A DNA stretch of 58,950 nt from Gammaproteobacteria bacterium (GTDB lineage Bacteria > Pseudomonadota > Gammaproteobacteria > GCA-001735895), in assembly GCA_024686195.1 (NCBI GenBank), contig JAIBDO010000002.1, forward strand, positions 1 to 58,950. The letters run 5' to 3'. Shown here in pieces: positions 1-58,950 of this stretch. Both the position numbers and the translations under genes were made by a program. Within the stretch, counting starts at the first letter, position 1, and the number at the start of each line of letters is the position of its first letter. The notes beneath the pieces are model-generated. The model was given only the letters and a program-made list of their open reading frames with translations, was not told where the DNA came from and searched no databases.

Positions 1-1057
1 CATTGAGTTTGTGAATCGATTCGTTGACCGGACCGAGTTCGAGCACCTGCGCGCCGGTTGGCGCGATGAAACGACCATCGGAGGTACCGCCGGTGGTTTC
101 CAGTGAGGGTGTAATGCCGGCGTGTTGCATGATTGCCTGTTGCGCCGCATTCACCAGTTCACCCTCGGGAGTGAGAAACGGGTAACCCGATATCGACCAG
201 TCGATTTGGTAATCAAGTTCATGCTTGTCGAGAATCGCGCGCGTGGTTTCCATGATCTTGTGGGCGTCGATTTCGGTCGAGTAACGCAGATTGAACAATA
301 CTTCCGCATGTCCGGGCACCACATTGTGGACTCCGGTTCCGGCATTGATGTTGGAAATCTGAAAACTGGTGGGCGGAAAGAAGCTGTTGCCCTGATCCCA
401 CTCATGCCGCGCCAGTTCATGCAGTGCCGGCATGGCGCGGTGGATCGGGTTGTCGACCTTGTGCGGATAGGCAACGTGTCCCTGTATGCCGTTAATCACC
501 AGCTTCGCGCCAATCGAACCTCGCCGGCCGTTTTTGACGACGTCGCCAACCTGCGACTGACTCGAGGGCTCCCCGATTAGCGCCCAGTCGATCTTTTCAC
601 CCCGCGCTTCGAGGGTTTCGATCACCCTGACGGTGCCATTAATGGCGATAGCTTCTTCGTCACTGGTAATTAACAGGGCAATCGAACCCCGATGATCCGC
701 GTGTTGTTCGATAAACCGTTCGCAGGCGGTGACCATCGCCGCGATACTGGATTTCATATCCGCTGCACCCCGGCCATAAAGCATGCCGTCGCGAATTTCG
801 GGCTCGAAGGGATTACTGTGCCACTGCTCAAGCGGTCCGGTCGGTACCACGTCCGTATGACCGGCAAAGGCCAGCAGCGGGGCCGCACTGCCGCGGCGCG
901 CCCACAAGTTGGTGACATCGTCGAACACCATGGTTTCGCATTCGAAGCCGATGGCCTGCAGTCGTTCGATCAACATGTCCTGGCAGCCGGCGTCGTCCGG
1001 AGTTATCGATGGCCTGGCGATCAGATCACAGGCCAGTTGCAGAGTTGCGCTGTTCAT
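1..1057 (-). CDS. dapE: succinyl-diaminopimelate desuccinylase (C-terminal end cut by window edge)
   Basis: Not in the ORF track because it runs off the window. My minus-strand translation from the ATG (complement of 1055-1057) reads [41 protein letters not shown]...[13 protein letters not shown]...[15 protein letters not shown]...LITSDEE...[10 protein letters not shown], which is the M20 DapE pattern. The start overlaps the upstream stop as ATGA. Confidence 0.9.
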
Positions 1058-1413
1058 TGCGATGCGAATATCTCCTGGTATTGTTGAGGCTTGAAGCCGA
1101 TGTGCAGGCGACCATTCTGTTCCAGTATGGGGCGTTTGATGATGGCAGGGTTGTCCAGCATCAATTGCAGCGCACTGGCTTCGTCGATTTGTGCCTTGAC
1201 GCCATCAGGCAAAGCGCGCCAGGTGGTGCCACGGCGGTTCAGCATGATTTCCCAACCCAGTTGCGCTGCCATCGCCTGCAGTTGCTGCCGGTCGACTCCC
1301 TGTTTGCGGTAGTCGTGGAAGCGATAGTCGATAGCCTGATCCTGCAACCAGCTGCGTGCCTTCTTGATGGTATCGCAGTTGGGTATGCCGTACAGCGTAA
1401 CCGCGTCAGTCAT
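1054..1413 (-). CDS. yffB: ArsC/Spx-family thioredoxin-fold protein (YffB-like)
   Basis: 119 aa beginning [23 protein letters not shown] and containing IIKRPIL. It sits directly upstream of dapE and is translationally coupled to it, the arrangement I recall for E. coli yffB-dapE. Confidence 0.75.
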
Positions 1414-1422
1414 AAGTTTGCT

Positions 1423-2244
1423 CTAGATGTTACGCAACAGGTCGTTAATGCCGACCTTGGCGCGTGTTTTTTCGTCGACCTGCTTGACGATGACGGCACA
1501 GTAAAGGCTGTAAAGTCCATCGTCGGAAGGCAGGTTACCAGAGACCACCACAGATCCCGCAGGAATACGGCCGTAACTGACTTCGCCAGTTTCGCGGTTG
1601 TATATCTTGGTGCTTTGACCGATATAGACACCCATCGAGATAACCGAGTTCTTTTCGACGATTACGCCTTCGACCACTTCGGAGCGGGCGCCGATAAAAC
1701 AGTTATCTTCGATAATGGTGGGTGATGCCTGTAACGGCTCGAGCACGCCACCAATGCCGACGCCACCCGAGAGGTGGACGTTCTTACCGATCTGGGCACA
1801 GGAGCCGACGGTGGCCCAGGTGTCGACCATGGTGCCGCTGTCGACGTAGGCACCGATATTGACAAAACTCGGCATCATCACCACGCCCGGCGCCACGTAG
1901 GAGCCCTTGCGTGCGACCGCGGGTGGAACCACGCGCACACCACTGTCGGCGTGCTGCTGGTGACTAAGGCCGTCGAATTTGGAATCGACCTTATCGAAAT
2001 ACTGGGTAAACCCCCCGGGCATGATCTGATTCTCGCGAATGCGAAATGACAGTAACACGGCTTTCTTGAGCCATTCGTTAACCTGCCAGCCACCGTCCAC
2101 CGGTTGCGCCACTCGCTGTTCACCCGAATCCAGCATTTCGATGGCGGACTGCACCGCGTGTCGAACGTCGGCATCGACGTTGGCTGGATTGATTTCAGCG
2201 CGATTCTCGAACGCCTGTTCGATAATTTGCTGAAGTTCTGACAT
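1423..2244 (-). CDS. dapD: 2,3,4,5-tetrahydropyridine-2,6-dicarboxylate N-succinyltransferase
   Basis: 273 aa with hexapeptide-repeat region [41 protein letters not shown]-terminus resembles DapD ([15 protein letters not shown]). Confidence 0.93.
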
Positions 2245-2254
2245 GTTCTTTCTC

Positions 2255-3454
2255 CTAAAGTACTGCTAATAACGAATTGATGCGTTTGGCTGCCTCGAGG
2301 CATTCATCGAGTGGAGCAACCAGCGCCATGCGCACCCGGTTCTCGCCGGGATTGCCCGCCTGAGAATCGCGTGCGAGGTAGCGACCGGGTAACACGGTCA
2401 CGTTCTGCTCGGCGTATAGCCGGCGCGTAAACTCCTCGTCGGACAGTGGTGTTTGCGCCCACAGGAAGAAACCGGCCTGCGGTTTCTGCGGCGCGAGTGT
2501 ATCAGAAAGCAGGGCCAAAACCTGCTCGAATTTCACGCGATAGAGGCTACGGTTCTCGATGACATGAGCCTCGTCCTGCCAGGCGACAGTGCTTGCGGTC
2601 TGCGTCGCCGGTGGCAATGCGCAGCCGTGATAGGTGCGGTACAGCAGAAACTGCTCCAGTAGACGGGCGTCGCCGGCGACGAAACCGGAACGCAAGCCGG
2701 GCAGGCTCGAACGCTTGGAAAGGCTGTTAAACGCGAGACAGTGGCTGAAATCGTCCAGCCCCATTTCCGCCGCAACGCCAAGCAGGCCTGCCGGAGGTTG
2801 CTGTTCATCGAAGTAAATCTCTGAATAGCATTCGTCACTGGCGATGATGAAGTCGTGACGATGCGCCAGTTCGATCAGTTGCTGCAGATAAGCGCTCGAC
2901 ATCACTGCACCGGTAGGGTTACCCGGGTTGCAGATGTAGATCATCTGACAATCCTTCCATTCGCGATCCGACACCGCGTCAAGATCCGGTAGGAAAGCAG
3001 TGGCCGGCAGGCAGTCGAGATAACGCGGTGTCGCGCCGGACAACAGGGCCGCACCTTCATAGATCTGGTAGAAGGGATTGGGCATGAGCAGCAGCGGATT
3101 CACCGCACTGCGATCGATGAGGCACTGTGCGATCGCAAACAGTGCTTCGCGGGTTCCGCTGACGGGCAGGACGTTGCGCTCCGCAGCGAGTTGCCCGGCC
3201 GGGATGCCAAAACGTTTCGACAGCCAGGCTGCGATGGCCTCGCGCAGCTCCGGGCTGCCACGCGTGCTCGGGTAAGTTGATAGCAGCTGTAAGTGGTTAA
3301 TCAGGCTGTCGAGCACTACCTGCGGGGCCGGGTGTCGTGGTTCGCCGATCGACAGGGCGATGTGTTCGAGCACGGTCGGTGGATGCAGGTCCCGTTTCAA
3401 TTCGGTCAACTTTTCGAATGGATAGCGTTGTAGTAGCGATAAATCTTTATTCAT
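2255..3454 (-). CDS. dapC: PLP-dependent class I aminotransferase, probable succinyldiaminopimelate transaminase
   Basis: 399 aa with aminotransferase motifs ([21 protein letters not shown] with the PLP lysine). It lies 10 nt upstream of dapD. Confidence 0.75.
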
Positions 3455-3610
3455 ACGGGCCAGGTTGGTGCATGCCGGGTGCGATCAGATGGGCTTAGTA
3501 TAACGACACAATAAATCTTTTGAATCGGCAATTTGGGATTTGCAATGCACCGCAGTCGGTTGCATGTCAGAATATTGAGGTGTTGATTGTTCTGGTCTTG
3601 ATGGACGGTT

Positions 3611-4111
3611 ATGACGGTAGATGAATTGGACAGTGCTCGACGTGAGTATCGAGCTTTGCGCGATAGCAGTAAAGCGGCCCTGCTGGCAACGCTGGCGCAT
3701 GAGCAAATGCCCTGTGCGAGTTACGCGCCTTTGGTCTGGGTCGATGATAGCTGTTATGTTTATCTCAGTGACCTGGCGAGCCATACCCGTAATCTGAAGC
3801 GCTGCCCCAGTCTCAGTCTTTTGCTGATGGAAGATGAAGACCGGGTAGCCAATGCCTTTGCACGTCGGCGCATCACTTTTGAAGCTACGGTGGTTATCGT
3901 CGAGCGTGAAGACCCGTTATTTGCGCGTGTGCTGGCTGAGTTCCGCCATTGTTTTGGCAAGGTCATGGATATGATCGAACCCTTGCCTGATTTCCATTTA
4001 TTCCGACTGCAACTTAAGGCTGGGCGTTTTGTGCGCGGTTTCGGCCAGGCTTACGAACTAACGGGTGATCACCTGAATGATCTAACTCATGTCGGGCCTG
4101 GCAGTAAGTAG
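3611..4111 (+). CDS. HutZ/HugZ-like pyridoxamine-5-phosphate-oxidase-fold protein (heme utilisation family)
   Basis: 166 aa. ARRRITFEATV and FHLFRLQLKAGRFVRGFGQAYELTGDHL match the HutZ signature as I remember it (ARKRLTF ... FMLFRLQP..G.FVKGFGQAY). Confidence 0.7.
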   Translation: MTVDELDSARREYRALRDSSKAALLATLAHEQMPCASYAPLVWVDDSCYVYLSDLASHTRNLKRCPSLSLLLMEDEDRVANAFARRRITFEATVVIVEREDPLFARVLAEFRHCFGKVMDMIEPLPDFHLFRLQLKAGRFVRGFGQAYELTGDHLNDLTHVGPGSK

Positions 4112-4146
4112 GATCGATGGGGCGAAAATGATGTGATGCAGGGGTA

Positions 4147-5409
4147 ATGCGAATGGCGACTGATAGCGGGATATTTCTCGACCAGCGAAAGATTTCTTAT
4201 CTCAACAGCGAAGGAGCGGATCGTCCATTGCGAAGTCCAGTCGCGCACGAGGTCCTGCTGCGCGCGCGCCAGTATCGTCTGGCACGGATGCGCGCACAGC
4301 TGCAGGCGTTCGACTGTGCCGCCATCCTGCTCTATGACCCGGTCAATATTCGCTATGCGCTCGATGTCAGCAATATGCAAATCTGGACATCGCGCGAAGC
4401 CACACGATACGCACTGATTTTTGCCGATGGGCCGGCCATCATGTTCGAGTTCAAGGGCTGCCATCATCTGTGTGACGGGCTCGAAGGTATTGATGAGGTG
4501 CGCAATTCCATCACCTGGAACTTCATGTGTGCGGGTGACCTGATGGAGAGCAGGGCGCAGAGCTGGGCCGCTGAAATTGCCGACCTGATACGAACTCACG
4601 GTGCTGGCAACAAACGAATTGCCGTTGACAAGGTTGAGCCACTTGGGCTCGCGGCTTTGCAGTCGCAAGGCCTGGAGTTTGTTGAGGGCCAACATATGAG
4701 CGCTTTGGCGCGCGCGATCAAAAGCGAGGACGAGCTAACCCTGATGCGCTGGACGATACGGGTTTGTGAAGCCGCCATGGCGCGCATTTACGTCAACTCG
4801 ATACCCGGGCGCAGTGAACAGGAATTGTGGGCGGAGTTACACTATGAAAATGCTCGCTCCGGCGGCGAGTGGCTGGAAACCCGTCTGTTGACCTGTGGAG
4901 CGCGCACCAATCCCTGGTATCAGGAATGTTCAGACACTATCTGTCAGCAGGGTGAAATGATTTCCTTCGATACCGATATGGTCGGGCCATATGGCTACTG
5001 CGCTGATCTTTCCCGGTCCTGGACCTGCGGCTATACACCGATGACGGCAAAGCAGTCTGAACTCTACCGGGCCGCGGTTGAGCAGATTCATCACAACCTG
5101 GCGTTGCTGCGACCGGGCCTCGAACTGAGCGAGTTCAATGAAAAATCCTGGCAGATTCCACCGCAATACCAGCCCTATCGCTACTCCGTTGCGGCGCATG
5201 GTGTGGGCATGGTAGATGAATGGCCGATAATTCCCCTGCACCCGGACTTTGCGTCGGCTTATGATTGCCGCCTGGAACAGAATATGGTGCTTTGTGTGGA
5301 AAGCCTGATCGCCGAGGAGGGCAGTGAATCGATCAAACTCGAAACCCAGGTGGTGATTACCGAAAGCGGGTATCAGGCGCTGGACAGTTTTCCGTTTGAG
5401 CAGGTCTGA
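4147..5409 (+). CDS. M24 (pita-bread fold) metalloenzyme, DddP-like (possible DMSP lyase)
   Basis: 420 aa. Metal-ligand pattern FDTD...CAD (Asp at 0, +2, +12), AAHGVG, CVESLI, IKLETQ. The stretches LLYDPVNIRYALDVSNMQIW and GGEWLETRLLTCGARTNPWYQEC resemble DddP more than prolidase or creatinase (from memory). Confidence 0.6.
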   Translation: MRMATDSGIFLDQRKISYLNSEGADRPLRSPVAHEVLLRARQYRLARMRAQLQAFDCAAILLYDPVNIRYALDVSNMQIWTSREATRYALIFADGPAIMFEFKGCHHLCDGLEGIDEVRNSITWNFMCAGDLMESRAQSWAAEIADLIRTHGAGNKRIAVDKVEPLGLAALQSQGLEFVEGQHMSALARAIKSEDELTLMRWTIRVCEAAMARIYVNSIPGRSEQELWAELHYENARSGGEWLETRLLTCGARTNPWYQECSDTICQQGEMISFDTDMVGPYGYCADLSRSWTCGYTPMTAKQSELYRAAVEQIHHNLALLRPGLELSEFNEKSWQIPPQYQPYRYSVAAHGVGMVDEWPIIPLHPDFASAYDCRLEQNMVLCVESLIAEEGSESIKLETQVVITESGYQALDSFPFEQV

Positions 5410-5717
5410 GTCATGAATGCGCTGCCAGGATCGGGCGGGTTAGCGGAGCTGTAGTCCTGTGCGGCAACGGCAGTTGCAGGACTGGAATGAGCGTCTGTTT
5501 TTAGTCGTCAGGGATGGCCGGGACCAGGGTGGGGTGGCCCTGAAATGCAAAATTCGGTAGCAACTTCGAGGTAGCTGTGGTTTACTACCGCCAAATAAAA
5601 TCAGTGGTCAGCCTCAGGGAAGAGACAATTATTCTCTGAAAACAACAACATGGCTCGACAAAAAAACTGGAGGAGATAGCTACCAAAATACAATAATAAG
5701 GTAGCGAGGACGAGGAG

Positions 5718-5741
5718 GGCGCCCATGGGCGCCTTTTTTTT
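5718..5741 (+). terminator. Rho-independent terminator with no annotated gene upstream
   Basis: GGCGCCCATGGGCGCC hairpin (GGCGC/GCGCC stem) followed directly by T8 (5734-5741). Confidence 0.6.
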
Positions 5742-6217
5742 GTCCACTGAATTCCGCTGATAGACTTTCCCCACCCGGCATACCTCGCCAGTTGAAACAG
5801 CGATTCATCGCTGCATTGCAATCTTCGCCAAGTAGAATCTAAAACCCTGTTACCTGCGTAACAATATCTATATCTACTGCAGATTCTAATGCGGCCTGGT
5901 GACCTTCATCGGCTTCATTTCATGGCGCTGCTGGCAGCCTGGCCCTGAACCAAATGTGGACTCTTTTTTTGGCTTTCTGTTGGTATAATGCAGCGACTGT
6001 GCGTTCATGCGGCAGTATTGACCACGATTCTACCGAGTTGTCCGAAATGATGGATAGCCATCCACCTACGGCCGTACGTCTCGACACGCTGGCCAGAAAA
6101 ATGGATGACAAGCTGGATTCCTACGCCCCGGGGGTGGACAATGCGGGTCGGTTTCGTAAGGTCGTGGCAGTGCCTTAACGGCAGTTTAAAGCAGATTTTT
6201 CTGGAGTATCGCAGGGC

Positions 6218-7252
6218 ATGCAACAAATAAGTGATAACGATCGCGCGCTAATGCGCTGGTTAATGGTGTGTCTGTTTCTGGTCTTGGCGATGATGATTCT
6301 GGGTGCGGTAACGCGGCTCACCGATTCCGGGCTGTCAATGGTGACCTGGCATCCGACAGGGGTATTGCCACCCTTCGGCGCTGAGCAGTGGATGACCGAA
6401 TTTAATCTTTACCGTCAATTCCCCGAGTATCAGATACTGAACCGTGGGATGTCGCTCGATGCGTTCAAGTCGATCTACTGGTTTGAGTATTCGCATCGTA
6501 TGCTGGGCCGGCTCATCGGACTGGTTTTCCTGCTGCCATTTTGTTATTTCTGGTTGCGCAAGATGATCAAGCCCGGTTTGACACCACGACTTGTGGTGAT
6601 GTTCCTGCTGGGCGGCCTGCAGGGATTACTGGGTTGGTATATGGTCAAAAGTGGACTGGTAAACAACCCACAGGTCAGCCAGTATCGACTCACGGCACAT
6701 TTGCTGACGGCCACTATTATTTATGCTTTTATTCTGTGGACTATCCTCAACCTGGCGGTTGCTGAACCGTATCGGCGCCTGGCCGAATCGGTCGTATCTG
6801 GCTGGCGCAAGCTGTCGCTCGGGCTGCTCAGTCTTTTGTTGCTGACGATGGTTTCCGGCGGCTTTGTTGCGGGTCTGAATGCGGGACTGATATTCAACAC
6901 CTTTCCGTTAATGGGCGGTAGTTTGATTCCCGAAGGTATCGGGGCTCTGTCGCCCTGGTATCTGAATCCGCTGGAGAATATGGTTACCGTGCAATTTGAT
7001 CACCGCTGGTTGGCGATGCTGACCTCGGTATTATTGCTTGTCTGGTATGTACGCGGTCGATCCTGCTTCGACGAACCTCGTCTGCAGCGCAGTTTCAAGC
7101 TGGTAGGCATGATGGTTATCCTTCAGGTGGCGCTCGGAATCGCCACGTTATTGATGCAGGTCCCAGTGCTTCTCGGTGCGCTGCACCAGGTGGGAGCCTT
7201 GCTGTTATTCAGCGCATTGTTATTAAATACACATGCGCTCAGCCGGCAATAG
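6218..7252 (+). CDS. ctaA: heme A synthase (COX15/CtaA family)
   Basis: 344 aa polytopic membrane protein with N-terminal TRLTDSGLSMVTWHP, FEYSHRMLGR and QFDHRW histidine motifs typical of COX15. Confidence 0.88.
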   Translation: MQQISDNDRALMRWLMVCLFLVLAMMILGAVTRLTDSGLSMVTWHPTGVLPPFGAEQWMTEFNLYRQFPEYQILNRGMSLDAFKSIYWFEYSHRMLGRLIGLVFLLPFCYFWLRKMIKPGLTPRLVVMFLLGGLQGLLGWYMVKSGLVNNPQVSQYRLTAHLLTATIIYAFILWTILNLAVAEPYRRLAESVVSGWRKLSLGLLSLLLLTMVSGGFVAGLNAGLIFNTFPLMGGSLIPEGIGALSPWYLNPLENMVTVQFDHRWLAMLTSVLLLVWYVRGRSCFDEPRLQRSFKLVGMMVILQVALGIATLLMQVPVLLGALHQVGALLLFSALLLNTHALSRQ

Positions 7253-7289
7253 AGGGTTTTTGAGTGATTAAAATCGGTCTTCACGGGTC

Positions 7290-7778
7290 ATGAACGCGAT
7301 CAGAATTGGACATGGTTTCGATGTGCATGCCTTCACCGATGGGCAGGGTTTTGTGCTGGGTGGCGTTTACATCGCTGCCGGAAGGGCGCTGCTCGCACAT
7401 TCAGATGGAGACGTTTTGATTCACGCTTTGTGCGATGCGTTATTGGGTGCCCTGGGACAGGGAGATATTGGACAGCTTTACCCTGACAATGATCCACAAA
7501 ACGAAAACCGGGACAGCCGCGAATTTCTGCGGGAAGTCGTACAGCGAGTTGCTAAGGATGGATATCGCCTGGGCAATGCCGATGTCACTATCATGGCGCA
7601 GTCACCGAAGATGGCTCCGCACGTCGGCGCAATGCGTCAATGCCTGTCACAGGATCTTGCCTGTGAGCCTCTACAAATCAATATAAAAGCAACGACTACC
7701 GAGGGGCTGGGCTTCGTCGGTCGCGAACAGGGTATCGCGGTGGCGGCGGTTGTTTTGCTGGAGCGGGAGTTAACATGA
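7290..7778 (+). CDS. ispF: 2-C-methyl-D-erythritol 2,4-cyclodiphosphate synthase
   Basis: 162 aa: [12 protein letters not shown]...[20 protein letters not shown]...[11 protein letters not shown]. Confidence 0.95.
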
Positions 7779-8827
7779 CACTGGGACCGGTAATGCTGGA
7801 TGTGGCGGGTTATGAACTCGACGAGGAAGATCGACGACGACTGTGTCATCCGCAGACCGGCGGTGTCATTCTTTTCAGTCGTAATTATCGCGATCCACAG
7901 CAACTGGCACAGTTGTGCCAGCAGATTCACGGGCTACGCGAACCGCGACTGATCGTTAGTGTCGACCACGAAGGAGGCCGGGTGCAGCGGTTTCGTGAGG
8001 GCTTCCAGGCGATACCGGCAATGGGAAGCCTGGGCGAACTGTATGACAGTGACCCGGCGCAGGCGCTGCAACTTGCCGAGGTCTTCGCCTGGATGATGTC
8101 GGCTGAACTGCTCCATTACGGGATCGATTTGAGCTTTGCTCCGGTGCTCGATATCGGCGATCCGGTCAGCAGCGTGATCGGCGATCGCGCGTTTCATCGC
8201 GATCCGCAGGCAATCGCTCATCTAGCTAATGCCTGGGTGCGCGGGATGCGTAAAGCGGGCATGGAAGCGGTCGGCAAACACTTCCCGGGTCATGGCTCGG
8301 TAGAGGGCGATTCGCATCATGTTATGCCCTTCGATCGGCGACCTTTTGATGCGATCGAAGCGCTCGATCTGGTACCGTTTCGACGCGTTATCAACACTCA
8401 TCTCGCCGGTGTAATGATGGCGCATGTCATCTACGACCAGGTTGATGCGCTGGCTGCAGGGTATTCACGTTACTGGATTGAAACGGTGCTGCGTGGGCAG
8501 CTCGAGTTTGATGGTGTTGTGTTTAGCGATGACCTGAGCATGAGCGGAGCCGAGTCAGTTGGCGGTTATTCTGAACGCGCCCAACAGTCGTTGGCGGCGG
8601 GCTGCGATATTCTGCTGGTGTGTAACAATCCGGACGGTGCCGACGAAGTGTTGGAAAGTCTGCGTGATTACTCCAGTCCGGCCACCCAGTTACGCATGGT
8701 ACGGCTGCACGGTCAGAATTCGCATGCGCAACTTTTCGGTAGCAACGAGTGGCTAAGTGCCTGCGATAAGCTCGCGCAGTTTAATCAGCGCCTGGGCCTG
8801 GCGGAAGGTGGGGATCTGTTCGAATGA
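7775..8827 (+). CDS. nagZ: beta-N-acetylhexosaminidase (peptidoglycan recycling)
   Basis: 350 aa GH3 protein: [26 protein letters not shown]. Overlaps the ispF stop by 4 nt. Confidence 0.9.
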
Positions 8828-9906
8828 TTTTTGAACTGGACAAGTGGGTTCCCGGCCTCACACCGGATAATGCCTGGATAGTGCAGGTGTTTGCGGTGGT
8901 GCTGGCGACCGCCCTGGTCAGCCTGGTGGTCCGGCGCTTACTGCGCAAGCTGGGTGACAGAGTCCATCTGAGCGCGAACCGTCTGGATGATGTCGTGTTT
9001 GCCGCGTTGTTACGTCCGACGGGCTGGATCATCTGGCTGCAGGGGCTCGCCATCGCGGCGGATGTCATTCTGGTTAAAACCGAGAGTGCCATATTTTCCT
9101 ATGCGGATTCGGTGCGCGACATCGGGGTGCTGGTGTGTATTACCTGGTTTGTGCTTGGCATTATCCGCGGTAGTGAAGACATTTATATCAGGACCGCCGA
9201 GCAGATGGATAAAACGACTGCGCAGGCGCTTGGCAAGCTGTTGCGTCTGGCGGTTATTATTACCGCGGGGCTGGTCATTCTGCAGACGCTGGGCTACAGC
9301 ATTTCCGGCGTTTTGGCGATGGGCGGCGTGGGCGGTATCGCCGTCGGCTTCGCGGCCAAAGATTTGTTGGCCAACTTTTTCGGCGGGCTGATTGTTCATC
9401 TTGACCGACCTTTCGCCGTGGGTGACTGGATTCGCTCGCCGGACCGGGAAATCGAGGGCACCGTAGAAAAGATCGGTTGGCGCGTCACCGTGATCCGCAA
9501 TTTTCAATCACAACCTATGTATGTGCCGAACTCGGTGTTTACCACGGTCATTGTCGAAAACCCGTCACGCATGCAGAACCGTCGGATCTTTGAAACGATC
9601 GGTCTGCGCTATTCTGACCTGACCAATATGGATAAGGTGGTCAGCGAGGTAGAGGCGATGTTGCGCCAGCACGAGGCCATCGATGCCGACAAGACGATGA
9701 TGGTCAATTTCAATAAGTTCGGCGCTTCGTCGCTGGATTTTTTCATCTATTGCTTTACCCACACCACGCGATGGGTAGAATTCCACGAGGTGAAACAGGA
9801 TGTGATGCTGCAAATTGCGGACATTATTAAAGCGAATCACGCCGAAGTCGCCTTCCCGACATCGACGATTCACCTGGCGGATTCCATCGTGATAGAAAAT
9901 TCCTGA
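8824..9906 (+). CDS. MscS-family mechanosensitive channel
   Basis: 360 aa with N-terminal TM helices followed by GGIAVGFAAKDLLANFFGGL...RPFAVGDWI...GTVEKIGWRVTVIR. Overlaps the nagZ stop by 4 nt. Confidence 0.85.
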   Translation: MIFELDKWVPGLTPDNAWIVQVFAVVLATALVSLVVRRLLRKLGDRVHLSANRLDDVVFAALLRPTGWIIWLQGLAIAADVILVKTESAIFSYADSVRDIGVLVCITWFVLGIIRGSEDIYIRTAEQMDKTTAQALGKLLRLAVIITAGLVILQTLGYSISGVLAMGGVGGIAVGFAAKDLLANFFGGLIVHLDRPFAVGDWIRSPDREIEGTVEKIGWRVTVIRNFQSQPMYVPNSVFTTVIVENPSRMQNRRIFETIGLRYSDLTNMDKVVSEVEAMLRQHEAIDADKTMMVNFNKFGASSLDFFIYCFTHTTRWVEFHEVKQDVMLQIADIIKANHAEVAFPTSTIHLADSIVIENS

Positions 9907-9907
9907 T

Positions 9908-10462
9908 ATGAATGCAGACCGAGCCCAGCAAGTTCATCGTAGTGCCGAAATGTTGTTCGACGAGGCGAGTGTCGACCTGGCCATCGGCGAGCTCGCGCGC
10001 AAGGTGGAAGCCGACTGCGCCGGTGACTTCCCGCTAGTGTTATGCGTGATGAACGGAGGCCTTTACCTGACCGGCCAATTGTTGCGCCACTGGGACTTCC
10101 CGCTGACGCTCGACTACGTGCATGCCACTCGCTATCGCCTTGCGACGCTGGGCAAGGATGTTCTGTGGAAGGCCTATCCGCAAAATGAAATCAGGGATCG
10201 CAACGTGATCATCATCGATGATATTTTCGATCAGGGTTACACGCTCGAAGAGGTAAAGTCGTATTGCAACAAGCACGGTGCGCGCAGTTGCATCAGCGTA
10301 TTCCTGGTCCGCAAATCTCACCCACGCAAGGTGGCCGATGTCAGCCCCGAGTTTGTCGGACTGGAGTGCGGTGATTGCTATGTGTATGGCGTCGGCATGG
10401 ACCTGAATGGACATTTCCGCAATCTTTCCAGTATTTATGCGCTGCCTGAAAAGGTGATTTGA
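9908..10462 (+). CDS. hpt: hypoxanthine-guanine phosphoribosyltransferase
   Basis: 184 aa with PRPP-binding loop VIIIDDIFDQGYTL. Confidence 0.82.
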   Translation: MNADRAQQVHRSAEMLFDEASVDLAIGELARKVEADCAGDFPLVLCVMNGGLYLTGQLLRHWDFPLTLDYVHATRYRLATLGKDVLWKAYPQNEIRDRNVIIIDDIFDQGYTLEEVKSYCNKHGARSCISVFLVRKSHPRKVADVSPEFVGLECGDCYVYGVGMDLNGHFRNLSSIYALPEKVI

Positions 10463-11205
10463 TGCTGGCGATAATCGGAGGTAGCGGGCTTTACTCGCTG
10501 GGCCAGGACTTCCATCTGCTCGATCAGAAGTCGCGTAAAACGCCTTATGGAGAAACGTCGGCGGATGTGTTGCTGGGTCGTTGGCATGAACTGGGGATCG
10601 CCTTCCTGCCCCGCCACGGCGCTGGACATCGCGTACCCCCGCATGCGGTCAACTACCGTGCCAACCTCTGGGCGCTGAAGCAGGCCGGTGTCAGCCGGAT
10701 TATTGCGGTTAATGCGGTGGGCGGCATCGGCACCGATATGGCTCCGCGCACCCTGGCCTTACCGCATCAATTGATTGATTACAGTTCGGGCCGTGAGCAC
10801 AGTTTTTTTGACGGTGACGATGGTGTTGTGCAGCATGTCGATTTCAGTCAGCCCTACAGCGCGAGCCTGCGCAACTGTCTGCAACAGGCGGCAGTGCAGC
10901 TCGGCCTGGTGCTGGTGACGTCAGGAACCTATGGTTGTACCAACGGGCCTCGTTTCGAGACGGCGGCTGAAATCGAACGTATGCGCCGAGATGGTTGTAG
11001 CATTGTCGGCATGACCGGGATGCCGGAAGCAGGCCTGGCGCGAGAGCTGGAAATCGAATACGCCTGTCTGGCGCTTGTTGTCAACTGGGCGGCGGGAATC
11101 GACGACAGTGAAATCAGTATGGAGGAGATAATGGCGAATCTTGAGCAGGGCATACAGCAGCTTAACCCGCTGCTGCTGGCTGCCGCGCGGTCGATCGAAG
11201 CATGA
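10459..11205 (+). CDS. MTAP-family purine nucleoside phosphorylase (S-methyl-5-thioadenosine/-inosine phosphorylase)
   Basis: 248 aa: AIIGGSGLY...FLPRHG.GH..PPH.VNYRANLWALK...GPRFETAAE...VGMTGMPE. Overlaps hpt by 4 nt. Confidence 0.85.
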   Translation: MMLAIIGGSGLYSLGQDFHLLDQKSRKTPYGETSADVLLGRWHELGIAFLPRHGAGHRVPPHAVNYRANLWALKQAGVSRIIAVNAVGGIGTDMAPRTLALPHQLIDYSSGREHSFFDGDDGVVQHVDFSQPYSASLRNCLQQAAVQLGLVLVTSGTYGCTNGPRFETAAEIERMRRDGCSIVGMTGMPEAGLARELEIEYACLALVVNWAAGIDDSEISMEEIMANLEQGIQQLNPLLLAAARSIEA

Positions 11206-11756
11206 ATTACTGCAGCCAGTGCGGACGGCCGGTTATCCTGAAAATCCCGGTGGATGATAATCGTGAGCGTTTCGTCTGCGATCATTGTGACACCATACAT
11301 TATCAGAACCCGAATAACGTCTGTGGCGCCATACTGACGCAGGGAGAACGTGTCTTGTTGTGCAAGCGCGCCATCGAACCTCGCTATGGTCTTTGGACCC
11401 TGCCGGCGGGTTTTATGGAAAATAATGAAACGGTGGCCGAGGGCGCGGCGCGCGAAACCATGGAAGAGGCCAATGCCAGGGCTGACGAGTTGACCTTGTT
11501 TGGTATTTTCAGCATGCCCTATATCTCGCAGGTCTACATGATGTTTCACGGCGAGTTGGTCAGCGATATATCCCCGGGCCCCGAAAGCCTTGAGGTCGGA
11601 TTATTTACACGCGCGCAAATTCCCTGGGATCAACTGGCGTTTCCGGTAATTACCCATAGCCTGGAGTTGTACTTCGAGCATGGCACCGACAAGGTGCATC
11701 ATGCCTGGTTCAGTCGTGGGCCCGACCGCAGTGTCGAGGTACATTCAATTGATTGA
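11202..11756 (+). CDS. NUDIX hydrolase with N-terminal zinc ribbon
   Basis: 184 aa with CSQCG...CDHC ribbon and Nudix box GFMENNETVAEGAARETMEEA. Overlaps the previous gene by 4 nt. Confidence 0.8.
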   Translation: MNYCSQCGRPVILKIPVDDNRERFVCDHCDTIHYQNPNNVCGAILTQGERVLLCKRAIEPRYGLWTLPAGFMENNETVAEGAARETMEEANARADELTLFGIFSMPYISQVYMMFHGELVSDISPGPESLEVGLFTRAQIPWDQLAFPVITHSLELYFEHGTDKVHHAWFSRGPDRSVEVHSID

Positions 11757-11819
11757 GCTGCTGCGCTGCTGATTGAACCGCTACGTGGAGCCGGGGGAGG
11801 GCGCTGCGGGTGACGCTCA

Positions 11820-13073
11820 CTACCATAACGAAATGTCGGTAAATTCTGACACCATGGAACGATTGCGACCATTGTTCTTGGCTTCGTAAAGAGCCACGTC
11901 AGCGCGCTTGATCAGATCGCCGATGGATTCGCCTTTGACGATGGCAGCGCAACCAAGACTCGCCGTTATCTGGCCCTTATGGTTAAAATTCGTGGTAGCG
12001 ACGAGCTGGCGAATCGTTTCGGCGATAGGCAGCAAATCCTCTTCCTCAATAGTGGTGCAACAAATCAGAAATTCTTCACCACCCCAGCGGGCGACGAAAT
12101 CACTGCTGCGAATGGCCTTGTCAAATGTCGCAGCCAGCGTCTTCAGCACCTCATCCCCCGCATCGTGCCCAAACTTGTCATTGATCAACTTGAAGCGGTC
12201 GATGTCGAGCATGATGATGCCGAAACGCTGATTGTGGCGTTCGAAGCGCGAAAATTCCTTGTGCAGAATCTGGTTCATGTGGGTGCGATTGGATAAACCG
12301 GTGAGATTGTCGGTCAATGCCATGCGCGTCAGTTCATTTTTGTCTTCGAGTAATTCCTTTTGCGTGTCGAGTAGTGATTCGGTGCGTTCGTATATTTTTT
12401 CTTCCAGGTAAGTGTTCATATCCTGTAACTGACTCGACAGTTTGCGGCCATACCAGATCGCGATAAAGGTAACGGTCAGGCTGATGAGCACGGCAACAAT
12501 CGAAAACAGGGTGATCCGCGTGCGACTGCTTTGCGCATCCTGGCTTGCCAACAACATCGCCTCTTCGACATCCAGGCGTTGCATCTGGGTAAGCTCCGAC
12601 AGATGCGCCAGCAGTGGCACCGTTTTGGGTAGCACTTCCTGCAGAAGCACCAGGCTTGCCTCATCGCGACTGCCATTCAGGAACAGCACCGACACCTGCC
12701 GGTTGAGATCGCTGATCTCTTTGTCGAGATTATCTATTGCTTTCATGAGGTCATACTCGCGCGGTGCCAGCAGTGACTCCAGGCGTTCACGGGTGGCCGA
12801 GTAGGCGCCGCTCATGCGGCTGAAGGTTGGCCATGATTCATTCTCAATGAAATCGTTTTCGCTCAGCAACATTGATTGCATGAAGCGAGTTCGATTCTGA
12901 ATGATGGTCGACAGTTCGTTGATCAGGTTGATTTTCTGTAACTGCCCGGCAACCTGCAGATTGAACTGCGAACCGCCGCTATTAATGGACTGGAACCCGG
13001 TGTAGGCGAGCGCAATCATCAACAGGATGACAATGCCGAAGCCAATGGTTAACAAGCGAGTTGGATGATGCAT
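11820..13073 (-). CDS. membrane diguanylate cyclase (periplasmic 4-helix-bundle-like sensor + GGDEF)
   Basis: 417 aa with two TM helices flanking a roughly 160-aa loop, a coiled coil, then a GGDEF domain with active site GGEEF and an RSSD I-site 5 residues upstream (KAIRSSDFVARWGGEEF). Confidence 0.9.
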   Translation of the reverse strand: MHHPTRLLTIGFGIVILLMIALAYTGFQSINSGGSQFNLQVAGQLQKINLINELSTIIQNRTRFMQSMLLSENDFIENESWPTFSRMSGAYSATRERLESLLAPREYDLMKAIDNLDKEISDLNRQVSVLFLNGSRDEASLVLLQEVLPKTVPLLAHLSELTQMQRLDVEEAMLLASQDAQSSRTRITLFSIVAVLISLTVTFIAIWYGRKLSSQLQDMNTYLEEKIYERTESLLDTQKELLEDKNELTRMALTDNLTGLSNRTHMNQILHKEFSRFERHNQRFGIIMLDIDRFKLINDKFGHDAGDEVLKTLAATFDKAIRSSDFVARWGGEEFLICCTTIEEEDLLPIAETIRQLVATTNFNHKGQITASLGCAAIVKGESIGDLIKRADVALYEAKNNGRNRSMVSEFTDISLW

Positions 13074-13129
13074 CTAGCGCAGATTAACCCCTGGGGTCGG
13101 CGAAACATAGTTTGATTTGGTAAATGTCA

Positions 13130-15412
13130 TTAAACTGATTCCAGGATCGAAGCGCAAATTTTTTGTTGGGCATTGTCGACATTCTTGTATATCACGCCAT
13201 GTATGTCGCTATCGAGTGTAATGACAGCTTTCTGTTTGGCAACGATCAATTTGTCGAGTGTCTCGATGCTGGCCGGATCGACGACGGGATCGTTGTCTCC
13301 CTGATAGAGGTACACATTAGCGTTGATCGTGAGTTCTCCTTCGCGTAAGTGGTCGATAAATCGCTGTACCTGGTAAAGCGCGCGAACTGGAATGTGCTGA
13401 TAGTTTATTTGCGGATTTTCGGGCTGATTTGGCGTAAACGGCATAATGCCCTCCGAATTGACCCAGCTCACCAGTTTGTTGGCGTGGTGAACCAGCGGCA
13501 CGAATACCATGTTCTTGTTATTGAAGTGCACCGGTGCGCAGACCGAAGTGACTGACTTGATGCGTGGATGTTGATTGTTTGCAGCGTGATTAAGTGCGAG
13601 CAGTCCGCCGGTGGAAAATCCGACGATGTGCACCGACTGACTGAATGCCTTGGCAATGTCGTAACCGCGCACAACCGATTCCGCCCAATCATGCCAGTTG
13701 CGCTCACGCAGGTCCCAGGGTGAGGTGCCGTGGCCCTTGAGCCTTATTCCGATCACGTGACAGCCGGCTGCGTGCAGACGTTCACCCAGGCTTCTCATCT
13801 CTGCCGGACTGGACAGGAAACCATGAATCAACAACACCGCGGGTGCGGGTTTCTGTCTGGACTTGAGGAAAAACCAGTTAGCATCCGCCGTTTGTGTCTG
13901 TTGTGCATTGATCTCTTCATAGCGTTCCCGTTGATATTGCCCACGGTCCCACTGATACCCCAATACCTGATCATTAAAGCGATAATCGGCAATGGCCTGT
14001 GCAGAGAGTTTGTCAACTCCGTTCATCGCCTTATCGATAATGCGCGTCACTCGCGACAACGGACGAACTTCGTTGGCATAAACGTTGATCAGATTTTCGG
14101 TGCGCACCTCGTCGATCTCGAATTCTTCGACCAGTTTGCGATCGAGTACGTAGTGACCATCCTCGACATGGATAAGCTGCAGGTTTTTCGCGCTATTGAG
14201 GAACTGGTCCAGGCGAATACTGCCCTTGTTGATGATGGCGTCGTACTCTTCTGGATTACACAGGCTGCGATGCAGGCGATGTTCGGTCTGCTGCAATAGC
14301 TTGATGCCGTGATATAGCATTTTGTGCAGGCGCTGACATTCGATGCGGGTCTGCTGTTGTTCACACAGGCGCATGATGATCAGCGAGGCGATATGGCTGA
14401 GGTTGATGGTAACGGCTTCGTACATCGAGCGCATGTAATCGTCGCGAACCCTGTTCGACTTGGCTTTCATGCCAAAGGCGTGAATACGGCCGCTGAGGTT
14501 ATGTTTGCCTGGCTTCAGCTCAAATAGATTGTTCAGCGACTCGAAACGATGCACCGCGTTTGGCAGCAAGCGTTTCTCCCACCAGCGCCAGTAATTTCCG
14601 GCGACGATGGGACGCGAAAAACGGATGTCCATGTCGGTTTCTTTGAACAACAGATTACCTTCGACGATCAGTTCTTCGGCGAAACGTTTATTAATGCTGC
14701 GGTTAAACAGGCGCGCCGCCTGGTGCAGGATATTGTCGCTGACACGTATCGGATAAAAGGTAATGTGACTGGGCACTATGATGGTCGGTTTGACGGCTCT
14801 CACCATCAGTTTTTCGACGTCATCAAAGTCCAGTTGCTCGGCCCAACGTTCTATGCGTTCGTATTTGCCCGCCGCGTAATCGTGCAGTAAAGCGGTCTTG
14901 AACGCATCCAGCGCGAGCGCAATGACGGCTGGACCACGGTGATGTTTGCGGCGTTCATTGGCGGTACGCGAAAAGATACTGTATTCGCCTTTATGGTCCA
15001 CCACGCGTTTATCCTTGACCATGCCGCCTTCCGGGAAGATCACCAGCTTGCGTCCGTGCAATAACTCCCGCGCCAGAAATGGAAACAGATTCGGCATGTT
15101 GTTTGGAACCACGCCGATGGAAAAGAGGAATTGACTGAAACGTTCGTCACCCTCAAAAAACTCGGGCGAGGCCACCGAACGGCAATGGGCACCGCAGGCT
15201 TCGTGGATCAGATATTGAGGAATAAAGGTTTCAAAGCGGGCGAAATGATTGAACAGGAAGATATCACCCTGCTGTACGGTATCATCGTCAACACCATCGT
15301 CCTGGTGCAATTTGATGTTGAGTTTCAACAGTTTGCGTGTGCTGCGGAAAGCACGGACGCAGAAGTTATAGATTCTGGGATTGATGACCGGATTTTCCGG
15401 AACAACGGGCAT
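13130..15412 (-). CDS. fusion protein: N-terminal PlsC/LPLAT-type acyltransferase + C-terminal alpha/beta-hydrolase (lipase/esterase)
   Basis: 760 aa. N-terminal part has NHFARFE (HX4E variant of the HX4D motif, H56) and FPEGG (126-130). C-terminal part has LLIHGFLSS (oxyanion HG), the GFSTGG nucleophile elbow, GDNDPVVD and DIHG (Ser-Asp-His triad). Confidence 0.75.
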   Translation of the reverse strand: MPVVPENPVINPRIYNFCVRAFRSTRKLLKLNIKLHQDDGVDDDTVQQGDIFLFNHFARFETFIPQYLIHEACGAHCRSVASPEFFEGDERFSQFLFSIGVVPNNMPNLFPFLARELLHGRKLVIFPEGGMVKDKRVVDHKGEYSIFSRTANERRKHHRGPAVIALALDAFKTALLHDYAAGKYERIERWAEQLDFDDVEKLMVRAVKPTIIVPSHITFYPIRVSDNILHQAARLFNRSINKRFAEELIVEGNLLFKETDMDIRFSRPIVAGNYWRWWEKRLLPNAVHRFESLNNLFELKPGKHNLSGRIHAFGMKAKSNRVRDDYMRSMYEAVTINLSHIASLIIMRLCEQQQTRIECQRLHKMLYHGIKLLQQTEHRLHRSLCNPEEYDAIINKGSIRLDQFLNSAKNLQLIHVEDGHYVLDRKLVEEFEIDEVRTENLINVYANEVRPLSRVTRIIDKAMNGVDKLSAQAIADYRFNDQVLGYQWDRGQYQRERYEEINAQQTQTADANWFFLKSRQKPAPAVLLIHGFLSSPAEMRSLGERLHAAGCHVIGIRLKGHGTSPWDLRERNWHDWAESVVRGYDIAKAFSQSVHIVGFSTGGLLALNHAANNQHPRIKSVTSVCAPVHFNNKNMVFVPLVHHANKLVSWVNSEGIMPFTPNQPENPQINYQHIPVRALYQVQRFIDHLREGELTINANVYLYQGDNDPVVDPASIETLDKLIVAKQKAVITLDSDIHGVIYKNVDNAQQKICASILESV

Positions 15413-15627
15413 TTATTGATCACCTGTATCGGCTTGAATGATGGGGCCTATATATTTCTGGCTTGATCGTCGTGGAAAAGTTCCGTTTCGATCTGTCACG
15501 CAAACTCGCCTTAACACTCTATATAGTAACCCCCGGGCCGGTTGTCTATAGCCGTCGGCAGTTTGTATCGGAACGAGAGGCAGTGAGGTTCACCGCGTTT
15601 GCTGAAGATGTATTGCTGGTAATCGCT

Positions 15628-16203
15628 TCAGTCGTGAGCGGCTTCGTCGTCAGTTCGCCATTTGATGTTGCACCCCACGCTTGGAATTTGCGTATTGCTG
15701 ATAGCCTTACCGGTGAGTAGTGCATCAACCGCAGCCTGCAAGTCTGCACCATTGACTGGTTCATTGTTGCCGGGCCTTGAGCCGTCGTACTGGCCGCGAT
15801 ATACCAGCCGGTGCGCGTCATCGAACAGGTAGAAATCAGGCGTGCAGGCAGCCTGATAGGCAACTGCGACCTGTTGCGATTCGTCGTAAAGGTAGGGGAA
15901 ATCAAAGGCGTGAGTACGCGCAAATTCTGCCATTTTTAGCGGGCTGTCCTGCGGGTAGCCTGCCACGTCATTGGAGCTGATCATGACGACGCCGAGGCCG
16001 CGCTGGAGCTCGGCGTTGGCAAAATCCACAAAGGAGTCAATGATGTGCAGAACATAGGGGCAGTGATTGCAGGAAAATACTACGGTCAATGGTTTGCCGA
16101 CGTAATCGTAAAGACTGACCTGCTTGCCCGTCAGGGGGGCAGGCAGGGTGAAGTCAGGTGCCTCGGTGCCGAGCTCCAGCATCGTTGAAGGGGTTTGTAC
16201 CAT
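15628..16203 (-). CDS. thioredoxin-fold protein (AhpC/TSA-like, CxxC)
   Basis: 191 aa: LPAPLTGKQVSLYDYVGKPLTVVFSCNHCPYV. Confidence 0.75.
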   Translation of the reverse strand: MVQTPSTMLELGTEAPDFTLPAPLTGKQVSLYDYVGKPLTVVFSCNHCPYVLHIIDSFVDFANAELQRGLGVVMISSNDVAGYPQDSPLKMAEFARTHAFDFPYLYDESQQVAVAYQAACTPDFYLFDDAHRLVYRGQYDGSRPGNNEPVNGADLQAAVDALLTGKAISNTQIPSVGCNIKWRTDDEAAHD

Positions 16204-16368
16204 GGTGGCGATTGCTCTAATGGAATCGGTCGGGATTATAACCCGAATCGAGGTGAGCGGTTAAGCTGGTCGACCTGATCGTAAACTAAAACGGGCAGGC
16301 TTTTTGTGAAAGAAATTAGCGCCGTTCACACCTATACTTACAGGCCCGAAATAAGATAGTGTAATTTC

Positions 16369-19300
16369 TTGGCGGCAAAACCTGACAATCAGCAGAAAAC
16401 TCCCTCTATCGAACAGTCGTTACGTGATGAGAACGCTACGCTGCGGGCGCAATTGGCCAAAGCACAGGACCTCATTGAATTCCAGAAGCATCGCCGTGGT
16501 GAATTATCGAGATTGCTCAAGGTTGGTTTCTGGGAATGGGACGAGCAGGAGCATCTGCCGACTTCCTATTCGCCGGACGTGGCCGATGTATTAGGGCTGA
16601 GTAATGCCCAACTGGAGAGGTATTATGATGATCCAGACGATTTTAAAAGCATTATTCATCCCGATGACCTGGCGCTTTACGAAGAGAACCTGAACGGACG
16701 CCAGCTGCTGACACCGGAGTCGTCGTGCGTCTTTGACTATCGCATTCTGCCAGACCAGAGGAATATCCGTTACATCCGAGAGTATCAGAAGGGCGTGTTC
16801 GATGGTGCCGGGCAACTGGTATCGAGTTTTGGAATCTTGCAGGACATCACTGAGGCCCGGCTCGCGGTTGAAGCGCTGCAGGAAAGCGAGAGGCGCTATC
16901 ATTCGCTGTTTGAACAATTACCTCTAGGCGTGCGCGAAGAGGACTACCGCGCGGTCAAAAAGGTTGTTAACAAGCTGCACTGCCAGGGCGTCGAGGATAT
17001 TGAGGCATACCTGCTCAGTAATCCTCGAATTCTGCGAGACATGTTGGAGCAAACCAGCATCATCAATGTCAACGAAACCCTGCTGCGCATGTATGATGCC
17101 GATAGTCGCGAAGCATTCCTCGCCAGCGAAGCCGATATGGATGATTGGTGGGACTCTCAGTGGGTCGAGTACTACGCGGCTGAAATTGCCGCTCTTGCCA
17201 GTGATAAAAGAATATGCGAGTCAGAACAGGTTGATTCAAAGATTGACGGCACCTTGTTCGAAACCCGTACCCTCGTTACTTTGGCCAGTGGTGACGAGGA
17301 TACATGGGCGCGAGTGATTACTATCCATGAAGATATTTCCAATCGCAAAAAAGCCGAGTCCGAACTTGTTGATGCGATACGACGGGCGGAGTGTGCCAAT
17401 CAGGCCAAGTCCGACTTCCTGTCGAGTATGAGTCACGAGCTGCGCACTCCTTTGAATGCCATTCTTGGCTTTGCACAACTGTTTACCTACGATCGCGGTC
17501 TTAGTGAGCAACATCTCGCTAACGCCAACGAGATAAATCGTGCTGGCAAGCATTTATTGTCGTTGATCGATCAGATTCTCGATTTGTCGCGAATCGAGTC
17601 CGGCGAAGCTGATATGTCACTTGAACCTGTATCGCTTGAACGCGTGTTCACCGACTGTGTCGCCTGGGTGAGGCCACTGGCACAGGAGCACGGAATAAAT
17701 ATCGAATGTGACCCGTCTCAGTTTGCTGCAATCAATGTGCGTGCTGATTCGATTCGGCTTAAGCAGGTATTTCTTAATCTACTCAGTAATGCGGTTAAGT
17801 ACAATCGCGATGGCGGGCTTGTTGAGGTTATTTCTAATGCAGTAGACGATCAACTGCGGATTGGAATTCGAGACTCCGGTGCCGGTATCTCCCCCGAAAA
17901 GCTGAAGGAGCTGTTTCAGCCCTTCAATCGACTGGGTGCCGAATTCAGTGGTATTGAGGGCTCAGGGATAGGACTGGTGATTTCGCGACAGTTGATCGAC
18001 CTGATGAAGGGCGCGCTCGAAATCGAAAGTGAAGTGGGGACGGGCAGTACTTTCTGGGTAAGCCTTCAACTGGACACGGTGCAGGCTTCTCCAGTCGGGG
18101 GCGCTTCCCTGGACCCCCACCTTGTTTCCGGTATGAGAGAGGACGACGAAACTCTGCGGATCCTGGTGGCTGAAGACAATTTAATCAATCAGGAATTGAT
18201 GACGGCTCAATTGAGGCTGCTGGGTTACCAGGCGGATTATACTGAGAACGGCATCCAGGCTCTGGCGCATTGGCAGCAGCGGAGCTACCACTTGCTGCTG
18301 ACCGATATTCGTATGCCGGAAATGAATGGGTATGAACTGGTAAAAGAAATACGCCGGCTTGAACCTGGCGATGGAAGCCGCACACCGATAATCGCGATTA
18401 CAGCCAATGCGCTTGCTGCGGATGTCGACAAATGCTTTAAAGCTGGGGTAGACGATGTCATTGCCAAGCCTGTAGAACTCGAAGACTTGCGCAAGACGCT
18501 GGAAAAATGGCTGCCCGCCGAGATACTGGCAAGGTCGAAACAGAATTCGTCTACATCAGTGGATATCGCAACACCCGAAGATCTGCCGGCGAACGCGCTG
18601 CCTGATGAAGTCATTGACCACGACGTGCTGGCGCATTCTACCGGTGATAAACCCGATTTGCACAGGAGTTTGTTGCGCTCTTACGCGGATGCCCTGGAAC
18701 AGGAGCTCGACAAGATCCAGCAGGCTTTTGCATGGAAAAACAGTGAGCAGATCGCCACATATAGTCACAAGCTGAAATCGTCCTCGCGTAGCCTTGGTGT
18801 CACCGATGTGGCTCTAGCCTGTGAGCGGCTTGAGTTAGCGGCAAAACAACAAGATTGGTCTGAACTGGAACAACTGATACCGCTTCTGCATCGAAGTAGC
18901 GGTAATGCACTGAGCTCGATCCAGAGCTTTATACAGCAGCGGCATGAACCGCTGAAAATGTTAATCGGTGAGGATGAGCGCGGTCTCGAGTTACCGCTTG
19001 ACGAAGAGGCGGACGTCACGCAGTTCAGTATAAAAGTGTTGCTGCTGGATGATGACTACATCATGCATCGCGTAACCTCGGTGATGCTGAACGATCTGGG
19101 TGTTTCGAGAGTTATAAATTCGATGTCGGGACCGGATGCGCTCGCTATCCTGAAAACCCAGAGCGATACCATCGATGTAATTATCTGTGATCTGAACATG
19201 CCCGATATGGATGGTGTCGAGTTCATTCGGCATCTCGCCGGAAGTGATTATTCGGGATCCCTGATCGTCACCAGTGGCGAGGATCTGCGCATACTGAAAA

Positions 19301-20226
19301 CAGTAGAGAAATTGGCTATCGAGCACGATCTGCACGTACTGGGTGTTCTCGAAAAGCCGGTGACGCCGACAAAGCTTGGCGAATTGCTCGATTCGCTGGA
19401 TCAGATTCAGCAGGAAGGCACCTTGCTGGTTTACGATGCCATCACCTTGCCGGAACTGGAGCGCGCCATTCAAAACGGCGAGCTGGAAACTTATTTTCAG
19501 CCCAAGATCGATATCGCTTCAGGGCGTGTTGTTGGTGTCGAAGCGCTGGCTCGATGGAATCACCCTGTCAAGGGGTTGATTAAGCCATACTCGTTTATCT
19601 CGCTGGCAGAAGACAACGGTTTGATCGGTGCTCTAACCGAGTCCATCTGCCGCAAGGCGATGGAGTATGCAGCAAGGCTGAAGGCGATGGATTATGAACT
19701 CAATATCGCTATCAACCTGTCGGTCGACTCGCTGAAAGATCTGGACTGGCCGGAAAAAATAACCGAGGTGCTGCGCGGTTTCGAACTTGAAGCGAGTAGT
19801 ATTTCTTTTGAAATAACAGAAAGTCGGTTGATGGAAGACGCATCAATCGCTCTTGATATACTTAGCCGCCTGTCGCTGAAACGCTTCAACCTGTCGATCG
19901 ATGACTTTGGCACCGGTTACTCTTCGATGGAACAGTTGCAGCGTATACCGTTTTCCGAGTTCAAGATCGACCGTGCCTTCGTGCACGGTGCGGCAAGCGA
20001 CGCGTCCGCACTTGCGATCCTCGAATCCAGTGTCCTGTTGGCCAAGAAACTCAAAATGACAGTAGTCGCCGAGGGTGTCGAAGATCAACAGGACTGGGAT
20101 CTGGTTGCGAGCCTGGATTGCGATCAGGTGCAGGGATATTTCGTTTCCAGGCCGTTACCTTTTCCACAGTTGCTGAAATGGTTGAACGATTTGAAAAATC
20201 AGAAACAATTTGTACCCGGCGCTTGA
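16369..20226 (+). CDS. cytoplasmic hybrid sensor kinase / phosphodiesterase: PAS-PAS-HisKA-HATPase-REC-Hpt-REC-EAL
   Basis: 1285 aa with a TTG start (no in-frame ATG for over 200 codons) and no TM helix. My residue count: H356 (SMSHELRTPLN); N-box NLLSNAVKYN about 470; G-boxes RDSGAGI and GSGIGL; REC1 D646 (LLLTDIRMP) and K700; Hpt H800 (YSHKLKSSSRSLG); REC2 D941 (VIICDLNMPDMDG) and K996; EAL 1058-1060 with DDFGTGYSS 1178-1186, EGVE and QGY. Confidence 0.9.
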   Translation: MAAKPDNQQKTPSIEQSLRDENATLRAQLAKAQDLIEFQKHRRGELSRLLKVGFWEWDEQEHLPTSYSPDVADVLGLSNAQLERYYDDPDDFKSIIHPDDLALYEENLNGRQLLTPESSCVFDYRILPDQRNIRYIREYQKGVFDGAGQLVSSFGILQDITEARLAVEALQESERRYHSLFEQLPLGVREEDYRAVKKVVNKLHCQGVEDIEAYLLSNPRILRDMLEQTSIINVNETLLRMYDADSREAFLASEADMDDWWDSQWVEYYAAEIAALASDKRICESEQVDSKIDGTLFETRTLVTLASGDEDTWARVITIHEDISNRKKAESELVDAIRRAECANQAKSDFLSSMSHELRTPLNAILGFAQLFTYDRGLSEQHLANANEINRAGKHLLSLIDQILDLSRIESGEADMSLEPVSLERVFTDCVAWVRPLAQEHGINIECDPSQFAAINVRADSIRLKQVFLNLLSNAVKYNRDGGLVEVISNAVDDQLRIGIRDSGAGISPEKLKELFQPFNRLGAEFSGIEGSGIGLVISRQLIDLMKGALEIESEVGTGSTFWVSLQLDTVQASPVGGASLDPHLVSGMREDDETLRILVAEDNLINQELMTAQLRLLGYQADYTENGIQALAHWQQRSYHLLLTDIRMPEMNGYELVKEIRRLEPGDGSRTPIIAITANALAADVDKCFKAGVDDVIAKPVELEDLRKTLEKWLPAEILARSKQNSSTSVDIATPEDLPANALPDEVIDHDVLAHSTGDKPDLHRSLLRSYADALEQELDKIQQAFAWKNSEQIATYSHKLKSSSRSLGVTDVALACERLELAAKQQDWSELEQLIPLLHRSSGNALSSIQSFIQQRHEPLKMLIGEDERGLELPLDEEADVTQFSIKVLLLDDDYIMHRVTSVMLNDLGVSRVINSMSGPDALAILKTQSDTIDVIICDLNMPDMDGVEFIRHLAGSDYSGSLIVTSGEDLRILKTVEKLAIEHDLHVLGVLEKPVTPTKLGELLDSLDQIQQEGTLLVYDAITLPELERAIQNGELETYFQPKIDIASGRVVGVEALARWNHPVKGLIKPYSFISLAEDNGLIGALTESICRKAMEYAARLKAMDYELNIAINLSVDSLKDLDWPEKITEVLRGFELEASSISFEITESRLMEDASIALDILSRLSLKRFNLSIDDFGTGYSSMEQLQRIPFSEFKIDRAFVHGAASDASALAILESSVLLAKKLKMTVVAEGVEDQQDWDLVASLDCDQVQGYFVSRPLPFPQLLKWLNDLKNQKQFVPGA

Positions 20227-20250
20227 AATCCCCCTGTTAATTCCCAAATA
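20222..20250 (+). promoter_or_regulatory. sigma32 (heat-shock) type promoter for the sHSP gene
   Basis: CTTGAAA (20222-20228), a 14-nt spacer, then CCCAAATA (20243-20250). The E. coli consensus as I recall it is CTTGAAA-N13/14-CCCCATnT. The -35 element contains the kinase stop codon. Confidence 0.55.
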
Positions 20251-20322
20251 GTTGAGTGCGACCACCATGTCTCTTTGAGAATGTTGGCGCTTACATTAAT
20301 TGCTTCATTTGGAGAATTTATT

Positions 20323-20790
20323 ATGAATACTATCGACTTGACCCCTTTGTACCGTAACAGCGTTGGATTCGACCGCATGGCCTCGCTGCTGGACAACGCA
20401 CTGCGCAGCCAGAAAGCCGGTGTCGGCTTCCCTCCCTACGATATCGAAACCACCGGTGAAGATCGCTACGCGATCACACTTGCCGTAGCCGGGTTCGAAG
20501 AAAGTGAACTGGAGATCCAGGTGGAAAACGGCGTGCTCTGCGTGAGCGGCAGAAAAGTGGAAGAGACGGAAGAGAAATCTTACCTCTATCGCGGTATTGC
20601 CAACCGCAGCTTCGAACGCAAGTTTAATCTAGCCGATCATGTCGAGGTTCAGGGAGCCGATCTGAAAAATGGCCTGCTGACCGTCAATTTGCTGAAGGAG
20701 ATTCCGGAGGCGATGAAGCCACGGACGATCGCGATCACTCCTGGTGGCGCTACCCTCGAGCATCAGCAAGAGGCGCGAAAAGTCGCCTAA
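20323..20790 (+). CDS. ibpA: small heat-shock protein (IbpA/Hsp20 family)
   Basis: I chose the ATG at 20323 (MNTIDLTPLYRNSVGFDRM...), which has a GGAG 9 nt upstream, over the track start at 20275. Alpha-crystallin core: YDIETTGEDRYAITLAVAGF...GLLTVNL. Confidence 0.88.
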   Translation: MNTIDLTPLYRNSVGFDRMASLLDNALRSQKAGVGFPPYDIETTGEDRYAITLAVAGFEESELEIQVENGVLCVSGRKVEETEEKSYLYRGIANRSFERKFNLADHVEVQGADLKNGLLTVNLLKEIPEAMKPRTIAITPGGATLEHQQEARKVA

Positions 20791-20815
20791 CTAAGGTCGC
20801 ATGATGTGACCTCGA

Positions 20816-20843
20816 CCGGGGCCGACTCATCGGCTCCGGTTTT
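20816..20843 (+). terminator. Rho-independent terminator of the sHSP gene
   Basis: CCGGGGCCGActcaTCGGCTCCGG followed by TTTT. Confidence 0.6.
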
Positions 20844-21360
20844 CGCGCTAACCAATCATCATCTGCCGCCCATTACCTTAATATCGTTCACTAGAACAGG
20901 CGCATAAGGCGCATGTGCCGTCAGCTGATTGGGGCGATAGGATTTGCATGAATTGCCCAGGATTGAAGGTGGCGAGTGGGAAGGTGATTCGTTCCCATCA
21001 ACCGTTGACGAGAGCGGCTCCATAAACCCGCTGCATTCATTCTTCCAGGAAACTGATACCGAAAAAGTCCGATAATATTGCAAGCACTATTACCAGTGGC
21101 AGCATCACGATCATGGAGAGTTTGGAGAGAAGTGCGGTTGTGTTTTTCACAGAGGATTGTCTTGATTGCTGAAGTGGTAATCTTCTGCGAAAAAGCTTTT
21201 TGATATCGAGATATGAGTCACAAATAGAATACGCGCCTACATCGGCTGCATGGCTTTGCATAGTGCTTCTTCTGCCGAGGCGTGTTTCCTCCGGGGCAGG
21301 GCGAACTAAAAGTGAGATTTCGCGATCAGACTCGCGACGCAGACTGTTGAGATATGCGGG

Positions 21361-22389
21361 CTAGCCCTTTGCCTGCTGCACCTTCAGTTTGCGTTTGTCG
21401 AGAAATTGCTGATGTGATTCTGCTGTTCCATCATGAAACGCGCCAATCCATTTATCCCACGGAATTTCGAGCCCGCCATAATTACATTCAAAAAAGCGAT
21501 GATGCATCTGATGGTGAAATGTCCCCAGCTTGAGACGGTTTTTAGCCCCGATCTCTACCCCTTCAAAGCCGGTATGGGTGGTAGCCGCTGATAGCGTGAA
21601 GTACTGCAGGTGATAGATGATGATGAAGGGGTTGGCGGGTATTACCCAGTGTATCAATACCGTTCCGAGATAAATAATGTGCTCGATCGGGTGCATCGAC
21701 AGCCCCGACCAGGGTCCGACATTGGTATTGCGGTGATGCAGATAATGGATCTTCCGATACAACGGTGGCCAGTGCAGCAGGCGATGGATCAGGAAAAAGT
21801 AACAGGTTTCCCAGATCGGGATCAGGAAGATCAGCCCAATTATCCATAACCAGGCCATGGGTCCCGAAATCATCGGTGCATAGCCGTTCGCCAGTGACCA
21901 CATCATCAATACTTCATAGGCGCTCCATATGGTCACGCCACTGGCGCAAGTCCAGAACATATTGTCGAGCACCTGATTATTGAAGGTAAAGACACGGTTG
22001 TTTTCGGCGAATGGTCTGGCATCAAAATGGCGCTTGTCGCCCTGTTTTTTATAGCGGTAAAAATACAGGTGCAAGCCGCCCGCAACCACAAAAATCAATA
22101 TCAGGTTTCTAATAAAAATTTCTGCGATCCAGTCAAAGTGAAAGGTCTGGCAGCGGATCAGGGCTGGATGAAAAAAGAACCAGGATATCAGCGCCAGAAA
22201 CAGTATCAGCAGTCGTTCGCTTAACGGCAACCACGAGCGCAGGAACCAGTTAAACACAGCCTGTAAGTCTAGTGGGCGACGAAACAGTGGCGATACCTGA
22301 ATCGGTAACTCGGGATGATAGTGCCATTGCTTCTTTTTGGCCCTGACCGTTGAATGCTGTGCGCCATCCTGTTTTGGTATATCCGTCAT
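21361..22389 (-). CDS. fatty-acid hydroxylase / sterol-desaturase superfamily membrane di-iron enzyme
   Basis: 342 aa polytopic protein with histidine boxes HRLLH, HYLHHR and HHQMHH. Confidence 0.8.
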   Translation of the reverse strand: MTDIPKQDGAQHSTVRAKKKQWHYHPELPIQVSPLFRRPLDLQAVFNWFLRSWLPLSERLLILFLALISWFFFHPALIRCQTFHFDWIAEIFIRNLILIFVVAGGLHLYFYRYKKQGDKRHFDARPFAENNRVFTFNNQVLDNMFWTCASGVTIWSAYEVLMMWSLANGYAPMISGPMAWLWIIGLIFLIPIWETCYFFLIHRLLHWPPLYRKIHYLHHRNTNVGPWSGLSMHPIEHIIYLGTVLIHWVIPANPFIIIYHLQYFTLSAATTHTGFEGVEIGAKNRLKLGTFHHQMHHRFFECNYGGLEIPWDKWIGAFHDGTAESHQQFLDKRKLKVQQAKG

Positions 22390-22639
22390 TGCCAGTTTCT
22401 CCAGTGCATGGCATTCAGTAGTTTTTCTTATCCTTACTTAAACTTTTATTCGGAAGGAAAACTTGCGATAGCCATTATTATTGGCATAAAGGCAAATTGT
22501 GCAAACGAAAAAATTTGCGTTAAAAATTAAATTATTTTAAGAGTAGTTATCAGCAAAACGAGGGTCTGTAATTGGCCAGAGCTTGCCGCAAGAGACGCTG
22601 AACAATCTCGTCAATATGAATTAACGCTCTATTTACCTG

Positions 22640-23440
22640 TTAATTACCTGCTGCACTGCTCATGGTCGCTAGCAGGCTTTCCAATATGTTGGAGTCAATC
22701 GCCAACGCACCAGTAAAAGGATTCGCCATCGAAAAGATGACATACATGACAAGTCCATTAAAGGCGGAGTATGTGCTAAGCATGGCCAGGTTAGCGATAC
22801 TCGGGGAGTATACATAGAAGGGGACCACGACGAGGAGGAACCCGCTGAGAATCACAACCCAGAAGAAGCCTGGTGCTTCGTATTCCGCTATGGTCCTGAG
22901 TCGAGTATGGAATTCCGAGACAGTGTCCCAGTCGGTCAACATTTTGGCGCGTAGATCCTCCTGATCATTATTGTTGGGTTGCAGATTCCTGAGCTGCCTG
23001 TTGATGCGATGATAATTAATCCATGTTTGACTACTAATGTGGGATTCGGCTAATGCAGCACGATCGGCGTCTATGGCCGTTGTTACGTAGTTCACGACCA
23101 AATCACTAATGGCAGCAGTTGATTGCTGGTCTTCCGTATCGTACTCCCGCAGGCCATGAAAGACATCACTGATAGCACTGGCCTCCTTCGAAACGACTCT
23201 GGAAACATCCCTGTAATCAGCTATTTCTTGAGCGAACATCAATGCCAGGATCAGGGCATGGAGCGCGCCCAGACGAGTGATTACTCTCCCCGAAAGTTGT
23301 TCTGAATCTTCAGTAATATGCGATCTCATAAGCGCGCGCGTAATTCCATAGCAGATCAGAGCTGAAATGACGGCAGCAAATACGAAGGCCAGGACTCCCA
23401 GTACAGGAGCGTTCAAGAGAAAACTTTCAAGTGGGTTCAT
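22640..23440 (-). CDS. membrane protein of unknown function (one N-terminal and two C-terminal TM helices; DUF4239-like from memory)
   Basis: 266 aa ORF with coding-like composition, flanked by AT-rich spacers. The family assignment is tentative. Confidence 0.6.
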   Translation of the reverse strand: MNPLESFLLNAPVLGVLAFVFAAVISALICYGITRALMRSHITEDSEQLSGRVITRLGALHALILALMFAQEIADYRDVSRVVSKEASAISDVFHGLREYDTEDQQSTAAISDLVVNYVTTAIDADRAALAESHISSQTWINYHRINRQLRNLQPNNNDQEDLRAKMLTDWDTVSEFHTRLRTIAEYEAPGFFWVVILSGFLLVVVPFYVYSPSIANLAMLSTYSAFNGLVMYVIFSMANPFTGALAIDSNILESLLATMSSAAGN

Positions 23441-23704
23441 AGTATAAAAGCATAAGGCGCTTTCTATTACGTTAGCAATTTCATGCGGGTCAATTATTCG
23501 CTATTACAAGATTGGCCACCGGCAAATCTTACCGGCCTGTGTTACCTGACGAATAGAAAAAGCAATTTAGAAAGAGCACATTTAGAGAGTTCTACAACAA
23601 TAACGCTGCGTAAAAGCTACAACCAGCCTGCAAAGACTCTGTGGCTTCTGCAAGCCCTTACAGGCGACTACGAAATAAGCCAGGTTCGAACTCCAACTAA
23701 AATG

Positions 23705-24451
23705 TTAAACAGTTGCACCGGCTTGCTGAAGGATTGCTTCAATATCGGTGAACTCGACTCGCCGATCTTTGAACTGCATTACCTCGTCGGTTTGCAGTTG
23801 ATCGATCAAGCGGGAAATGGATTCGGGACGAACGCCGACCAGTTCAGCGATCTCACCTTTTTTTACCGGGATGTCCACTACGGCATTTCCGTTTTCGTTC
23901 TGATACCCGAAGCGCTCGTAAAAAACTAATATGAGATGCAGGAATCGGGATTTCATACCCATGGTCAGACTTCTGACATAGTCGTTTTCCGTTTCGGTAG
24001 CGTCGTCGTAGAAGTGCTGCAGAAAACGCTCCCCCAGTAAAGGGTTTGCTTTCAAAAACTTATCGACATTGGGGCGCGAGATATAGCAGAGAACGCTGGA
24101 AGTTAGAGCCTCTGCCGAATTCACATGGGGGCTCTTGGTCAAAAAAGTTCTATAGCCGACCGTAGTCCCCGGCGTAGAAAGTCGAACCAGTACCGAGTTC
24201 CCGTTGACGTCTACGCGCCGCAAGCCGATAAGCCCCGACTTAATGCAGTAAACCCCATTGCCCTTTTCGCCCTGGGAAAAAAGTGTTTCCCCTGGCTCGC
24301 AGTTAATCACGCTTTTACATTTGTCCAGGGATGCCAGTTGGCTTTCTCCCAGGCACTGCCATTCGGTGTCAGGCAGGGAGGTGCACTCCATACAGCTATC
24401 TGTTGATTTTTTACCTGGCATATTGAAACTATCCTTTTTCATACTTCTCAT
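23705..24451 (-). CDS. Crp/Fnr-family transcription factor, FNR-type
   Basis: 248 aa with N-terminal Cys cluster C20-x2-C23-x9-C33 plus C112, a cNMP-like beta-barrel (GETLFSQGEKGNGVYCIKSGLIGL) and recognition helix PESISRLI (the E--SR motif of FNR-class proteins). Confidence 0.85.
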   Translation of the reverse strand: MRSMKKDSFNMPGKKSTDSCMECTSLPDTEWQCLGESQLASLDKCKSVINCEPGETLFSQGEKGNGVYCIKSGLIGLRRVDVNGNSVLVRLSTPGTTVGYRTFLTKSPHVNSAEALTSSVLCYISRPNVDKFLKANPLLGERFLQHFYDDATETENDYVRSLTMGMKSRFLHLILVFYERFGYQNENGNAVVDIPVKKGEIAELVGVRPESISRLIDQLQTDEVMQFKDRRVEFTDIEAILQQAGATV

Positions 24452-24569
24452 TGATCCTTAAGAAGTTTCACCCGAGAATCAGAAATGGCCTCGAAAATCT
24501 GAACGCCGCCTTTAATGGCCCCATAGTCTAAGTTAATGCATCCTGATACACAATCGATAGGAACTAGTC

Positions 24570-24683
24570 ATGGCAAAATGACCTCGTCGTAATCATTCAT
24601 CGAACTTCAAGGCCAGGGTGGCGCTTGCGGCCATCAAAGGCGACAAAACCGCCGTCAAACTGTCCGACGATGCGGCTAATTGA
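24570..24683 (+). pseudogene. 5-prime remnant of an IS3-family orfA (HTH transposase) gene
   Basis: Reading frame is ATG GCA AAA TGA(stop) then PRRNHSSNFKARVALAAIKGDKTAVKLSDDAAN*. The RRN.S..FKA.VALAAIKG.KT stretch matches the N-terminus of IS3-family OrfA proteins as I remember them. There is an in-frame stop at codon 4 and the ORF is truncated after about 37 codons. Confidence 0.55.
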
Positions 24684-24691
24684 CTGTCAAT

Positions 24692-24705
24692 ATGACATAG
24701 ATCAA
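24692..24705. promoter_or_regulatory. candidate FNR/CRP-class box
   Basis: aTGAC-ATAG-ATCAA versus the TTGAT-N4-ATCAA consensus. It lies between the divergent FNR-type gene and the 66-aa ORF. Confidence 0.35.
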
Positions 24706-24778
24706 GGAGAGTCGTGGACCAGGCCTGTCAACATGATGATTAAATGAAATTGCGCGCATTTAAAATGTGATTTAGCTG

Positions 24779-24979
24779 ATGACCGACAACGACCAGGAAA
24801 TACTAAGTGCAGCGGAGAACATGATCGAAAGGTACGGGGACAATGCTCTACAGGAGGTCGAGCTGCGAGTTTTGGAGCTTGAGTCGCGAAATCAGCTGGA
24901 TGCCTTGCGCTTATGGTACGAGATAAGGGAAAGGGTCAAGTTTCTGATGAAGACACAAACGCACAACGGTAAGCATTAA
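24779..24979 (+). CDS. small helical hypothetical protein
   Basis: 66 aa (MTDNDQEILSAAENMIERYGDNALQEVELRVLELESRNQLDALRLWYEIRERV). It resembles a family of roughly 60-aa proteobacterial proteins of unknown function (memory). The internal ATG at codon 15 has a better SD sequence (GGAG). Confidence 0.45.
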   Translation: MTDNDQEILSAAENMIERYGDNALQEVELRVLELESRNQLDALRLWYEIRERVKFLMKTQTHNGKH

Positions 24980-25300
24980 GCCGGTTTGGATATATCTGCA
25001 ACCTCATTCCACGGCGGTTGAAAAATTCGACGCTCAAGCTCGACTAGTTGGCGGTAAAAACTGGTCGAAGATTGTCTCCTGGCGCTGCGAATTGAGCATC
25101 TTCTTTGAGCGCTGACAAGCTGCTGCGTGCTCTCGAGAGTGGACTGTTTGACGCCGCATTTAGAGGTGCATCTGAGCAGGTGAACCAGTTCAGGCCATCT
25201 CTTGTGGAGTGCGTATGTGGAATGACTTTTTGATATGCACAGGGTAGCCGTTGAAAAGGTTTCCACAATGTAACCAGGAGAGCACAGCCCTGGCTAATAA

Positions 25301-25387
25301 TGGTAGCGGGAGGGGGACTTGAACCCCCACTCTGTTGCCAGAACTGGATTTTGAATCCAGCGTGTCTACCAATTCCACCATCCCGCC
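25301..25387 (-). tRNA. tRNA-Leu (anticodon CAA)
   Basis: Minus strand folds by hand as GGCGGGA-TG-GTGG..CAC-CTGGA-TTCAAAA-TCCAG, then a long variable arm, GGGGG-TTCAAGT-CCCCC-TCCCGCT-A-CCA. This is an 87-nt class II cloverleaf with encoded CCA. Confidence 0.93.
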
Positions 25388-25616
25388 AAATCTTTACAAA
25401 CCGATCATGCCTTTAGGCCCGTGCGCCACCGAGGGTGGAGTGAGGGTCAGGCGATTTTTCTGTGCGCCACATCTAGCAACGCCGCTACCCCGCACGGAGC
25501 GCGCATTCTAATTCAAAATATATCCAAGTGGTAGTGCAGAAGGTATGATACGCGGTTTTTCAGGCGACTCCGGTCTTCAACGCTCCTTCAGGCAACCTGT
25601 TTCATGCAAATCTCCC

Positions 25617-27763
<2,147 letters not shown>

Positions 27764-27870
27764 AACTGTCGTTTCTGCCTTGTCGTATGTCTATCCGGGT
27801 GCCATAATACGCGCCGCTTGAGAGCAGGGCCAAGGCCCTTACGAAACCGTAAACCAAAGGTTGATCGAAA

Positions 27871-28197
27871 ATGAGCTTTTTTATTAGTGATGCATACGCG
27901 CAAGATGCGTCGGGCCAGGCCGGTACACTGGAACTGATTTTGCCACTGTTGTTGATGTTCGCCATCTTCTATTTTCTGCTGATTCGTCCGCAGCAGAAGA
28001 AGGCCAAGGAACATAAAGGCATGGTCGAGTCGCTGAATAAAGGTGACGAAATAATCACCAACGGCGGCCTGCTCGCCAAAATTACCGATGTCGACGATAA
28101 TTTCCTGACCTGTCAGATATCGTCTAACGTTGAAGTCAAGATCCAGCGATTTGCAGTCACCTCGGTATTGCCCAAGGGCACTATCAAAAATCTGTAA
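27871..28197 (+). CDS. yajC: preprotein translocase subunit YajC
   Basis: 108 aa: LLMFAIFYFLLIRPQQKKAKEHK. Confidence 0.9.
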   Translation: MSFFISDAYAQDASGQAGTLELILPLLLMFAIFYFLLIRPQQKKAKEHKGMVESLNKGDEIITNGGLLAKITDVDDNFLTCQISSNVEVKIQRFAVTSVLPKGTIKNL

Positions 28198-28203
28198 CTA
28201 CTG

Positions 28204-30072
28204 ATGGTCAATCGTTATGCTCCCTGGAGATATATTCTCCTGCTCCTGATTATTGTGATCGGTGCCGTCTATGCGGCGCCGAATCTCTATGGTGAGGACC
28301 CCGCGCTGCAGATTTCTCATCGGGTCAATCTGATCGATGATGCAGAACTCGGCAACATCAGCAGTCTGCTCAAAAATGAAGGCGTGGACTACCGTTCTGT
28401 CGAACTCGACGGCAATAATATTCTGGTGCGCTTCGACTCAGAGGAGAAGCAGTTGCGCGGCGCCGATCAGGTTCGCGAAGCGCTTTTTGCCAACGACCGG
28501 CGTTATAGCATCGCACTGAATCTGGCACCGGCCACGCCCGACTGGCTAACCAGCCTGAGCGCATTGCCGATGTACCTCGGCCTTGATTTGCGCGGTGGTG
28601 TGCACTTCCTGATGGAAGTCGACATGGAGTCGGCCATCGAGAAGTCTCTGGAACGATTCAGTAGCGAGATGCGTACCTTCATGCGAGAAGAAAAAATTCG
28701 CTATAAAGCAGTGCAGGCCGCCAGTGATAAAATCAGTATTCGTTTTGCCAGTGCGGAAACTCGTGATAACGGGCGCCTGTTGCTGGAAGAGGAATTTCGT
28801 GATTTCGAGTTTGCCGACAGCAACGATGATCGCGGCTGGTTTGTCAATATCAGCTTCAACCCGATCTCGCTCGCCGAAGAGCGGCGCGCAGCCATCGAAC
28901 AGAATATCTCTACCTTGAAGAATCGTGTTAATGAGCTGGGTGTTGCCGAACCGGTGATCCAGCGACAGGGTGAAGAACGTGTGGTCGTGCAATTGCCGGG
29001 TGTACAGGATACGGTGCGCGCCAAGGAGATTCTGGGTGCGACAGCTACCCTGGAATTTCGACTGGTACATGGCAGTTTTGCAGACTGGAGCGCAGCCGGC
29101 AGCAGCGGCAAGGCCCCGATCGGCAGCCGACTCTATGCCCGAAGCGATGGCTCACCGGTTCTACTGAAACGCAATGTGATCGTCACCGGTGATCAAATTG
29201 TCGGGGCTGCCTCCGGCCTCGACCAGCAAAGTGGTACGCCGGATGTCACTATTACCATGAATTCCAGCGGTGCCGATCGCATGGCGCGGGTTACGCGCGA
29301 TAACATCGGCAAGCCGATGGCGGTGGTGTTCATCGAAGACAAGTTCGAATTCCGTGAGGTCGATGGTGAGCGTAAGCGTATACGCAGCACCGAGTCACAG
29401 GTCATCAACGTGGCGACCATTCAGGATCAACTGAGTAAGCGCTTTCATATTACCGGACTCGATAGTACGCGTGAGGCACGTGATCTGGCGTTGCTATTGC
29501 GCGCGGGTGCCTTGCGTGCGCCGATGGTCATCGTCGAGGAACGTACCGTAGGCCCGAGTCTCGGTCAGGAAAACATCGACCGCGGATTTCTGTCGGTAAT
29601 CGTCGGTTTTATCGCGGTGCTGCTGTTCATGGCGTTCTACTACAAGGTGTTCGGCCTGGTTGCAAATCTCGCGCTGGCGCTGAACCTGGTGTTGATGGTG
29701 GCGATACTGTCCATTTTTCAAGCGACCCTGACCTTGCCTGGCATCGCCGGGATTGTACTGACGGTGGGTATGGCGGTCGACGCGAATGTGTTGATTTTTG
29801 AGCGCATACGCGAAGAACTGCGATTGGGAAATACCCCGCAGGCATCTATTTACTCAGGCTATAGCAAGGCTTTCGGGACTATCGCGGACGCAAATATAAC
29901 CACTTTTATCGCGGCTATCGTGTTGTTCGGTTTTGGCACCGGGCCGATTCAGGGCTTCGCTGTGACGCTGATGATTGGCATTGCGTCTTCGATGTTTACC
30001 GCAATATTCGGCACGCGTGCCTTAATCAACCTGATTTACGGCAGTAAACAGGTTAGCCGACTGGCGATTTGA
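28204..30072 (+). CDS. secD: protein translocase subunit SecD
   Basis: 622 aa: LGLDLRGGVHFLMEVD...GPSLG...LTLPGIAGIVLTVGMAVDANVLIFERIREE. Confidence 0.95.
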   Translation: MVNRYAPWRYILLLLIIVIGAVYAAPNLYGEDPALQISHRVNLIDDAELGNISSLLKNEGVDYRSVELDGNNILVRFDSEEKQLRGADQVREALFANDRRYSIALNLAPATPDWLTSLSALPMYLGLDLRGGVHFLMEVDMESAIEKSLERFSSEMRTFMREEKIRYKAVQAASDKISIRFASAETRDNGRLLLEEEFRDFEFADSNDDRGWFVNISFNPISLAEERRAAIEQNISTLKNRVNELGVAEPVIQRQGEERVVVQLPGVQDTVRAKEILGATATLEFRLVHGSFADWSAAGSSGKAPIGSRLYARSDGSPVLLKRNVIVTGDQIVGAASGLDQQSGTPDVTITMNSSGADRMARVTRDNIGKPMAVVFIEDKFEFREVDGERKRIRSTESQVINVATIQDQLSKRFHITGLDSTREARDLALLLRAGALRAPMVIVEERTVGPSLGQENIDRGFLSVIVGFIAVLLFMAFYYKVFGLVANLALALNLVLMVAILSIFQATLTLPGIAGIVLTVGMAVDANVLIFERIREELRLGNTPQASIYSGYSKAFGTIADANITTFIAAIVLFGFGTGPIQGFAVTLMIGIASSMFTAIFGTRALINLIYGSKQVSRLAI

Positions 30073-31010
30073 TCATGGCTCGGACTCTACTCAATAATTT
30101 TGATTTCATGGCATGGCGCAAACCAGCGATGCTGCTTTCATGTGCATTGATACTGGTATCGATCTTCAGCCTGCTCACGCTGAAGCTGAACGTGGGTATC
30201 GATTTTACTGGTGGTAGCATTATCGAGGTCGGCTATCAGCAGGCAGTCGAACTCGAGCCGATACGCCAGGCGCTTAACTCCGAAGGTTTCGGGGATGCGA
30301 TCGTGCAGCATTTCGGCAGTGCCAGCGAGGTGCTGATTCGTCTGGTGCCCGATGTTGATAAAGATAAGGCTGAACTGAGTACGCAGATTATCGGCCTGTT
30401 GCAGAAAATCAGTGACAGCCCGATCGATGTGCGCCGCGTGGACTTCGTCGGACCTCAGGTGGGTAAGGAACTGACCGAAGACGGGGGACTTGCGGTGCTT
30501 TACGCGTTGATCGCTATCCTCATCTACGTTGCGTTTCGTTTCGAGTATCGCTTTTCACTCGGAGCGGTTGCCGCTCTGATACACGACGTGATGATAACGC
30601 TCGGATTTTTCTCGGTACTGCAGCTGGATTTCGATCTGAGTGTGCTGGCTGCCATCCTGGCGGTCATCGGTTATTCGCTCAACGACACGATCGTTGTTTT
30701 CGATCGTGTGCGTGAAAACTTCCGCAAGATCCGTAAAAAGACGTCGCTCGAAGTGGTCAACATGTCTATCAACCAGACCATTTCACGGACCTTGATGACT
30801 TCATTCACGACCCTGCTGGTTTTACTGTCACTCTTCTTTCTGGGCGGTGAGGCGATTCACGCTTTTGCACTGGCTCTGATTATTGGTGTGTTGGTGGGTA
30901 CCTATTCCTCGATTTATGTTGCGACGACCTCGGCGCTGGTTCTTGGTATCAGTCGCAGCGATTTGCTGTTACCTGAAAAGGAAGGCGACGACGAGCTGGC
31001 GCGTCCTTAG
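30069..31010 (+). CDS. secF: protein translocase subunit SecF
   Basis: 313 aa: GIDFTGG...IGYSLNDTIVVFDRVREN. Overlaps secD by 4 nt. Confidence 0.95.
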   Translation: MIMARTLLNNFDFMAWRKPAMLLSCALILVSIFSLLTLKLNVGIDFTGGSIIEVGYQQAVELEPIRQALNSEGFGDAIVQHFGSASEVLIRLVPDVDKDKAELSTQIIGLLQKISDSPIDVRRVDFVGPQVGKELTEDGGLAVLYALIAILIYVAFRFEYRFSLGAVAALIHDVMITLGFFSVLQLDFDLSVLAAILAVIGYSLNDTIVVFDRVRENFRKIRKKTSLEVVNMSINQTISRTLMTSFTTLLVLLSLFFLGGEAIHAFALALIIGVLVGTYSSIYVATTSALVLGISRSDLLLPEKEGDDELARP

Positions 31011-31025
31011 GCCAGGGAGAACAAT

Positions 31026-31271
31026 ATGCATCTTGATCCTGAATTGATTGACGAGTTGGCCCTGTTGCGACGTTTCAGCATGGGTGGACCGGTTGCCATG
31101 AATTTGCAGGATAACCCTGACCCCGCGGTTACCGCAGCGGCCGGGCGCATGTTCGCAAAAGGTCTGATTACCGAGTCTGGTGGCGGCCAGCTCACGGAGT
31201 CTGGACGTCAGGCGATAGAGCACATGGAGCGTTTGCTGAATCTGCTCGACCCACCGCTGGAGCCTATCTAA
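31026..31271 (+). CDS. small hypothetical protein trailing secF
   Basis: 81 aa with GGGAGA 6 nt upstream of the ATG and only 15 nt after the secF stop. Composition is coding-like. I do not recognise a family. Confidence 0.45.
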   Translation: MHLDPELIDELALLRRFSMGGPVAMNLQDNPDPAVTAAAGRMFAKGLITESGGGQLTESGRQAIEHMERLLNLLDPPLEPI

Positions 31272-31505
31272 CACGCGCTGCTGTGCTGCTGATCATCGTC
31301 AGTTGCCAGGGCTTCCCTTAAGATACCTGATTTTCCTGACAAGGGTTGATGCTTAACGGTGTTCTGTGATAAACCGCAAGACTATGCGATCAGCTACCAC
31401 ATTCGATTCGAACCATCGCCCCGGCCTCGGGGCGTGCAGTTGTGATGGATCGACGCTTATCAGCCGATATCGGCCACCTGCTCATATAAACGGTGGCAGC
31501 GCTCA

Positions 31506-32918
31506 ATGATCGAGCAGGTTTCCAGCCTGGATAGTAATGAAGTGCTGGTCGTTGATTCCAACTACACACGTGGCCATTCTTTTCTCGCAGTTCTCAATTT
31601 CATCAAGGTGGATGCCCAGTTGGTGTCTCCGGAGCAACTGGCTGGAATAGCGCGTCGCGAACTCTACAACTATCTCGCCATCTTCAGCATTGGCGGCGAT
31701 GACATCATGCAGTTTTTCCTCGAGCGAAATCGGCAGGACAAGTGTAAGTACCCCGTGGTTTTGCTGGCCGACAAGTCTGACTTTAATTTACTGGAAATTG
31801 TTCTACAGCCGCCTTTTATCTCCGGCCTGTGTTTCCAGTCGGATTACTATGCGTTAGCGCAGGTTCTCGATCAGGCACGCATGCATAACAAGCGCGAACG
31901 GCGCATGCAAACGCGTGAATGCCAGCCGCTGATCGGTAGCAGCAATGCTATCGAGCGTATTAATTTAATGATTGATCAGGTCGCCGACACCAACGCTTCG
32001 GTACTGATCCTCGGTGGACCCGGCACGGGCAAGGAAGTGGTTGCAAGAAATATTCACGCGCAATCTGTGCGCAGTGCCAGGCCATTTGTACCGATCAACT
32101 GCGGTGCGAGTTCCGCAGAGTTGCTGGAAAGTGAGCTTTTCGGGCATGAAACGGATAGCCTTGCCGGAGCCACAGGTCCGCGCCAGGGACGTTTCGAGCT
32201 GGCCGAGGGTGGTGTGCTGTTTCTCGACGAGATTGGCGATATGCCGCTTGCGGTGCAGGTTAAACTACTGCGCGTATTGCAGGAGCGCTGTTATCAGAAA
32301 GTTGGGGGCAGTAGTGCCATTCCCACCAACGTGCGTATCATTGCCGCTTCCCATCACCCGCTGGAACGATTGATCGCAGAAGGCCAATTCCGCGAAGATT
32401 TATATTACCGGCTCAATGTATTCCCGATCGAAGTGCCGCCACTGCACAAACGCAAATCAGATATTCCACTGCTGATCCAGGAAATGATTACCCGCATCGA
32501 ACAGGATAATCGTGGCTCGGTGCGTCTCAGCAAGAAAGCGACGTCCATGTTGCAACAACATAGTTGGCCCGGGAACGTGCGCGAACTCGGAAATCTGATC
32601 GAGCGGCTGGCGATACAGTTTCCGCATGGCGTGGTTGATTCCAGGGATCTGCCGACAAAATATCAGTCGGCTGAAGCAAGCGATTCAGCAGGCCTGTCTG
32701 CCGCCGCAACCGCCCTGGCAAACTCGGTCGATTTCGAGCAGCTGTCCGGCGATGGTATCGATATGAAGCAATACCTGAACGATATCGAGATATCCCTGAT
32801 CCAACGGGCGTTGTTGAAAACCAATAATGTAGTCGCGCGAGCCGCAAGCATGCTGAATATGCGCCGTACTACCTTGGTCGAAAAGATGCGCAAGTACGAT
32901 ATCGAGCGCGCCGACTAA
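31506..32918 (+). CDS. FleQ-like AAA+ enhancer-binding-protein paralogue with degenerate GAFTGA loop
   Basis: 470 aa. FleQ-type N-domain ([20 protein letters not shown]), Walker [14 protein letters not shown] (170-181), Walker [38 protein letters not shown], and a Fis-type HTH ([12 protein letters not shown]). Residues 217-222 read DSLAGA (nt 32154-32171) where GAFTGA is expected. Confidence 0.85.
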
Positions 32919-33414
32919 CCTGCCTTGAAGTCATCCGGTTAACTATCGGATATCCCGGCAATCGTGATTTGTCTCTGCAGTTGATTCTGCATTTGATGCA
33001 GAAACTGAAACCGACCGATCCATAAAACCGGCAAATTTTCGCTCCACTAGTCAAAGGCAGGTCGGACTGACAAACTCCAAAGCGTCCATCGAGGAAGTCA
33101 GGGCGTTGACGAAAATCGCAGGTAGAATCGCCAGAATAAGCTATGTTCTAACCGACGATGCACTTACATGGGGCTGGTATTTTCCAGAACAGGGTTTAAA
33201 TGCTTGCGTTCGGTGCTTGTGATGCTTGAGGCTTTTGGCGACTGCTGTAAATGGCGATCCTGGAGATGTTCACAAACGCGGTAAACCGGTAACTAGACGT
33301 TTAACCACCGAACCAGACATACCGCTATCGAATTTTTGCTAACACCTGCTGGACCATGCCGGTCCGGGAATGATTAAGTCGCTGTCATCCGCATTCGTAA
33401 CAACGGAGATATGA

Positions 33415-33717
33415 ATGGCAATAAATATGACGGTTTCCGCAAATGGTGACCAGGTCACCATTGCTGTGACCGGCAGATTTGTGTTTGAGCTCTACGACGA
33501 CTTCCGTGCATCCTATGCAGGCACGGCAGGCGTTGGAGTTGCCTATCTGGTAGATTTAGCCGACACCGAATATCTCGACAGCTCGGCGCTCGGAATGCTG
33601 TTACTGCTGCGTGAACACGCGGGTGGAGTAGCATCGAATATCGAAATTACCCAGGCTTCTCCGGAAGTCCGCAGAATTCTCGATGTCGCTAATTTTGGTA
33701 AACTGTTTAAATTTTAG
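33415..33717 (+). CDS. STAS-domain protein (anti-sigma-factor-antagonist fold)
   Basis: 100 aa with GGAG 6 nt upstream of the ATG: VTIAVTGRF...YLVDLADTEYLDSSALGMLLLLRE...PEVRRILDVANF. Confidence 0.8.
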   Translation: MAINMTVSANGDQVTIAVTGRFVFELYDDFRASYAGTAGVGVAYLVDLADTEYLDSSALGMLLLLREHAGGVASNIEITQASPEVRRILDVANFGKLFKF

Positions 33718-33729
33718 CGAGGCGAACTG

Positions 33730-34017
33730 ATGATTAAACGCGTTGAAAAGCGGGACTTCCAGCGTATGCCGATCGATTGTGATCTCAAGTTCTCCGTGGT
33801 CGGTGACATCCGTGAGCATCGGGGCAAGGTGATCAATTTGAGCGGTACCGGAATTTTGTTTTCCTGCAGCCAGAAGGTCGAGCCCGATATACTGCTCACC
33901 GTGGTGCTCAGCGCGCCAAATACGTCACCCATGCATGCGACGGTGAAGGTCGAGCGGGTCGTTAGTAATGCTGTGTTCTACGAGGTTGCCTGCTCGATCC
34001 GCAGCAAATTCGATTAA
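33730..34017 (+). CDS. single-domain PilZ c-di-GMP receptor
   Basis: 95 aa with RxxxR = R8-DFQ-R12 and D/NxSxxG = N36-L-S-G-T-G41. Starts 12 nt after the STAS stop. Its stop codon shares the palindrome TTAA (34014-34017) with the convergent ispG stop. Confidence 0.8.
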
Positions 34018-35228
34018 CCGGGCGTATAGCGGTTCTTCACGTAGTCTTTGACCAGTCCGATGAATTCCTGTGCGATATTGTCACCCTTCAGCGTCACCGT
34101 CTTTTCTCCATCCTGATAAACCGGCGCCACCGGTTGCTCACCGTTACCCGGCAGACTGATGCCAATGTTGGCATGCTTGCTTTCACCCGGGCCATTCACC
34201 ACGCAGCCCATTACCGCGACCTTCAAGGATTCGACGCCGGGATACTGGTGTTTCCAGCTCGGCATGGATGCGTCCAGTTCCTGTTGAATCTGCTGCGCCA
34301 GCACCTGGAAGTATTCACTGGTGGTACGTCCACAACCCGGGCATGCCGTCACGCTCGGATTGAAAGAGCGAAGATCCAGAGATTGCAGGATCTGTTGTGC
34401 GACTTTGACTTCACGTTCGCGCGTTGCGCCGGGTTCAGGTGTCAGTGAGACACGAATCGTGTCACCAATGCCCTGATTGAGCAGAATGGCGAGCGCTACA
34501 CTGGAGGCGATGACCCCAGGATCACCCATGCCCGCCTCGGTAAGACCCAGATGCAGTGCGTAGCGACAGCGTTTTGCCAGCTCCTGATAGACCTCGATCA
34601 AATCCGGTACACGGCTCATCTTGCAACTGATGACGATGCGCTCGGCACCGAGGCCGATGTCCTCGGCAAAAGCCGCGCTGGTCAGTGCTGATTCGATAAC
34701 TGCCTGACGGGTGATAGCCTGCAGTGATAGCGGGTCGGCCAGGTTAGCGTTTCGCGTCAACAGGCCGGCCAGCAGTTGTTGATCCAGGCTGCCCCAGTTC
34801 ACACCGATGCGCACAGGCTTATCATAACGGCAGGCGATCTCGATCATGTCGCTGAATTGACGATCTCGTTTCTTGCCATGCCCGACGTTCCCGGGATTGA
34901 TGCGATACTTGGCCAGGGCGCGCGCGGCAGCATCGTGTCGGGTGAGCAACTTGTGGCCGTTGAAGTGGAAATCACCGACCAGCGGCACGTGGCAGTCCTG
35001 CTGTGCCAGTTGTTCGACGATATGAGGGAGCGCGCGCGCCGCGGCATCGTTGTTTACGGTGACGCGCACCAGCTCTGACCCCGTGTCATGCAATAACTTT
35101 ACCTGGGCTACGGTAGCCGCGATATCCGCGGTATCGGTATTGGTCATCGACTGCACTACCACCGGTGCGCCACCTCCAAGGAGGATACCGGCGACATCGA
35201 CACTGTGCCTTTGACTGGCTGTATTCAT
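34014..35228 (-). CDS. ispG: 4-hydroxy-3-methylbut-2-enyl diphosphate synthase, long (about 400 aa) type
   Basis: 404 aa: [17 protein letters not shown]...VRVTVNN...VGDFHFNGH...YRINPGNVG...HLGLTEAG...TACPGCGRT...GCVVNGPGE. Confidence 0.92.
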
Positions 35229-35301
35229 GGAATTCCAGGCGAGAAATCAGGGCGCTTATAGTAAAGAACATTGTTCATTTGTGAAAGTGCTATGCCGGTA
35301 C

Positions 35302-35494
35302 TTAATGGCACTTACTTAAGCCTGAACACTGGTGCATCCAGAGTCCGACTGCGGTCGGATGTTTTGGGGAACTATTCGCGAATGCCTCGGCGGCTTCGCC
35401 GCCTGCGGTTTACTTCGCAAATAGTTCCCCAATCATCCACCTTCTCTCAACCGGAATGAATGTCATGGGGTTGTGCTTAAGTAAGTGCCATTAA
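35302..35494. mobile_element. 193-bp MITE-like nested palindrome with 20-bp perfect TIRs and a 9-bp target-site duplication
   Basis: TIR-L TTAATGGCACTTACTTAAGC (35302-35321) is the exact reverse complement of 35475-35494. The flanking direct repeats TGCCGGTAC at 35293-35301 and 35495-35503 are identical. There is an inner inverted repeat GGGGAACTATTCGCGAA (35366-35382) / TTCGCAAATAGTTCCCC (35414-35430) and a central hairpin GGCGGC-TTC-GCCGCC (35389-35403). Confidence 0.7.
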
Positions 35495-35604
35495 TGCCGG
35501 TACTCGGATGAAGGTATTACGAAAGCTCATTCTTCGGCCAGTTGCGCTGTTTCATGGTTGTTTCACAAGCGCGCCAAAACCTTTAGAATTCGGGCCTGTT
35601 TTTG

Positions 35605-36324
35605 ATGGGAAGAAACGTGTTTAGCCAGGTCCGTATAATTGCCTTTGATCTCGACGATACCCTGTGGCCGTGTATGCCGACCATTAATCGCGCCGAGGAT
35701 ATTCTATACCAGTGGCTGGCGCGCTTTTATCCGCGTATTACAGAGGGATATGATGCCAGGAAAATGGTTGCGTATCGCCGTGAATTCAGTGCGCGCGAGG
35801 CTCACTATGCGATCGACATGACCGGTATGCGGCGAGATTTCCTGCATCATCTGGGAGAGATTCACGATTACGACGGGAAACAGGTCGCAAGCCAGGGATT
35901 CGAAATTTTCTTCGCGGCACGTCAGCAAGTCGAATTTTATGATGATGTGTTGCCCTGCCTGCAGCGGCTCAAGCGCAAGTACCGACTCGGCAGTATCACC
36001 AATGGCAACGCCAGCGTCGAGCACGTCGGGCTGGCTGACTTGATCGAACATCCCGTAGGCGCCTCAGATGTGATGGTTGCCAAACCTGACCCATTGATTT
36101 ATCAGCATCTTGCTGAGCGCTTTGATGCACTACCCGAGGAGATTGTTTATGTGGGTGATCATCCGCACTACGATGTGGTCGGTGCGGTCGATGCCGGGTT
36201 CCATGCGGTGTGGATTAATCGTGAGCGCATATCCTGGCCGGACGACCTGCCGCAGCCACAGCACGAGGTGAGCGACCTGCACCAACTTGAGGCATTGCTC
36301 GAAGGTCGTGATCCTGATGACTGA
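35605..36324 (+). CDS. HAD-superfamily hydrolase
   Basis: ATG at 35605 (the track starts at a TTG 3 nt earlier). Motif I is FDLDDTLW. Other motifs: SITNGNA and VGDHPHYDVVGA. Confidence 0.8.
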   Translation: MGRNVFSQVRIIAFDLDDTLWPCMPTINRAEDILYQWLARFYPRITEGYDARKMVAYRREFSAREAHYAIDMTGMRRDFLHHLGEIHDYDGKQVASQGFEIFFAARQQVEFYDDVLPCLQRLKRKYRLGSITNGNASVEHVGLADLIEHPVGASDVMVAKPDPLIYQHLAERFDALPEEIVYVGDHPHYDVVGAVDAGFHAVWINRERISWPDDLPQPQHEVSDLHQLEALLEGRDPDD

Positions 36325-36412
36325 GCGTTAGTAACTGAGCGTTAGTAGCTGAGAATTAGTAGCTGAGAATTAGTAGCTGAGAATTAGTGACTGAGAATTA
36401 GTGACTGAGAAT
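36321..36412. repeat. 14-bp tandem repeat, 6.6 units
   Basis: Units: CTGAGCGTTAGTAA, CTGAGCGTTAGTAG, CTGAGAATTAGTAG x2, CTGAGAATTAGTGA x2, then CTGAGAAT. The array contains the stop codon of the HAD gene (36322-36324) and the stop of the convergent tesA (36398-36400). Confidence 0.92.
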
Positions 36413-37027
36413 GGCGATCATTGCTGAAGTGACTTTACCGGCGAGGATCGGCTGCGCCATGGCGGTTGGGTGAATGCCATCCGCTTGCATCAGTGCGGGA
36501 TCGCTGGCTGCCACACCTTCGAGGAACCTTGCCAGGTAGTGAATGTCAAATTCCGCAGTCACGCGGTCGAAGATTTGCTGGAAACGGGCATTGTAAGTTG
36601 CACCAAAGTTGGGCGGCATACGTACTCCGATCAGCAAAACCGTGATTTTCTGCTGCTGGGCGAGTCGCACCATCTGCCGCAGGTTGTCGGTGCTCTGCTC
36701 GAATCCGAGGCCACGCAATCCATCGTTACCGCCCAGTTCAATAATTAAATGACTGGGCTGATGCTGTGTCAGCAGTGCGGGCAGGCGCTGCAGGCCGCCA
36801 AATGTTGTTTCACCGCTGATGCTGGCATTGATGACGCTTGTGTGTGGAAAACTTGCCCCTATATTGGAGCTGAATAACTGCGCCCAGCCCTGGTCTACCG
36901 GCATGTTGTGGGCGGCGCTCAAACTGTCACCCAGGATCAGGATTTTGATTTTCTCGTGTTTCGCATCACCCGCGTTGTGAACGCCGAGCAATATGAACAG
37001 GACCATGACTGAAAATAATCTTTGCAT
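36398..37027 (-). CDS. tesA: SGNH/GDSL arylesterase - thioesterase I / lysophospholipase L1
   Basis: 209 aa with a signal peptide, block I ILILGDSLSA, block III GGNDGLRG, and the DGIHP catalytic His. Confidence 0.85.
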   Translation of the reverse strand: MQRLFSVMVLFILLGVHNAGDAKHEKIKILILGDSLSAAHNMPVDQGWAQLFSSNIGASFPHTSVINASISGETTFGGLQRLPALLTQHQPSHLIIELGGNDGLRGLGFEQSTDNLRQMVRLAQQQKITVLLIGVRMPPNFGATYNARFQQIFDRVTAEFDIHYLARFLEGVAASDPALMQADGIHPTAMAQPILAGKVTSAMIAILSH

Positions 37028-37685
37028 TGCATTAAAACAGGTCGGTAAGACCGTGGATACTCCGGAAGGGAAGCTCGATATACTCGATAATATATCACTG
37101 GAAGTCGAGTATCAGGAAGCGGTTGTCATCAAGGGCGCATCCGGGTCGGGCAAAACCACGCTGCTTGGCCTGATGGCGGGCCTGGATCAGGCAAGCTCGG
37201 GCGACATCAAATTACTGGGCCACGATCTGATGCACAAGAGCGAAGAGCAACGTGCGGCGATTCGAGCCGGTCAGGTGGGTTTTGTGTTCCAGTCTTTCCA
37301 TCTGGTACAGGGTGCCACTGCGCTGCAAAACGTGATGTTGCCACTGGAATTGAGCGGTATCGAAAATGCCGGGCAACTCGCACAGACAAGCCTGCAGCAG
37401 GTAGGACTGGCCTCGAGAGCCGACACCCTGGTGGAGCATCTCTCGGGCGGTGAGCAACAGCGCGTTGCCATCGCGCGTGCCTACGCTACCGAACCGAGTG
37501 TCCTGTTTGCCGACGAACCAACCGGGAATCTCGATGCCTCTACCGGGCGGCAGATCGCCGATTTGATGTTTGAGTTACGTGATCAGTCGGGGACTACATT
37601 GGTGCTGGTGACTCATGAAGCGGAGCTTCTCGAGCGCGGTGATCGTCAAATCCTGATCGAATCCGGCAAACTGGTCACGAGCTGA
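36993..37685 (+). CDS. ybbA: ABC transporter ATP-binding protein (YbbA/LolD-like)
   Basis: 230 aa with Walker A GASGSGKTTLL, LSGGEQQRVAIARA and Walker B LFADEPTGNLD. Divergent from tesA as in E. coli. The start could instead be the ATG at 37005. Confidence 0.85.
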   Translation: MNRTMTENNLCIALKQVGKTVDTPEGKLDILDNISLEVEYQEAVVIKGASGSGKTTLLGLMAGLDQASSGDIKLLGHDLMHKSEEQRAAIRAGQVGFVFQSFHLVQGATALQNVMLPLELSGIENAGQLAQTSLQQVGLASRADTLVEHLSGGEQQRVAIARAYATEPSVLFADEPTGNLDASTGRQIADLMFELRDQSGTTLVLVTHEAELLERGDRQILIESGKLVTS

Positions 37686-37691
37686 CAGACG

Positions 37692-40142
37692 ATGAAAGTC
37701 AAACGCGCGACCATTCATGCTTACTGGCTGATGTTCATAGCCAGCGTTATAACCGTTGGCATTGTCACGTCGAGCCAGCTGATCAGCGATCGTATCAGTC
37801 TGCTACTGGATCGCCAGGCCAGCGAGTTGCTGGCGGCTGACCTGGTCATAGAGTCGAGCAACGACTTCAGTCATGAGTATCGTGAACAGGCGTTGCGTGA
37901 AGGCTTGCAGGTCAGCCACAGTATCAGCTTGCGCAGCGCCATCTTCGTCGATGACACGCCGCGCCTGATCGAGTTGAAAGCGATCGATGCCAATTACCCG
38001 CTGCGTGGAAAACTGGAAACGGCGCTTGAAATCACCGGCACGCGACAGGTCACTACCGAGGTTCCCTCTGCGGGCGAAGTGTGGATCGATAGCAAGCTCG
38101 CGGGACTGGTGGGCAGTCAGATTCAGCTGGGTGAAAAATTCCTCAGCGCACAACGGCTGTTAACTTACGAACCCGACCGTGGTGGGGCGATCTTCAATCT
38201 CGCGCCGCGGGTATTGATGAATGTCGAGGATCTGTCCGACACGGGTCTGATTGTGGCGGGTAGCCGGGCAGAATATCGCCTGATGTTTGCCGGGGCGACG
38301 GATGATCTCGTGCGTTTCAAAATCTGGCTGAGCACCAACGCCAAACCGGGTGAGGAAATTCAGGATCTCGAAAACGCGCGCCCGGAAATGCGCCGGGCGC
38401 TGGAGCGTACGCGCCAGTTCTTTGCCCTGGCAATCGTGCTTACGCTGGTTATCGCGATGGCTGCGCTTGCCATTACCGCGCGTTATACAGCGAATCAGGA
38501 AGCACCCAAGGTGGCTATGTTGCGGGCTTTCGGTATATCGCAGGCCAACCTGCTGAAGTATTACCTGCGACAACTCGGCACGTTATGGATAATGGCCACC
38601 CTGGCCGGCATCGTGCTTGGCTGGGGCTCACAGTTCCCGCTGCAGTGGGCGCTCGATGGCTGGTTTGGTAAAGCCTTGCCGCAGGTTTACAGTCTGCGCC
38701 CCTACCTGACCGCCGCACTGGTAGGCTTGCTCGCTCTGGCCGGTTTCTCTTTGCCCTACCTGGTCAACGTGACCGCGACACCGCCGATGCAGGTGCTGCG
38801 TACGGTGGTGAACCAGCGCTCCTGGTGGCGTGGCCTGTTGATTTCAGGCAGTGCCATCGTTGCCGTGTTTGCGGTGCTGATGTTGTTGATGCAAAGCTCG
38901 ATACTGGCGGTTGTGACACTGGCACTGGTGCTGGCCTGTGCGCTGGTTCTGCCACTGTTGCTGGGTTGGATGGTGCGCGCCCTGCTGTATTCATCATCGC
39001 GCCGCTTCTGGTTGCGCCAGTATCTATTGAGTCGATTGCGCGCAACCTCACGCGGCGCCATTTATGTCATGTCGGGATTCAGCCTGGTGCTGATTTCCAT
39101 TTTACTGATCGCTGTGGTGAAGGATGAATTGATCGGTGAATGGGAGGCTCAATTGCCCGACAACATTCCCAATTATTTTCTGATTAACATTCGCACTGAA
39201 GACGTCGGTGGGATCGAAGCATTCCTGCGCCAGCGTGGTATTGAGGCATCGACGCCTTATGCGCTGGTGCGCGCGCGTATGGCGAAGATCAACGACGTCG
39301 ACGTCGATAAAATCAATTTCACGGATCCGCGCGCATCACACTCGGTGACGCATACTTTCAATGTTACCTATGCTGATGAAGTGCCCGACCAGAACCTGAT
39401 AGTGGCAGGTGAGTGGCTGAGCAATAGCAATGATCCCGCACAGGTATCGGTAGAGCAGGGCCTGGCCGAGCGCCTGCAACTGGAAATTGGTGATACGCTC
39501 ACCATGATGGTAGGTAGTCAGCGGTTTGAATCCCGGGTCAGCAGCATACGCTCGGTAGCCTGGGAGAATTTCAAGCCTAATTTCTTCCTGATCACCAATA
39601 CCGAACTGATTGAATCCTTTCCGCAAACCTGGTTGTTGAGCGCACTGGTCACCGATAGTAACAGGGCAGATTTAAAACAGTTGTTGCAACGCTACCCGTC
39701 GGTAACCTTGCTTGATATCAGCGAGATGATGGCGCGCGTGCGCGGCATCGTCGAGAAAGCCTCGGTCGCGTTGCAGTTCTTCTTTGTTTTTGCGTTGGTT
39801 TCCGCCGTCATCGTGTTGCTCGCGGCTATTCAAACTGGTCGGCATGAACGCGAAGTGGAGTCTTCGTTATTGCGAGCTCTCAGCGCTAATACGGGGCAGT
39901 TGTACCGGGTTCATATACTGGAATATACGCTGATGGGTGCGCTGATCGGCTTTTTCTCTGCTGCCTTCGCCAGTATCGCCGGCTGGGCAATCAGTGAATT
40001 TTTCTTCGATATCGAATTCCAGCTATCTGCCAGAGTGTGGATATACAGCCTGGCATCGGGCACGGTGATTTTAAGTCTCGCGGGTACCATGGTTAGCCGC
40101 AGGGTTTATAATGTGTCTCCGATGAAAGTATTGCGTTCCTGA
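37692..40142 (+). CDS. ybbP: FtsX-family ABC transporter permease (YbbP-like, duplicated FtsX domains)
   Basis: 816 aa with about 10 TM segments in two blocks separated by soluble domains. Immediately downstream of ybbA. Confidence 0.82.
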   Translation: MKVKRATIHAYWLMFIASVITVGIVTSSQLISDRISLLLDRQASELLAADLVIESSNDFSHEYREQALREGLQVSHSISLRSAIFVDDTPRLIELKAIDANYPLRGKLETALEITGTRQVTTEVPSAGEVWIDSKLAGLVGSQIQLGEKFLSAQRLLTYEPDRGGAIFNLAPRVLMNVEDLSDTGLIVAGSRAEYRLMFAGATDDLVRFKIWLSTNAKPGEEIQDLENARPEMRRALERTRQFFALAIVLTLVIAMAALAITARYTANQEAPKVAMLRAFGISQANLLKYYLRQLGTLWIMATLAGIVLGWGSQFPLQWALDGWFGKALPQVYSLRPYLTAALVGLLALAGFSLPYLVNVTATPPMQVLRTVVNQRSWWRGLLISGSAIVAVFAVLMLLMQSSILAVVTLALVLACALVLPLLLGWMVRALLYSSSRRFWLRQYLLSRLRATSRGAIYVMSGFSLVLISILLIAVVKDELIGEWEAQLPDNIPNYFLINIRTEDVGGIEAFLRQRGIEASTPYALVRARMAKINDVDVDKINFTDPRASHSVTHTFNVTYADEVPDQNLIVAGEWLSNSNDPAQVSVEQGLAERLQLEIGDTLTMMVGSQRFESRVSSIRSVAWENFKPNFFLITNTELIESFPQTWLLSALVTDSNRADLKQLLQRYPSVTLLDISEMMARVRGIVEKASVALQFFFVFALVSAVIVLLAAIQTGRHEREVESSLLRALSANTGQLYRVHILEYTLMGALIGFFSAAFASIAGWAISEFFFDIEFQLSARVWIYSLASGTVILSLAGTMVSRRVYNVSPMKVLRS

Positions 40143-40152
40143 GCGAGGTACC

Positions 40153-42273
40153 GTGGATTCTGCGCAAGAGCAAGAATTTATAGAGGCGGCGACCAGCAAG
40201 TTCGGCTGGGACGAGCAGTTCACGCGTGCCTTCGATTATGCGATCAGCACAGGCCATAGTGATAAGCGGCGCCCGCGCAGCATCACTGTGGCGAACCGTG
40301 TTCTGCAACTGGACATGGATCGCGAAGCGGTGCTCGCTACGCTGTTGAGTGATCCCGGATTGCGCGATCTACTTCCGATCGAGAAAATTGAAACCGAGTT
40401 TGGTGCTACCGTTGCGGGCCTGACCCGGGGTGTTAATCAGTTGAACACCCTCAAGAACGGAAAACAGACGCGGCTCGACAGCCCGGAGCAGGCGGAAATG
40501 CTGCGGCGCCTGTTAATGGCGATTATCAGCGATGCTCGCGTTATGCTGATAAAGCTATGCTATCGAGTCGAGCGACTGCCGCTGCTGAAGCACGATGATT
40601 ATGAGCAGCGCCGTGGAATAGCCCAGGAAACACTGGATATCTTCGCACCTCTGGCGAACCGTCTCGGCATGGGCCTGCTCAAGTGGGAGCTTGAGGATCT
40701 GGCGTTTCGTGCGCTCGAACCGCAGGCCTATAAACGCATCGCCAAATTGCTGGAAGAAAAGCGCAGCGAGCGCGAGGTTTTTATCAGGGGCTTTGGCGAT
40801 CAGCTCAGGTCGCTGCTGGATGACCAGCAAATCAAGGCCAGCGTGCAGGGCAGGGTAAAACACATTGTCAGTATCTGGCGCAAGATGCAGCGCAAGAATC
40901 TCGAGTTTCACGAACTCTTCGACGTGCGCGCGGCGCGGATCCTGGTCGACAGTGTTGCCGATTGCTACGCCGTACTAGGTATCGTGCACACCACATGGCA
41001 GCACATACCGCAGGAATTTGACGACTATATCGCCAACCCGAAAGAGAACGGTTACCAGTCGCTGCACACGGCGGTAGCGACCGAAGATGGCAAGATTGTC
41101 GAGGTGCAGATTCGCACCCACGAAATGCATGAAAACTCGGAACTGGGTGTGGCCTCGCACTGGCGCTATAAGGAAGGTGCGCGGCTCGATCGGCGCATGG
41201 AGTCGAGTATCGCGCAAATGCGTGACCTGCTGCAGGGCTCCGAGGAAGAAGTGTCCGATGCCATTTCTGAAATTTCGACGGAATTATCCAACGATCGCGC
41301 CTACGTGTTCACACCGACCGGACAGATTGTTGATATTCCAATGGGCGGCACACCGCTCGATTTTGCTTACAGTATTCATTCGGAAGTGGGTCATCGATGT
41401 CGCGGAGCCAAGGTCAATGGCCGCATTGTCAACCTGACGACGGTGCTGGAAACCGGCGACGAAGTCGAAATTTTAACCACCAAAGAGAGCCGCCCTAGTC
41501 GCGACTGGATGAACAAGAATCTCGGTTTTATCAAGTCGGCTGGAACTCGTTCCAAGGTGCGTAACTGGTTCAATCACCAGGATTTCGAACAAAACCTGCT
41601 GGATGGCAAGTCCGTTTATGATCGCATGCTAAGTAAATTTTCGCTGCATAATGTTGATGTGAAACAGCTGGTGATGCATTTCAAGCGTAAGGACACGGAG
41701 CAGTTTTTTGCAGATATCGGCCGCGGTTTAATTACCTCGGCGCAGATGCTCGGGTTCCTGCAAACCGAACCCGAGCGCGACCCGTTCCGCAAAATCAAGA
41801 AAGAGGCGAAAGGTCCCGCCCCTAAAGATGAGGTCAGCATCCACGGGGTTGGAAACTTACTCACCCAGTTTGCGCAGTGTTGCAAGCCGGTACCGGGCGA
41901 CGCGATTGTCGGCTTCATTACCATTAACAGTGGCATCTCGATTCACAAGCGAAGCTGCTCCAATATTCTGTCGTTACCTGAAGACAAGCAGCAGCGCCTG
42001 ATCGAGGTCGACTGGGGTCAGCAGGCAGGAACAGTTTATCCGGTTGAGGTGAGTGTGACGGCCTATCAGCGAACCGGCTTGATGCAGGATATCAGTACTA
42101 TCCTGGCGAATTTGAAGGTGAACCTGCTGAACATAAACTCGAATACCAATCGTGATGAGCAGATCGTTCATACCCGCATGACCATCGAGATCCACAGTGT
42201 CGATGAACTGGTGGCGATCATCGATAAGCTGTCGCAAGTGCCCAACGTGCAGGAAGTCAGGCGCATCGCCTGA
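40153..42273 (+). CDS. relA: GTP pyrophosphokinase ((p)ppGpp synthetase I)
   Basis: 706 aa with a GTG start: ANRLGMGLLKWELEDLAFR...HIVSIWRKMQRK...DVRAARILV...YIANPKENGYQSLHT...IRTHEMHE. TGS and ACT regions are present. I see no HD hydrolase motif in the N-domain, which points to RelA rather than SpoT. Confidence 0.88.
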   Translation: MDSAQEQEFIEAATSKFGWDEQFTRAFDYAISTGHSDKRRPRSITVANRVLQLDMDREAVLATLLSDPGLRDLLPIEKIETEFGATVAGLTRGVNQLNTLKNGKQTRLDSPEQAEMLRRLLMAIISDARVMLIKLCYRVERLPLLKHDDYEQRRGIAQETLDIFAPLANRLGMGLLKWELEDLAFRALEPQAYKRIAKLLEEKRSEREVFIRGFGDQLRSLLDDQQIKASVQGRVKHIVSIWRKMQRKNLEFHELFDVRAARILVDSVADCYAVLGIVHTTWQHIPQEFDDYIANPKENGYQSLHTAVATEDGKIVEVQIRTHEMHENSELGVASHWRYKEGARLDRRMESSIAQMRDLLQGSEEEVSDAISEISTELSNDRAYVFTPTGQIVDIPMGGTPLDFAYSIHSEVGHRCRGAKVNGRIVNLTTVLETGDEVEILTTKESRPSRDWMNKNLGFIKSAGTRSKVRNWFNHQDFEQNLLDGKSVYDRMLSKFSLHNVDVKQLVMHFKRKDTEQFFADIGRGLITSAQMLGFLQTEPERDPFRKIKKEAKGPAPKDEVSIHGVGNLLTQFAQCCKPVPGDAIVGFITINSGISIHKRSCSNILSLPEDKQQRLIEVDWGQQAGTVYPVEVSVTAYQRTGLMQDISTILANLKVNLLNINSNTNRDEQIVHTRMTIEIHSVDELVAIIDKLSQVPNVQEVRRIA

Positions 42274-42292
42274 GGATGATGGCCGCAAAATC

Positions 42293-43309
42293 GTGAATGA
42301 GCAGGTGAAAAGCCAATCTACGCCGGTGACTCCGGCAACCGCCAGCATAGAGCGGCGCTTCTGTATCGCGCCGATGATGGACTACTCGGACCGGCACGCG
42401 CGTTTTTTTCTGCGTCTCTTTTCCAGTCGCATTCTGCTCTATACCGAGATGGTAACTGCCGCCGCGATTGTGCATGGCGACCCTGATCGTCTGCTTGGGT
42501 ACAACGAGGAGGAGCATCCACTCGCTGTGCAACTGGGTGGTTCCGACCCGCAGCAGCTTTACCGTGCTGCCCGCATTTGCGCCGATTTTGGATATGATGA
42601 AATCAATTTGAATTGTGGTTGTCCGAGTGATCGCGTTCAATCGGGCATGTTCGGTGCCTGCCTGATGCAGGATCCAGCGCTGGTGGCTGAATGTGTGGCG
42701 GCCTTGAAGTCGGCAAGCAATCTGCCGGTCACAGTGAAGCATCGTACCGGTGTCGATCAGCAGGAGGATTATGACCGTTTTGCGGGTTTTGCCGCGGCAC
42801 AGCTCGGAGCCGGTTCCGAGGCGTTAATCGTACATGCGCGCAACGCCTGGTTGCAGGGATTGAGCCCAAAGCAGAATCGCGAAATTCCACCGCTAAAATA
42901 CGCCTGGGTTTATCGGCTAAAACGTGATTTTCCGGACTGCGAAATCATTATCAACGGAGGCATTAACAGCCTCGATCAATGCCTCGAGCATTTGCAGCAG
43001 GTCGACGGTGTCATGCTGGGTCGTGAGCCATATCGAAACCCATTCGTTTTGAGCGATGTCGACCCGGTTATTTTCCACGAGTCGCAAGTCGACGTCCCTG
43101 CTCGCATCGAGCTGTTGCATCGGATGTATCCCTATATCGAAGCGCAACTCGGGCAAGGCTTGCCCTTGACGCGAGTCGTGCGACACCTGCTAGGGCTGTT
43201 TCACGGTGAACCCAACGGACGCCGCTGGCGTCGATTTCTCAGTGAGAATGCCCACCGCAAGAACGCCGGGATCGAAATCCTGCAGCAGGCGGAACGACTG
43301 CTAAACTAG
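42293..43309 (+). CDS. dusA: tRNA-dihydrouridine synthase A
   Basis: I chose the GTG at 42293 (the track ATG at 42197 lies inside relA): RFCIAPMMDYSDRHARFFLR...HPLAVQLGGSDP...INLNCGCP. Confidence 0.88.
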   Translation: MNEQVKSQSTPVTPATASIERRFCIAPMMDYSDRHARFFLRLFSSRILLYTEMVTAAAIVHGDPDRLLGYNEEEHPLAVQLGGSDPQQLYRAARICADFGYDEINLNCGCPSDRVQSGMFGACLMQDPALVAECVAALKSASNLPVTVKHRTGVDQQEDYDRFAGFAAAQLGAGSEALIVHARNAWLQGLSPKQNREIPPLKYAWVYRLKRDFPDCEIIINGGINSLDQCLEHLQQVDGVMLGREPYRNPFVLSDVDPVIFHESQVDVPARIELLHRMYPYIEAQLGQGLPLTRVVRHLLGLFHGEPNGRRWRRFLSENAHRKNAGIEILQQAERLLN

Positions 43310-43336
43310 TACTCAATCAGGGAGTACTCGTTCTGC

Positions 43337-44113
43337 ATGAAGAAAAATCTGCGTTATGCGATTCTGCTGTTCATTTTGCTGTTCGTGGCGGTGAATGAAG
43401 CGATCATCGAAATGCGCTCTACCAGCTGGGAGCGTCCGTTGATTGTGCATATTTACGCGCTCAGCGGTGATTCCCGAACCGCCTCGGAGGCCTATGTTGA
43501 CGCACTGACCAGCGCACACTTCAAGCCGATGGAAACCTTCATGAATCGTGAGGCGCGGCGCTACGGGATGACCATGGACGCGATAAAAGTCGAGTATCAC
43601 GGCCGCCTGTCGTCGCACCCACCGCAACCGCCATCGGGGCAGAGTGTGCTGGAAAATATCTGGTGGAGTCTGCGTTTCAGGGCCTGGGCCTGGTATCGCG
43701 GATGGACCAGCGACAAAGAACATAGCGACGTCGAACTCTTCGTCAATTACTTTGATACCGCGACCTCGACTTCATTGCGTCATTCGGTCGGCCTCGAGGG
43801 TGGGCTGATTGGTATCATCAATGCCTTTGCCGATAAATCCTACCGAGGTTCAAATCAAGTCGTCATTGTTCACGAGTTAATGCATACCCTGGGAGCGACT
43901 GACAAGTATGGGGTCGGGAATATGCCGGCACATCCCAGGGGCTATGCCGAGCCGTTTCGTACCCCGCTCTATCCGCAGAGAAAGGCAGAAATAATGGGTG
44001 GGCGGATCCCGCTGTCACCGCAGCAATCGAGGATGCCGGAGAAACTTGGCGAAGTGCTAGTGGGGTCATTCACCGCGGCCGAGATTCACTGGCCGCTGGA
44101 CGGCGACCGCTAA
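43337..44113 (+). CDS. membrane-anchored hypothetical protein with HExxH zinc-metalloprotease motif
   Basis: 258 aa with N-terminal TM helix AILLFILLFVAVN and the motif VIVHELMHTLGATDKY. Confidence 0.55.
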   Translation: MKKNLRYAILLFILLFVAVNEAIIEMRSTSWERPLIVHIYALSGDSRTASEAYVDALTSAHFKPMETFMNREARRYGMTMDAIKVEYHGRLSSHPPQPPSGQSVLENIWWSLRFRAWAWYRGWTSDKEHSDVELFVNYFDTATSTSLRHSVGLEGGLIGIINAFADKSYRGSNQVVIVHELMHTLGATDKYGVGNMPAHPRGYAEPFRTPLYPQRKAEIMGGRIPLSPQQSRMPEKLGEVLVGSFTAAEIHWPLDGDR

Positions 44114-44134
44114 ACCCGCGCTTGCGGCTCCGGC

Positions 44135-44638
44135 TCAGCTACTGCGCAGGTAAACGTAGCTGGCCCCCCCGGCACCATCGCGCGGGTTGGCTGGACACCA
44201 GGCGAGAACCAGTGATTGTTCGGACAACCAGCGTTGCACCATCGGTTTTAAAACCGCCTCGCTTTGCGATCGATACCCCTGCCCATGAATGATCAGAATC
44301 ATGCGGTAGCCGCGATGCAATACCTCTGACATGAATTCCTCCAGTTCAGCCAACGCTTCAGATTGCCGGTAACCGTGCAAATCCAGTGACGCCTCGGGAC
44401 GAATCGCACCCTGGCGAATCTTGCGTTGCAGCTTGACCTGCAAACCGCTGTTGAAGTGACTTTCGCGTGCACCTGCCGAAACGTCGGCGTAAGCGGCGGG
44501 TGCCTCAACCTGGCGCGCAGCCGCTTTTCTCGTAATCGGGGTGGTTTTGCGCTGCTGGTAAACATTAATACGGTCGTTGCGCAGGCGCTTTACGCCCGGT
44601 AGCAAGCGGGCCAGTTCAGAATCATCGTCAGCACTCAT
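44135..44638 (-). CDS. Smr-domain protein
   Basis: 167 aa: LDLHGYRQSEALAELEEFMSEVLHRGYRMILIIHGQG. Confidence 0.8.
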   Translation of the reverse strand: MSADDDSELARLLPGVKRLRNDRINVYQQRKTTPITRKAAARQVEAPAAYADVSAGARESHFNSGLQVKLQRKIRQGAIRPEASLDLHGYRQSEALAELEEFMSEVLHRGYRMILIIHGQGYRSQSEAVLKPMVQRWLSEQSLVLAWCPANPRDGAGGASYVYLRSS

Positions 44639-44728
44639 TGAAATATCCGCAGGTAAAAGCCAAATTTACTCAATAATATCCGAAAATTCTCTCAGACCTG
44701 TATTCAAATAATATAGAATCCCTCCCCG

Positions 44729-44905
44729 ATGCATATACTCATAACCAACGACGACGGCTACTCAGCCAGGGGCATAGAGATCCTGACACAGGAGTCGTCG
44801 CATGTCGCGAATGTCTCAGCGATAGCGCCGGAGCGTGATAAGAGCGGCGCCAGTAATTTGCTGACCCTGAAGCGGTCATTACAGAACTGGCTGGTAGCCC
44901 TGTGA
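44729..44905 (+). pseudogene. surE: truncated surE (5-prime/3-prime nucleotidase), 58-codon stub
   Basis: Too short for the ORF track. My translation is [58 protein letters not shown]. The first 50 or so residues match the SurE N-terminus (M.IL.SNDDG..A.GI..L......V.VVAP.R..SG.S.SLTL). Intact SurE is about 250 aa. The stub is in the canonical position upstream of pcm. Confidence 0.65.
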
Positions 44906-44937
44906 GCCAGATCGGGCGTAACCACCAGGGTATCGGC

Positions 44938-45573
44938 ATGACCTCGCAGCGAACTCGTGATCGCTTGATCGACCGATTGCGGCAACAGGGTATCGACAAC
45001 GAGCAGGTACTTGAGGTGATGAGTCATGTGCCGCGTCATATCTTCGTCGATGAAGCGCTTGCGCATCGCGCCTATGAAGATACCGCACTACCCATCGGAT
45101 ATGGCCAGACTATTTCGCAACCTTATATTGTCGCGCAGATGACCCAGTTGTTACTGGAGAGCGGGGTTCCGTCCTCGGTGCTTGAAATAGGAACCGGTTG
45201 CGGTTACCAGACGGCTATTCTAGCCAGTATTTTTCCTCAGGTTTACAGTGTCGAGCGCATCGAAGCCCTGTATCTTCAGGCTCGCCAGAGGCTGGCTGAG
45301 CTTGAGTTCTACAATGTGCAATTGCGCCACACGGATGGCACTGCAGGCTGGCCCAATCTGAGTTATCACTTTGATCGCATCATTATGACCGCCGCCTGTA
45401 CCGAAATACCCGAAGCGCTGGCCGCGCAATTGAAGCCGGGTGGCGTCATGGTGTTGCCATTCGATGATGGCCACGATCAGACCATGATGAAAATTACCCG
45501 AAGCCCGGAAGGACTGGTCAGCGAGTCTCTGGAAAAAGTTGTCTTCGTGCCGCTGTTGCCAGGACTGGAGTAA
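44938..45573 (+). CDS. pcm: protein-L-isoaspartate O-methyltransferase
   Basis: I chose the ATG at 44938 (MTSQRTRDRLIDRLRQQGI): PIGYGQTISQPYIVAQM and VLEIGTGCGYQTA. Confidence 0.92.
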   Translation: MTSQRTRDRLIDRLRQQGIDNEQVLEVMSHVPRHIFVDEALAHRAYEDTALPIGYGQTISQPYIVAQMTQLLLESGVPSSVLEIGTGCGYQTAILASIFPQVYSVERIEALYLQARQRLAELEFYNVQLRHTDGTAGWPNLSYHFDRIIMTAACTEIPEALAAQLKPGGVMVLPFDDGHDQTMMKITRSPEGLVSESLEKVVFVPLLPGLE

Positions 45574-45578
45574 TCGCA

Positions 45579-46154
45579 TTGTTTGAATCGATCTATAACG
45601 GGGTCATTAAATTCTCGCGCCGCCGCGAGGCGCCCTGGTACCTGTCGCTGCTCAGTTTTCTGGAGTCTTTCATTCTACCGTTTCCTCCGCCAGATGTTAT
45701 GCTGGCGCCGATGGCGCTGGCGAATCCCTCACGCGCGATGCGCTATGCCACCTTGACCCTGTTCTTTTCGGTGCTGGGTGGCCTGGTGGGTTATCTGATT
45801 GGCGCCTTCCTGTTTGATGTTGTCGAACCCTATATCATTGCATGGGGCTACCAGGAGCGCTTCGAGAAGGTCACCTTGTGGTTCGATCATTGGGGATTCT
45901 GGGCGGTGCTGGTCGCGGGATTTTCCCCTGTCCCTTACAAAATATTCACCATTTCCGCGGGCGTATTGAACCTGGCCCTGCTGCCGTTTGTGCTGGCGTC
46001 AATCATCGGTCGAGGCGCGCGGTTTTTCCTGGTGGCCTGGTGTCTTGCTACCTATGGCCCGACAATCGAATCGAAATTGCTACGCTACATCGAGTACATC
46101 GGATGGGCGGTTGTCGGTCTGCTGTCGTTGGCAATCGCTATCTACTATTTTTAA
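45579..46154 (+). CDS. YqaA/DedA-related inner-membrane protein
   Basis: 191 aa with a TTG start and 4-5 TM helices: LSFLESFILPFPPPDVMLAPM. Confidence 0.65.
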   Translation: MFESIYNGVIKFSRRREAPWYLSLLSFLESFILPFPPPDVMLAPMALANPSRAMRYATLTLFFSVLGGLVGYLIGAFLFDVVEPYIIAWGYQERFEKVTLWFDHWGFWAVLVAGFSPVPYKIFTISAGVLNLALLPFVLASIIGRGARFFLVAWCLATYGPTIESKLLRYIEYIGWAVVGLLSLAIAIYYF

Positions 46155-46171
46155 ACGCACGCAGTCCATTG

Positions 46172-46906
46172 ATGAGACCAGTTTTTGTCTACCTGATCGC
46201 TGTATTATTGCTCACTGCCTGTGCTACGCATCAGCAGGGGCAAAATAGGTCGCGTGGCCCAGGCTGGTACACGGTAAAGCTCAGCGATACGCTCTACTCG
46301 ATCGCCTGGCGTTACGGCCTGGAGTCGCAACAGCTGGCGAACTGGAACCAGATTGATCTCAATGAACCGATATACCCTGGGCAGCGCCTGCGCCTGGTAA
46401 AACCGCATAACCAGTCGACGCCGGCCAGCAGTACCGGGGCTGTTGTTAAAAAGAAGAGCAGCAAGCCTGCATCGAGTTCCGTCAGTTCGAGCAAATCTAC
46501 ACAAGGCAATAGTAGCCAGCAAGCCGCGCGACCGGACCCGGGAAAATGGATCTGGCCAACCGTTGGCAAACCGTTGAATACCTTCCTTGCTTCGCGACTG
46601 GACCGGCGCGGTATCGACATCGCTGGAAAGCAGGGTCAAGCTGTGCTCGCGGTTGCCGATGGCAAGGTGGTATATAGTGGTAATGGTTTGGCGGGTTATG
46701 GTAATCTCATCATTATCAAGCACAGCCAAACCTACTTGAGTGCCTACGCTTATTGTGAGCAACGGCTCGTGGAAGAGGGGATGTCGGTGAAAGCCGGCAA
46801 GAAGGTGGCCACGATGGGATCGAAAGATAATATCGCGAAGCTACATTTTGAAATTAGACGAAACGGTAAGCCGGTAGATCCATTAAAGTATTTGCCCAGG
46901 CAATAA
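46172..46906 (+). CDS. nlpD: LysM + M23-family murein hydrolase activator lipoprotein
   Basis: I chose the ATG at 46172 (MRPVFVYLIAVLLLTAC lipobox). LysM domain YTVKLSDTLYSIAWRYG, a Ser-rich linker, and M23 domain GIDIAGKQGQAV...GNLIIIKH...HFEIR. Directly upstream of rpoS. Confidence 0.87.
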   Translation: MRPVFVYLIAVLLLTACATHQQGQNRSRGPGWYTVKLSDTLYSIAWRYGLESQQLANWNQIDLNEPIYPGQRLRLVKPHNQSTPASSTGAVVKKKSSKPASSSVSSSKSTQGNSSQQAARPDPGKWIWPTVGKPLNTFLASRLDRRGIDIAGKQGQAVLAVADGKVVYSGNGLAGYGNLIIIKHSQTYLSAYAYCEQRLVEEGMSVKAGKKVATMGSKDNIAKLHFEIRRNGKPVDPLKYLPRQ

Positions 46907-46917
46907 GGAAGAGTTGA

Positions 46918-47982
46918 ATGACCAAATCGACCGATAAGTCACTTATCGAAGATACCGAAATAGCGCCGGAAGAGCTGGTTGAAGGCCTGGCCGATGACGA
47001 GGACGCAAGCGACGGCGATGACGACAAAACTGTCGCGACCGCCGACGATGACGATGATGATTCGGAAGAAGATGCCGGCGGTAAGAAGTTTGTCGACCGG
47101 CGCAAGCCGGACGAGGATCGACGTAAGGCGAGCACACGGCGTGCAACCGATGCTGATCCGACTCGGCTTTATCTGAAGGAGATCGAGGTTTCGCCGTTAC
47201 TGACGGCAGATGAGGAAAAGCACTATTCACGCCTGGCACTGGCAGGCGATATCACTGCGCGCGACAAGATGATCGAGTGTAACCTGCGCCTGGTGGTCAA
47301 GATCGCGCGTCGCTATATGAATCGCGGGCTGGCGCTGCTTGATCTGATCGAAGAAGGTAACCTCGGCTTGATCCGTGCAGTAGAGAAGTTTGATCCGGAA
47401 CGCGGATTTCGCTTTTCGACTTATGCAACCTGGTGGATTCGACAAACCATCGAACGCGGGTTGATGAACCAGACCCGTACCATCCGTCTGCCCATCCACG
47501 TGATCAAAGAATTGAATACCTATCTGCGGGCAGCACGCAAGCTGACCCAGGAACTGAATCGTGAAGCGACCTCCGAAGACGTGGCGAAGTTGTTGAAGAA
47601 GCCGGTCAAGGATGTCGAGAAAATGTTCAAGCTGGCGGATCGTGTCTCATCTTTCGATATCCCGATGGGCGGTGAAGGCGAGCGCCCGCTACTCGATGTA
47701 ATCCCTGACGAAAATAATACCGATCCAGCCAGCATTCTGCAGGATGAATCGGTGTTGAAGCATCTGGACAGCTGGCTTGACGAACTTGACGAAAAACAGC
47801 GCGATGTTGTTGTTCGGCGTTTCGGCTTGCGCAATCATCCGCGCGGTACGCTTGAAGAAGTGGGGCTTGAGCTTGGAGTGACACGTGAGCGCGTGCGTCA
47901 GATTCAGATGGACGCGCTGCGTAAGCTGCGTCGGATCCTCGAACACAGTGGCTATTCCCGCGAAAATATTATTGAAGAATAG
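46918..47982 (+). CDS. rpoS: RNA polymerase sigma factor RpoS (sigma38) with long acidic N-terminal tail
   Basis: 354 aa: TRLYLKEI...[57 protein letters not shown]. In the nlpD-rpoS context. Confidence 0.93.
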
Positions 47983-48046
47983 TGCTCAGGATAAGCCGCA
48001 GCTTGCCATTGATGCCCAGGTTTCCTGGGTGATTTCCGGAGTAATT

Positions 48047-48421
48047 TCAGGCAGGTAGAATGATGGCGGCGGTCACTGCGCGATCTTCAGCGACCAGAAT
48101 GTTGAAGGTGCGGCACAGCGCGCCGTTGTCCATGACTTCGAGACCAATACCCTGCTCACCGAACAAACCGAATATAGCGGGCGCGGGAAACTGTTGCCGC
48201 GGTCCGGTACCGAGCAAAACCACGGCGGGTTTCGATGCGAAGATTGGCGCCAGCGTTTCCGGAGTCAATTGATCCAGCGCGGTAACGGGCCAGGGGCTGT
48301 GCAATGATTCTGCGGTCAGGATCAAGCTCTGTTGATACACACGTTCGTTGACGGAAACCGTATTGCTACTGTAGGAGGAAATACGGTGGCGACTGGTAAC
48401 GATGTCTTCGGCGAGTGGCAT
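48047..48421 (-). CDS. Mth938-like (DUF498) domain protein
   Basis: I chose the start at 48421 (MPLAEDIV...): VVLLGTGPRQQFPAPAIFGLFGEQGIGLEVMDNGALCRTFNIL. Confidence 0.68.
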   Translation of the reverse strand: MPLAEDIVTSRHRISSYSSNTVSVNERVYQQSLILTAESLHSPWPVTALDQLTPETLAPIFASKPAVVLLGTGPRQQFPAPAIFGLFGEQGIGLEVMDNGALCRTFNILVAEDRAVTAAIILPA

Positions 48422-48512
48422 GCCGCGCAGAATAATGTAAAACGGCAACCCGATCAATCATGCCTGCGTTTAATCCGACCCTCATTTATCTCGACGTTAA
48501 TGCAGTGGCGTG

Positions 48513-48541
48513 TTGACAGGCGAGGACTCTTTTCTTAATGT
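48513..48541 (+). promoter_or_regulatory. candidate sigma70 promoter for hom
   Basis: TTGACA (48513-48518), a 17-nt spacer, then TAATGT (48536-48541), about 45 nt upstream of the proposed hom start. Confidence 0.45.
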
Positions 48542-48584
48542 TGCGCGTTCGCAAAAACGCACTGAAACCTTCTGGAGAACAGGA

Positions 48585-49901
48585 TTGAAACCGGTAAAGC
48601 TGGGTTTGTTGGGTGTTGGCACTGTGGGTGCCAGTACCGCGATGGTATTGAAAAACAATGCCGCCGAAATTGCGCGTCGGGCAGGACGCAGTATTGAGAT
48701 CATTCAGGCTTCGCGCCGTGCGATTGGCAGTGGAATGCCTGAAGGTTGCGACAACATCGAGCTGGTGGCCGACCCTTTTGAAGTGGTTAACAATGCCGAG
48801 GTCGATATTGTCATCGAACTCATCGGTGGCTATCAGCCTGCGCTCGACCTGGTATTGCAGGCGATTGCGAATGGTAAGCATGTGGTCACCGCTAACAAGG
48901 CACTGATTGCACTGCACGGTAATCAGATTTTCGCCGAAGCCCAGCGCATGGGCGTAAACGTGGTGTTCGAAGCCGCGGTAGCCGGTGGTATTCCGATCAT
49001 CAAGTCGATTCGCGAGGGTTTGAGCGCCAATTTGATCGAATCGGTTGCAGGGATTATTAACGGCACGGGTAATTTCATCCTGACCGAGATGCGTGACAAA
49101 GGGCGTGATTTCGACGATGTGCTGCGCGAAGCGCAGGAACTGGGTTACGCAGAGGCTGACCCGACCTTCGATGTCGAAGGTATCGATGCGGCGCACAAGC
49201 TTTGTATTCTGTCCTCGATCGCATTTGGCATACCACTGCAATTTGAGGCGGTGTATACCGAAGGCATCAGTGCGATATCGACCGAGGACGTGGTTTATGC
49301 CGGTCAGCTCGGATATAGCATCAAGCATCTTGGTATTGCGCGTCGTACCGATAAGGGTATCGAAATGCGTGTGCACCCGACCCTGATTCCGCATAAACAA
49401 TTGATAGCGAATGTCGACGGAGTGATGAATGCGGTCCTGGTGCAGGCTGATAAATTAGGGCCTTCATTGTATTACGGGGCCGGTGCCGGAGCTGACCCGA
49501 CCGCGTCAGCGGTGATCGCCGACATTATCGATGTGGCGCGCACTATTACCACCGATGCGCAGAATCGTGTGCCGCATCTGGCGTTTCAACCCGATCAGAT
49601 TGTCGACATTCCGATTTTGCCGATTACCGAAATTCATACCGCTTACTACTTGCGCATGCGGGTCGAGGATCGCCCCGGTGTTATGGCTGAAATCACACGC
49701 ATCATGGGCGACAAGGAGATTTCGATCGAGGCGATCTTGCAGAAGGAGCCCGAAGCGGGCGTGACGCAGGCTACCATCATCATGCTCACGCAAAAGATAC
49801 GCGAGCAGCAAATGGTCGACGCAATTGAAGCCATAACCGAGCTCCCGGCGGTTCACGGCGCGGTGCATCGCATTCGCGTCGAGACCCTGGATGGCGATTG
49901 A
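48585..49901 (+). CDS. hom: homoserine dehydrogenase
   Basis: I chose the TTG at 48585 (GGAG 8 nt upstream), giving MKPVKLGLLGVGTVG. Also VVTANKAL and a C-terminal ACT domain. About 438 aa. Confidence 0.9.
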   Translation: MKPVKLGLLGVGTVGASTAMVLKNNAAEIARRAGRSIEIIQASRRAIGSGMPEGCDNIELVADPFEVVNNAEVDIVIELIGGYQPALDLVLQAIANGKHVVTANKALIALHGNQIFAEAQRMGVNVVFEAAVAGGIPIIKSIREGLSANLIESVAGIINGTGNFILTEMRDKGRDFDDVLREAQELGYAEADPTFDVEGIDAAHKLCILSSIAFGIPLQFEAVYTEGISAISTEDVVYAGQLGYSIKHLGIARRTDKGIEMRVHPTLIPHKQLIANVDGVMNAVLVQADKLGPSLYYGAGAGADPTASAVIADIIDVARTITTDAQNRVPHLAFQPDQIVDIPILPITEIHTAYYLRMRVEDRPGVMAEITRIMGDKEISIEAILQKEPEAGVTQATIIMLTQKIREQQMVDAIEAITELPAVHGAVHRIRVETLDGD

Positions 49902-49919
49902 TAAAGGGGCGCTCACTGG

Positions 49920-50366
49920 GTGTCCTGTGCTGAAATAGCCCAGCTGCGCCGTGCAGATCTGGCGCGGCTCGAAGCCTTGTTGCGTGCGAATCAGCTACCC
50001 GTAGACGATTGTGCCGAACAGGCGCATCGATTCTGTGCCATTTACAGGGATGATCAGCTGATTGCCGCGGGCGCAATTGAGGCGGCCGGGCAGTTCGGGT
50101 TGTTGCGCTCTGTTGTGGTGCGGGAAGACTGCCGTGGAATGGGATTGGCGCGCAATATCACCGCTCACCTTCTGCAGCAGGCGCGGGAAGAGGGACGGCT
50201 GGCGATTTACCTGCTGACGGAAACGGCCGAGGCATACTTCGCTGCCCTGGGTTTCTCGTTAATACCCCGATCTGATGTTCCGCCTGCGCTTACCCGTACT
50301 CGTCAATTTTCCTCGCTGTGCCCGGATAGTGCCAGTTGCATGTGTCTGCAACTGCGGTGCGATTGA
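49920..50366 (+). CDS. GNAT-family N-acetyltransferase (ArsN2-like)
   Basis: 148 aa with a GTG start: LLRSVVVREDCRGMGLARNITAHLLQQA...TETAEAYFAALGF. Confidence 0.68.
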   Translation: MSCAEIAQLRRADLARLEALLRANQLPVDDCAEQAHRFCAIYRDDQLIAAGAIEAAGQFGLLRSVVVREDCRGMGLARNITAHLLQQAREEGRLAIYLLTETAEAYFAALGFSLIPRSDVPPALTRTRQFSSLCPDSASCMCLQLRCD

Positions 50367-50385
50367 TGAGTAGCCGGCGAAAAAC

Positions 50386-51606
50386 ATGAAATCAGCAAAC
50401 AGCAGCAAGAGCGAACCGTCGTCGCTTGAATTCATCATCCTCATCGCGTTGATTATTTCGCTGGTAGCCCTGTCGATCGATACCATGTTGCCGGCCTTGC
50501 CACTGATCGCAACCGATCTTGGCGTTACACGGATCAATGACAGCCAGTACGTGATTTCGGTGTTTTTTATCGGCATGGCCGTGGGCCAGATGTTTTTCGG
50601 TCCCCTGTCGGATGCGATCGGACGACGACCCGCGATCATCTCCGGTTTTGCCCTGTTTGCACTCGGGTGCCTGATTTCTATCTTTGCCGTCAATTTTGAA
50701 CAAATGTTGTTGGGGCGCCTGTTGCAGGGTATCGGCGCTGCGGGCCCGCGCATCGTCTCCGTCGCTCTGGTGAGAGACCGATTCAAGGGTCGCGAGATGG
50801 CCAGGGTAATGTCGTTTGTGATGACCGTGTTCATACTGGTTCCGGTATTTGCCCCGGCTATTGGTCAGCTGGTGCTTTTCCTTGCGGACTGGCGTTTTAT
50901 TTATGTCATGTTTCTGTTGCTGGTGGTGATCCTGGTCGCCTGGTTCTGGATGCGTCAGCCTGAGACCCTTGTGCCCGAGCGGCGAGTGCGCTTTTCCCTG
51001 GTACAGCTGGTGCTGGATATTCGTGCCATCGCGCGGATTCGTGCCTCGCTGGGCTACACCCTGACGATGGGGTTTGTGTTTGGCGGATTTATCGGTTACC
51101 TGAGCAGTTCGCAGCAAATTTTTCAGGTCCAGTACCGGTTACATGAGCAGTTCCCGATCTACTTCGGTATCCTTGCCTGTGCCATCGGCTGTGCCTCGTT
51201 GTTGAATGCGAGCCTGGTGATGCGTTTCGGCATGCGCCGGCTGTCGAGCTACGCGATGAGCGGTGTCTGTCTGCTATCTTTTCCCTTCTGGATAGTTGCA
51301 GCGCTGCAGTCCGGTCATCCACCGCTTTATCTGCTGATGGCTTATTTACTGCCGTTGTTTTTTTGTTTCGGGATTTTGTTCGGCAATTTGAATGCGCTGG
51401 CAATGGAGCCACTGGGACACATCGCCGGTCTCGGATCGGCCCTGATCGGTTCAATATCGACATTGATGTCGGTGGTGTTTGGCGTTGTGGTCGCCAATGC
51501 CTATGACCAGACGGTCATACCGCTGGTGGCTGGATTTGCCGTATTGGGACTGGCAGGTGTCATTACGATGAGCTGGACTGAGGCGAAACTCCGACAGGCT
51601 GGTTAG
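50386..51606 (+). CDS. MFS transporter (Bcr/CflA-type drug-resistance subfamily)
   Basis: 406 aa with 12 predicted TM helices: GPLSDAIGRRP. Confidence 0.85.
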   Translation: MKSANSSKSEPSSLEFIILIALIISLVALSIDTMLPALPLIATDLGVTRINDSQYVISVFFIGMAVGQMFFGPLSDAIGRRPAIISGFALFALGCLISIFAVNFEQMLLGRLLQGIGAAGPRIVSVALVRDRFKGREMARVMSFVMTVFILVPVFAPAIGQLVLFLADWRFIYVMFLLLVVILVAWFWMRQPETLVPERRVRFSLVQLVLDIRAIARIRASLGYTLTMGFVFGGFIGYLSSSQQIFQVQYRLHEQFPIYFGILACAIGCASLLNASLVMRFGMRRLSSYAMSGVCLLSFPFWIVAALQSGHPPLYLLMAYLLPLFFCFGILFGNLNALAMEPLGHIAGLGSALIGSISTLMSVVFGVVVANAYDQTVIPLVAGFAVLGLAGVITMSWTEAKLRQAG

Positions 51607-53101
51607 AGGCCTCGAGAAATTTCAGTATTTCGCTTTCGATGTCCTGTTTGTCCACCACCAGCGGGTGGGCGATCGGCTGCTTGAACAGGTTCGCAATGAC
51701 CTGCGGGATTTCCACCCCGGCGCTGCTGGCAACGGAGGCCAGGGCGACCTGGTCGGATTCGGGCTGATTGGCGTTGATGGCATTATCCATGATTGATGCG
51801 AACTTGGTCCATTCTGCCGTTGAATGAATAAGATTGACCCGGTCGGCGAATTCTGGCGCCTGGCAGGTTTTAAAACAGGTGGCGGTGTGCGGATCCAGCA
51901 GGTAATTTTTGTTGAAAGCCTGTCGAATGAATTCGCTGCCTTCTTCATCAGAACAATCGGCGGCGGTAAAAATTTCACTGATTTGCGCCTGTTCCCCGGC
52001 ATCGAGCTGATAGCGTCCGTCTGCGTCCAGCTGCCGCATCAGTTCGCGGGTTCGCACAGCTCCGAATAGCTCAAACAACACACGTTCAACGTTAGACGAT
52101 TTCAGGATATCCATCGCGGGTGATGTGGTAGCGATCAAATCGCGTTTACTGAGATCGTAACTACCGGTTTTGATCCACTCGGTAAGCACGTTGTTGGCAT
52201 TGGATGCGATGGCAATCTTTGCGATCGGCAAACCCATGCGTCGGGCATAAAACGCGCCAAGCGCATTGCCGAAATTGCCGCTTGGGATGTGAATCACGAT
52301 TTTGTCACCGAGCGTTATCTCACCCTGGCGCACCAATGCCAGATAACAATGGAACTGATACAGCATCTGAAAGATGATTCGTCCGAAGTTTACCGAATTG
52401 GCCGCGGACAGGGATATATTCAACTCGTTCAGGCGCTGGTTGAAACTGGGCGATGAGAGCAACGATTTGAGCGCCGCCTGGGCATCGTCGAAATTCCCGT
52501 GAATGCCGATCACTTTCAGGTTGCTGGCGTCTTCTGTCACCATTTGCAGGCGCTGTACATCCGAGGTGCCACCTTGCGGATAGAGGCAGGCGACGCGAAT
52601 ATTCGCGCGATTGCGGAAGGTGTCGAGCGCCGCTGGTCCGGTGTCTCCGCTGGTCGCCGTGAGGATAAGATACTGTTGCTGTTGTTGTTGTGCCAGGGTC
52701 GATAAAATCACGCCGAACGGCTGTAACGCCATATCCTTGAAGGCACGGGTCGGTCCATGATAAAGCTCGGAGACAAACAGCCGATTGTCCAGCTTGATAA
52801 CGGGCACCGGATCGGACGCGTTGTCGAAGTGATCGTAGCGGTCGAGTGCCTGTTGCAGAATCGTGGAGTCAATATCGATGTCGAAGTGTTCGAGCAATGC
52901 CAGCGCAAGTTCTTTGTAGGAGCTGTCGAGGTGCTGCCGCAGAAAATCCTCATCAATCGCGGGCATTTTTTCAGGGCTGTAGATGCCACCAAAGGATGCT
53001 ATCGGTGAGAGCAGGGCCTGCGAAAAGCGAACCTGTGCCGGACGGGTATTATCGTTACCCCTGGTTTCGGTGAAAATCATCTGAAATAGCGGCTGCATCA
53101 A
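51563..53101 (-). CDS. thrC: threonine synthase (long, about 510-aa type)
   Basis: 512 aa with YHGPTRAFKDMALQ (PLP lysine) and SGNFGNA. Its 3-prime end overlaps the convergent MFS gene by 44 nt. Confidence 0.9.
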   Translation of the reverse strand: MMQPLFQMIFTETRGNDNTRPAQVRFSQALLSPIASFGGIYSPEKMPAIDEDFLRQHLDSSYKELALALLEHFDIDIDSTILQQALDRYDHFDNASDPVPVIKLDNRLFVSELYHGPTRAFKDMALQPFGVILSTLAQQQQQQYLILTATSGDTGPAALDTFRNRANIRVACLYPQGGTSDVQRLQMVTEDASNLKVIGIHGNFDDAQAALKSLLSSPSFNQRLNELNISLSAANSVNFGRIIFQMLYQFHCYLALVRQGEITLGDKIVIHIPSGNFGNALGAFYARRMGLPIAKIAIASNANNVLTEWIKTGSYDLSKRDLIATTSPAMDILKSSNVERVLFELFGAVRTRELMRQLDADGRYQLDAGEQAQISEIFTAADCSDEEGSEFIRQAFNKNYLLDPHTATCFKTCQAPEFADRVNLIHSTAEWTKFASIMDNAINANQPESDQVALASVASSAGVEIPQVIANLFKQPIAHPLVVDKQDIESEILKFLEASNQPVGVSPQSSSS

Positions 53102-53349
53102 GGACTATCGAGGACGAATTATATCTGCATGCCCCGGCCTAACAAGCGGTTTTACGGTGATTTCCGAGCAAATGCCCTCAAAACATTGATTTGGCGCGTA
53201 TATTACTTCTACTCGACCTTGTTTATGCGTAAAATTCAGCCTTTGTTGTGGTGGATAATCCCGACCAGGTAAGCCTGCATAGTCGGGCTATAATTCCAGT
53301 CCAGTGTATCCAGTCAGCGTTCGCAGATAAAGAGTGCCCAGATAACCCG

Positions 53350-54471
53350 ATGTCCGAAGCTACCAAAATCAATCTACTCGACTTCAATCGTGCTGCGCTT
53401 GAGGCATTTTTCGTCGCCAACGACGAAAAGCCGTTTCATGCCCGCCAATTGATGCAGTGGGTGCACCAGCGCGGTGTCATCGATTTTGCCCAGATGACGG
53501 ACCTGTCAAAAAGTTTGCGCGAGTTTTTGAGTGCCAATTGCTGTATCGAAAGACCACGGATTCTCGATCGTCAACACGCCGCCGATGGCACTCGCAAGTG
53601 GTTGCTGGGTGTGGATGACAATGACAATGCCATCGAATGCGTGCTGATTCCAGAAAAATCGCGTATGACCCTTTGCGTGTCATCGCAGCTGGGTTGCACG
53701 CTCAATTGCAGCTTCTGTTCAACGGCAAAGCAGGGTTTCAATCGCAACTTGACGACTGCCGAGATTATCGCCCAGTTGCATTTCGCGCATCACAGCCTGA
53801 TAGCCGAAGGTTTCCCCCAGGGCGTGACCAACGTGGTGTTCATGGGGATGGGCGAACCGCTGATGAATTTCGATCCGGTGATAGCCGCGGTCGATATGAT
53901 GTGTGACGATTTCGGTTATGCGCTGAGTAAACGCCGTGTGACCATCAGCACCGCGGGTGTGGTGCCGGTGATGGAAAAACTTCAACAGGTTACCGATGTT
54001 GCCCTTGCGGTTTCCCTGCATGCGCCAAACGATGCGCTGCGTGACCAGTTAGTGCCGATAAACCGCAAGTACCCGATCAGTGAATTGTTGCGCGCCTGTC
54101 GCGGTTATGTCGACGGTCATCGAAGCCGCAAAATCACTTTTGAGTACGTGATGCTGGCAGGGGTCAATGATAGCCTTGAACATGCCCGGCAACTGGCTAC
54201 CCTGATCGTGGATCTGCCTTGCAAACTGAATCTTATTCCGTTCAACCCCTATCCACATGCGCTTTACCAATGTTCGTCGCAGGAAGCCATTGACCGCTTC
54301 CGCGATCATACCGCGAGCAAGGGCATTATCACGGTGACGCGGCGCGCGCGTGGTGAGGACATCGATGCCGCCTGTGGGCAATTGGTCGGCGCCTTTAAAG
54401 ATCGCAGTCGGCGCAGCCAGAAATATCAGCTCAGCCTGAAAGACGTGGGAGGATTGACCGTTGCGCATTGA
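53350..54471 (+). CDS. rlmN: 23S rRNA/tRNA adenine-C2 methyltransferase (radical SAM)
   Basis: I chose the ATG at 53350 (MSEATKINLLDFNRAALEAFF). Radical-SAM site CTLNCSFC; also GMGEPL. Confidence 0.93.
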   Translation: MSEATKINLLDFNRAALEAFFVANDEKPFHARQLMQWVHQRGVIDFAQMTDLSKSLREFLSANCCIERPRILDRQHAADGTRKWLLGVDDNDNAIECVLIPEKSRMTLCVSSQLGCTLNCSFCSTAKQGFNRNLTTAEIIAQLHFAHHSLIAEGFPQGVTNVVFMGMGEPLMNFDPVIAAVDMMCDDFGYALSKRRVTISTAGVVPVMEKLQQVTDVALAVSLHAPNDALRDQLVPINRKYPISELLRACRGYVDGHRSRKITFEYVMLAGVNDSLEHARQLATLIVDLPCKLNLIPFNPYPHALYQCSSQEAIDRFRDHTASKGIITVTRRARGEDIDAACGQLVGAFKDRSRRSQKYQLSLKDVGGLTVAH

Positions 54472-55207
54472 TAAGCTTTTGGGCGTGCTGTTGTTTGCCG
54501 GGTTTCTGCAGGCCTGTGTCGCTGTTCAGGAAGGGCAAACCCAGGATGAAAAGGCGAGCGCCGTCAACGTGCAGCTGGGGATCGGTTATATGCAACAAAA
54601 CAAGCTTGATCTCGCCAGTGAGAAACTGACCAAGGCGCTGCGCCAGGATCCAAAGTCGGCTCCGGTACATAACGCCTACGCGATTTTGCAGGAACGGCTG
54701 AAGCAAATGGATCTCGCCGAAGTCCACTACAAGGAAGCCACCAGACTCGATCCCAAAAATTCGCAGGCGGCCAACAATTACGGTGCTTTCCTGTGCCGCA
54801 CTGGTCGCGAAGTCGAGTCTGAAAAGTACTTTCTACAAGCGCTCGATAACCCCCTCTACAGTACCCCTGAGTTCGCCTATACGAATGCTGCTATCTGTTT
54901 GCTGAAAGTGGCGCAGAAAGACCAGGCGCGAAAATATCTGGACAAGGCGCTAACCGAGAGAAGCGATTTTGGACCTGCCTTGCTGTCAATGGCGGGGCTG
55001 TTGATTGATGAGACGGATTATGAGAATGCAAAAATTTATCTGGATCGTTATCATCTGGTCGCCAGGCCCAGTCCGAGAAGCCTGTCGTACTCAATTCGCA
55101 CCGCTTTGGAAGTTGATTCCGACACCGATGTGAGTGAATTAGTACAACGTCTTGGAACCGATTACCCGGATTCCGAGGAGTACCAACTCTGGAAAGCGTT
55201 TGAGTAA
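54461..55207 (+). CDS. pilW: type IV pilus biogenesis/stability TPR lipoprotein PilW (PilF)
   Basis: 248 aa with a TTG start, lipobox FLQAC and TPR repeats. In the conserved rlmN-pilW-rodZ order. Confidence 0.8.
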   Translation: MRIDKLLGVLLFAGFLQACVAVQEGQTQDEKASAVNVQLGIGYMQQNKLDLASEKLTKALRQDPKSAPVHNAYAILQERLKQMDLAEVHYKEATRLDPKNSQAANNYGAFLCRTGREVESEKYFLQALDNPLYSTPEFAYTNAAICLLKVAQKDQARKYLDKALTERSDFGPALLSMAGLLIDETDYENAKIYLDRYHLVARPSPRSLSYSIRTALEVDSDTDVSELVQRLGTDYPDSEEYQLWKAFE

Positions 55208-55208
55208 C

Positions 55209-56330
55209 ATGACCGATACTGAAGACAAGATGAATGATGCGCCGGCGCGGACGGGTGGAATCGGTCCGGGCGAGCGGTTGCAGGCGGCACGCATTAAGAA
55301 TGGCCTGTCACTTGAAGATGTGGCTAGCCGCATGCATTTAAGCCCGAGTATTCTCGAGGCACTTGAAGACAATAATTTCGACGAAATCACCGCACCCATT
55401 TTTGTCAAGGGCTACCTGCGTGCCTATGCCCGCATCGTGTCGTTGAGTGAAGATGAGATGATCGAGCAGTATGTCGATTTCTATTCGGAGGAAGATCCTC
55501 CGATTAGCTCGACCAGTAACATGGCGCCCGAACTGTCGCCTGCCGATACTCGCATCAAGTGGACAACCTATGTTGTCATTTTATTGCTCGCGGTGCTGTT
55601 GGCTGCCTGGTGGTGGAACAAGCAACAAAATCAGGACGCTCCGGTTTCGCTGGATGGGCAATCATCCAGCATCGATGATAGCGCTGCCACTGACCCCGTT
55701 GTTGACAGTGGTATTGAGGCCGTTTCAGAGACTCAGGTCCCCGCTGATACAGGCAGCGAAGTTAGCGAAGCGGATTCGGCGATAGCAACGGATGAAGCCG
55801 TGGTAGTTGGTGTTGTCGATAGCAGCGAAGCTGATCCAGTTGTTACCGATACTGAATCAGCCGAATTGATCGAGACTGAGCAGCTCGAGACTGAGCAGCT
55901 CGAGACTGAGCAGCTCGAGACTGAGCAGGTCGAGACTGAGCAGGTCGCTATGCCTGAAGCAGTTGAATCAGCTGAACCAGCTGCGGATGAAGACACCGCC
56001 TCGTTAGAGTCGGATCCCTCTGCCGTCGTTGAAGCGGAGCCGGTCGCAGGTACGCGCGAGCAACCCGAGCAGTCCGCACCATCAGGTACCGACAAGTTAC
56101 AGATTATTATTCACGCCGATACCTGGGCAGACGTAAAGGATTCGAACAGCTATCAGCTGGTTTATGATTTGCTGCGTGCGGACAGTTCGCTGGAATTGTC
56201 CGGGCAAGCGCCGTTTACCGTTTTTCTTGGTAATGGACACGGTGTCGAAATCATGCTCAATGGCGAGGAAGTGGGATTTGCAACGCGGATTCGTGACGAC
56301 AATACAGCGCGTCTCAATGTCGGTGGCTAG
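55209..56330 (+). CDS. rodZ: cytoskeleton protein RodZ
   Basis: I chose the ATG at 55209. XRE-type HTH (GERLQAARIKNGLSLEDVASRMHLS), one TM helix, an acidic repeat linker, and a C-terminal DUF4115-like domain (IIIHADTWADVKDS). Confidence 0.85.
   Translation: MTDTEDKMNDAPARTGGIGPGERLQAARIKNGLSLEDVASRMHLSPSILEALEDNNFDEITAPIFVKGYLRAYARIVSLSEDEMIEQYVDFYSEEDPPISSTSNMAPELSPADTRIKWTTYVVILLLAVLLAAWWWNKQQNQDAPVSLDGQSSSIDDSAATDPVVDSGIEAVSETQVPADTGSEVSEADSAIATDEAVVVGVVDSSEADPVVTDTESAELIETEQLETEQLETEQLETEQVETEQVAMPEAVESAEPAADEDTASLESDPSAVVEAEPVAGTREQPEQSAPSGTDKLQIIIHADTWADVKDSNSYQLVYDLLRADSSLELSGQAPFTVFLGNGHGVEIMLNGEEVGFATRIRDDNTARLNVGG
55872..55946 (+). repeat. 15-bp in-frame tandem repeat x5 inside rodZ
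   Basis: GAGACTGAGCAGCTC x3 followed by GAGACTGAGCAGGTC x2, encoding (ETEQL)3(ETEQV)2. Confidence 0.92.
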
Positions 56331-56343
56331 AGCGGAGTAGTCG

Positions 56344-57615
56344 GTGGGAGATCAACTTCAGGTTATTCGCGGGATGCACGACATTCTGCCGGCTGACATG
56401 CCCGTGTGGAACCATCTGGAAGATGAGTACCGTGCGCTGGTAGAGTCTTACGGCTATCGTCAGATTCGCACGCCGATTATTGAGAAATCGGCTCTGTTCG
56501 CTCGCTCTATCGGTGAAGTTACCGATATCGTTGAAAAGGAAATGTACAGTTTCGACGATCGTAACGGCGACAGTCTGAGCCTGCGTCCGGAAAACACCGC
56601 CAGTGTTGTGCGTGCCGGTTTGCAGGCCGGTTTGTTGCACGATCAACAACAGCGGCTGTGGTATTACGGCCCGATGTTTCGCCATGAACGCCCGCAAAAA
56701 GGGCGCTATCGGCAGTTTCATCAATTTGGTGCCGAGACTTTCGGCATGTCGGGTGCCGACATTGAAGCCGAGTTGATCCTGCTGGCGGCACGTTTTTGGA
56801 AACGCCTCGGTCTGCAGCATATCGAACTGCAGGTTAATAGCCTTGGGAGTAGCGAATGTCGACAGCGCTTTCGTCAGGTGCTGGTTGAATATTTCCGTGA
56901 CCACTACGCAGCGCTCGACGAAGACAGCCAACGTCGCCTGGAATCGAATCCACTGCGAATCCTGGACAGCAAGAACCCCGATTTGCAGGGACTGATCGAG
57001 GCCGCGCCTGCGCTACGTGACAGTCTCGATGAACATTCCTCGGAACATTTCAATGAATTGACGGATATTCTCGACCAGACGGGTGTCAGATACGTGGTCA
57101 ACCAACGGCTGGTGAGAGGCCTGGATTACTACTGTCATACGGTCTTTGAGTGGGTCACCGAGTCACTTGGTGCCCAGGGTACCGTGTGTGGCGGTGGACG
57201 TTACGATGGTCTCGTCGAGCAACTCGGGGGCAAAGCCAACTTCGCGGCTGGTTTCTCGATGGGCTGTGAACGCCTGGTATCGATGTTGATCGACCAGCAA
57301 CTTGCACCGCCGCCAGCGGACTGCGATGTTTACCTGTTGATGCGTGGTGAGAATAGCGTTGCGCGCGCGCAGCAACTTGCGGAGTCTATGCGTGATGCAA
57401 TGCCGCGCCTGAACCTGGTGGTGCATGCCGGTGCCGGGAGTTTCAAAAGCCAGATGCGCAAAGCGGACAAATCCGGGGCCAGAATTGCGATCATCCTGGG
57501 TGAGTCGGAATTAGCCGCCGGTACCGTGGCGGTAAAATACCTGCGCGAGCAACGCGATCAGGTGGAAATTGCGCAGGCCGATATAGTGTCGCGGCTGATG
57601 TCGCTACTGAATTGA
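56344..57615 (+). CDS. hisS: histidine-tRNA ligase
   Basis: 423 aa with a GTG start: IRGMHDILP...MYSFDDRNGDSLSLRPE.TA...YYGPMFRHERPQKGRYRQFHQ.G.E. Confidence 0.95.
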   Translation: MGDQLQVIRGMHDILPADMPVWNHLEDEYRALVESYGYRQIRTPIIEKSALFARSIGEVTDIVEKEMYSFDDRNGDSLSLRPENTASVVRAGLQAGLLHDQQQRLWYYGPMFRHERPQKGRYRQFHQFGAETFGMSGADIEAELILLAARFWKRLGLQHIELQVNSLGSSECRQRFRQVLVEYFRDHYAALDEDSQRRLESNPLRILDSKNPDLQGLIEAAPALRDSLDEHSSEHFNELTDILDQTGVRYVVNQRLVRGLDYYCHTVFEWVTESLGAQGTVCGGGRYDGLVEQLGGKANFAAGFSMGCERLVSMLIDQQLAPPPADCDVYLLMRGENSVARAQQLAESMRDAMPRLNLVVHAGAGSFKSQMRKADKSGARIAIILGESELAAGTVAVKYLREQRDQVEIAQADIVSRLMSLLN

Positions 57616-57632
57616 TTAACGAGAGAGTTTAA

Positions 57633-58256
57633 ATGGAAACCGAAGAAGAACAGGTCGAAAGACTAAAAGCCTGGTTGAAGGAAAACGGACTGTCGATTGT
57701 GCTGGGTATTGTCATTGGTGTCGGTGGCATCGGTGGTTACAACTACTGGATGCACGTGCAGGAAACCACCGCTGCCGAGGCTTCGGGTCATTACACGCAA
57801 ATGCTGGAAGCACTGAATGCAGGTGCTGACGATGACCTGCAGCAGCAGGCGAATATTCTGCTGGCAGATTACGGCTCGACTGAATATGCCTTGCTGGCTC
57901 ATTTGGCACTGGCGCGCATGCATGTCGATAATGGCGATTTCAATGAGGCTGAGGCCGCCCTGCAGCAGGTCATCGGTAGCGCCGCACAGGAACCTCTGGC
58001 CTATGTCGCGCGCACTCGATTGGCAGCCGTTCAGATACAAACAGAGCAGTATGATCAGGCAATCACCACTCTGGCGGTCGATTTTCCGGAGCAGTTTTCT
58101 GCTCTGGTGGATGAGTTGCGCGGTGATGCGCTGGCGTCGCAAGGCAAGACAGCCGAGGCGGTTGCTGCCTATCGCAAGGCGCAGAATGCCGAGCCACAAC
58201 CGGCAAATCTTGAATTCCTGCGCCAGAAACTGAATGACCTTGGCAGTCGTAGCTAA
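57633..58256 (+). CDS. yfgM: YfgM-family membrane-anchored TPR-like protein
   Basis: 207 aa: EEEQVERLKAWLKENG followed by a TM helix. In the position between hisS and bamB. Confidence 0.75.
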   Translation: METEEEQVERLKAWLKENGLSIVLGIVIGVGGIGGYNYWMHVQETTAAEASGHYTQMLEALNAGADDDLQQQANILLADYGSTEYALLAHLALARMHVDNGDFNEAEAALQQVIGSAAQEPLAYVARTRLAAVQIQTEQYDQAITTLAVDFPEQFSALVDELRGDALASQGKTAEAVAAYRKAQNAEPQPANLEFLRQKLNDLGSRS

Positions 58257-58261
58257 CGACA

Positions 58262-58950
58262 GTGCGTAAGTTATCGATACTAGTTCTGCTGGGTTTTCTG
58301 GCAGCCTGTGGTGGCAACAAGGACAACAGTGAGCCACCTGCATTATTGACCAGTATTGAAAATGCTATTCCCCTCGCTATTAACTGGAAGGTCGATACCC
58401 GGGCTTCAGACAACCGTGCGGCCCATCGTTTGCGGCCCATGATTTCCGGTGATCGACTGTACAGTATCGATAACAGTGGGTTGGTGAGAGCTATTGAACT
58501 CGAGAAAGGGCGCAGGCTGTGGCGCTACGAGAGTGGTTTTATACCAATTATCGGTCCTGCCGGGAATGCCCAGATGCTGATTTTGACGTCGCGTGACGGC
58601 GAGGTTGCTGCCTTTCGCGAGGTCGATAACAAAAAGCTCGAACCCCGATGGAAAATTCGCATTGGTAGCGAGATAAGGGCGACGCCGGTTACCGACGGTG
58701 CCCAGGTATTCGTGCGCAGTGTTGACGGGCGTTTGCGCAGTCTTTCCGCCGCCGATGGCAGCCTGCAATGGCAGATTAGCAGTCGCGTTCCCGCACTATC
58801 GCTTACCGGTAACAGTAATCCTGTGATCGCCGGAGATATGGTGATTTCCGGTTTTGATGACGGTAAATTGATTGCCTACAATCGTACCAGCGGCAAGACC
58901 CTGTGGGAGACCACCATCAGCGTGCCCACCGGGCGCACCGAAGTAGAGCG
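58262..58950 (+). CDS. bamB: outer-membrane protein assembly factor BamB (N-terminal part, runs off window)
   Basis: Not in the ORF track. GTG at 58262 gives VRKLSILVLLGFLAACGG (lipobox), followed by PQQ-like beta-propeller repeats (DGRLRSLSAADGSLQW, DDGKLIAYNRTSGKTLWE). Confidence 0.85.
   Translation, partial: MRKLSILVLLGFLAACGGNKDNSEPPALLTSIENAIPLAINWKVDTRASDNRAAHRLRPMISGDRLYSIDNSGLVRAIELEKGRRLWRYESGFIPIIGPAGNAQMLILTSRDGEVAAFREVDNKKLEPRWKIRIGSEIRATPVTDGAQVFVRSVDGRLRSLSAADGSLQWQISSRVPALSLTGNSNPVIAGDMVISGFDDGKLIAYNRTSGKTLWETTISVPTGRTEVE

Follow-up and report, generated by a model that had tools for sequence, protein, structure and literature searches.

The locus at 16369..20226 raises the question of whether one soluble protein can hold a sensor, a four-step phosphorelay and the c-di-GMP phosphodiesterase which that relay would control. 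The window (the whole stretch of DNA that was analysed) is 58,950 nucleotides long, and all features described here lie on its + strand. The gene at this locus is genuine and conserved, and its product is a single soluble protein of 1285 aa. It belongs to the chromosome of an uncultured gammaproteobacterium and is an ordinary signalling gene. The order within the protein is coiled coil, PAS, PAS, HisKA (H356), HATPase_c, REC1 (D646), Hpt (H800), REC2 (D941) and EAL.

Reading frame and gene neighbourhood

The initial annotation proposed a single uninterrupted ORF of 1285 codons without a transmembrane helix; an ORF check and a hydropathy scan confirm this. The highest 19-residue Kyte-Doolittle mean is only 1.27, in a stretch within the EAL domain; consequently, no transmembrane segment is assigned. 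Membrane anchoring is usual (if not strictly defining) in kinases of the ArcB/BarA/TorS/RocS1 type, and is absent from this protein. The ORF opens with TTG, as had been proposed, and closes with TGA. Orthologues share this start position, beginning with either MAAKPDK (ATG) or LTTKSDK (TTG), and an in-frame TAG lies at 16357, 12 nt upstream; a wrongly assigned start codon is thereby excluded.

On one side of the gene lies a peroxiredoxin gene and on the other a small heat-shock gene driven by sigma-32; this placement is conserved, and synteny is stable at 49-63% identity across loci L001, L002 and L081-L083. The downstream neighbour at 20323..20790 is HSP20/IbpA-like, as identified by Pfam (HSP20) and by the same synteny; its leader has no Rfam match. 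Its promoter, which belongs to this neighbour and not to the protein, is sigma-32-like by sequence and reads cTTGAAA-N14-CCCAAATA (20222..20250). The stop codon (20224-20226) overlaps the -35 element of this promoter, so the earlier observation of a stop codon inside a heat-shock promoter is correct as to the overlap itself. However, in L001 and L002 these promoter elements, again 14 nt apart, come just past the stop codon; the overlap is therefore not conserved, and it is ruled out as a regulatory feature and considered incidental. The rest of the 59-kb window was found to contain no free gene for a REC, HK or Hpt protein, and the conserved regions flanking the orthologues no free REC gene. 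A DNA-binding sister regulator was likewise not found nearby in the window.

Sensor, kinase core and output module

The domain reading of the initial annotation is borne out by Pfam, which detects HisKA, HATPase_c, two Response_reg stretches, Hpt and EAL; H356, D646, H800, D941 and the EAL motifs are all found where they had been placed.

The protein begins with a long helix, probably a coiled coil in the AlphaFold2 model (residues 14-50; 16408..16518), in which L25 and L29 are invariant in an alignment of 35 orthologues. PAS1 (residues 52-159; 16522..16845) is identified by a Pfam PAS_3 match to residues 66-152 which scores at the cut-off (25.6 bits), by the AlphaFold2 model and by a Foldseek match to the FixL tandem PAS; its HPDD motif (H97, D100) is invariant. 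The second PAS-like domain, which has a helical insert (residues 187-322; 16927..17334), has no Pfam match and is identified from the AlphaFold2 model (pLDDT > 90) and Foldseek. Four tryptophans in this domain (W260, W261, W265 and W313) are invariant among the 35 orthologues. The two PAS-like regions of the initial annotation are thus both recovered, one by Pfam and the other by structure prediction.

For the N-terminal part, structure prediction gives a tandem PAS fold at high confidence; the AlphaFold2 model of residues 1-345 has a mean pLDDT of 89.4 and contains the coiled coil and both PAS domains within the boundaries given above. The top Foldseek matches to this part, and its best structural match, are the FixL tandem PAS structures 8JS5/8JS6 (E ~1e-13, target TM-score 0.73-0.76), with ~300 aligned columns; identity is only 15-17%, and the likeness is one of fold only. 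FixL-like haem binding by PAS2 was considered and dropped, as the 35-orthologue alignment has no conserved His in PAS2 at the haem-binding place of FixL. Haem binding is therefore not proposed.

The kinase core follows. HisKA (DHp; residues 346-412; 17404..17604; Pfam E = 2.5e-18) carries H356 (codon 17434-17436) in the motif SHELRTPLN, which is at least 90% conserved in the 35 orthologues; 34 distant fused relatives all have the His. HATPase_c (residues 460-569; 17746..18075; Pfam E = 9e-26) contains the N (NLLSNAVKYN), G1 (DSGAGI), F (FQPFNR) and G2 (GSGIGL) boxes, and these ATP-binding boxes are conserved in both alignments. REC1 (residues 598-711; 18160..18501), the better of the two Pfam Response_reg stretches, has the acidic pair ED, D646 (codon 18304-18306), the T of AITAN and the K of AKP, conserved in orthologues and distant fused relatives alike. 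Hpt (residues 768-837; 18670..18879; Pfam E = 1.5e-11) carries H800 (codon 18766-18768) within HKLKSSS; this His is at least 90% conserved among the orthologues and invariant among the distant relatives. The protein thus has the H-box His of HisKA, the HATPase_c boxes, the receiver Asp and then the Hpt His which characterise unorthodox kinases of the ArcB/BarA/TorS/RocS1 type, and the TorS model TIGR02956 matches residues 336-831. With one kinase, two receivers and one Hpt, it also has the composition of a single-chain four-domain phosphorelay (HKRR1HPtRR2).

The Hpt and second receiver are joined by a variable acidic linker (18880..19029), the fusion junction, whose columns are unconserved among the 35 orthologues until the conserved TQFSIK; its position coincides with the gene boundary in split relatives. 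REC2 (approximately residues 888-1005; 19030..19383) aligns with the receiver domain of RocR and conserves DDD, D941 (codon 19189-19191), TSG and EKP. The EAL domain (residues 1029-1262; 19453..20154; Pfam E = 1e-67) aligns to RocR, MucR and DosP and contains EAL at 1058, EITES at 1148, DDFGTGYSS at 1178, KID at 1199, EGVE at 1235 and QGY at 1255. These motifs are conserved; judged by them, the c-di-GMP phosphodiesterase domain is catalytically complete, as had been claimed.

Receiver and EAL together resemble a known regulator. Residues 888-1271 align end to end with residues 4-388 of RocR (3SY8; E = 2.8e-60), and D941 pairs with RocR D56. The NCBIfam PvrR model covers residues 887-1273 with 335 bits; since this is below the equivalog cut-off of 580, the protein is considered a homologue and not an orthologue of PvrR. 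As in RocR, PvrR and VieA, a receiver with a phospho-acceptor Asp directly precedes an EAL domain with a competent motif set, including loop 6. Those proteins are stand-alone regulators with a separate kinase; here, a single ORF encodes both the REC-EAL module and its presumed kinase.

Among the 35 orthologues, conservation reaches at least 90% at each of the four phospho-acceptors and at the catalytic residues of the EAL domain (E of EAL, N, ExxE, DD, K, ExxE, Q). In the 34 distant fused relatives (29-44% identity) the same residues are invariant, except for the second Asp of DD (at least 90%). Sequence comparison at both distances shows that the catalytic and phospho-acceptor residues are intact and under purifying selection.

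Proposed signalling route

The likely and best explanation for this architecture is a self-contained PAS sensor and four-step relay which would control its own RocR-type EAL domain. The protein would be cytoplasmic, probably a dimer, and would sense a signal and set c-di-GMP degradation by itself. An intracellular signal acting on the tandem PAS domains would set the autokinase activity; phosphate would then pass from H356 to D646, H800 and D941. The attached EAL domain, which would cut c-di-GMP to pGpG, would be modulated according to whether REC2 is phosphorylated. From the sequence we infer the signal, the kinase activity, the order of transfer and its geometry (in cis, or in trans within the dimer), together with an effect of REC2 phosphorylation on the phosphodiesterase, whether raising or lowering its activity. 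It is plausible, as initially suggested, that transfer might stay entirely within one molecule or dimer and be shielded from cross-talk.

A more specific role can be put forward only tentatively, and is doubtful. Forcing the relay into one dimer might create a private switch from sensor to c-di-GMP, beyond the reach of other kinases and regulators, in which the extra steps would be built-in control points (e.g. delay or threshold) and not branch points. The position beside the peroxiredoxin and small heat-shock genes might then tie the protein to oxidative or proteotoxic stress through its unusual Trp-rich PAS2.

The protein has the domain chain of the RocS1/RocR and PvrS/PvrR systems of Pseudomonas aeruginosa: HisKA-HATPase-REC-Hpt, then REC-EAL. 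Judged by its domains, it is the fused form of what is elsewhere an operon pair of an unorthodox HK-REC-Hpt kinase and a REC-EAL regulator. The comparison with RocS1 and RocR in the initial annotation is therefore correct: the C-terminal 400 aa align with RocR end to end, and split relatives exist. In contrast to this single chain, the Pseudomonas systems consist of two separate proteins; a further difference is that the query has no DNA-binding sister regulator nearby. The sensors also differ; Roc kinases are drawn with a periplasmic SBP_bac_3 domain and PAS_4 (PMC12051241), while the query has a cytoplasmic tandem PAS.

The same systems suggest a branched alternative, in which the Hpt would also feed free response regulators (one or several) from genes elsewhere; REC2-EAL would then be one output, or a competing phosphate sink (as RocR opposes RocA1), and the relay would not be insulated. 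Hpt domains offer REC domains a general docking surface. Within the Roc system a single kinase serves several regulators, with RocR among the targets of both RocS1 and RocS2 (PMC12051241), so the fused Hpt need not be private. Against this stand the lack of a free REC gene in the 59-kb window and in the conserved orthologue flanks, and tethering, which would enormously raise the local concentration of REC2. Branching is considered unlikely.

Another alternative is a phosphodiesterase which is constitutive or otherwise controlled; its EAL domain would be active in any phosphorylation state, like that of isolated RocR, with the kinase part acting mainly as a phosphatase or scaffold, or setting oligomeric state or location. 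Purified RocR routinely serves as an active phosphodiesterase without a phosphorylation step (PMC13501900), so receiver phosphorylation may merely tune the enzyme or even inhibit it. However, conservation of all four phospho-acceptors and of the ATP-binding boxes down to ~30% identity is hard to explain if the relay has no effect on output, which makes this reading improbable.

It is more improbable still that the EAL domain has degenerated into a c-di-GMP receptor. Many EAL domains, among them those of FimX and LapD, act as receptors, and FimX-type chains occur among the weak matches; here, however, loop 6 (DDFGTGYSS) and all the catalytic and metal-binding motifs are intact and conserved.

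All-in-one fusion is known from the hybrid two-component systems (HTCS) of Bacteroides, in which sensor, kinase, receiver and output are joined in one protein and signalling is free of partners. These proteins sit in the membrane, sense through a periplasmic domain, transfer phosphate in two steps (His-Asp) without an Hpt, and have an AraC-type DNA-binding output; in these respects they differ from the protein described here.

Fused and split relatives

The best 120 matches are all close relatives; at least 120 protein clusters of 50-96% identity, from many separate assemblies, have one ORF with the same Pfam families. Their sources (ENA, JGI, NCBI and Logan data) were assembled independently of one another; ORF length is ~1260-1310 aa, with all domains present. 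The single ORF is also seen directly at loci L001, L002 and L081-L083. Since independent assemblies keep one ORF, a chance ORF or assembly artefact is excluded; this also answers the earlier concern that a stop or frameshift had been missed near 19000. An artefactual fusion of adjacent HK-REC-Hpt and REC-EAL genes by missed stop, frameshift or chimeric assembly, suggested by split neighbours in other lineages and by overlapping frames at L006, is effectively refuted by these clusters and loci.

The split form itself is found at L005 and L006, where an HK-REC-Hpt gene adjoins a separate REC-EAL gene; at L006 the two frames overlap. Split forms lie among fused ones in a neighbour-joining tree of REC-EAL modules, which is indicative only.

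The initial annotation implied that the architecture is rare, and this does not hold. A GTDB genome scan yielded only three orthologous loci (L001-L003), the remainder being mostly plain hybrid kinases, and is unable to gauge rarity; rarity was therefore judged from a search of 50%-identity representatives. A kinase and terminal REC-EAL occur on one chain in 103 of the 150 best cluster representatives, behind varied sensors. All 34 fused representatives scanned with Pfam carry HisKA, HATPase_c, REC, Hpt and EAL. Dozens of representatives align in one stretch over residues 1-945 of the 956-residue search query, with a collinear HisKA-HATPase_c-REC-Hpt-REC-EAL core.

Two isolates of Betaproteobacteria provide examples from outside the uncultured gammaproteobacterial lineage of the query: Vogesella oryzagri (WP_349589461.1) and Chitinibacter fontanus (WP_180307053.1). 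Over one alignment stretch their HisKA-to-EAL core is collinear with the query, with 36-38% identity. Neither lacks any of the five Pfam families, and the phospho-sites and catalytic residues are nearly all invariant. They differ in a far longer N-terminus with other sensor modules (1905 aa and 2058 aa in total, respectively).

The class has also been catalogued. The census of Salvado et al. 2015 (PMC4558063) lists 982 proteins in 618 species as type HKRR1HPtRR2, a single chain with one kinase, two receivers and one Hpt like the query; output domains are unrecorded there, so the census is mute on EAL. A 2022 survey (PMC9756655) describes, in Caulobacterales and Rhizobiales, proteins which combine EAL with kinase and Hpt domains. 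No characterised fused HK-REC-Hpt-REC-EAL protein was found in the literature, nor a paper with a domain string such as 'REC-Hpt-REC'. The protein is thus a further member of a widespread, catalogued fused class of which no member has apparently been studied at the bench.

The existence of this gene does not challenge current ideas; its interest lies in a fused class which is abundant, yet seemingly never studied experimentally. A soluble member without a membrane segment would lend itself well to studying how phosphorylation of a RocR-type receiver alters EAL activity, and whether a tethered four-step relay works in cis or in trans within a dimer.

Domain content and genuineness of the fusion

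The kinase-EAL gene (16369..20226 (+)) is one ORF of 1285 codons with a TTG start codon; an in-frame TAG lies 12 nt 5' of the start. No membrane helix is expected because the highest hydropathy mean over 19 residues is only 1.27, in line with the single soluble chain originally described. Pfam places PAS_3 at residues 66-152 (score equal to the cut-off), HisKA at 346-412, HATPase_c at 460-569, two Response_reg stretches (best 598-711), Hpt at 768-837 (E = 1.5e-11) and EAL at 1029-1262 (E = 1e-67). NCBIfam assigns a TorS/ArcB/BarA-like section (336-831) and a PvrR-like REC-EAL section (887-1273); the PvrR score of 335 bits is below the equivalog cut-off of 580. The phospho-sites named in the initial annotation are in place (H356 in SHELRTP, D646, H800 in HKLKSSS and D941), as are the EAL-domain motifs EAL 1058, EITES 1148, DDFGTGYSS 1178, KID 1199, EGVE 1235 and QGY 1255. 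Its observation and structural reading of the protein are thus confirmed.

The second PAS-like region has no match in a Pfam search of the protein. An AlphaFold2 model of residues 1-345, with 35 orthologues as input (mean pLDDT 89.4), contains a long helix (14-50), PAS1 (52-159) and PAS2 (187-322). Its top Foldseek matches are the FixL tandem PAS domains (8JS5/8JS6), over ~300 aligned columns; both PAS-like regions first described are therefore supported. The second domain also has a helical insert (residues 254-270; window 17140-17170 (+)) with invariant tryptophans W260, W261 and W265 in DDWWDSQW; W313 is a further invariant tryptophan of this domain. We know of no PAS cofactor or ligand site like this tryptophan-rich insert.

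A missed stop or frameshift at the Hpt/REC2 junction had been considered initially; the one-ORF form in orthologues argues against this. It is found in at least 120 homologous clusters (50-96% identity) from ENA, JGI, NCBI and Logan assemblies. Those listed are almost all 1220-1330 aa long, and each is annotated with HisKA, HATPase_c, Response_reg, Hpt and EAL. The one-ORF form is directly visible in the orthologous loci L001 (49% identity), L002 (62%) and L081-L083 (63%). Orthologues share the start position, with ATG in some (MAAKPDK...) and TTG in others, which makes the TTG start credible. Across 35 aligned orthologues, conservation reaches at least 90% at the four phospho-acceptors, the ATP-binding boxes and every EAL catalytic residue. 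The Hpt-REC2 linker (about residues 838-887) varies, which fits a former gene boundary. The fusion of the kinase relay with REC-EAL is genuine.

Distribution and relation to RocS1/RocR

The initial annotation implied that this architecture is rare, which does not hold. In a search of residues 330-1285 against single representatives of 50%-identity clusters, a kinase core and terminal REC-EAL were found on one chain in 103 of the 150 best representatives. Dozens of representatives align in one collinear stretch over query positions 1-945 (32-50% identity), with N-terminal extensions of 0 to >1100 residues. HisKA, HATPase_c, Response_reg, Hpt and EAL are present in all 34 fused representatives scanned with Pfam; sensor modules differ among them (PAS, GAF, dCache_1, HAMP, CHASE, CHASE8, MASE3, CHASE5). 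In these proteins the four phospho-sites and the EAL catalytic residues are invariant, with one exception: the second Asp of the DD pair is at least 90% conserved. Two are RefSeq proteins of cultured Betaproteobacteria, Vogesella oryzagri (WP_349589461.1) and Chitinibacter fontanus (WP_180307053.1).

The published record agrees that the fused form is not rare. A 2015 census, which did not record output domains, counted 982 HKRR1HPtRR2 proteins in 618 species and 8% of proteomes (PMC4558063); a 2022 survey notes that EAL proteins in Caulobacterales, and in some Rhizobiales, typically also carry HisKA, HATPase and Hpt domains (PMC9756655). The kinase-EAL architecture is already catalogued and widespread.

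The last 400 residues align end-to-end with RocR (3SY8; E = 2.8e-60); RocR phospho-acceptor D56 aligns with D941 and every catalytic motif matches. A genome scan showed that other lineages carry the split form. L005 (Competibacteraceae) has a REC-HisKA-HATPase-REC-Hpt gene (890 aa) with a REC-EAL gene (406 aa) immediately after it; the L006 counterpart, CHASE3-PAS-HisKA-HATPase-REC-Hpt (870 aa), overlaps the 5' end of its REC-EAL neighbour (415 aa). The likeness to the RocS1/RocR pair drawn initially is borne out by the RocR match and these split pairs; the window protein is therefore a fused RocS1/RocR-type pair. L004, L005 and L006, all of them split, fall among fused forms in a crude neighbour-joining tree built from REC-EAL modules, which hints that fusion or fission may have happened repeatedly. 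A Burkholderiales MAG locus (L007, 709-2772 (+)) encodes a 687-aa REC-EAL-EAL protein, with one receiver followed by tandem EAL domains.

Genomic neighbourhood

The gene sits in an ordinary gammaproteobacterial chromosomal core region (window GC content 53.6%) holding queA, tgt, secDF, ispG, a dus gene, hom, thrC, rlmN and hisS, with a relA/spoT-family gene at 40153-42273. A LysM-M23 peptidase gene directly followed by a sigma-70-family gene (45842-47982 (+)) is probably the nlpD-rpoS pair, judged by gene order. Apart from the kinase-EAL gene, no ORF with REC, HK, Hpt or EAL turned up in a phmmer scan of the window. In a sigma-54 activator (31506-32918 (+)) with AAA+ and HTH_8 domains, the first 140 residues gave no Pfam match at E <= 1e-5 and no sign of a receiver.

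Upstream, a divergent AhpC/TSA peroxiredoxin gene (15628..16203 (-)) shares the intergenic region with the kinase-EAL gene, and an alpha/beta-hydrolase gene lies beyond it. The peroxiredoxin neighbour is kept in L002 and L081-L083; in L081-L083 an amine-oxidase gene is inserted between the two. Some 3 kb upstream of the kinase-EAL gene, a 4HB_MCP-GGDEF gene (11820..13073 (-)) encodes a membrane diguanylate cyclase. Neighbour gene order is maintained in the orthologous loci at 63% identity, where the cyclase gene is also syntenic; its product could counteract the EAL enzyme within a shared c-di-GMP circuit.

The next gene downstream encodes HSP20 (20323..20790 (+)) and is preceded by a sigma-32-like promoter, cTTGAAA-N14-CCCAAATA (20222-20250 (+)). 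No terminator-like site was seen between it and the kinase-EAL gene. The promoter is conserved with identical 14-nt spacing in L001 and L002; there it falls after the kinase-gene stop codon, so the stop codon/promoter overlap in the window is just tight packing. The HSP20 5' leader is conserved in four loci (window 20256-20322 (+); L002 9856-9935; L001 5112-5204; L081 11840-11912). It is predicted to form two hairpins. In the second, a short CUUC/GGAG stem, the Shine-Dalgarno sequence is paired, an arrangement known from RNA thermometers of the short ROSE-like or Pseudomonas ibpA type. The leader matches no Rfam family, and its single-sequence folding z-score is only -1.0.

Proposed mechanism and significance

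A mechanism can be proposed from domain biology. An intracellular cue would act through the PAS pair to control autophosphorylation at H356; phosphate would then pass from H356 to D646, H800 and D941, and the state of REC2 would modulate the EAL domain, either up or down. A parallel dimer formed via the coiled coil and HisKA may also place two EAL domains side by side. Even when unphosphorylated, RocR works in vitro and serves as a tool enzyme (PMC13501900). Putative insulation of the fused relay from cross-talk is plausible because its domains are tethered, but the Roc kinases serve several regulators (PMC12051241).

Literature searches found no experimental study of any fused member. The chief value of the window protein is as a soluble model for this unstudied fused class.

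What the first reader, a model, noticed from the sequence alone, without database searches (positions are those of the whole stretch)
31506..34017. Orphan FleQ paralogue with a destroyed sigma54-contact loop, followed by a STAS + PilZ gene pair
What the sequence shows:
- The 470-aa ORF is FleQ-like along its whole length: FleQ-type N-domain, AAA+ core and Fis-type HTH.
- At the invariant [15 protein letters not shown] position it reads [15 protein letters not shown] (residues 217-222, nt 32154-32171). The Phe and Thr that contact sigma54 are lost.
- Walker A is GPGTGKE instead of GESGTGKE.
- The position of the FleQ LFRS arginine reads CQPLIGSS.
- KEVVARN and REDLYYR are kept.
- I found no correctly spaced GG-N10-GC promoter in the 496-bp gap downstream.
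- No flagellar genes are in the window.
- The next two genes, 12 nt apart, encode a 100-aa STAS protein and a 95-aa PilZ protein with intact RxxxR and NxSxxG motifs.

Established knowledge, from memory: KEVVARN and REDLYYR contribute to c-di-GMP binding in P. aeruginosa FleQ. Vibrio VpsR is a precedent for an EBP that lacks GAFTGA, works with sigma70 and binds c-di-GMP.

Inference: this is a sigma54-independent, c-di-GMP-responsive regulator linked to a partner-switching-like (STAS) plus c-di-GMP receptor (PilZ) output. I do not know of a described EBP-STAS-PilZ trio.
Basis: partly seen in the sequence, partly recalled or inferred. Interest (0 to 1): 0.75.

Follow-up and report, generated by a model that had tools for sequence, protein, structure and literature searches.

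The report
Relic FleQ left after flagellar loss
This gene is the bacterium's own flagellar master regulator FleQ, stranded where it always sat after the flagellar genes on both sides were deleted; it has lost the loop that contacts sigma-54 but selection still preserves it, and it sits next to the STAS and PilZ genes only because of the deletion.

Summary
The sequence observation is correct. A 470-aa FleQ-type EBP (31506-32918) reads DSLAGA where GAFTGA should be, and a STAS gene and a PilZ gene follow it.

The interpretation needs revision:
- **Not a paralogue.** A flagellated relative has queA-tgt-yajC-secD-secF-DUF5669-flgG..fliT-fleQ-fleS..GGDEF-STAS-PilZ-ispG. The window has the same backbone without flgG..fliT and fleS..GGDEF. 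The EBP is therefore the positional orthologue of fleQ. fliT pseudogene remnants lie upstream of it in two related lineages.
- **Not a co-conserved trio.** STAS-PilZ-ispG occurs widely without any adjacent EBP. Some lineages lost fleQ, others lost PilZ, and unrelated genes are inserted between fleQ and STAS elsewhere.
- **Repeated events.** IspG and FleQ trees indicate about four independent deletions. The sigma-54 activation machinery was damaged differently each time: DSLAGA/DKLTGA, NALGDG, VDIGGS, or intact GAFTGA with sensor-II R→H.
- **Still under selection.** dN/dS is 0.06-0.15. ATPase residues are intact, and the HTH recognition helix matches flagellar FleQ.

Best reading: a relic FleQ kept for a sigma-54-independent, DNA-binding regulatory role, like FleQ at pel/psl promoters. 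c-di-GMP responsiveness is unproven, because two ligand arginines are absent lineage-wide. This is a new variant of a known kind (atypical EBP).

The parts
31026..31271 (+). DUF5669/TIGR02647 gene, the left anchor of the backbone. In the flagellated relative it is followed directly by flgG.
   Evidence: Pfam DUF5669 8e-15. L174 shows secF-DUF5669-flgG-flgH.... Collinear with L174 up to window 31277.
31272..31505 (.). Left deletion junction. About 12 kb (flgG-H-I-J-K-L, fliC, flaG, fliD, fliS, fliT) present in the flagellated relative is missing here.
   Evidence: fliT remnants occupy this position in L086 and L002. L002 still aligns to the fliT-fleQ intergenic region (z=14), but the window no longer does.
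31506..32918 (+). Relic fleQ: FleQ-type N-domain, AAA+ core, lid and Fis-type HTH. It is the positional orthologue of flagellar fleQ.
   Evidence: Pfam. 75-76% identical to context-verified flagellar FleQ and 45% to Pseudomonas FleQ. Best PDB match is FleQ 8P53, 8e-115. Synteny. dN/dS 0.06-0.15.
32013..32036 (+). Walker A GGPGTGKE (residues 170-177). The universally conserved Ser is replaced by Pro. Lys176 and Glu177 are kept.
32154..32171 (+). Degenerate L1 loop: DSLAGA in place of GAFTGA (residues 217-222).
   Evidence: The clade-wide pattern is [EA]T[DE][SK][LM]xGA.
32226..32231 (+). Walker B Asp241-Glu242, intact.
32775..32897 (+). Fis-type HTH (residues 424-464). The recognition helix [12 protein letters not shown] is identical to that of flagellar FleQ.
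   Evidence: Pfam HTH_8 1e-10. Alignment.
32919..33414 (.). Right deletion junction. About 32 kb (fleS, fleR, fliE onward, then response regulator, cadherin-like gene, FlhB-C-like, FliK-like, GGDEF) present in the flagellated relative is missing. No credible sigma-54 promoter, no conserved FleQ box and no Rfam match.
   Evidence: synteny; sigma-54 scan; FleQ box not conserved; Rfam; no sigma-70 consensus hit.
33415..33717 (+). STAS (anti-sigma-antagonist-like) gene. It belongs to a conserved STAS-PilZ-ispG module that exists independently of fleQ.
   Evidence: Pfam STAS_2 1e-10. 86 loci, DSS motif in 86/86.
33730..34017 (+). Single-domain PilZ gene with intact RxxxR and NxSxxG motifs, 12 nt after STAS.
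   Evidence: Pfam PilZ 1e-7. Motifs present in 78/81 loci. Deleted in L150/L153.
34014..35228 (-). ispG (GcpE), the right anchor of the conserved backbone.

Best explanation
**Origin (shown).** The EBP is the lineage's own fleQ, still at its ancestral chromosomal position.
- In flagellated relatives the order is queA-tgt-yajC-secD-secF-DUF5669-[flgG..fliT]-fleQ-[fleS, fleR, fliE ... GGDEF]-STAS-PilZ-ispG(-)-HAD-GDSL-ABC-FtsX-relA.
- In the window's lineage the two bracketed blocks (about 12 kb and about 32 kb) are absent. That leaves fleQ between DUF5669 and STAS-PilZ.
- The adjacency to STAS-PilZ is therefore a by-product of the deletion, not a functional trio.

**Loss of sigma-54 activation (inferred).** With its sigma-54-dependent flagellar targets gone, the part of the AAA+ domain that engages sigma-54 was no longer needed and decayed. 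The affected elements are the L1 GAFTGA loop, the AIP segment before it, the GRFE arginine and the L2/pre-sensor-I region. This happened independently, and differently, in about four lineages.

**Retained function (inferred).** The following remain under strong purifying selection: the FleQ N-domain, all ATP-binding and hydrolysis residues, the lid, and an HTH whose recognition helix matches flagellar FleQ. The protein therefore still binds FleQ-type DNA sites and nucleotide. It most probably carries out FleQ's second, sigma-54-independent job as a repressor/activator at sigma-70 promoters, as P. aeruginosa FleQ does at pel/psl/cdrA.

**Open.** Whether c-di-GMP controls it is unresolved.
For: **Synteny and origin**
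- L174 and L084 come from one contig of GCA_029979805.1. They give secF-DUF5669-flgG...fliT-fleQ-fleS-fleR-fliE....
- L173 (same assembly) and L172 (one 271.6-kb contig that also carries DUF5669 and FleQ) give GGDEF-STAS-PilZ-ispG....
- tblastx shows the window is collinear with both flanks and with fleQ only.
- fliT remnants lie directly upstream of the EBP in L086 (E 1e-10) and L002 (two frames).
- The L002 upstream gap still aligns to the fliT-fleQ intergenic region (z=14).
- Five of five sampled intact-loop homologues are in fliS-fliT-fleQ-fleS-fleR clusters.

**Independent events**
- Relic loci are never monophyletic in the IspG tree (0/200 bootstraps). L086 groups with flagellar-type loci at 100%.
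- The FleQ tree gives the same picture (0/200 for monophyly of relic copies).

**Lesions in the sigma-54 machinery**
- Loop states are DSLAGA/DKLTGA, NALGDG, VDIGGS, GAFSEA and GAFNGT.
- The L002 group keeps GAFTGA but has R363H (sensor II) and R233C.
- Universally conserved FleQ residues that changed cluster in window residues 172-264.

**Selection and retained parts**
- dN/dS is 0.06-0.15 overall and 0.04-0.08 in the AAA+ core, against about 0.05 for flagellar FleQ.
- K180, E181, R185, D245, E246, R260, R300, R306 and R363 equivalents are kept in 13/13 window-clade sequences, with one R260H.
- The HTH recognition helix is identical.

**Precedent**
- Sigma-54-independent, sigma-70-dependent FleQ action at pel is described in PMC10723142.
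Against: - No whole genome of a relic-type organism could be read. Complete loss of flagella, and the absence of a second fleQ, fleN or rpoN elsewhere, are inferred and not shown.
- No target genes are known, and no conserved FleQ box was found near the gene.
- fleQ is dispensable in some sublineages: L130/L135 lack it and L091 keeps only a fragment.
- The trees are neighbour-joining on single proteins. The window-clade node in the IspG tree has only 68% support, so the number of independent deletions (three to four) is approximate.
- 'Flagellar-type' status of GGDEF-type loci is verified directly in only one genome. Shared contig lengths support it in two further cases.
Confidence: 0.72

Rival explanations
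1. First reader's model. A FleQ paralogue forms a dedicated functional unit with the downstream STAS and PilZ genes. It acts as a c-di-GMP-responsive, sigma-54-independent regulator whose output is a partner switch plus a c-di-GMP receptor.
For: - The three genes are adjacent and on the same strand in the window and in L001, L002, L083, L085, L136, L141 and L152.
- PilZ and STAS motifs are intact.
- The R185, N186, E330 and R334 equivalents are kept.
Against: - Adjacency is explained by deletion of about 32 kb that separates fleQ from STAS in the flagellated relative.
- STAS-PilZ is conserved without any EBP in most loci.
- fleQ is lost in L130/L135, and PilZ is lost in L150/L153.
- Unrelated genes are inserted between fleQ and STAS in four lineages.
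- There is no conserved FleQ box or sigma-54 promoter upstream of STAS.
Confidence: 0.06
2. Functionless remnant. The gene is a decaying leftover of the flagellar regulon on its way to pseudogenisation, and the intact ORF merely reflects a recent loss.
For: - The sigma-54 machinery was damaged repeatedly and in different ways.
- The gene is deleted or truncated in L130, L135 and L091.
- dN/dS is about twice that of flagellar FleQ.
Against: - dN/dS is 0.06-0.15 across pairs with dS up to about 1.5. All domains are constrained, and the AAA+ core is at 0.04-0.08.
- About 50 distinct 90%-identity clusters all have full-length ORFs of 467-478 aa.
- The degenerate loop is itself conserved within the clade as [EA]T[DE][SK][LM]xGA.
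- All ATPase residues are kept.
Confidence: 0.07
3. FleQ antagonist. The organism still has flagellar genes and a second, intact fleQ elsewhere. This L1-dead copy shares the HTH and oligomerisation surfaces, so it acts as a dominant-negative partner or competitor that shuts flagellar expression down.
For: - The recognition helix is identical and the N-domain is 76% identical to flagellar FleQ.
- The ATPase is intact and the L1 loop is dead.
- My own knowledge: L1-loop-defective subunits poison mixed EBP hexamers.
Against: - The gene sits at the ancestral fleQ position with flagellar genes deleted around it, and with fliT pseudogene remnants in relatives. This points to loss of the cluster, not relocation.
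- Among the top 120 homologues, only one FleQ-like cluster carries the 3.72-Mb contig length of the complete relic-type genome.
- No flagellar gene occurs in 59 kb of window.
Confidence: 0.1
4. It is still a sigma-54 activator that uses a non-canonical L1 loop.
For: - The ATPase residues and the overall EBP architecture are intact.
- The loop keeps its length and the terminal G-A.
Against: - The Phe and Thr of GAFTGA are both replaced.
- Neighbouring universally conserved residues (K220, G221, I206, P207, E268) have also changed.
- Different lineages carry unrelated loop sequences, which is not expected for a re-optimised contact.
- There is no credible sigma-54 promoter nearby.
- Established knowledge: GAFTGA Phe/Thr substitutions abolish activation in PspF and NtrC.
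Confidence: 0.04

Closest known systems
Pseudomonas aeruginosa FleQ (flagellar master regulator; also a c-di-GMP-responsive regulator of pel/psl/cdrA at sigma-70 promoters)
   Same: - Same three-domain architecture.
- Best PDB match: 8P53 8e-115 and 5EXX 1.5e-109, gapless in the AAA+ core.
- Positional orthology through the fliT-fleQ-fleS locus of relatives.
- All ATPase residues and the R185, N186, E330 and R334 equivalents are kept.
- Recognition helix [12 protein letters not shown] is identical.
- The proposed mode of action equals FleQ's sigma-54-independent role (PMC10723142).
   Different: - GAFTGA reads DSLAGA.
- Walker-A Ser is replaced by Pro.
- R144 is replaced by Gln and R151 by Asn. 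Both changes are lineage-wide, and flagellar FleQ has them too.
- Only 45% overall identity, and 17% in the N-domain.
- No flagellar genes, fleS/fleR or fleN nearby.
Vibrio cholerae VpsR (atypical EBP, sigma-70-dependent, c-di-GMP-binding)
   Same: An EBP-derived regulator that lacks GAFTGA and is expected to work without sigma-54 (PMC6158489).
   Different: - VpsR has a true REC domain.
- VpsR has a degenerate Walker B (DE to ND) and no detectable ATPase activity. This protein keeps Walker B and all catalytic arginines.
- VpsR is a far weaker sequence match (7V2B, 1.3e-41, against FleQ at 8e-115).
- VpsR is an old, separate family. This protein is a recent in-situ derivative of fleQ.
Other atypical EBPs lacking GAFTGA (TyrR, PhhR, HupR, HsfA, NtrX; Caulobacter NtrC)
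   Same: An AAA+ EBP scaffold with a varied or lost GAFTGA that acts with sigma-70 (listed in PMC6158489; PMC12421884 turned up).
   Different: - Those are long-established families with their own N-terminal sensory domains.
- Here the loss is recent and recurrent. It is traceable to a specific event, the deletion of the regulator's sigma-54-dependent regulon.
Lysobacter enzymogenes (non-flagellated gammaproteobacterium)
   Same: A lineage that lost flagella while keeping c-di-GMP signalling.
   Different: L. enzymogenes is reported to have lost its FleQ homologue (PMC9758175). Here fleQ is retained under purifying selection in several independent losses.
P. aeruginosa HsbA/HsbD (STAS anti-sigma antagonist partnered with a diguanylate cyclase and FlgM). 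This is a comparison for the neighbouring STAS gene only.
   Same: - A single-domain STAS protein with a conserved DSS motif.
- It is encoded next to a GGDEF gene at the edge of the flagellar region in flagellated relatives.
- One JGI source name for a STAS cluster is HsbA-like (P0208).
   Different: - No HsbR-type kinase/phosphatase or HptB gene is nearby.
- The similarity was not tested beyond Pfam/NCBIfam (TIGR00377 at 35 bits, below its cut-off).
- The resemblance is partly from my own knowledge and is only a lead.

Membership tests
FleQ/FlrA flagellar master regulators | FleQ-type (non-phosphorylatable REC-like) N-terminal domain | tested here: met
   Pfam PF06490 at 25.7 bits against a cut-off of 22 (weak). 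76% identical to the N-domain of context-verified flagellar FleQ of the lineage.
FleQ/FlrA flagellar master regulators | Sigma-54-interaction AAA+ domain with intact ATPase residues | tested here: met
   PF00158 4e-64. K180, E181, R185, D245, E246, R260, R300, R306 and R363 equivalents are present.
FleQ/FlrA flagellar master regulators | GAFTGA L1 loop that contacts sigma-54 | tested here: not met
   Reads DSLAGA at the aligned position. The alignment to 8P53/5EXX is gapless. No such motif occurs elsewhere.
FleQ/FlrA flagellar master regulators | Fis-type C-terminal HTH | tested here: met
   PF02954 1e-10. Recognition helix identical to flagellar FleQ.
FleQ/FlrA flagellar master regulators | Orthology: encoded at the fliS-fliT-fleQ-fleS-fleR locus | tested here: met
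   Positional orthology through the conserved flanks DUF5669 and STAS-PilZ-ispG and through fliT remnants in L002/L086. The flagellar neighbours themselves are deleted in the window.
FleQ/FlrA flagellar master regulators | Activates sigma-54-dependent flagellar genes | not testable with these tools
   Predicted to be lost. The L1 loop is destroyed and the flagellar genes are absent from the locus. This needs in vitro or genetic assays and a whole genome.
c-di-GMP-binding FleQ (P. aeruginosa type site) | Ligand residues R138, R144, R185, R334 and E330 (cis) and R151 (trans), per PMC10723142 | tested here: inconclusive
   R185, N186, E330 and R334 equivalents are kept. R144 is Gln and R151 is Asn in the whole lineage, including flagellar FleQ. 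R138 depends on the alignment: Met in MAFFT, Arg137 in HMMER.
Atypical (sigma-54-independent) EBPs | EBP scaffold with a lost or varied GAFTGA | tested here: met
Atypical (sigma-54-independent) EBPs | Acts at sigma-70 promoters; targets independent of rpoN | not testable with these tools
   No targets have been identified. This needs ChIP/DAP-seq and rpoN genetics.
VpsR family | REC domain with a phospho-acceptor Asp, degenerate Walker B and no ATPase activity | tested here: not met
   The N-domain is FleQ-type. Walker B DE is intact. VpsR is a distant PDB hit (1.3e-41 against 8e-115 for FleQ).
STAS anti-sigma-factor antagonists (neighbour gene) | STAS fold with a conserved phosphorylatable Ser (DSS) | tested here: met
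   PF13466 1e-10. DSS in 86/86 loci. The NCBIfam TIGR00377 score of 35.5 is below its cut-off of 53.45.
STAS anti-sigma-factor antagonists (neighbour gene) | Cognate anti-sigma kinase or PP2C phosphatase encoded nearby | tested here: not met
   None is seen in the window neighbourhood or in the called genes of related loci.
PilZ c-di-GMP receptors (neighbour gene) | RxxxR and (D/N)xSxxG motifs | tested here: met
   RDFQR and NLSGTG are present. Both motifs occur in 78/81 loci, and the three exceptions are cut by contig ends. Pfam PilZ 1e-7.

The most novel reading that the evidence does not exclude
In a group of uncultured marine-sediment Gammaproteobacteria, the flagellar gene cluster was deleted at least three or four separate times. 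Each time fleQ alone was spared and kept under purifying selection, while its sigma-54-engaging surface was destroyed by a different route. If so, FleQ's sigma-54-independent regulatory job is by itself enough to maintain the gene. Nature would then have produced a series of separation-of-function FleQ alleles: ATPase and DNA binding kept, sigma-54 coupling lost. Loss of the loop may even be selected for, to stop futile engagement of sigma-54 holoenzyme.
Probability: 0.45. Interest if true: 0.65.

Novelty: new variant of a known kind. Interest (0 to 1): 0.5.

Why it matters
**Relevance to FleQ biology.** FleQ is the textbook regulator with two modes: sigma-54-dependent activation of flagellar genes, and sigma-54-independent control of biofilm genes. 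How one AAA+ protein serves both is still unresolved, as PMC10723142 says explicitly.
- These relic FleQs are natural variants in which only the second mode can remain.
- They retain an intact ATPase site, which bears on whether nucleotide binding or hydrolysis matters for the sigma-70 mode.
- The repeated, differently executed loss of the L1/L2 surface shows which residues are dedicated to sigma-54 coupling.

**Evolutionary route.** The case documents how an atypical EBP can arise. The route is not ancient duplication. A regulator outlives its sigma-54 regulon.

**Annotation.** Many such genes are labelled 'sigma-54 specific flagellar transcriptional regulator A', which is misleading.

**Method.** The case warns against reading gene adjacency as a functional unit when the adjacency was created by a deletion.

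Tried and rejected
1. **Genome scan with the EBP.** It was saturated by the generic pattern FLDEIGDM and returned only relatives at 55% identity or less.
2. **Co-loss of promoter and loop.** The idea was that the sigma-54 promoter upstream of STAS was lost together with the L1 loop. L002 has GGGCAC-N5-TCGCT where the window reads TTTGCT-N5-CTGCT. A PWM scan of 76 loci against shuffles showed no general sigma-54 promoter upstream of STAS, and the L002 site stands alone. Rejected.
3. **FleQ box in the fleQ-STAS gap.** GTCAGGGCGTTGAC at 33097 is statistically unusual in the window. It is present only in the window and its near-identical twin L001, and it is absent from L087 (98% identical EBP) and all other loci. 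Rejected as evidence.
4. **Duplication model ('FleQ2').** I held this until, together with gene conversion to explain polyphyly. It was replaced by the relic model once DUF5669, fleQ and STAS were found linked in flagellated relatives and fliT remnants were found.
5. **Rfam on the non-coding gap.** Only a sub-threshold speFL hit (15.9 bits against a cut-off of 37).
6. **Consensus sigma-70 promoter/terminator scan of 31200-34100.** Nothing above shuffles.
7. **Deletion-scar homology in the window's two gaps.** None was detectable, although it is present in L002.
8. **Literature searches.** Nothing was found for the genome accession or for a described STAS-PilZ pairing.


Full report
**1. Observation**

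The three ORFs exist exactly as described: 31506-32918 (470 aa), 33415-33717 (100 aa) and 33730-34017 (95 aa).
- Pfam finds Sigma54_activat (4e-64), AAA_lid_14, HTH_8 and a weak FleQ N-domain (25.7 bits, cut-off 22) in the first ORF. It finds STAS_2 (1e-10) in the second and PilZ (1e-7) in the third.
- No NCBIfam equivalog reaches its cut-off.
- Residues 217-222 read DSLAGA. The HMMER alignment to solved P. aeruginosa FleQ (8P53 at 8e-115, 5EXX at 1.5e-109) is gapless through the AAA+ core. GAFTGA is therefore replaced in place, and no GAFTGA-like motif exists elsewhere.

Three details of the finding need correction:
- A correctly spaced GG-N10-GC does occur in the 496-bp gap (about 33211), but it scores at chance level: 5.2 bits against 4.3 +/- 2.8 in shuffles.
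- FREDLYYR is FleQ 299-306 and carries the R300 arginine finger. The c-di-GMP motif is E330xxxR334, which here reads QEMITR and is conserved.
- GGPGTGKE still satisfies GxxxxGK.

**2. The family**

The EBP has more than 120 clusters at 70% identity or above, almost all from uncultured Gammaproteobacteria in marine or coastal sediment metagenomes.
- 63 of the 120 have an intact GAFTGA.
- The rest carry several unrelated degenerate loops: DSLAGA, DSLTGA and DKLTGA in one monophyletic clade that includes the window, and NALGDG, VDIGGS, GAFSEA and GAFNGT elsewhere.
- All five intact-loop proteins sampled across the tree are canonical FleQ in flgK-flgL-fliC-flaG-fliD-fliS-fliT-fleQ-fleS-fleR-fliE-fliF clusters.
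- Every degenerate-loop protein examined, plus one intact one (P0112, in the complete genome CP070646.1), lies instead in queA-tgt-yajC-secD-secF-DUF5669-EBP-STAS-PilZ-ispG(-).

**3. Origin: orthologue, not paralogue**

I first treated the secDF-locus gene as a FleQ duplicate. Four results overturned that.
- **Continuous map in one assembly.** In GCA_029979805.1, one contig reads queA-tgt-yajC-secD-secF-DUF5669-flgG-H-I-J-K-L-fliC-flaG-fliD-fliS-fliT-fleQ-fleS-fleR-fliE...fliK (L174 plus L084). A second contig reads GGDEF-STAS-PilZ-ispG(-)-HAD-GDSL(-)-ABC-FtsX-relA-dus-smr-surE, with no EBP next to STAS (L173). In the sister assembly all three markers are on one 271.6-kb contig. There the GGDEF gene starts about 72 bp beyond the coordinate at which the first contig ends. 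This suggests fleQ lies about 33 kb upstream of STAS on the same strand. That step is an inference from coordinates.
- **Collinearity.** By tblastx the window is collinear with the left flank up to DUF5669 (window 16765-31277), with fleQ (31509-32933) and with the right flank from STAS onward (33415-44458). The flg/fli/fle genes and the cadherin-like, FlhB-C-like, FliK-like and GGDEF block have no counterpart.
- **fliT remnants.** They lie directly upstream of the EBP in L086 (E 1e-10) and in L002 (two fragments in different frames). The L002 upstream gap still aligns to the canonical fliT-fleQ intergenic region (z=14).

The window's EBP is therefore fleQ itself, stranded after flgG..fliT (about 12 kb) and fleS..GGDEF (about 32 kb) were deleted.

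**4. The 'trio'**

A metagenome scan with a STAS alignment returned 80 loci.
- STAS-PilZ-ispG(-)-HAD is the conserved unit. Most loci with 2.5-6 kb of upstream sequence have no EBP. They have GGDEF, FliK-like and FlhB-C-like genes instead, and in deeper lineages REC, ParA-like and MCP genes.
- Within the window's own clade, L130 and L135 have secF-DUF5669-STAS-PilZ with fleQ gone. L091 keeps only a 44-aa fragment. L150 and L153 have lost PilZ, with 22 and 82 nt between STAS and ispG.
- The fleQ-STAS spacer ranges from 25 to 2960 nt. It holds unrelated genes in L087 (cyclase-TPR; this EBP is 98% identical to the window's), in L144 and L153 (redoxin-like) and in L086 (glyoxalase, TetR).
- There is no general sigma-54 promoter and no conserved FleQ box upstream of STAS.

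**5. How many times**

- In an IspG tree used as an organismal proxy, relic-type loci fall in four places among flagellar-type (GGDEF-type) loci: the window clade, L085/L136/L141, L002 and L086.
- Relic loci were monophyletic in 0 of 200 bootstraps. L086 groups with seven flagellar-type loci at 100%.
- The FleQ tree rooted with eleven outgroup FleQ/FlrA sequences gives the same picture: ingroup 100%, window clade 100%, all relic copies monophyletic 0/200.
- Each relic FleQ is closer to flagellar FleQ (75-88%) than to relic FleQs of other groups (72-80%). Flagellar FleQs are 86-92% identical to one another. Relic copies therefore evolve faster.
- The trees are neighbour-joining on single proteins, so 'three to four events' is an estimate.

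**6. What decayed and what is kept**

Decayed. Positions invariant in lineage FleQ and conserved in outgroups, yet changed in relic copies, cluster in window residues 172-264:
- the Walker-A Ser;
- the AIP segment before [11 protein letters not shown];
- the whole L1 loop;
- the Arg of GRFE (H, Q or C in three groups);
- the L2/pre-sensor-I segment LQERxxE.

The one relic group with an intact GAFTGA (L002/P0107) instead has sensor-II R363H and R233C. That is a different lesion in the same machinery.

Kept:
- The K180, E181, R185, D245, E246, R260, R300, R306 and R363 equivalents are kept in 13/13 window-clade sequences, with one R260H.
- The HTH recognition helix [12 protein letters not shown] is identical to flagellar FleQ.
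- The N-domain is 76% identical to flagellar FleQ.
- Nei-Gojobori dN/dS within relic clades is 0.06-0.15 (AAA+ 0.04-0.08, N-domain 0.06-0.09, HTH 0.07-0.27). Flagellar FleQ is at about 0.05.

The gene is functional, but it is released from the sigma-54-specific constraint.

**7. Mechanism**

- Shown: positional orthology, loss of the flanking flagellar genes, destruction of the L1 loop, purifying selection, and retention of the ATPase and DNA-reading residues.
- Inferred: the protein no longer activates sigma-54 holoenzyme. It persists as a DNA-binding, nucleotide-binding regulator of non-flagellar genes.
- Closest model: P. aeruginosa FleQ at pel. There, transcription is sigma-70-dependent, ATP hydrolysis is not required, and c-di-GMP converts repression into activation (PMC10723142).
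- c-di-GMP control is possible, because the R185, N186, E330 and R334 equivalents are kept. It is unproven, because R144 (Gln here) and R151 (Asn here) are missing throughout the lineage, including its flagellar FleQ.
- FleN, FleQ's partner at pel, could not be looked for.

**8. Comparison with known systems**

- Atypical EBPs lacking GAFTGA are well known: VpsR, TyrR, PhhR, HupR, HsfA and NtrX (PMC6158489).
- VpsR differs in three ways. It has a REC domain, a degenerate Walker B and no ATPase activity.
- The non-flagellated Lysobacter enzymogenes is reported to have lost FleQ (PMC9758175), so retention is not automatic.
- I found no report of FleQ orthologues retained after flagellar loss with recurrent L1 decay. 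That absence covers only the searchable open literature.

**9. Limits**

- No whole relic-type genome could be read. Complete absence of flagella, of a second fleQ, of fleN and of rpoN is therefore not shown.
- No targets are known.

**10. Verdict**

The locus is an in-situ relic of the flagellar master regulator turned atypical EBP, beside an independent STAS-PilZ module. It is a new variant of a known kind and of moderate interest.

Noticed in passing
window 33415-34017; L171/L172 8853-10622; L159, L164: STAS-PilZ is a conserved two-gene module next to ispG in 86 loci. In flagellated relatives it sits at the far end of the flagellar region, preceded by a GGDEF gene and by divergent FliK-like and FlhB-C-like genes. 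Deeper lineages have GGDEF-REC-ParA-like-MCP upstream. One JGI source names a STAS cluster as HsbA-like. Its function is unknown, but a c-di-GMP/flagellar partner switch is a plausible lead.
   Followed up: partly
L087 2373-4310; L144 4342-5040; L153 5203-5847; L086 6188-8716: The fleQ-STAS junction is a hot spot for unrelated insertions in different lineages: an adenylate/guanylate-cyclase-like plus TPR ORF (646 aa), a redoxin-like ORF with a Tat-like leader, and glyoxalase plus TetR genes.
   Followed up: partly
L002 10001-11419 (P0112) and P0107: The only relic FleQ group that keeps GAFTGA has sensor-II Arg363 replaced by His and the GRFE Arg replaced by Cys. This suggests sigma-54 activation can be disabled through the ATPase and L1-support residues instead of the loop itself.
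   Followed up: partly
window about 20800-25500: Relative to the flagellated relative (L174), the window carries an insertion between the HSP20 gene and queA. It holds FA_hydroxylase, bestrophin-like and Crp/cNMP-binding regulator genes.
   Followed up: no
window 11820-13073 (-) and 16369-20226 (+): Two c-di-GMP turnover genes lie nearby: a 4HB_MCP-GGDEF protein, and a hybrid HisKA-HATPase-REC-Hpt-REC-EAL protein. The second is conserved at the same position in the flagellated relative.
   Followed up: no
L084, L167-L170: upstream of fleQ, fleS and fliE: FleQ-box-like sites recur at conserved positions in all five flagellar loci: GTCAwwwwwwTGGC upstream of fleQ and fleS, and GTCAAAAAnTTAAC plus GTCAAGAAAnCGAC upstream of fliE. 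They are candidates for the lineage's FleQ operator, although the TGGC may overlap a sigma-54 -24 element.
   Followed up: no
window 33097-33110: Exact palindrome GTCAGGGCGTTGAC (FleQ-box core GTCA-N6-TGAC) in the fleQ-STAS gap. It is one of two exact matches in the window. It is present only in the window and L001 and is not conserved in close relatives, so it is probably chance.
   Followed up: yes
window about 33345-33352; L086, L115, L142, L109 about 70-100 nt upstream of STAS: A short element, GCTGGACC, recurs upstream of STAS in both relic-type and flagellar-type loci. Its function is unknown.
   Followed up: no
all lineage FleQ sequences (for example L084 10001-11419): The genuine flagellar FleQ of this lineage also lacks the R144 (LFRS) and R151 c-di-GMP ligands of P. 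aeruginosa FleQ. Its N-domain is only 17% identical to the Pseudomonas one. It is an open question whether FleQ senses c-di-GMP in this group.
   Followed up: partly
window 45842-47982: A LysM/M23 peptidase gene (NlpD-like) is followed by a sigma-70-family gene, the usual nlpD-rpoS arrangement. This is ordinary housekeeping context.
   Followed up: no
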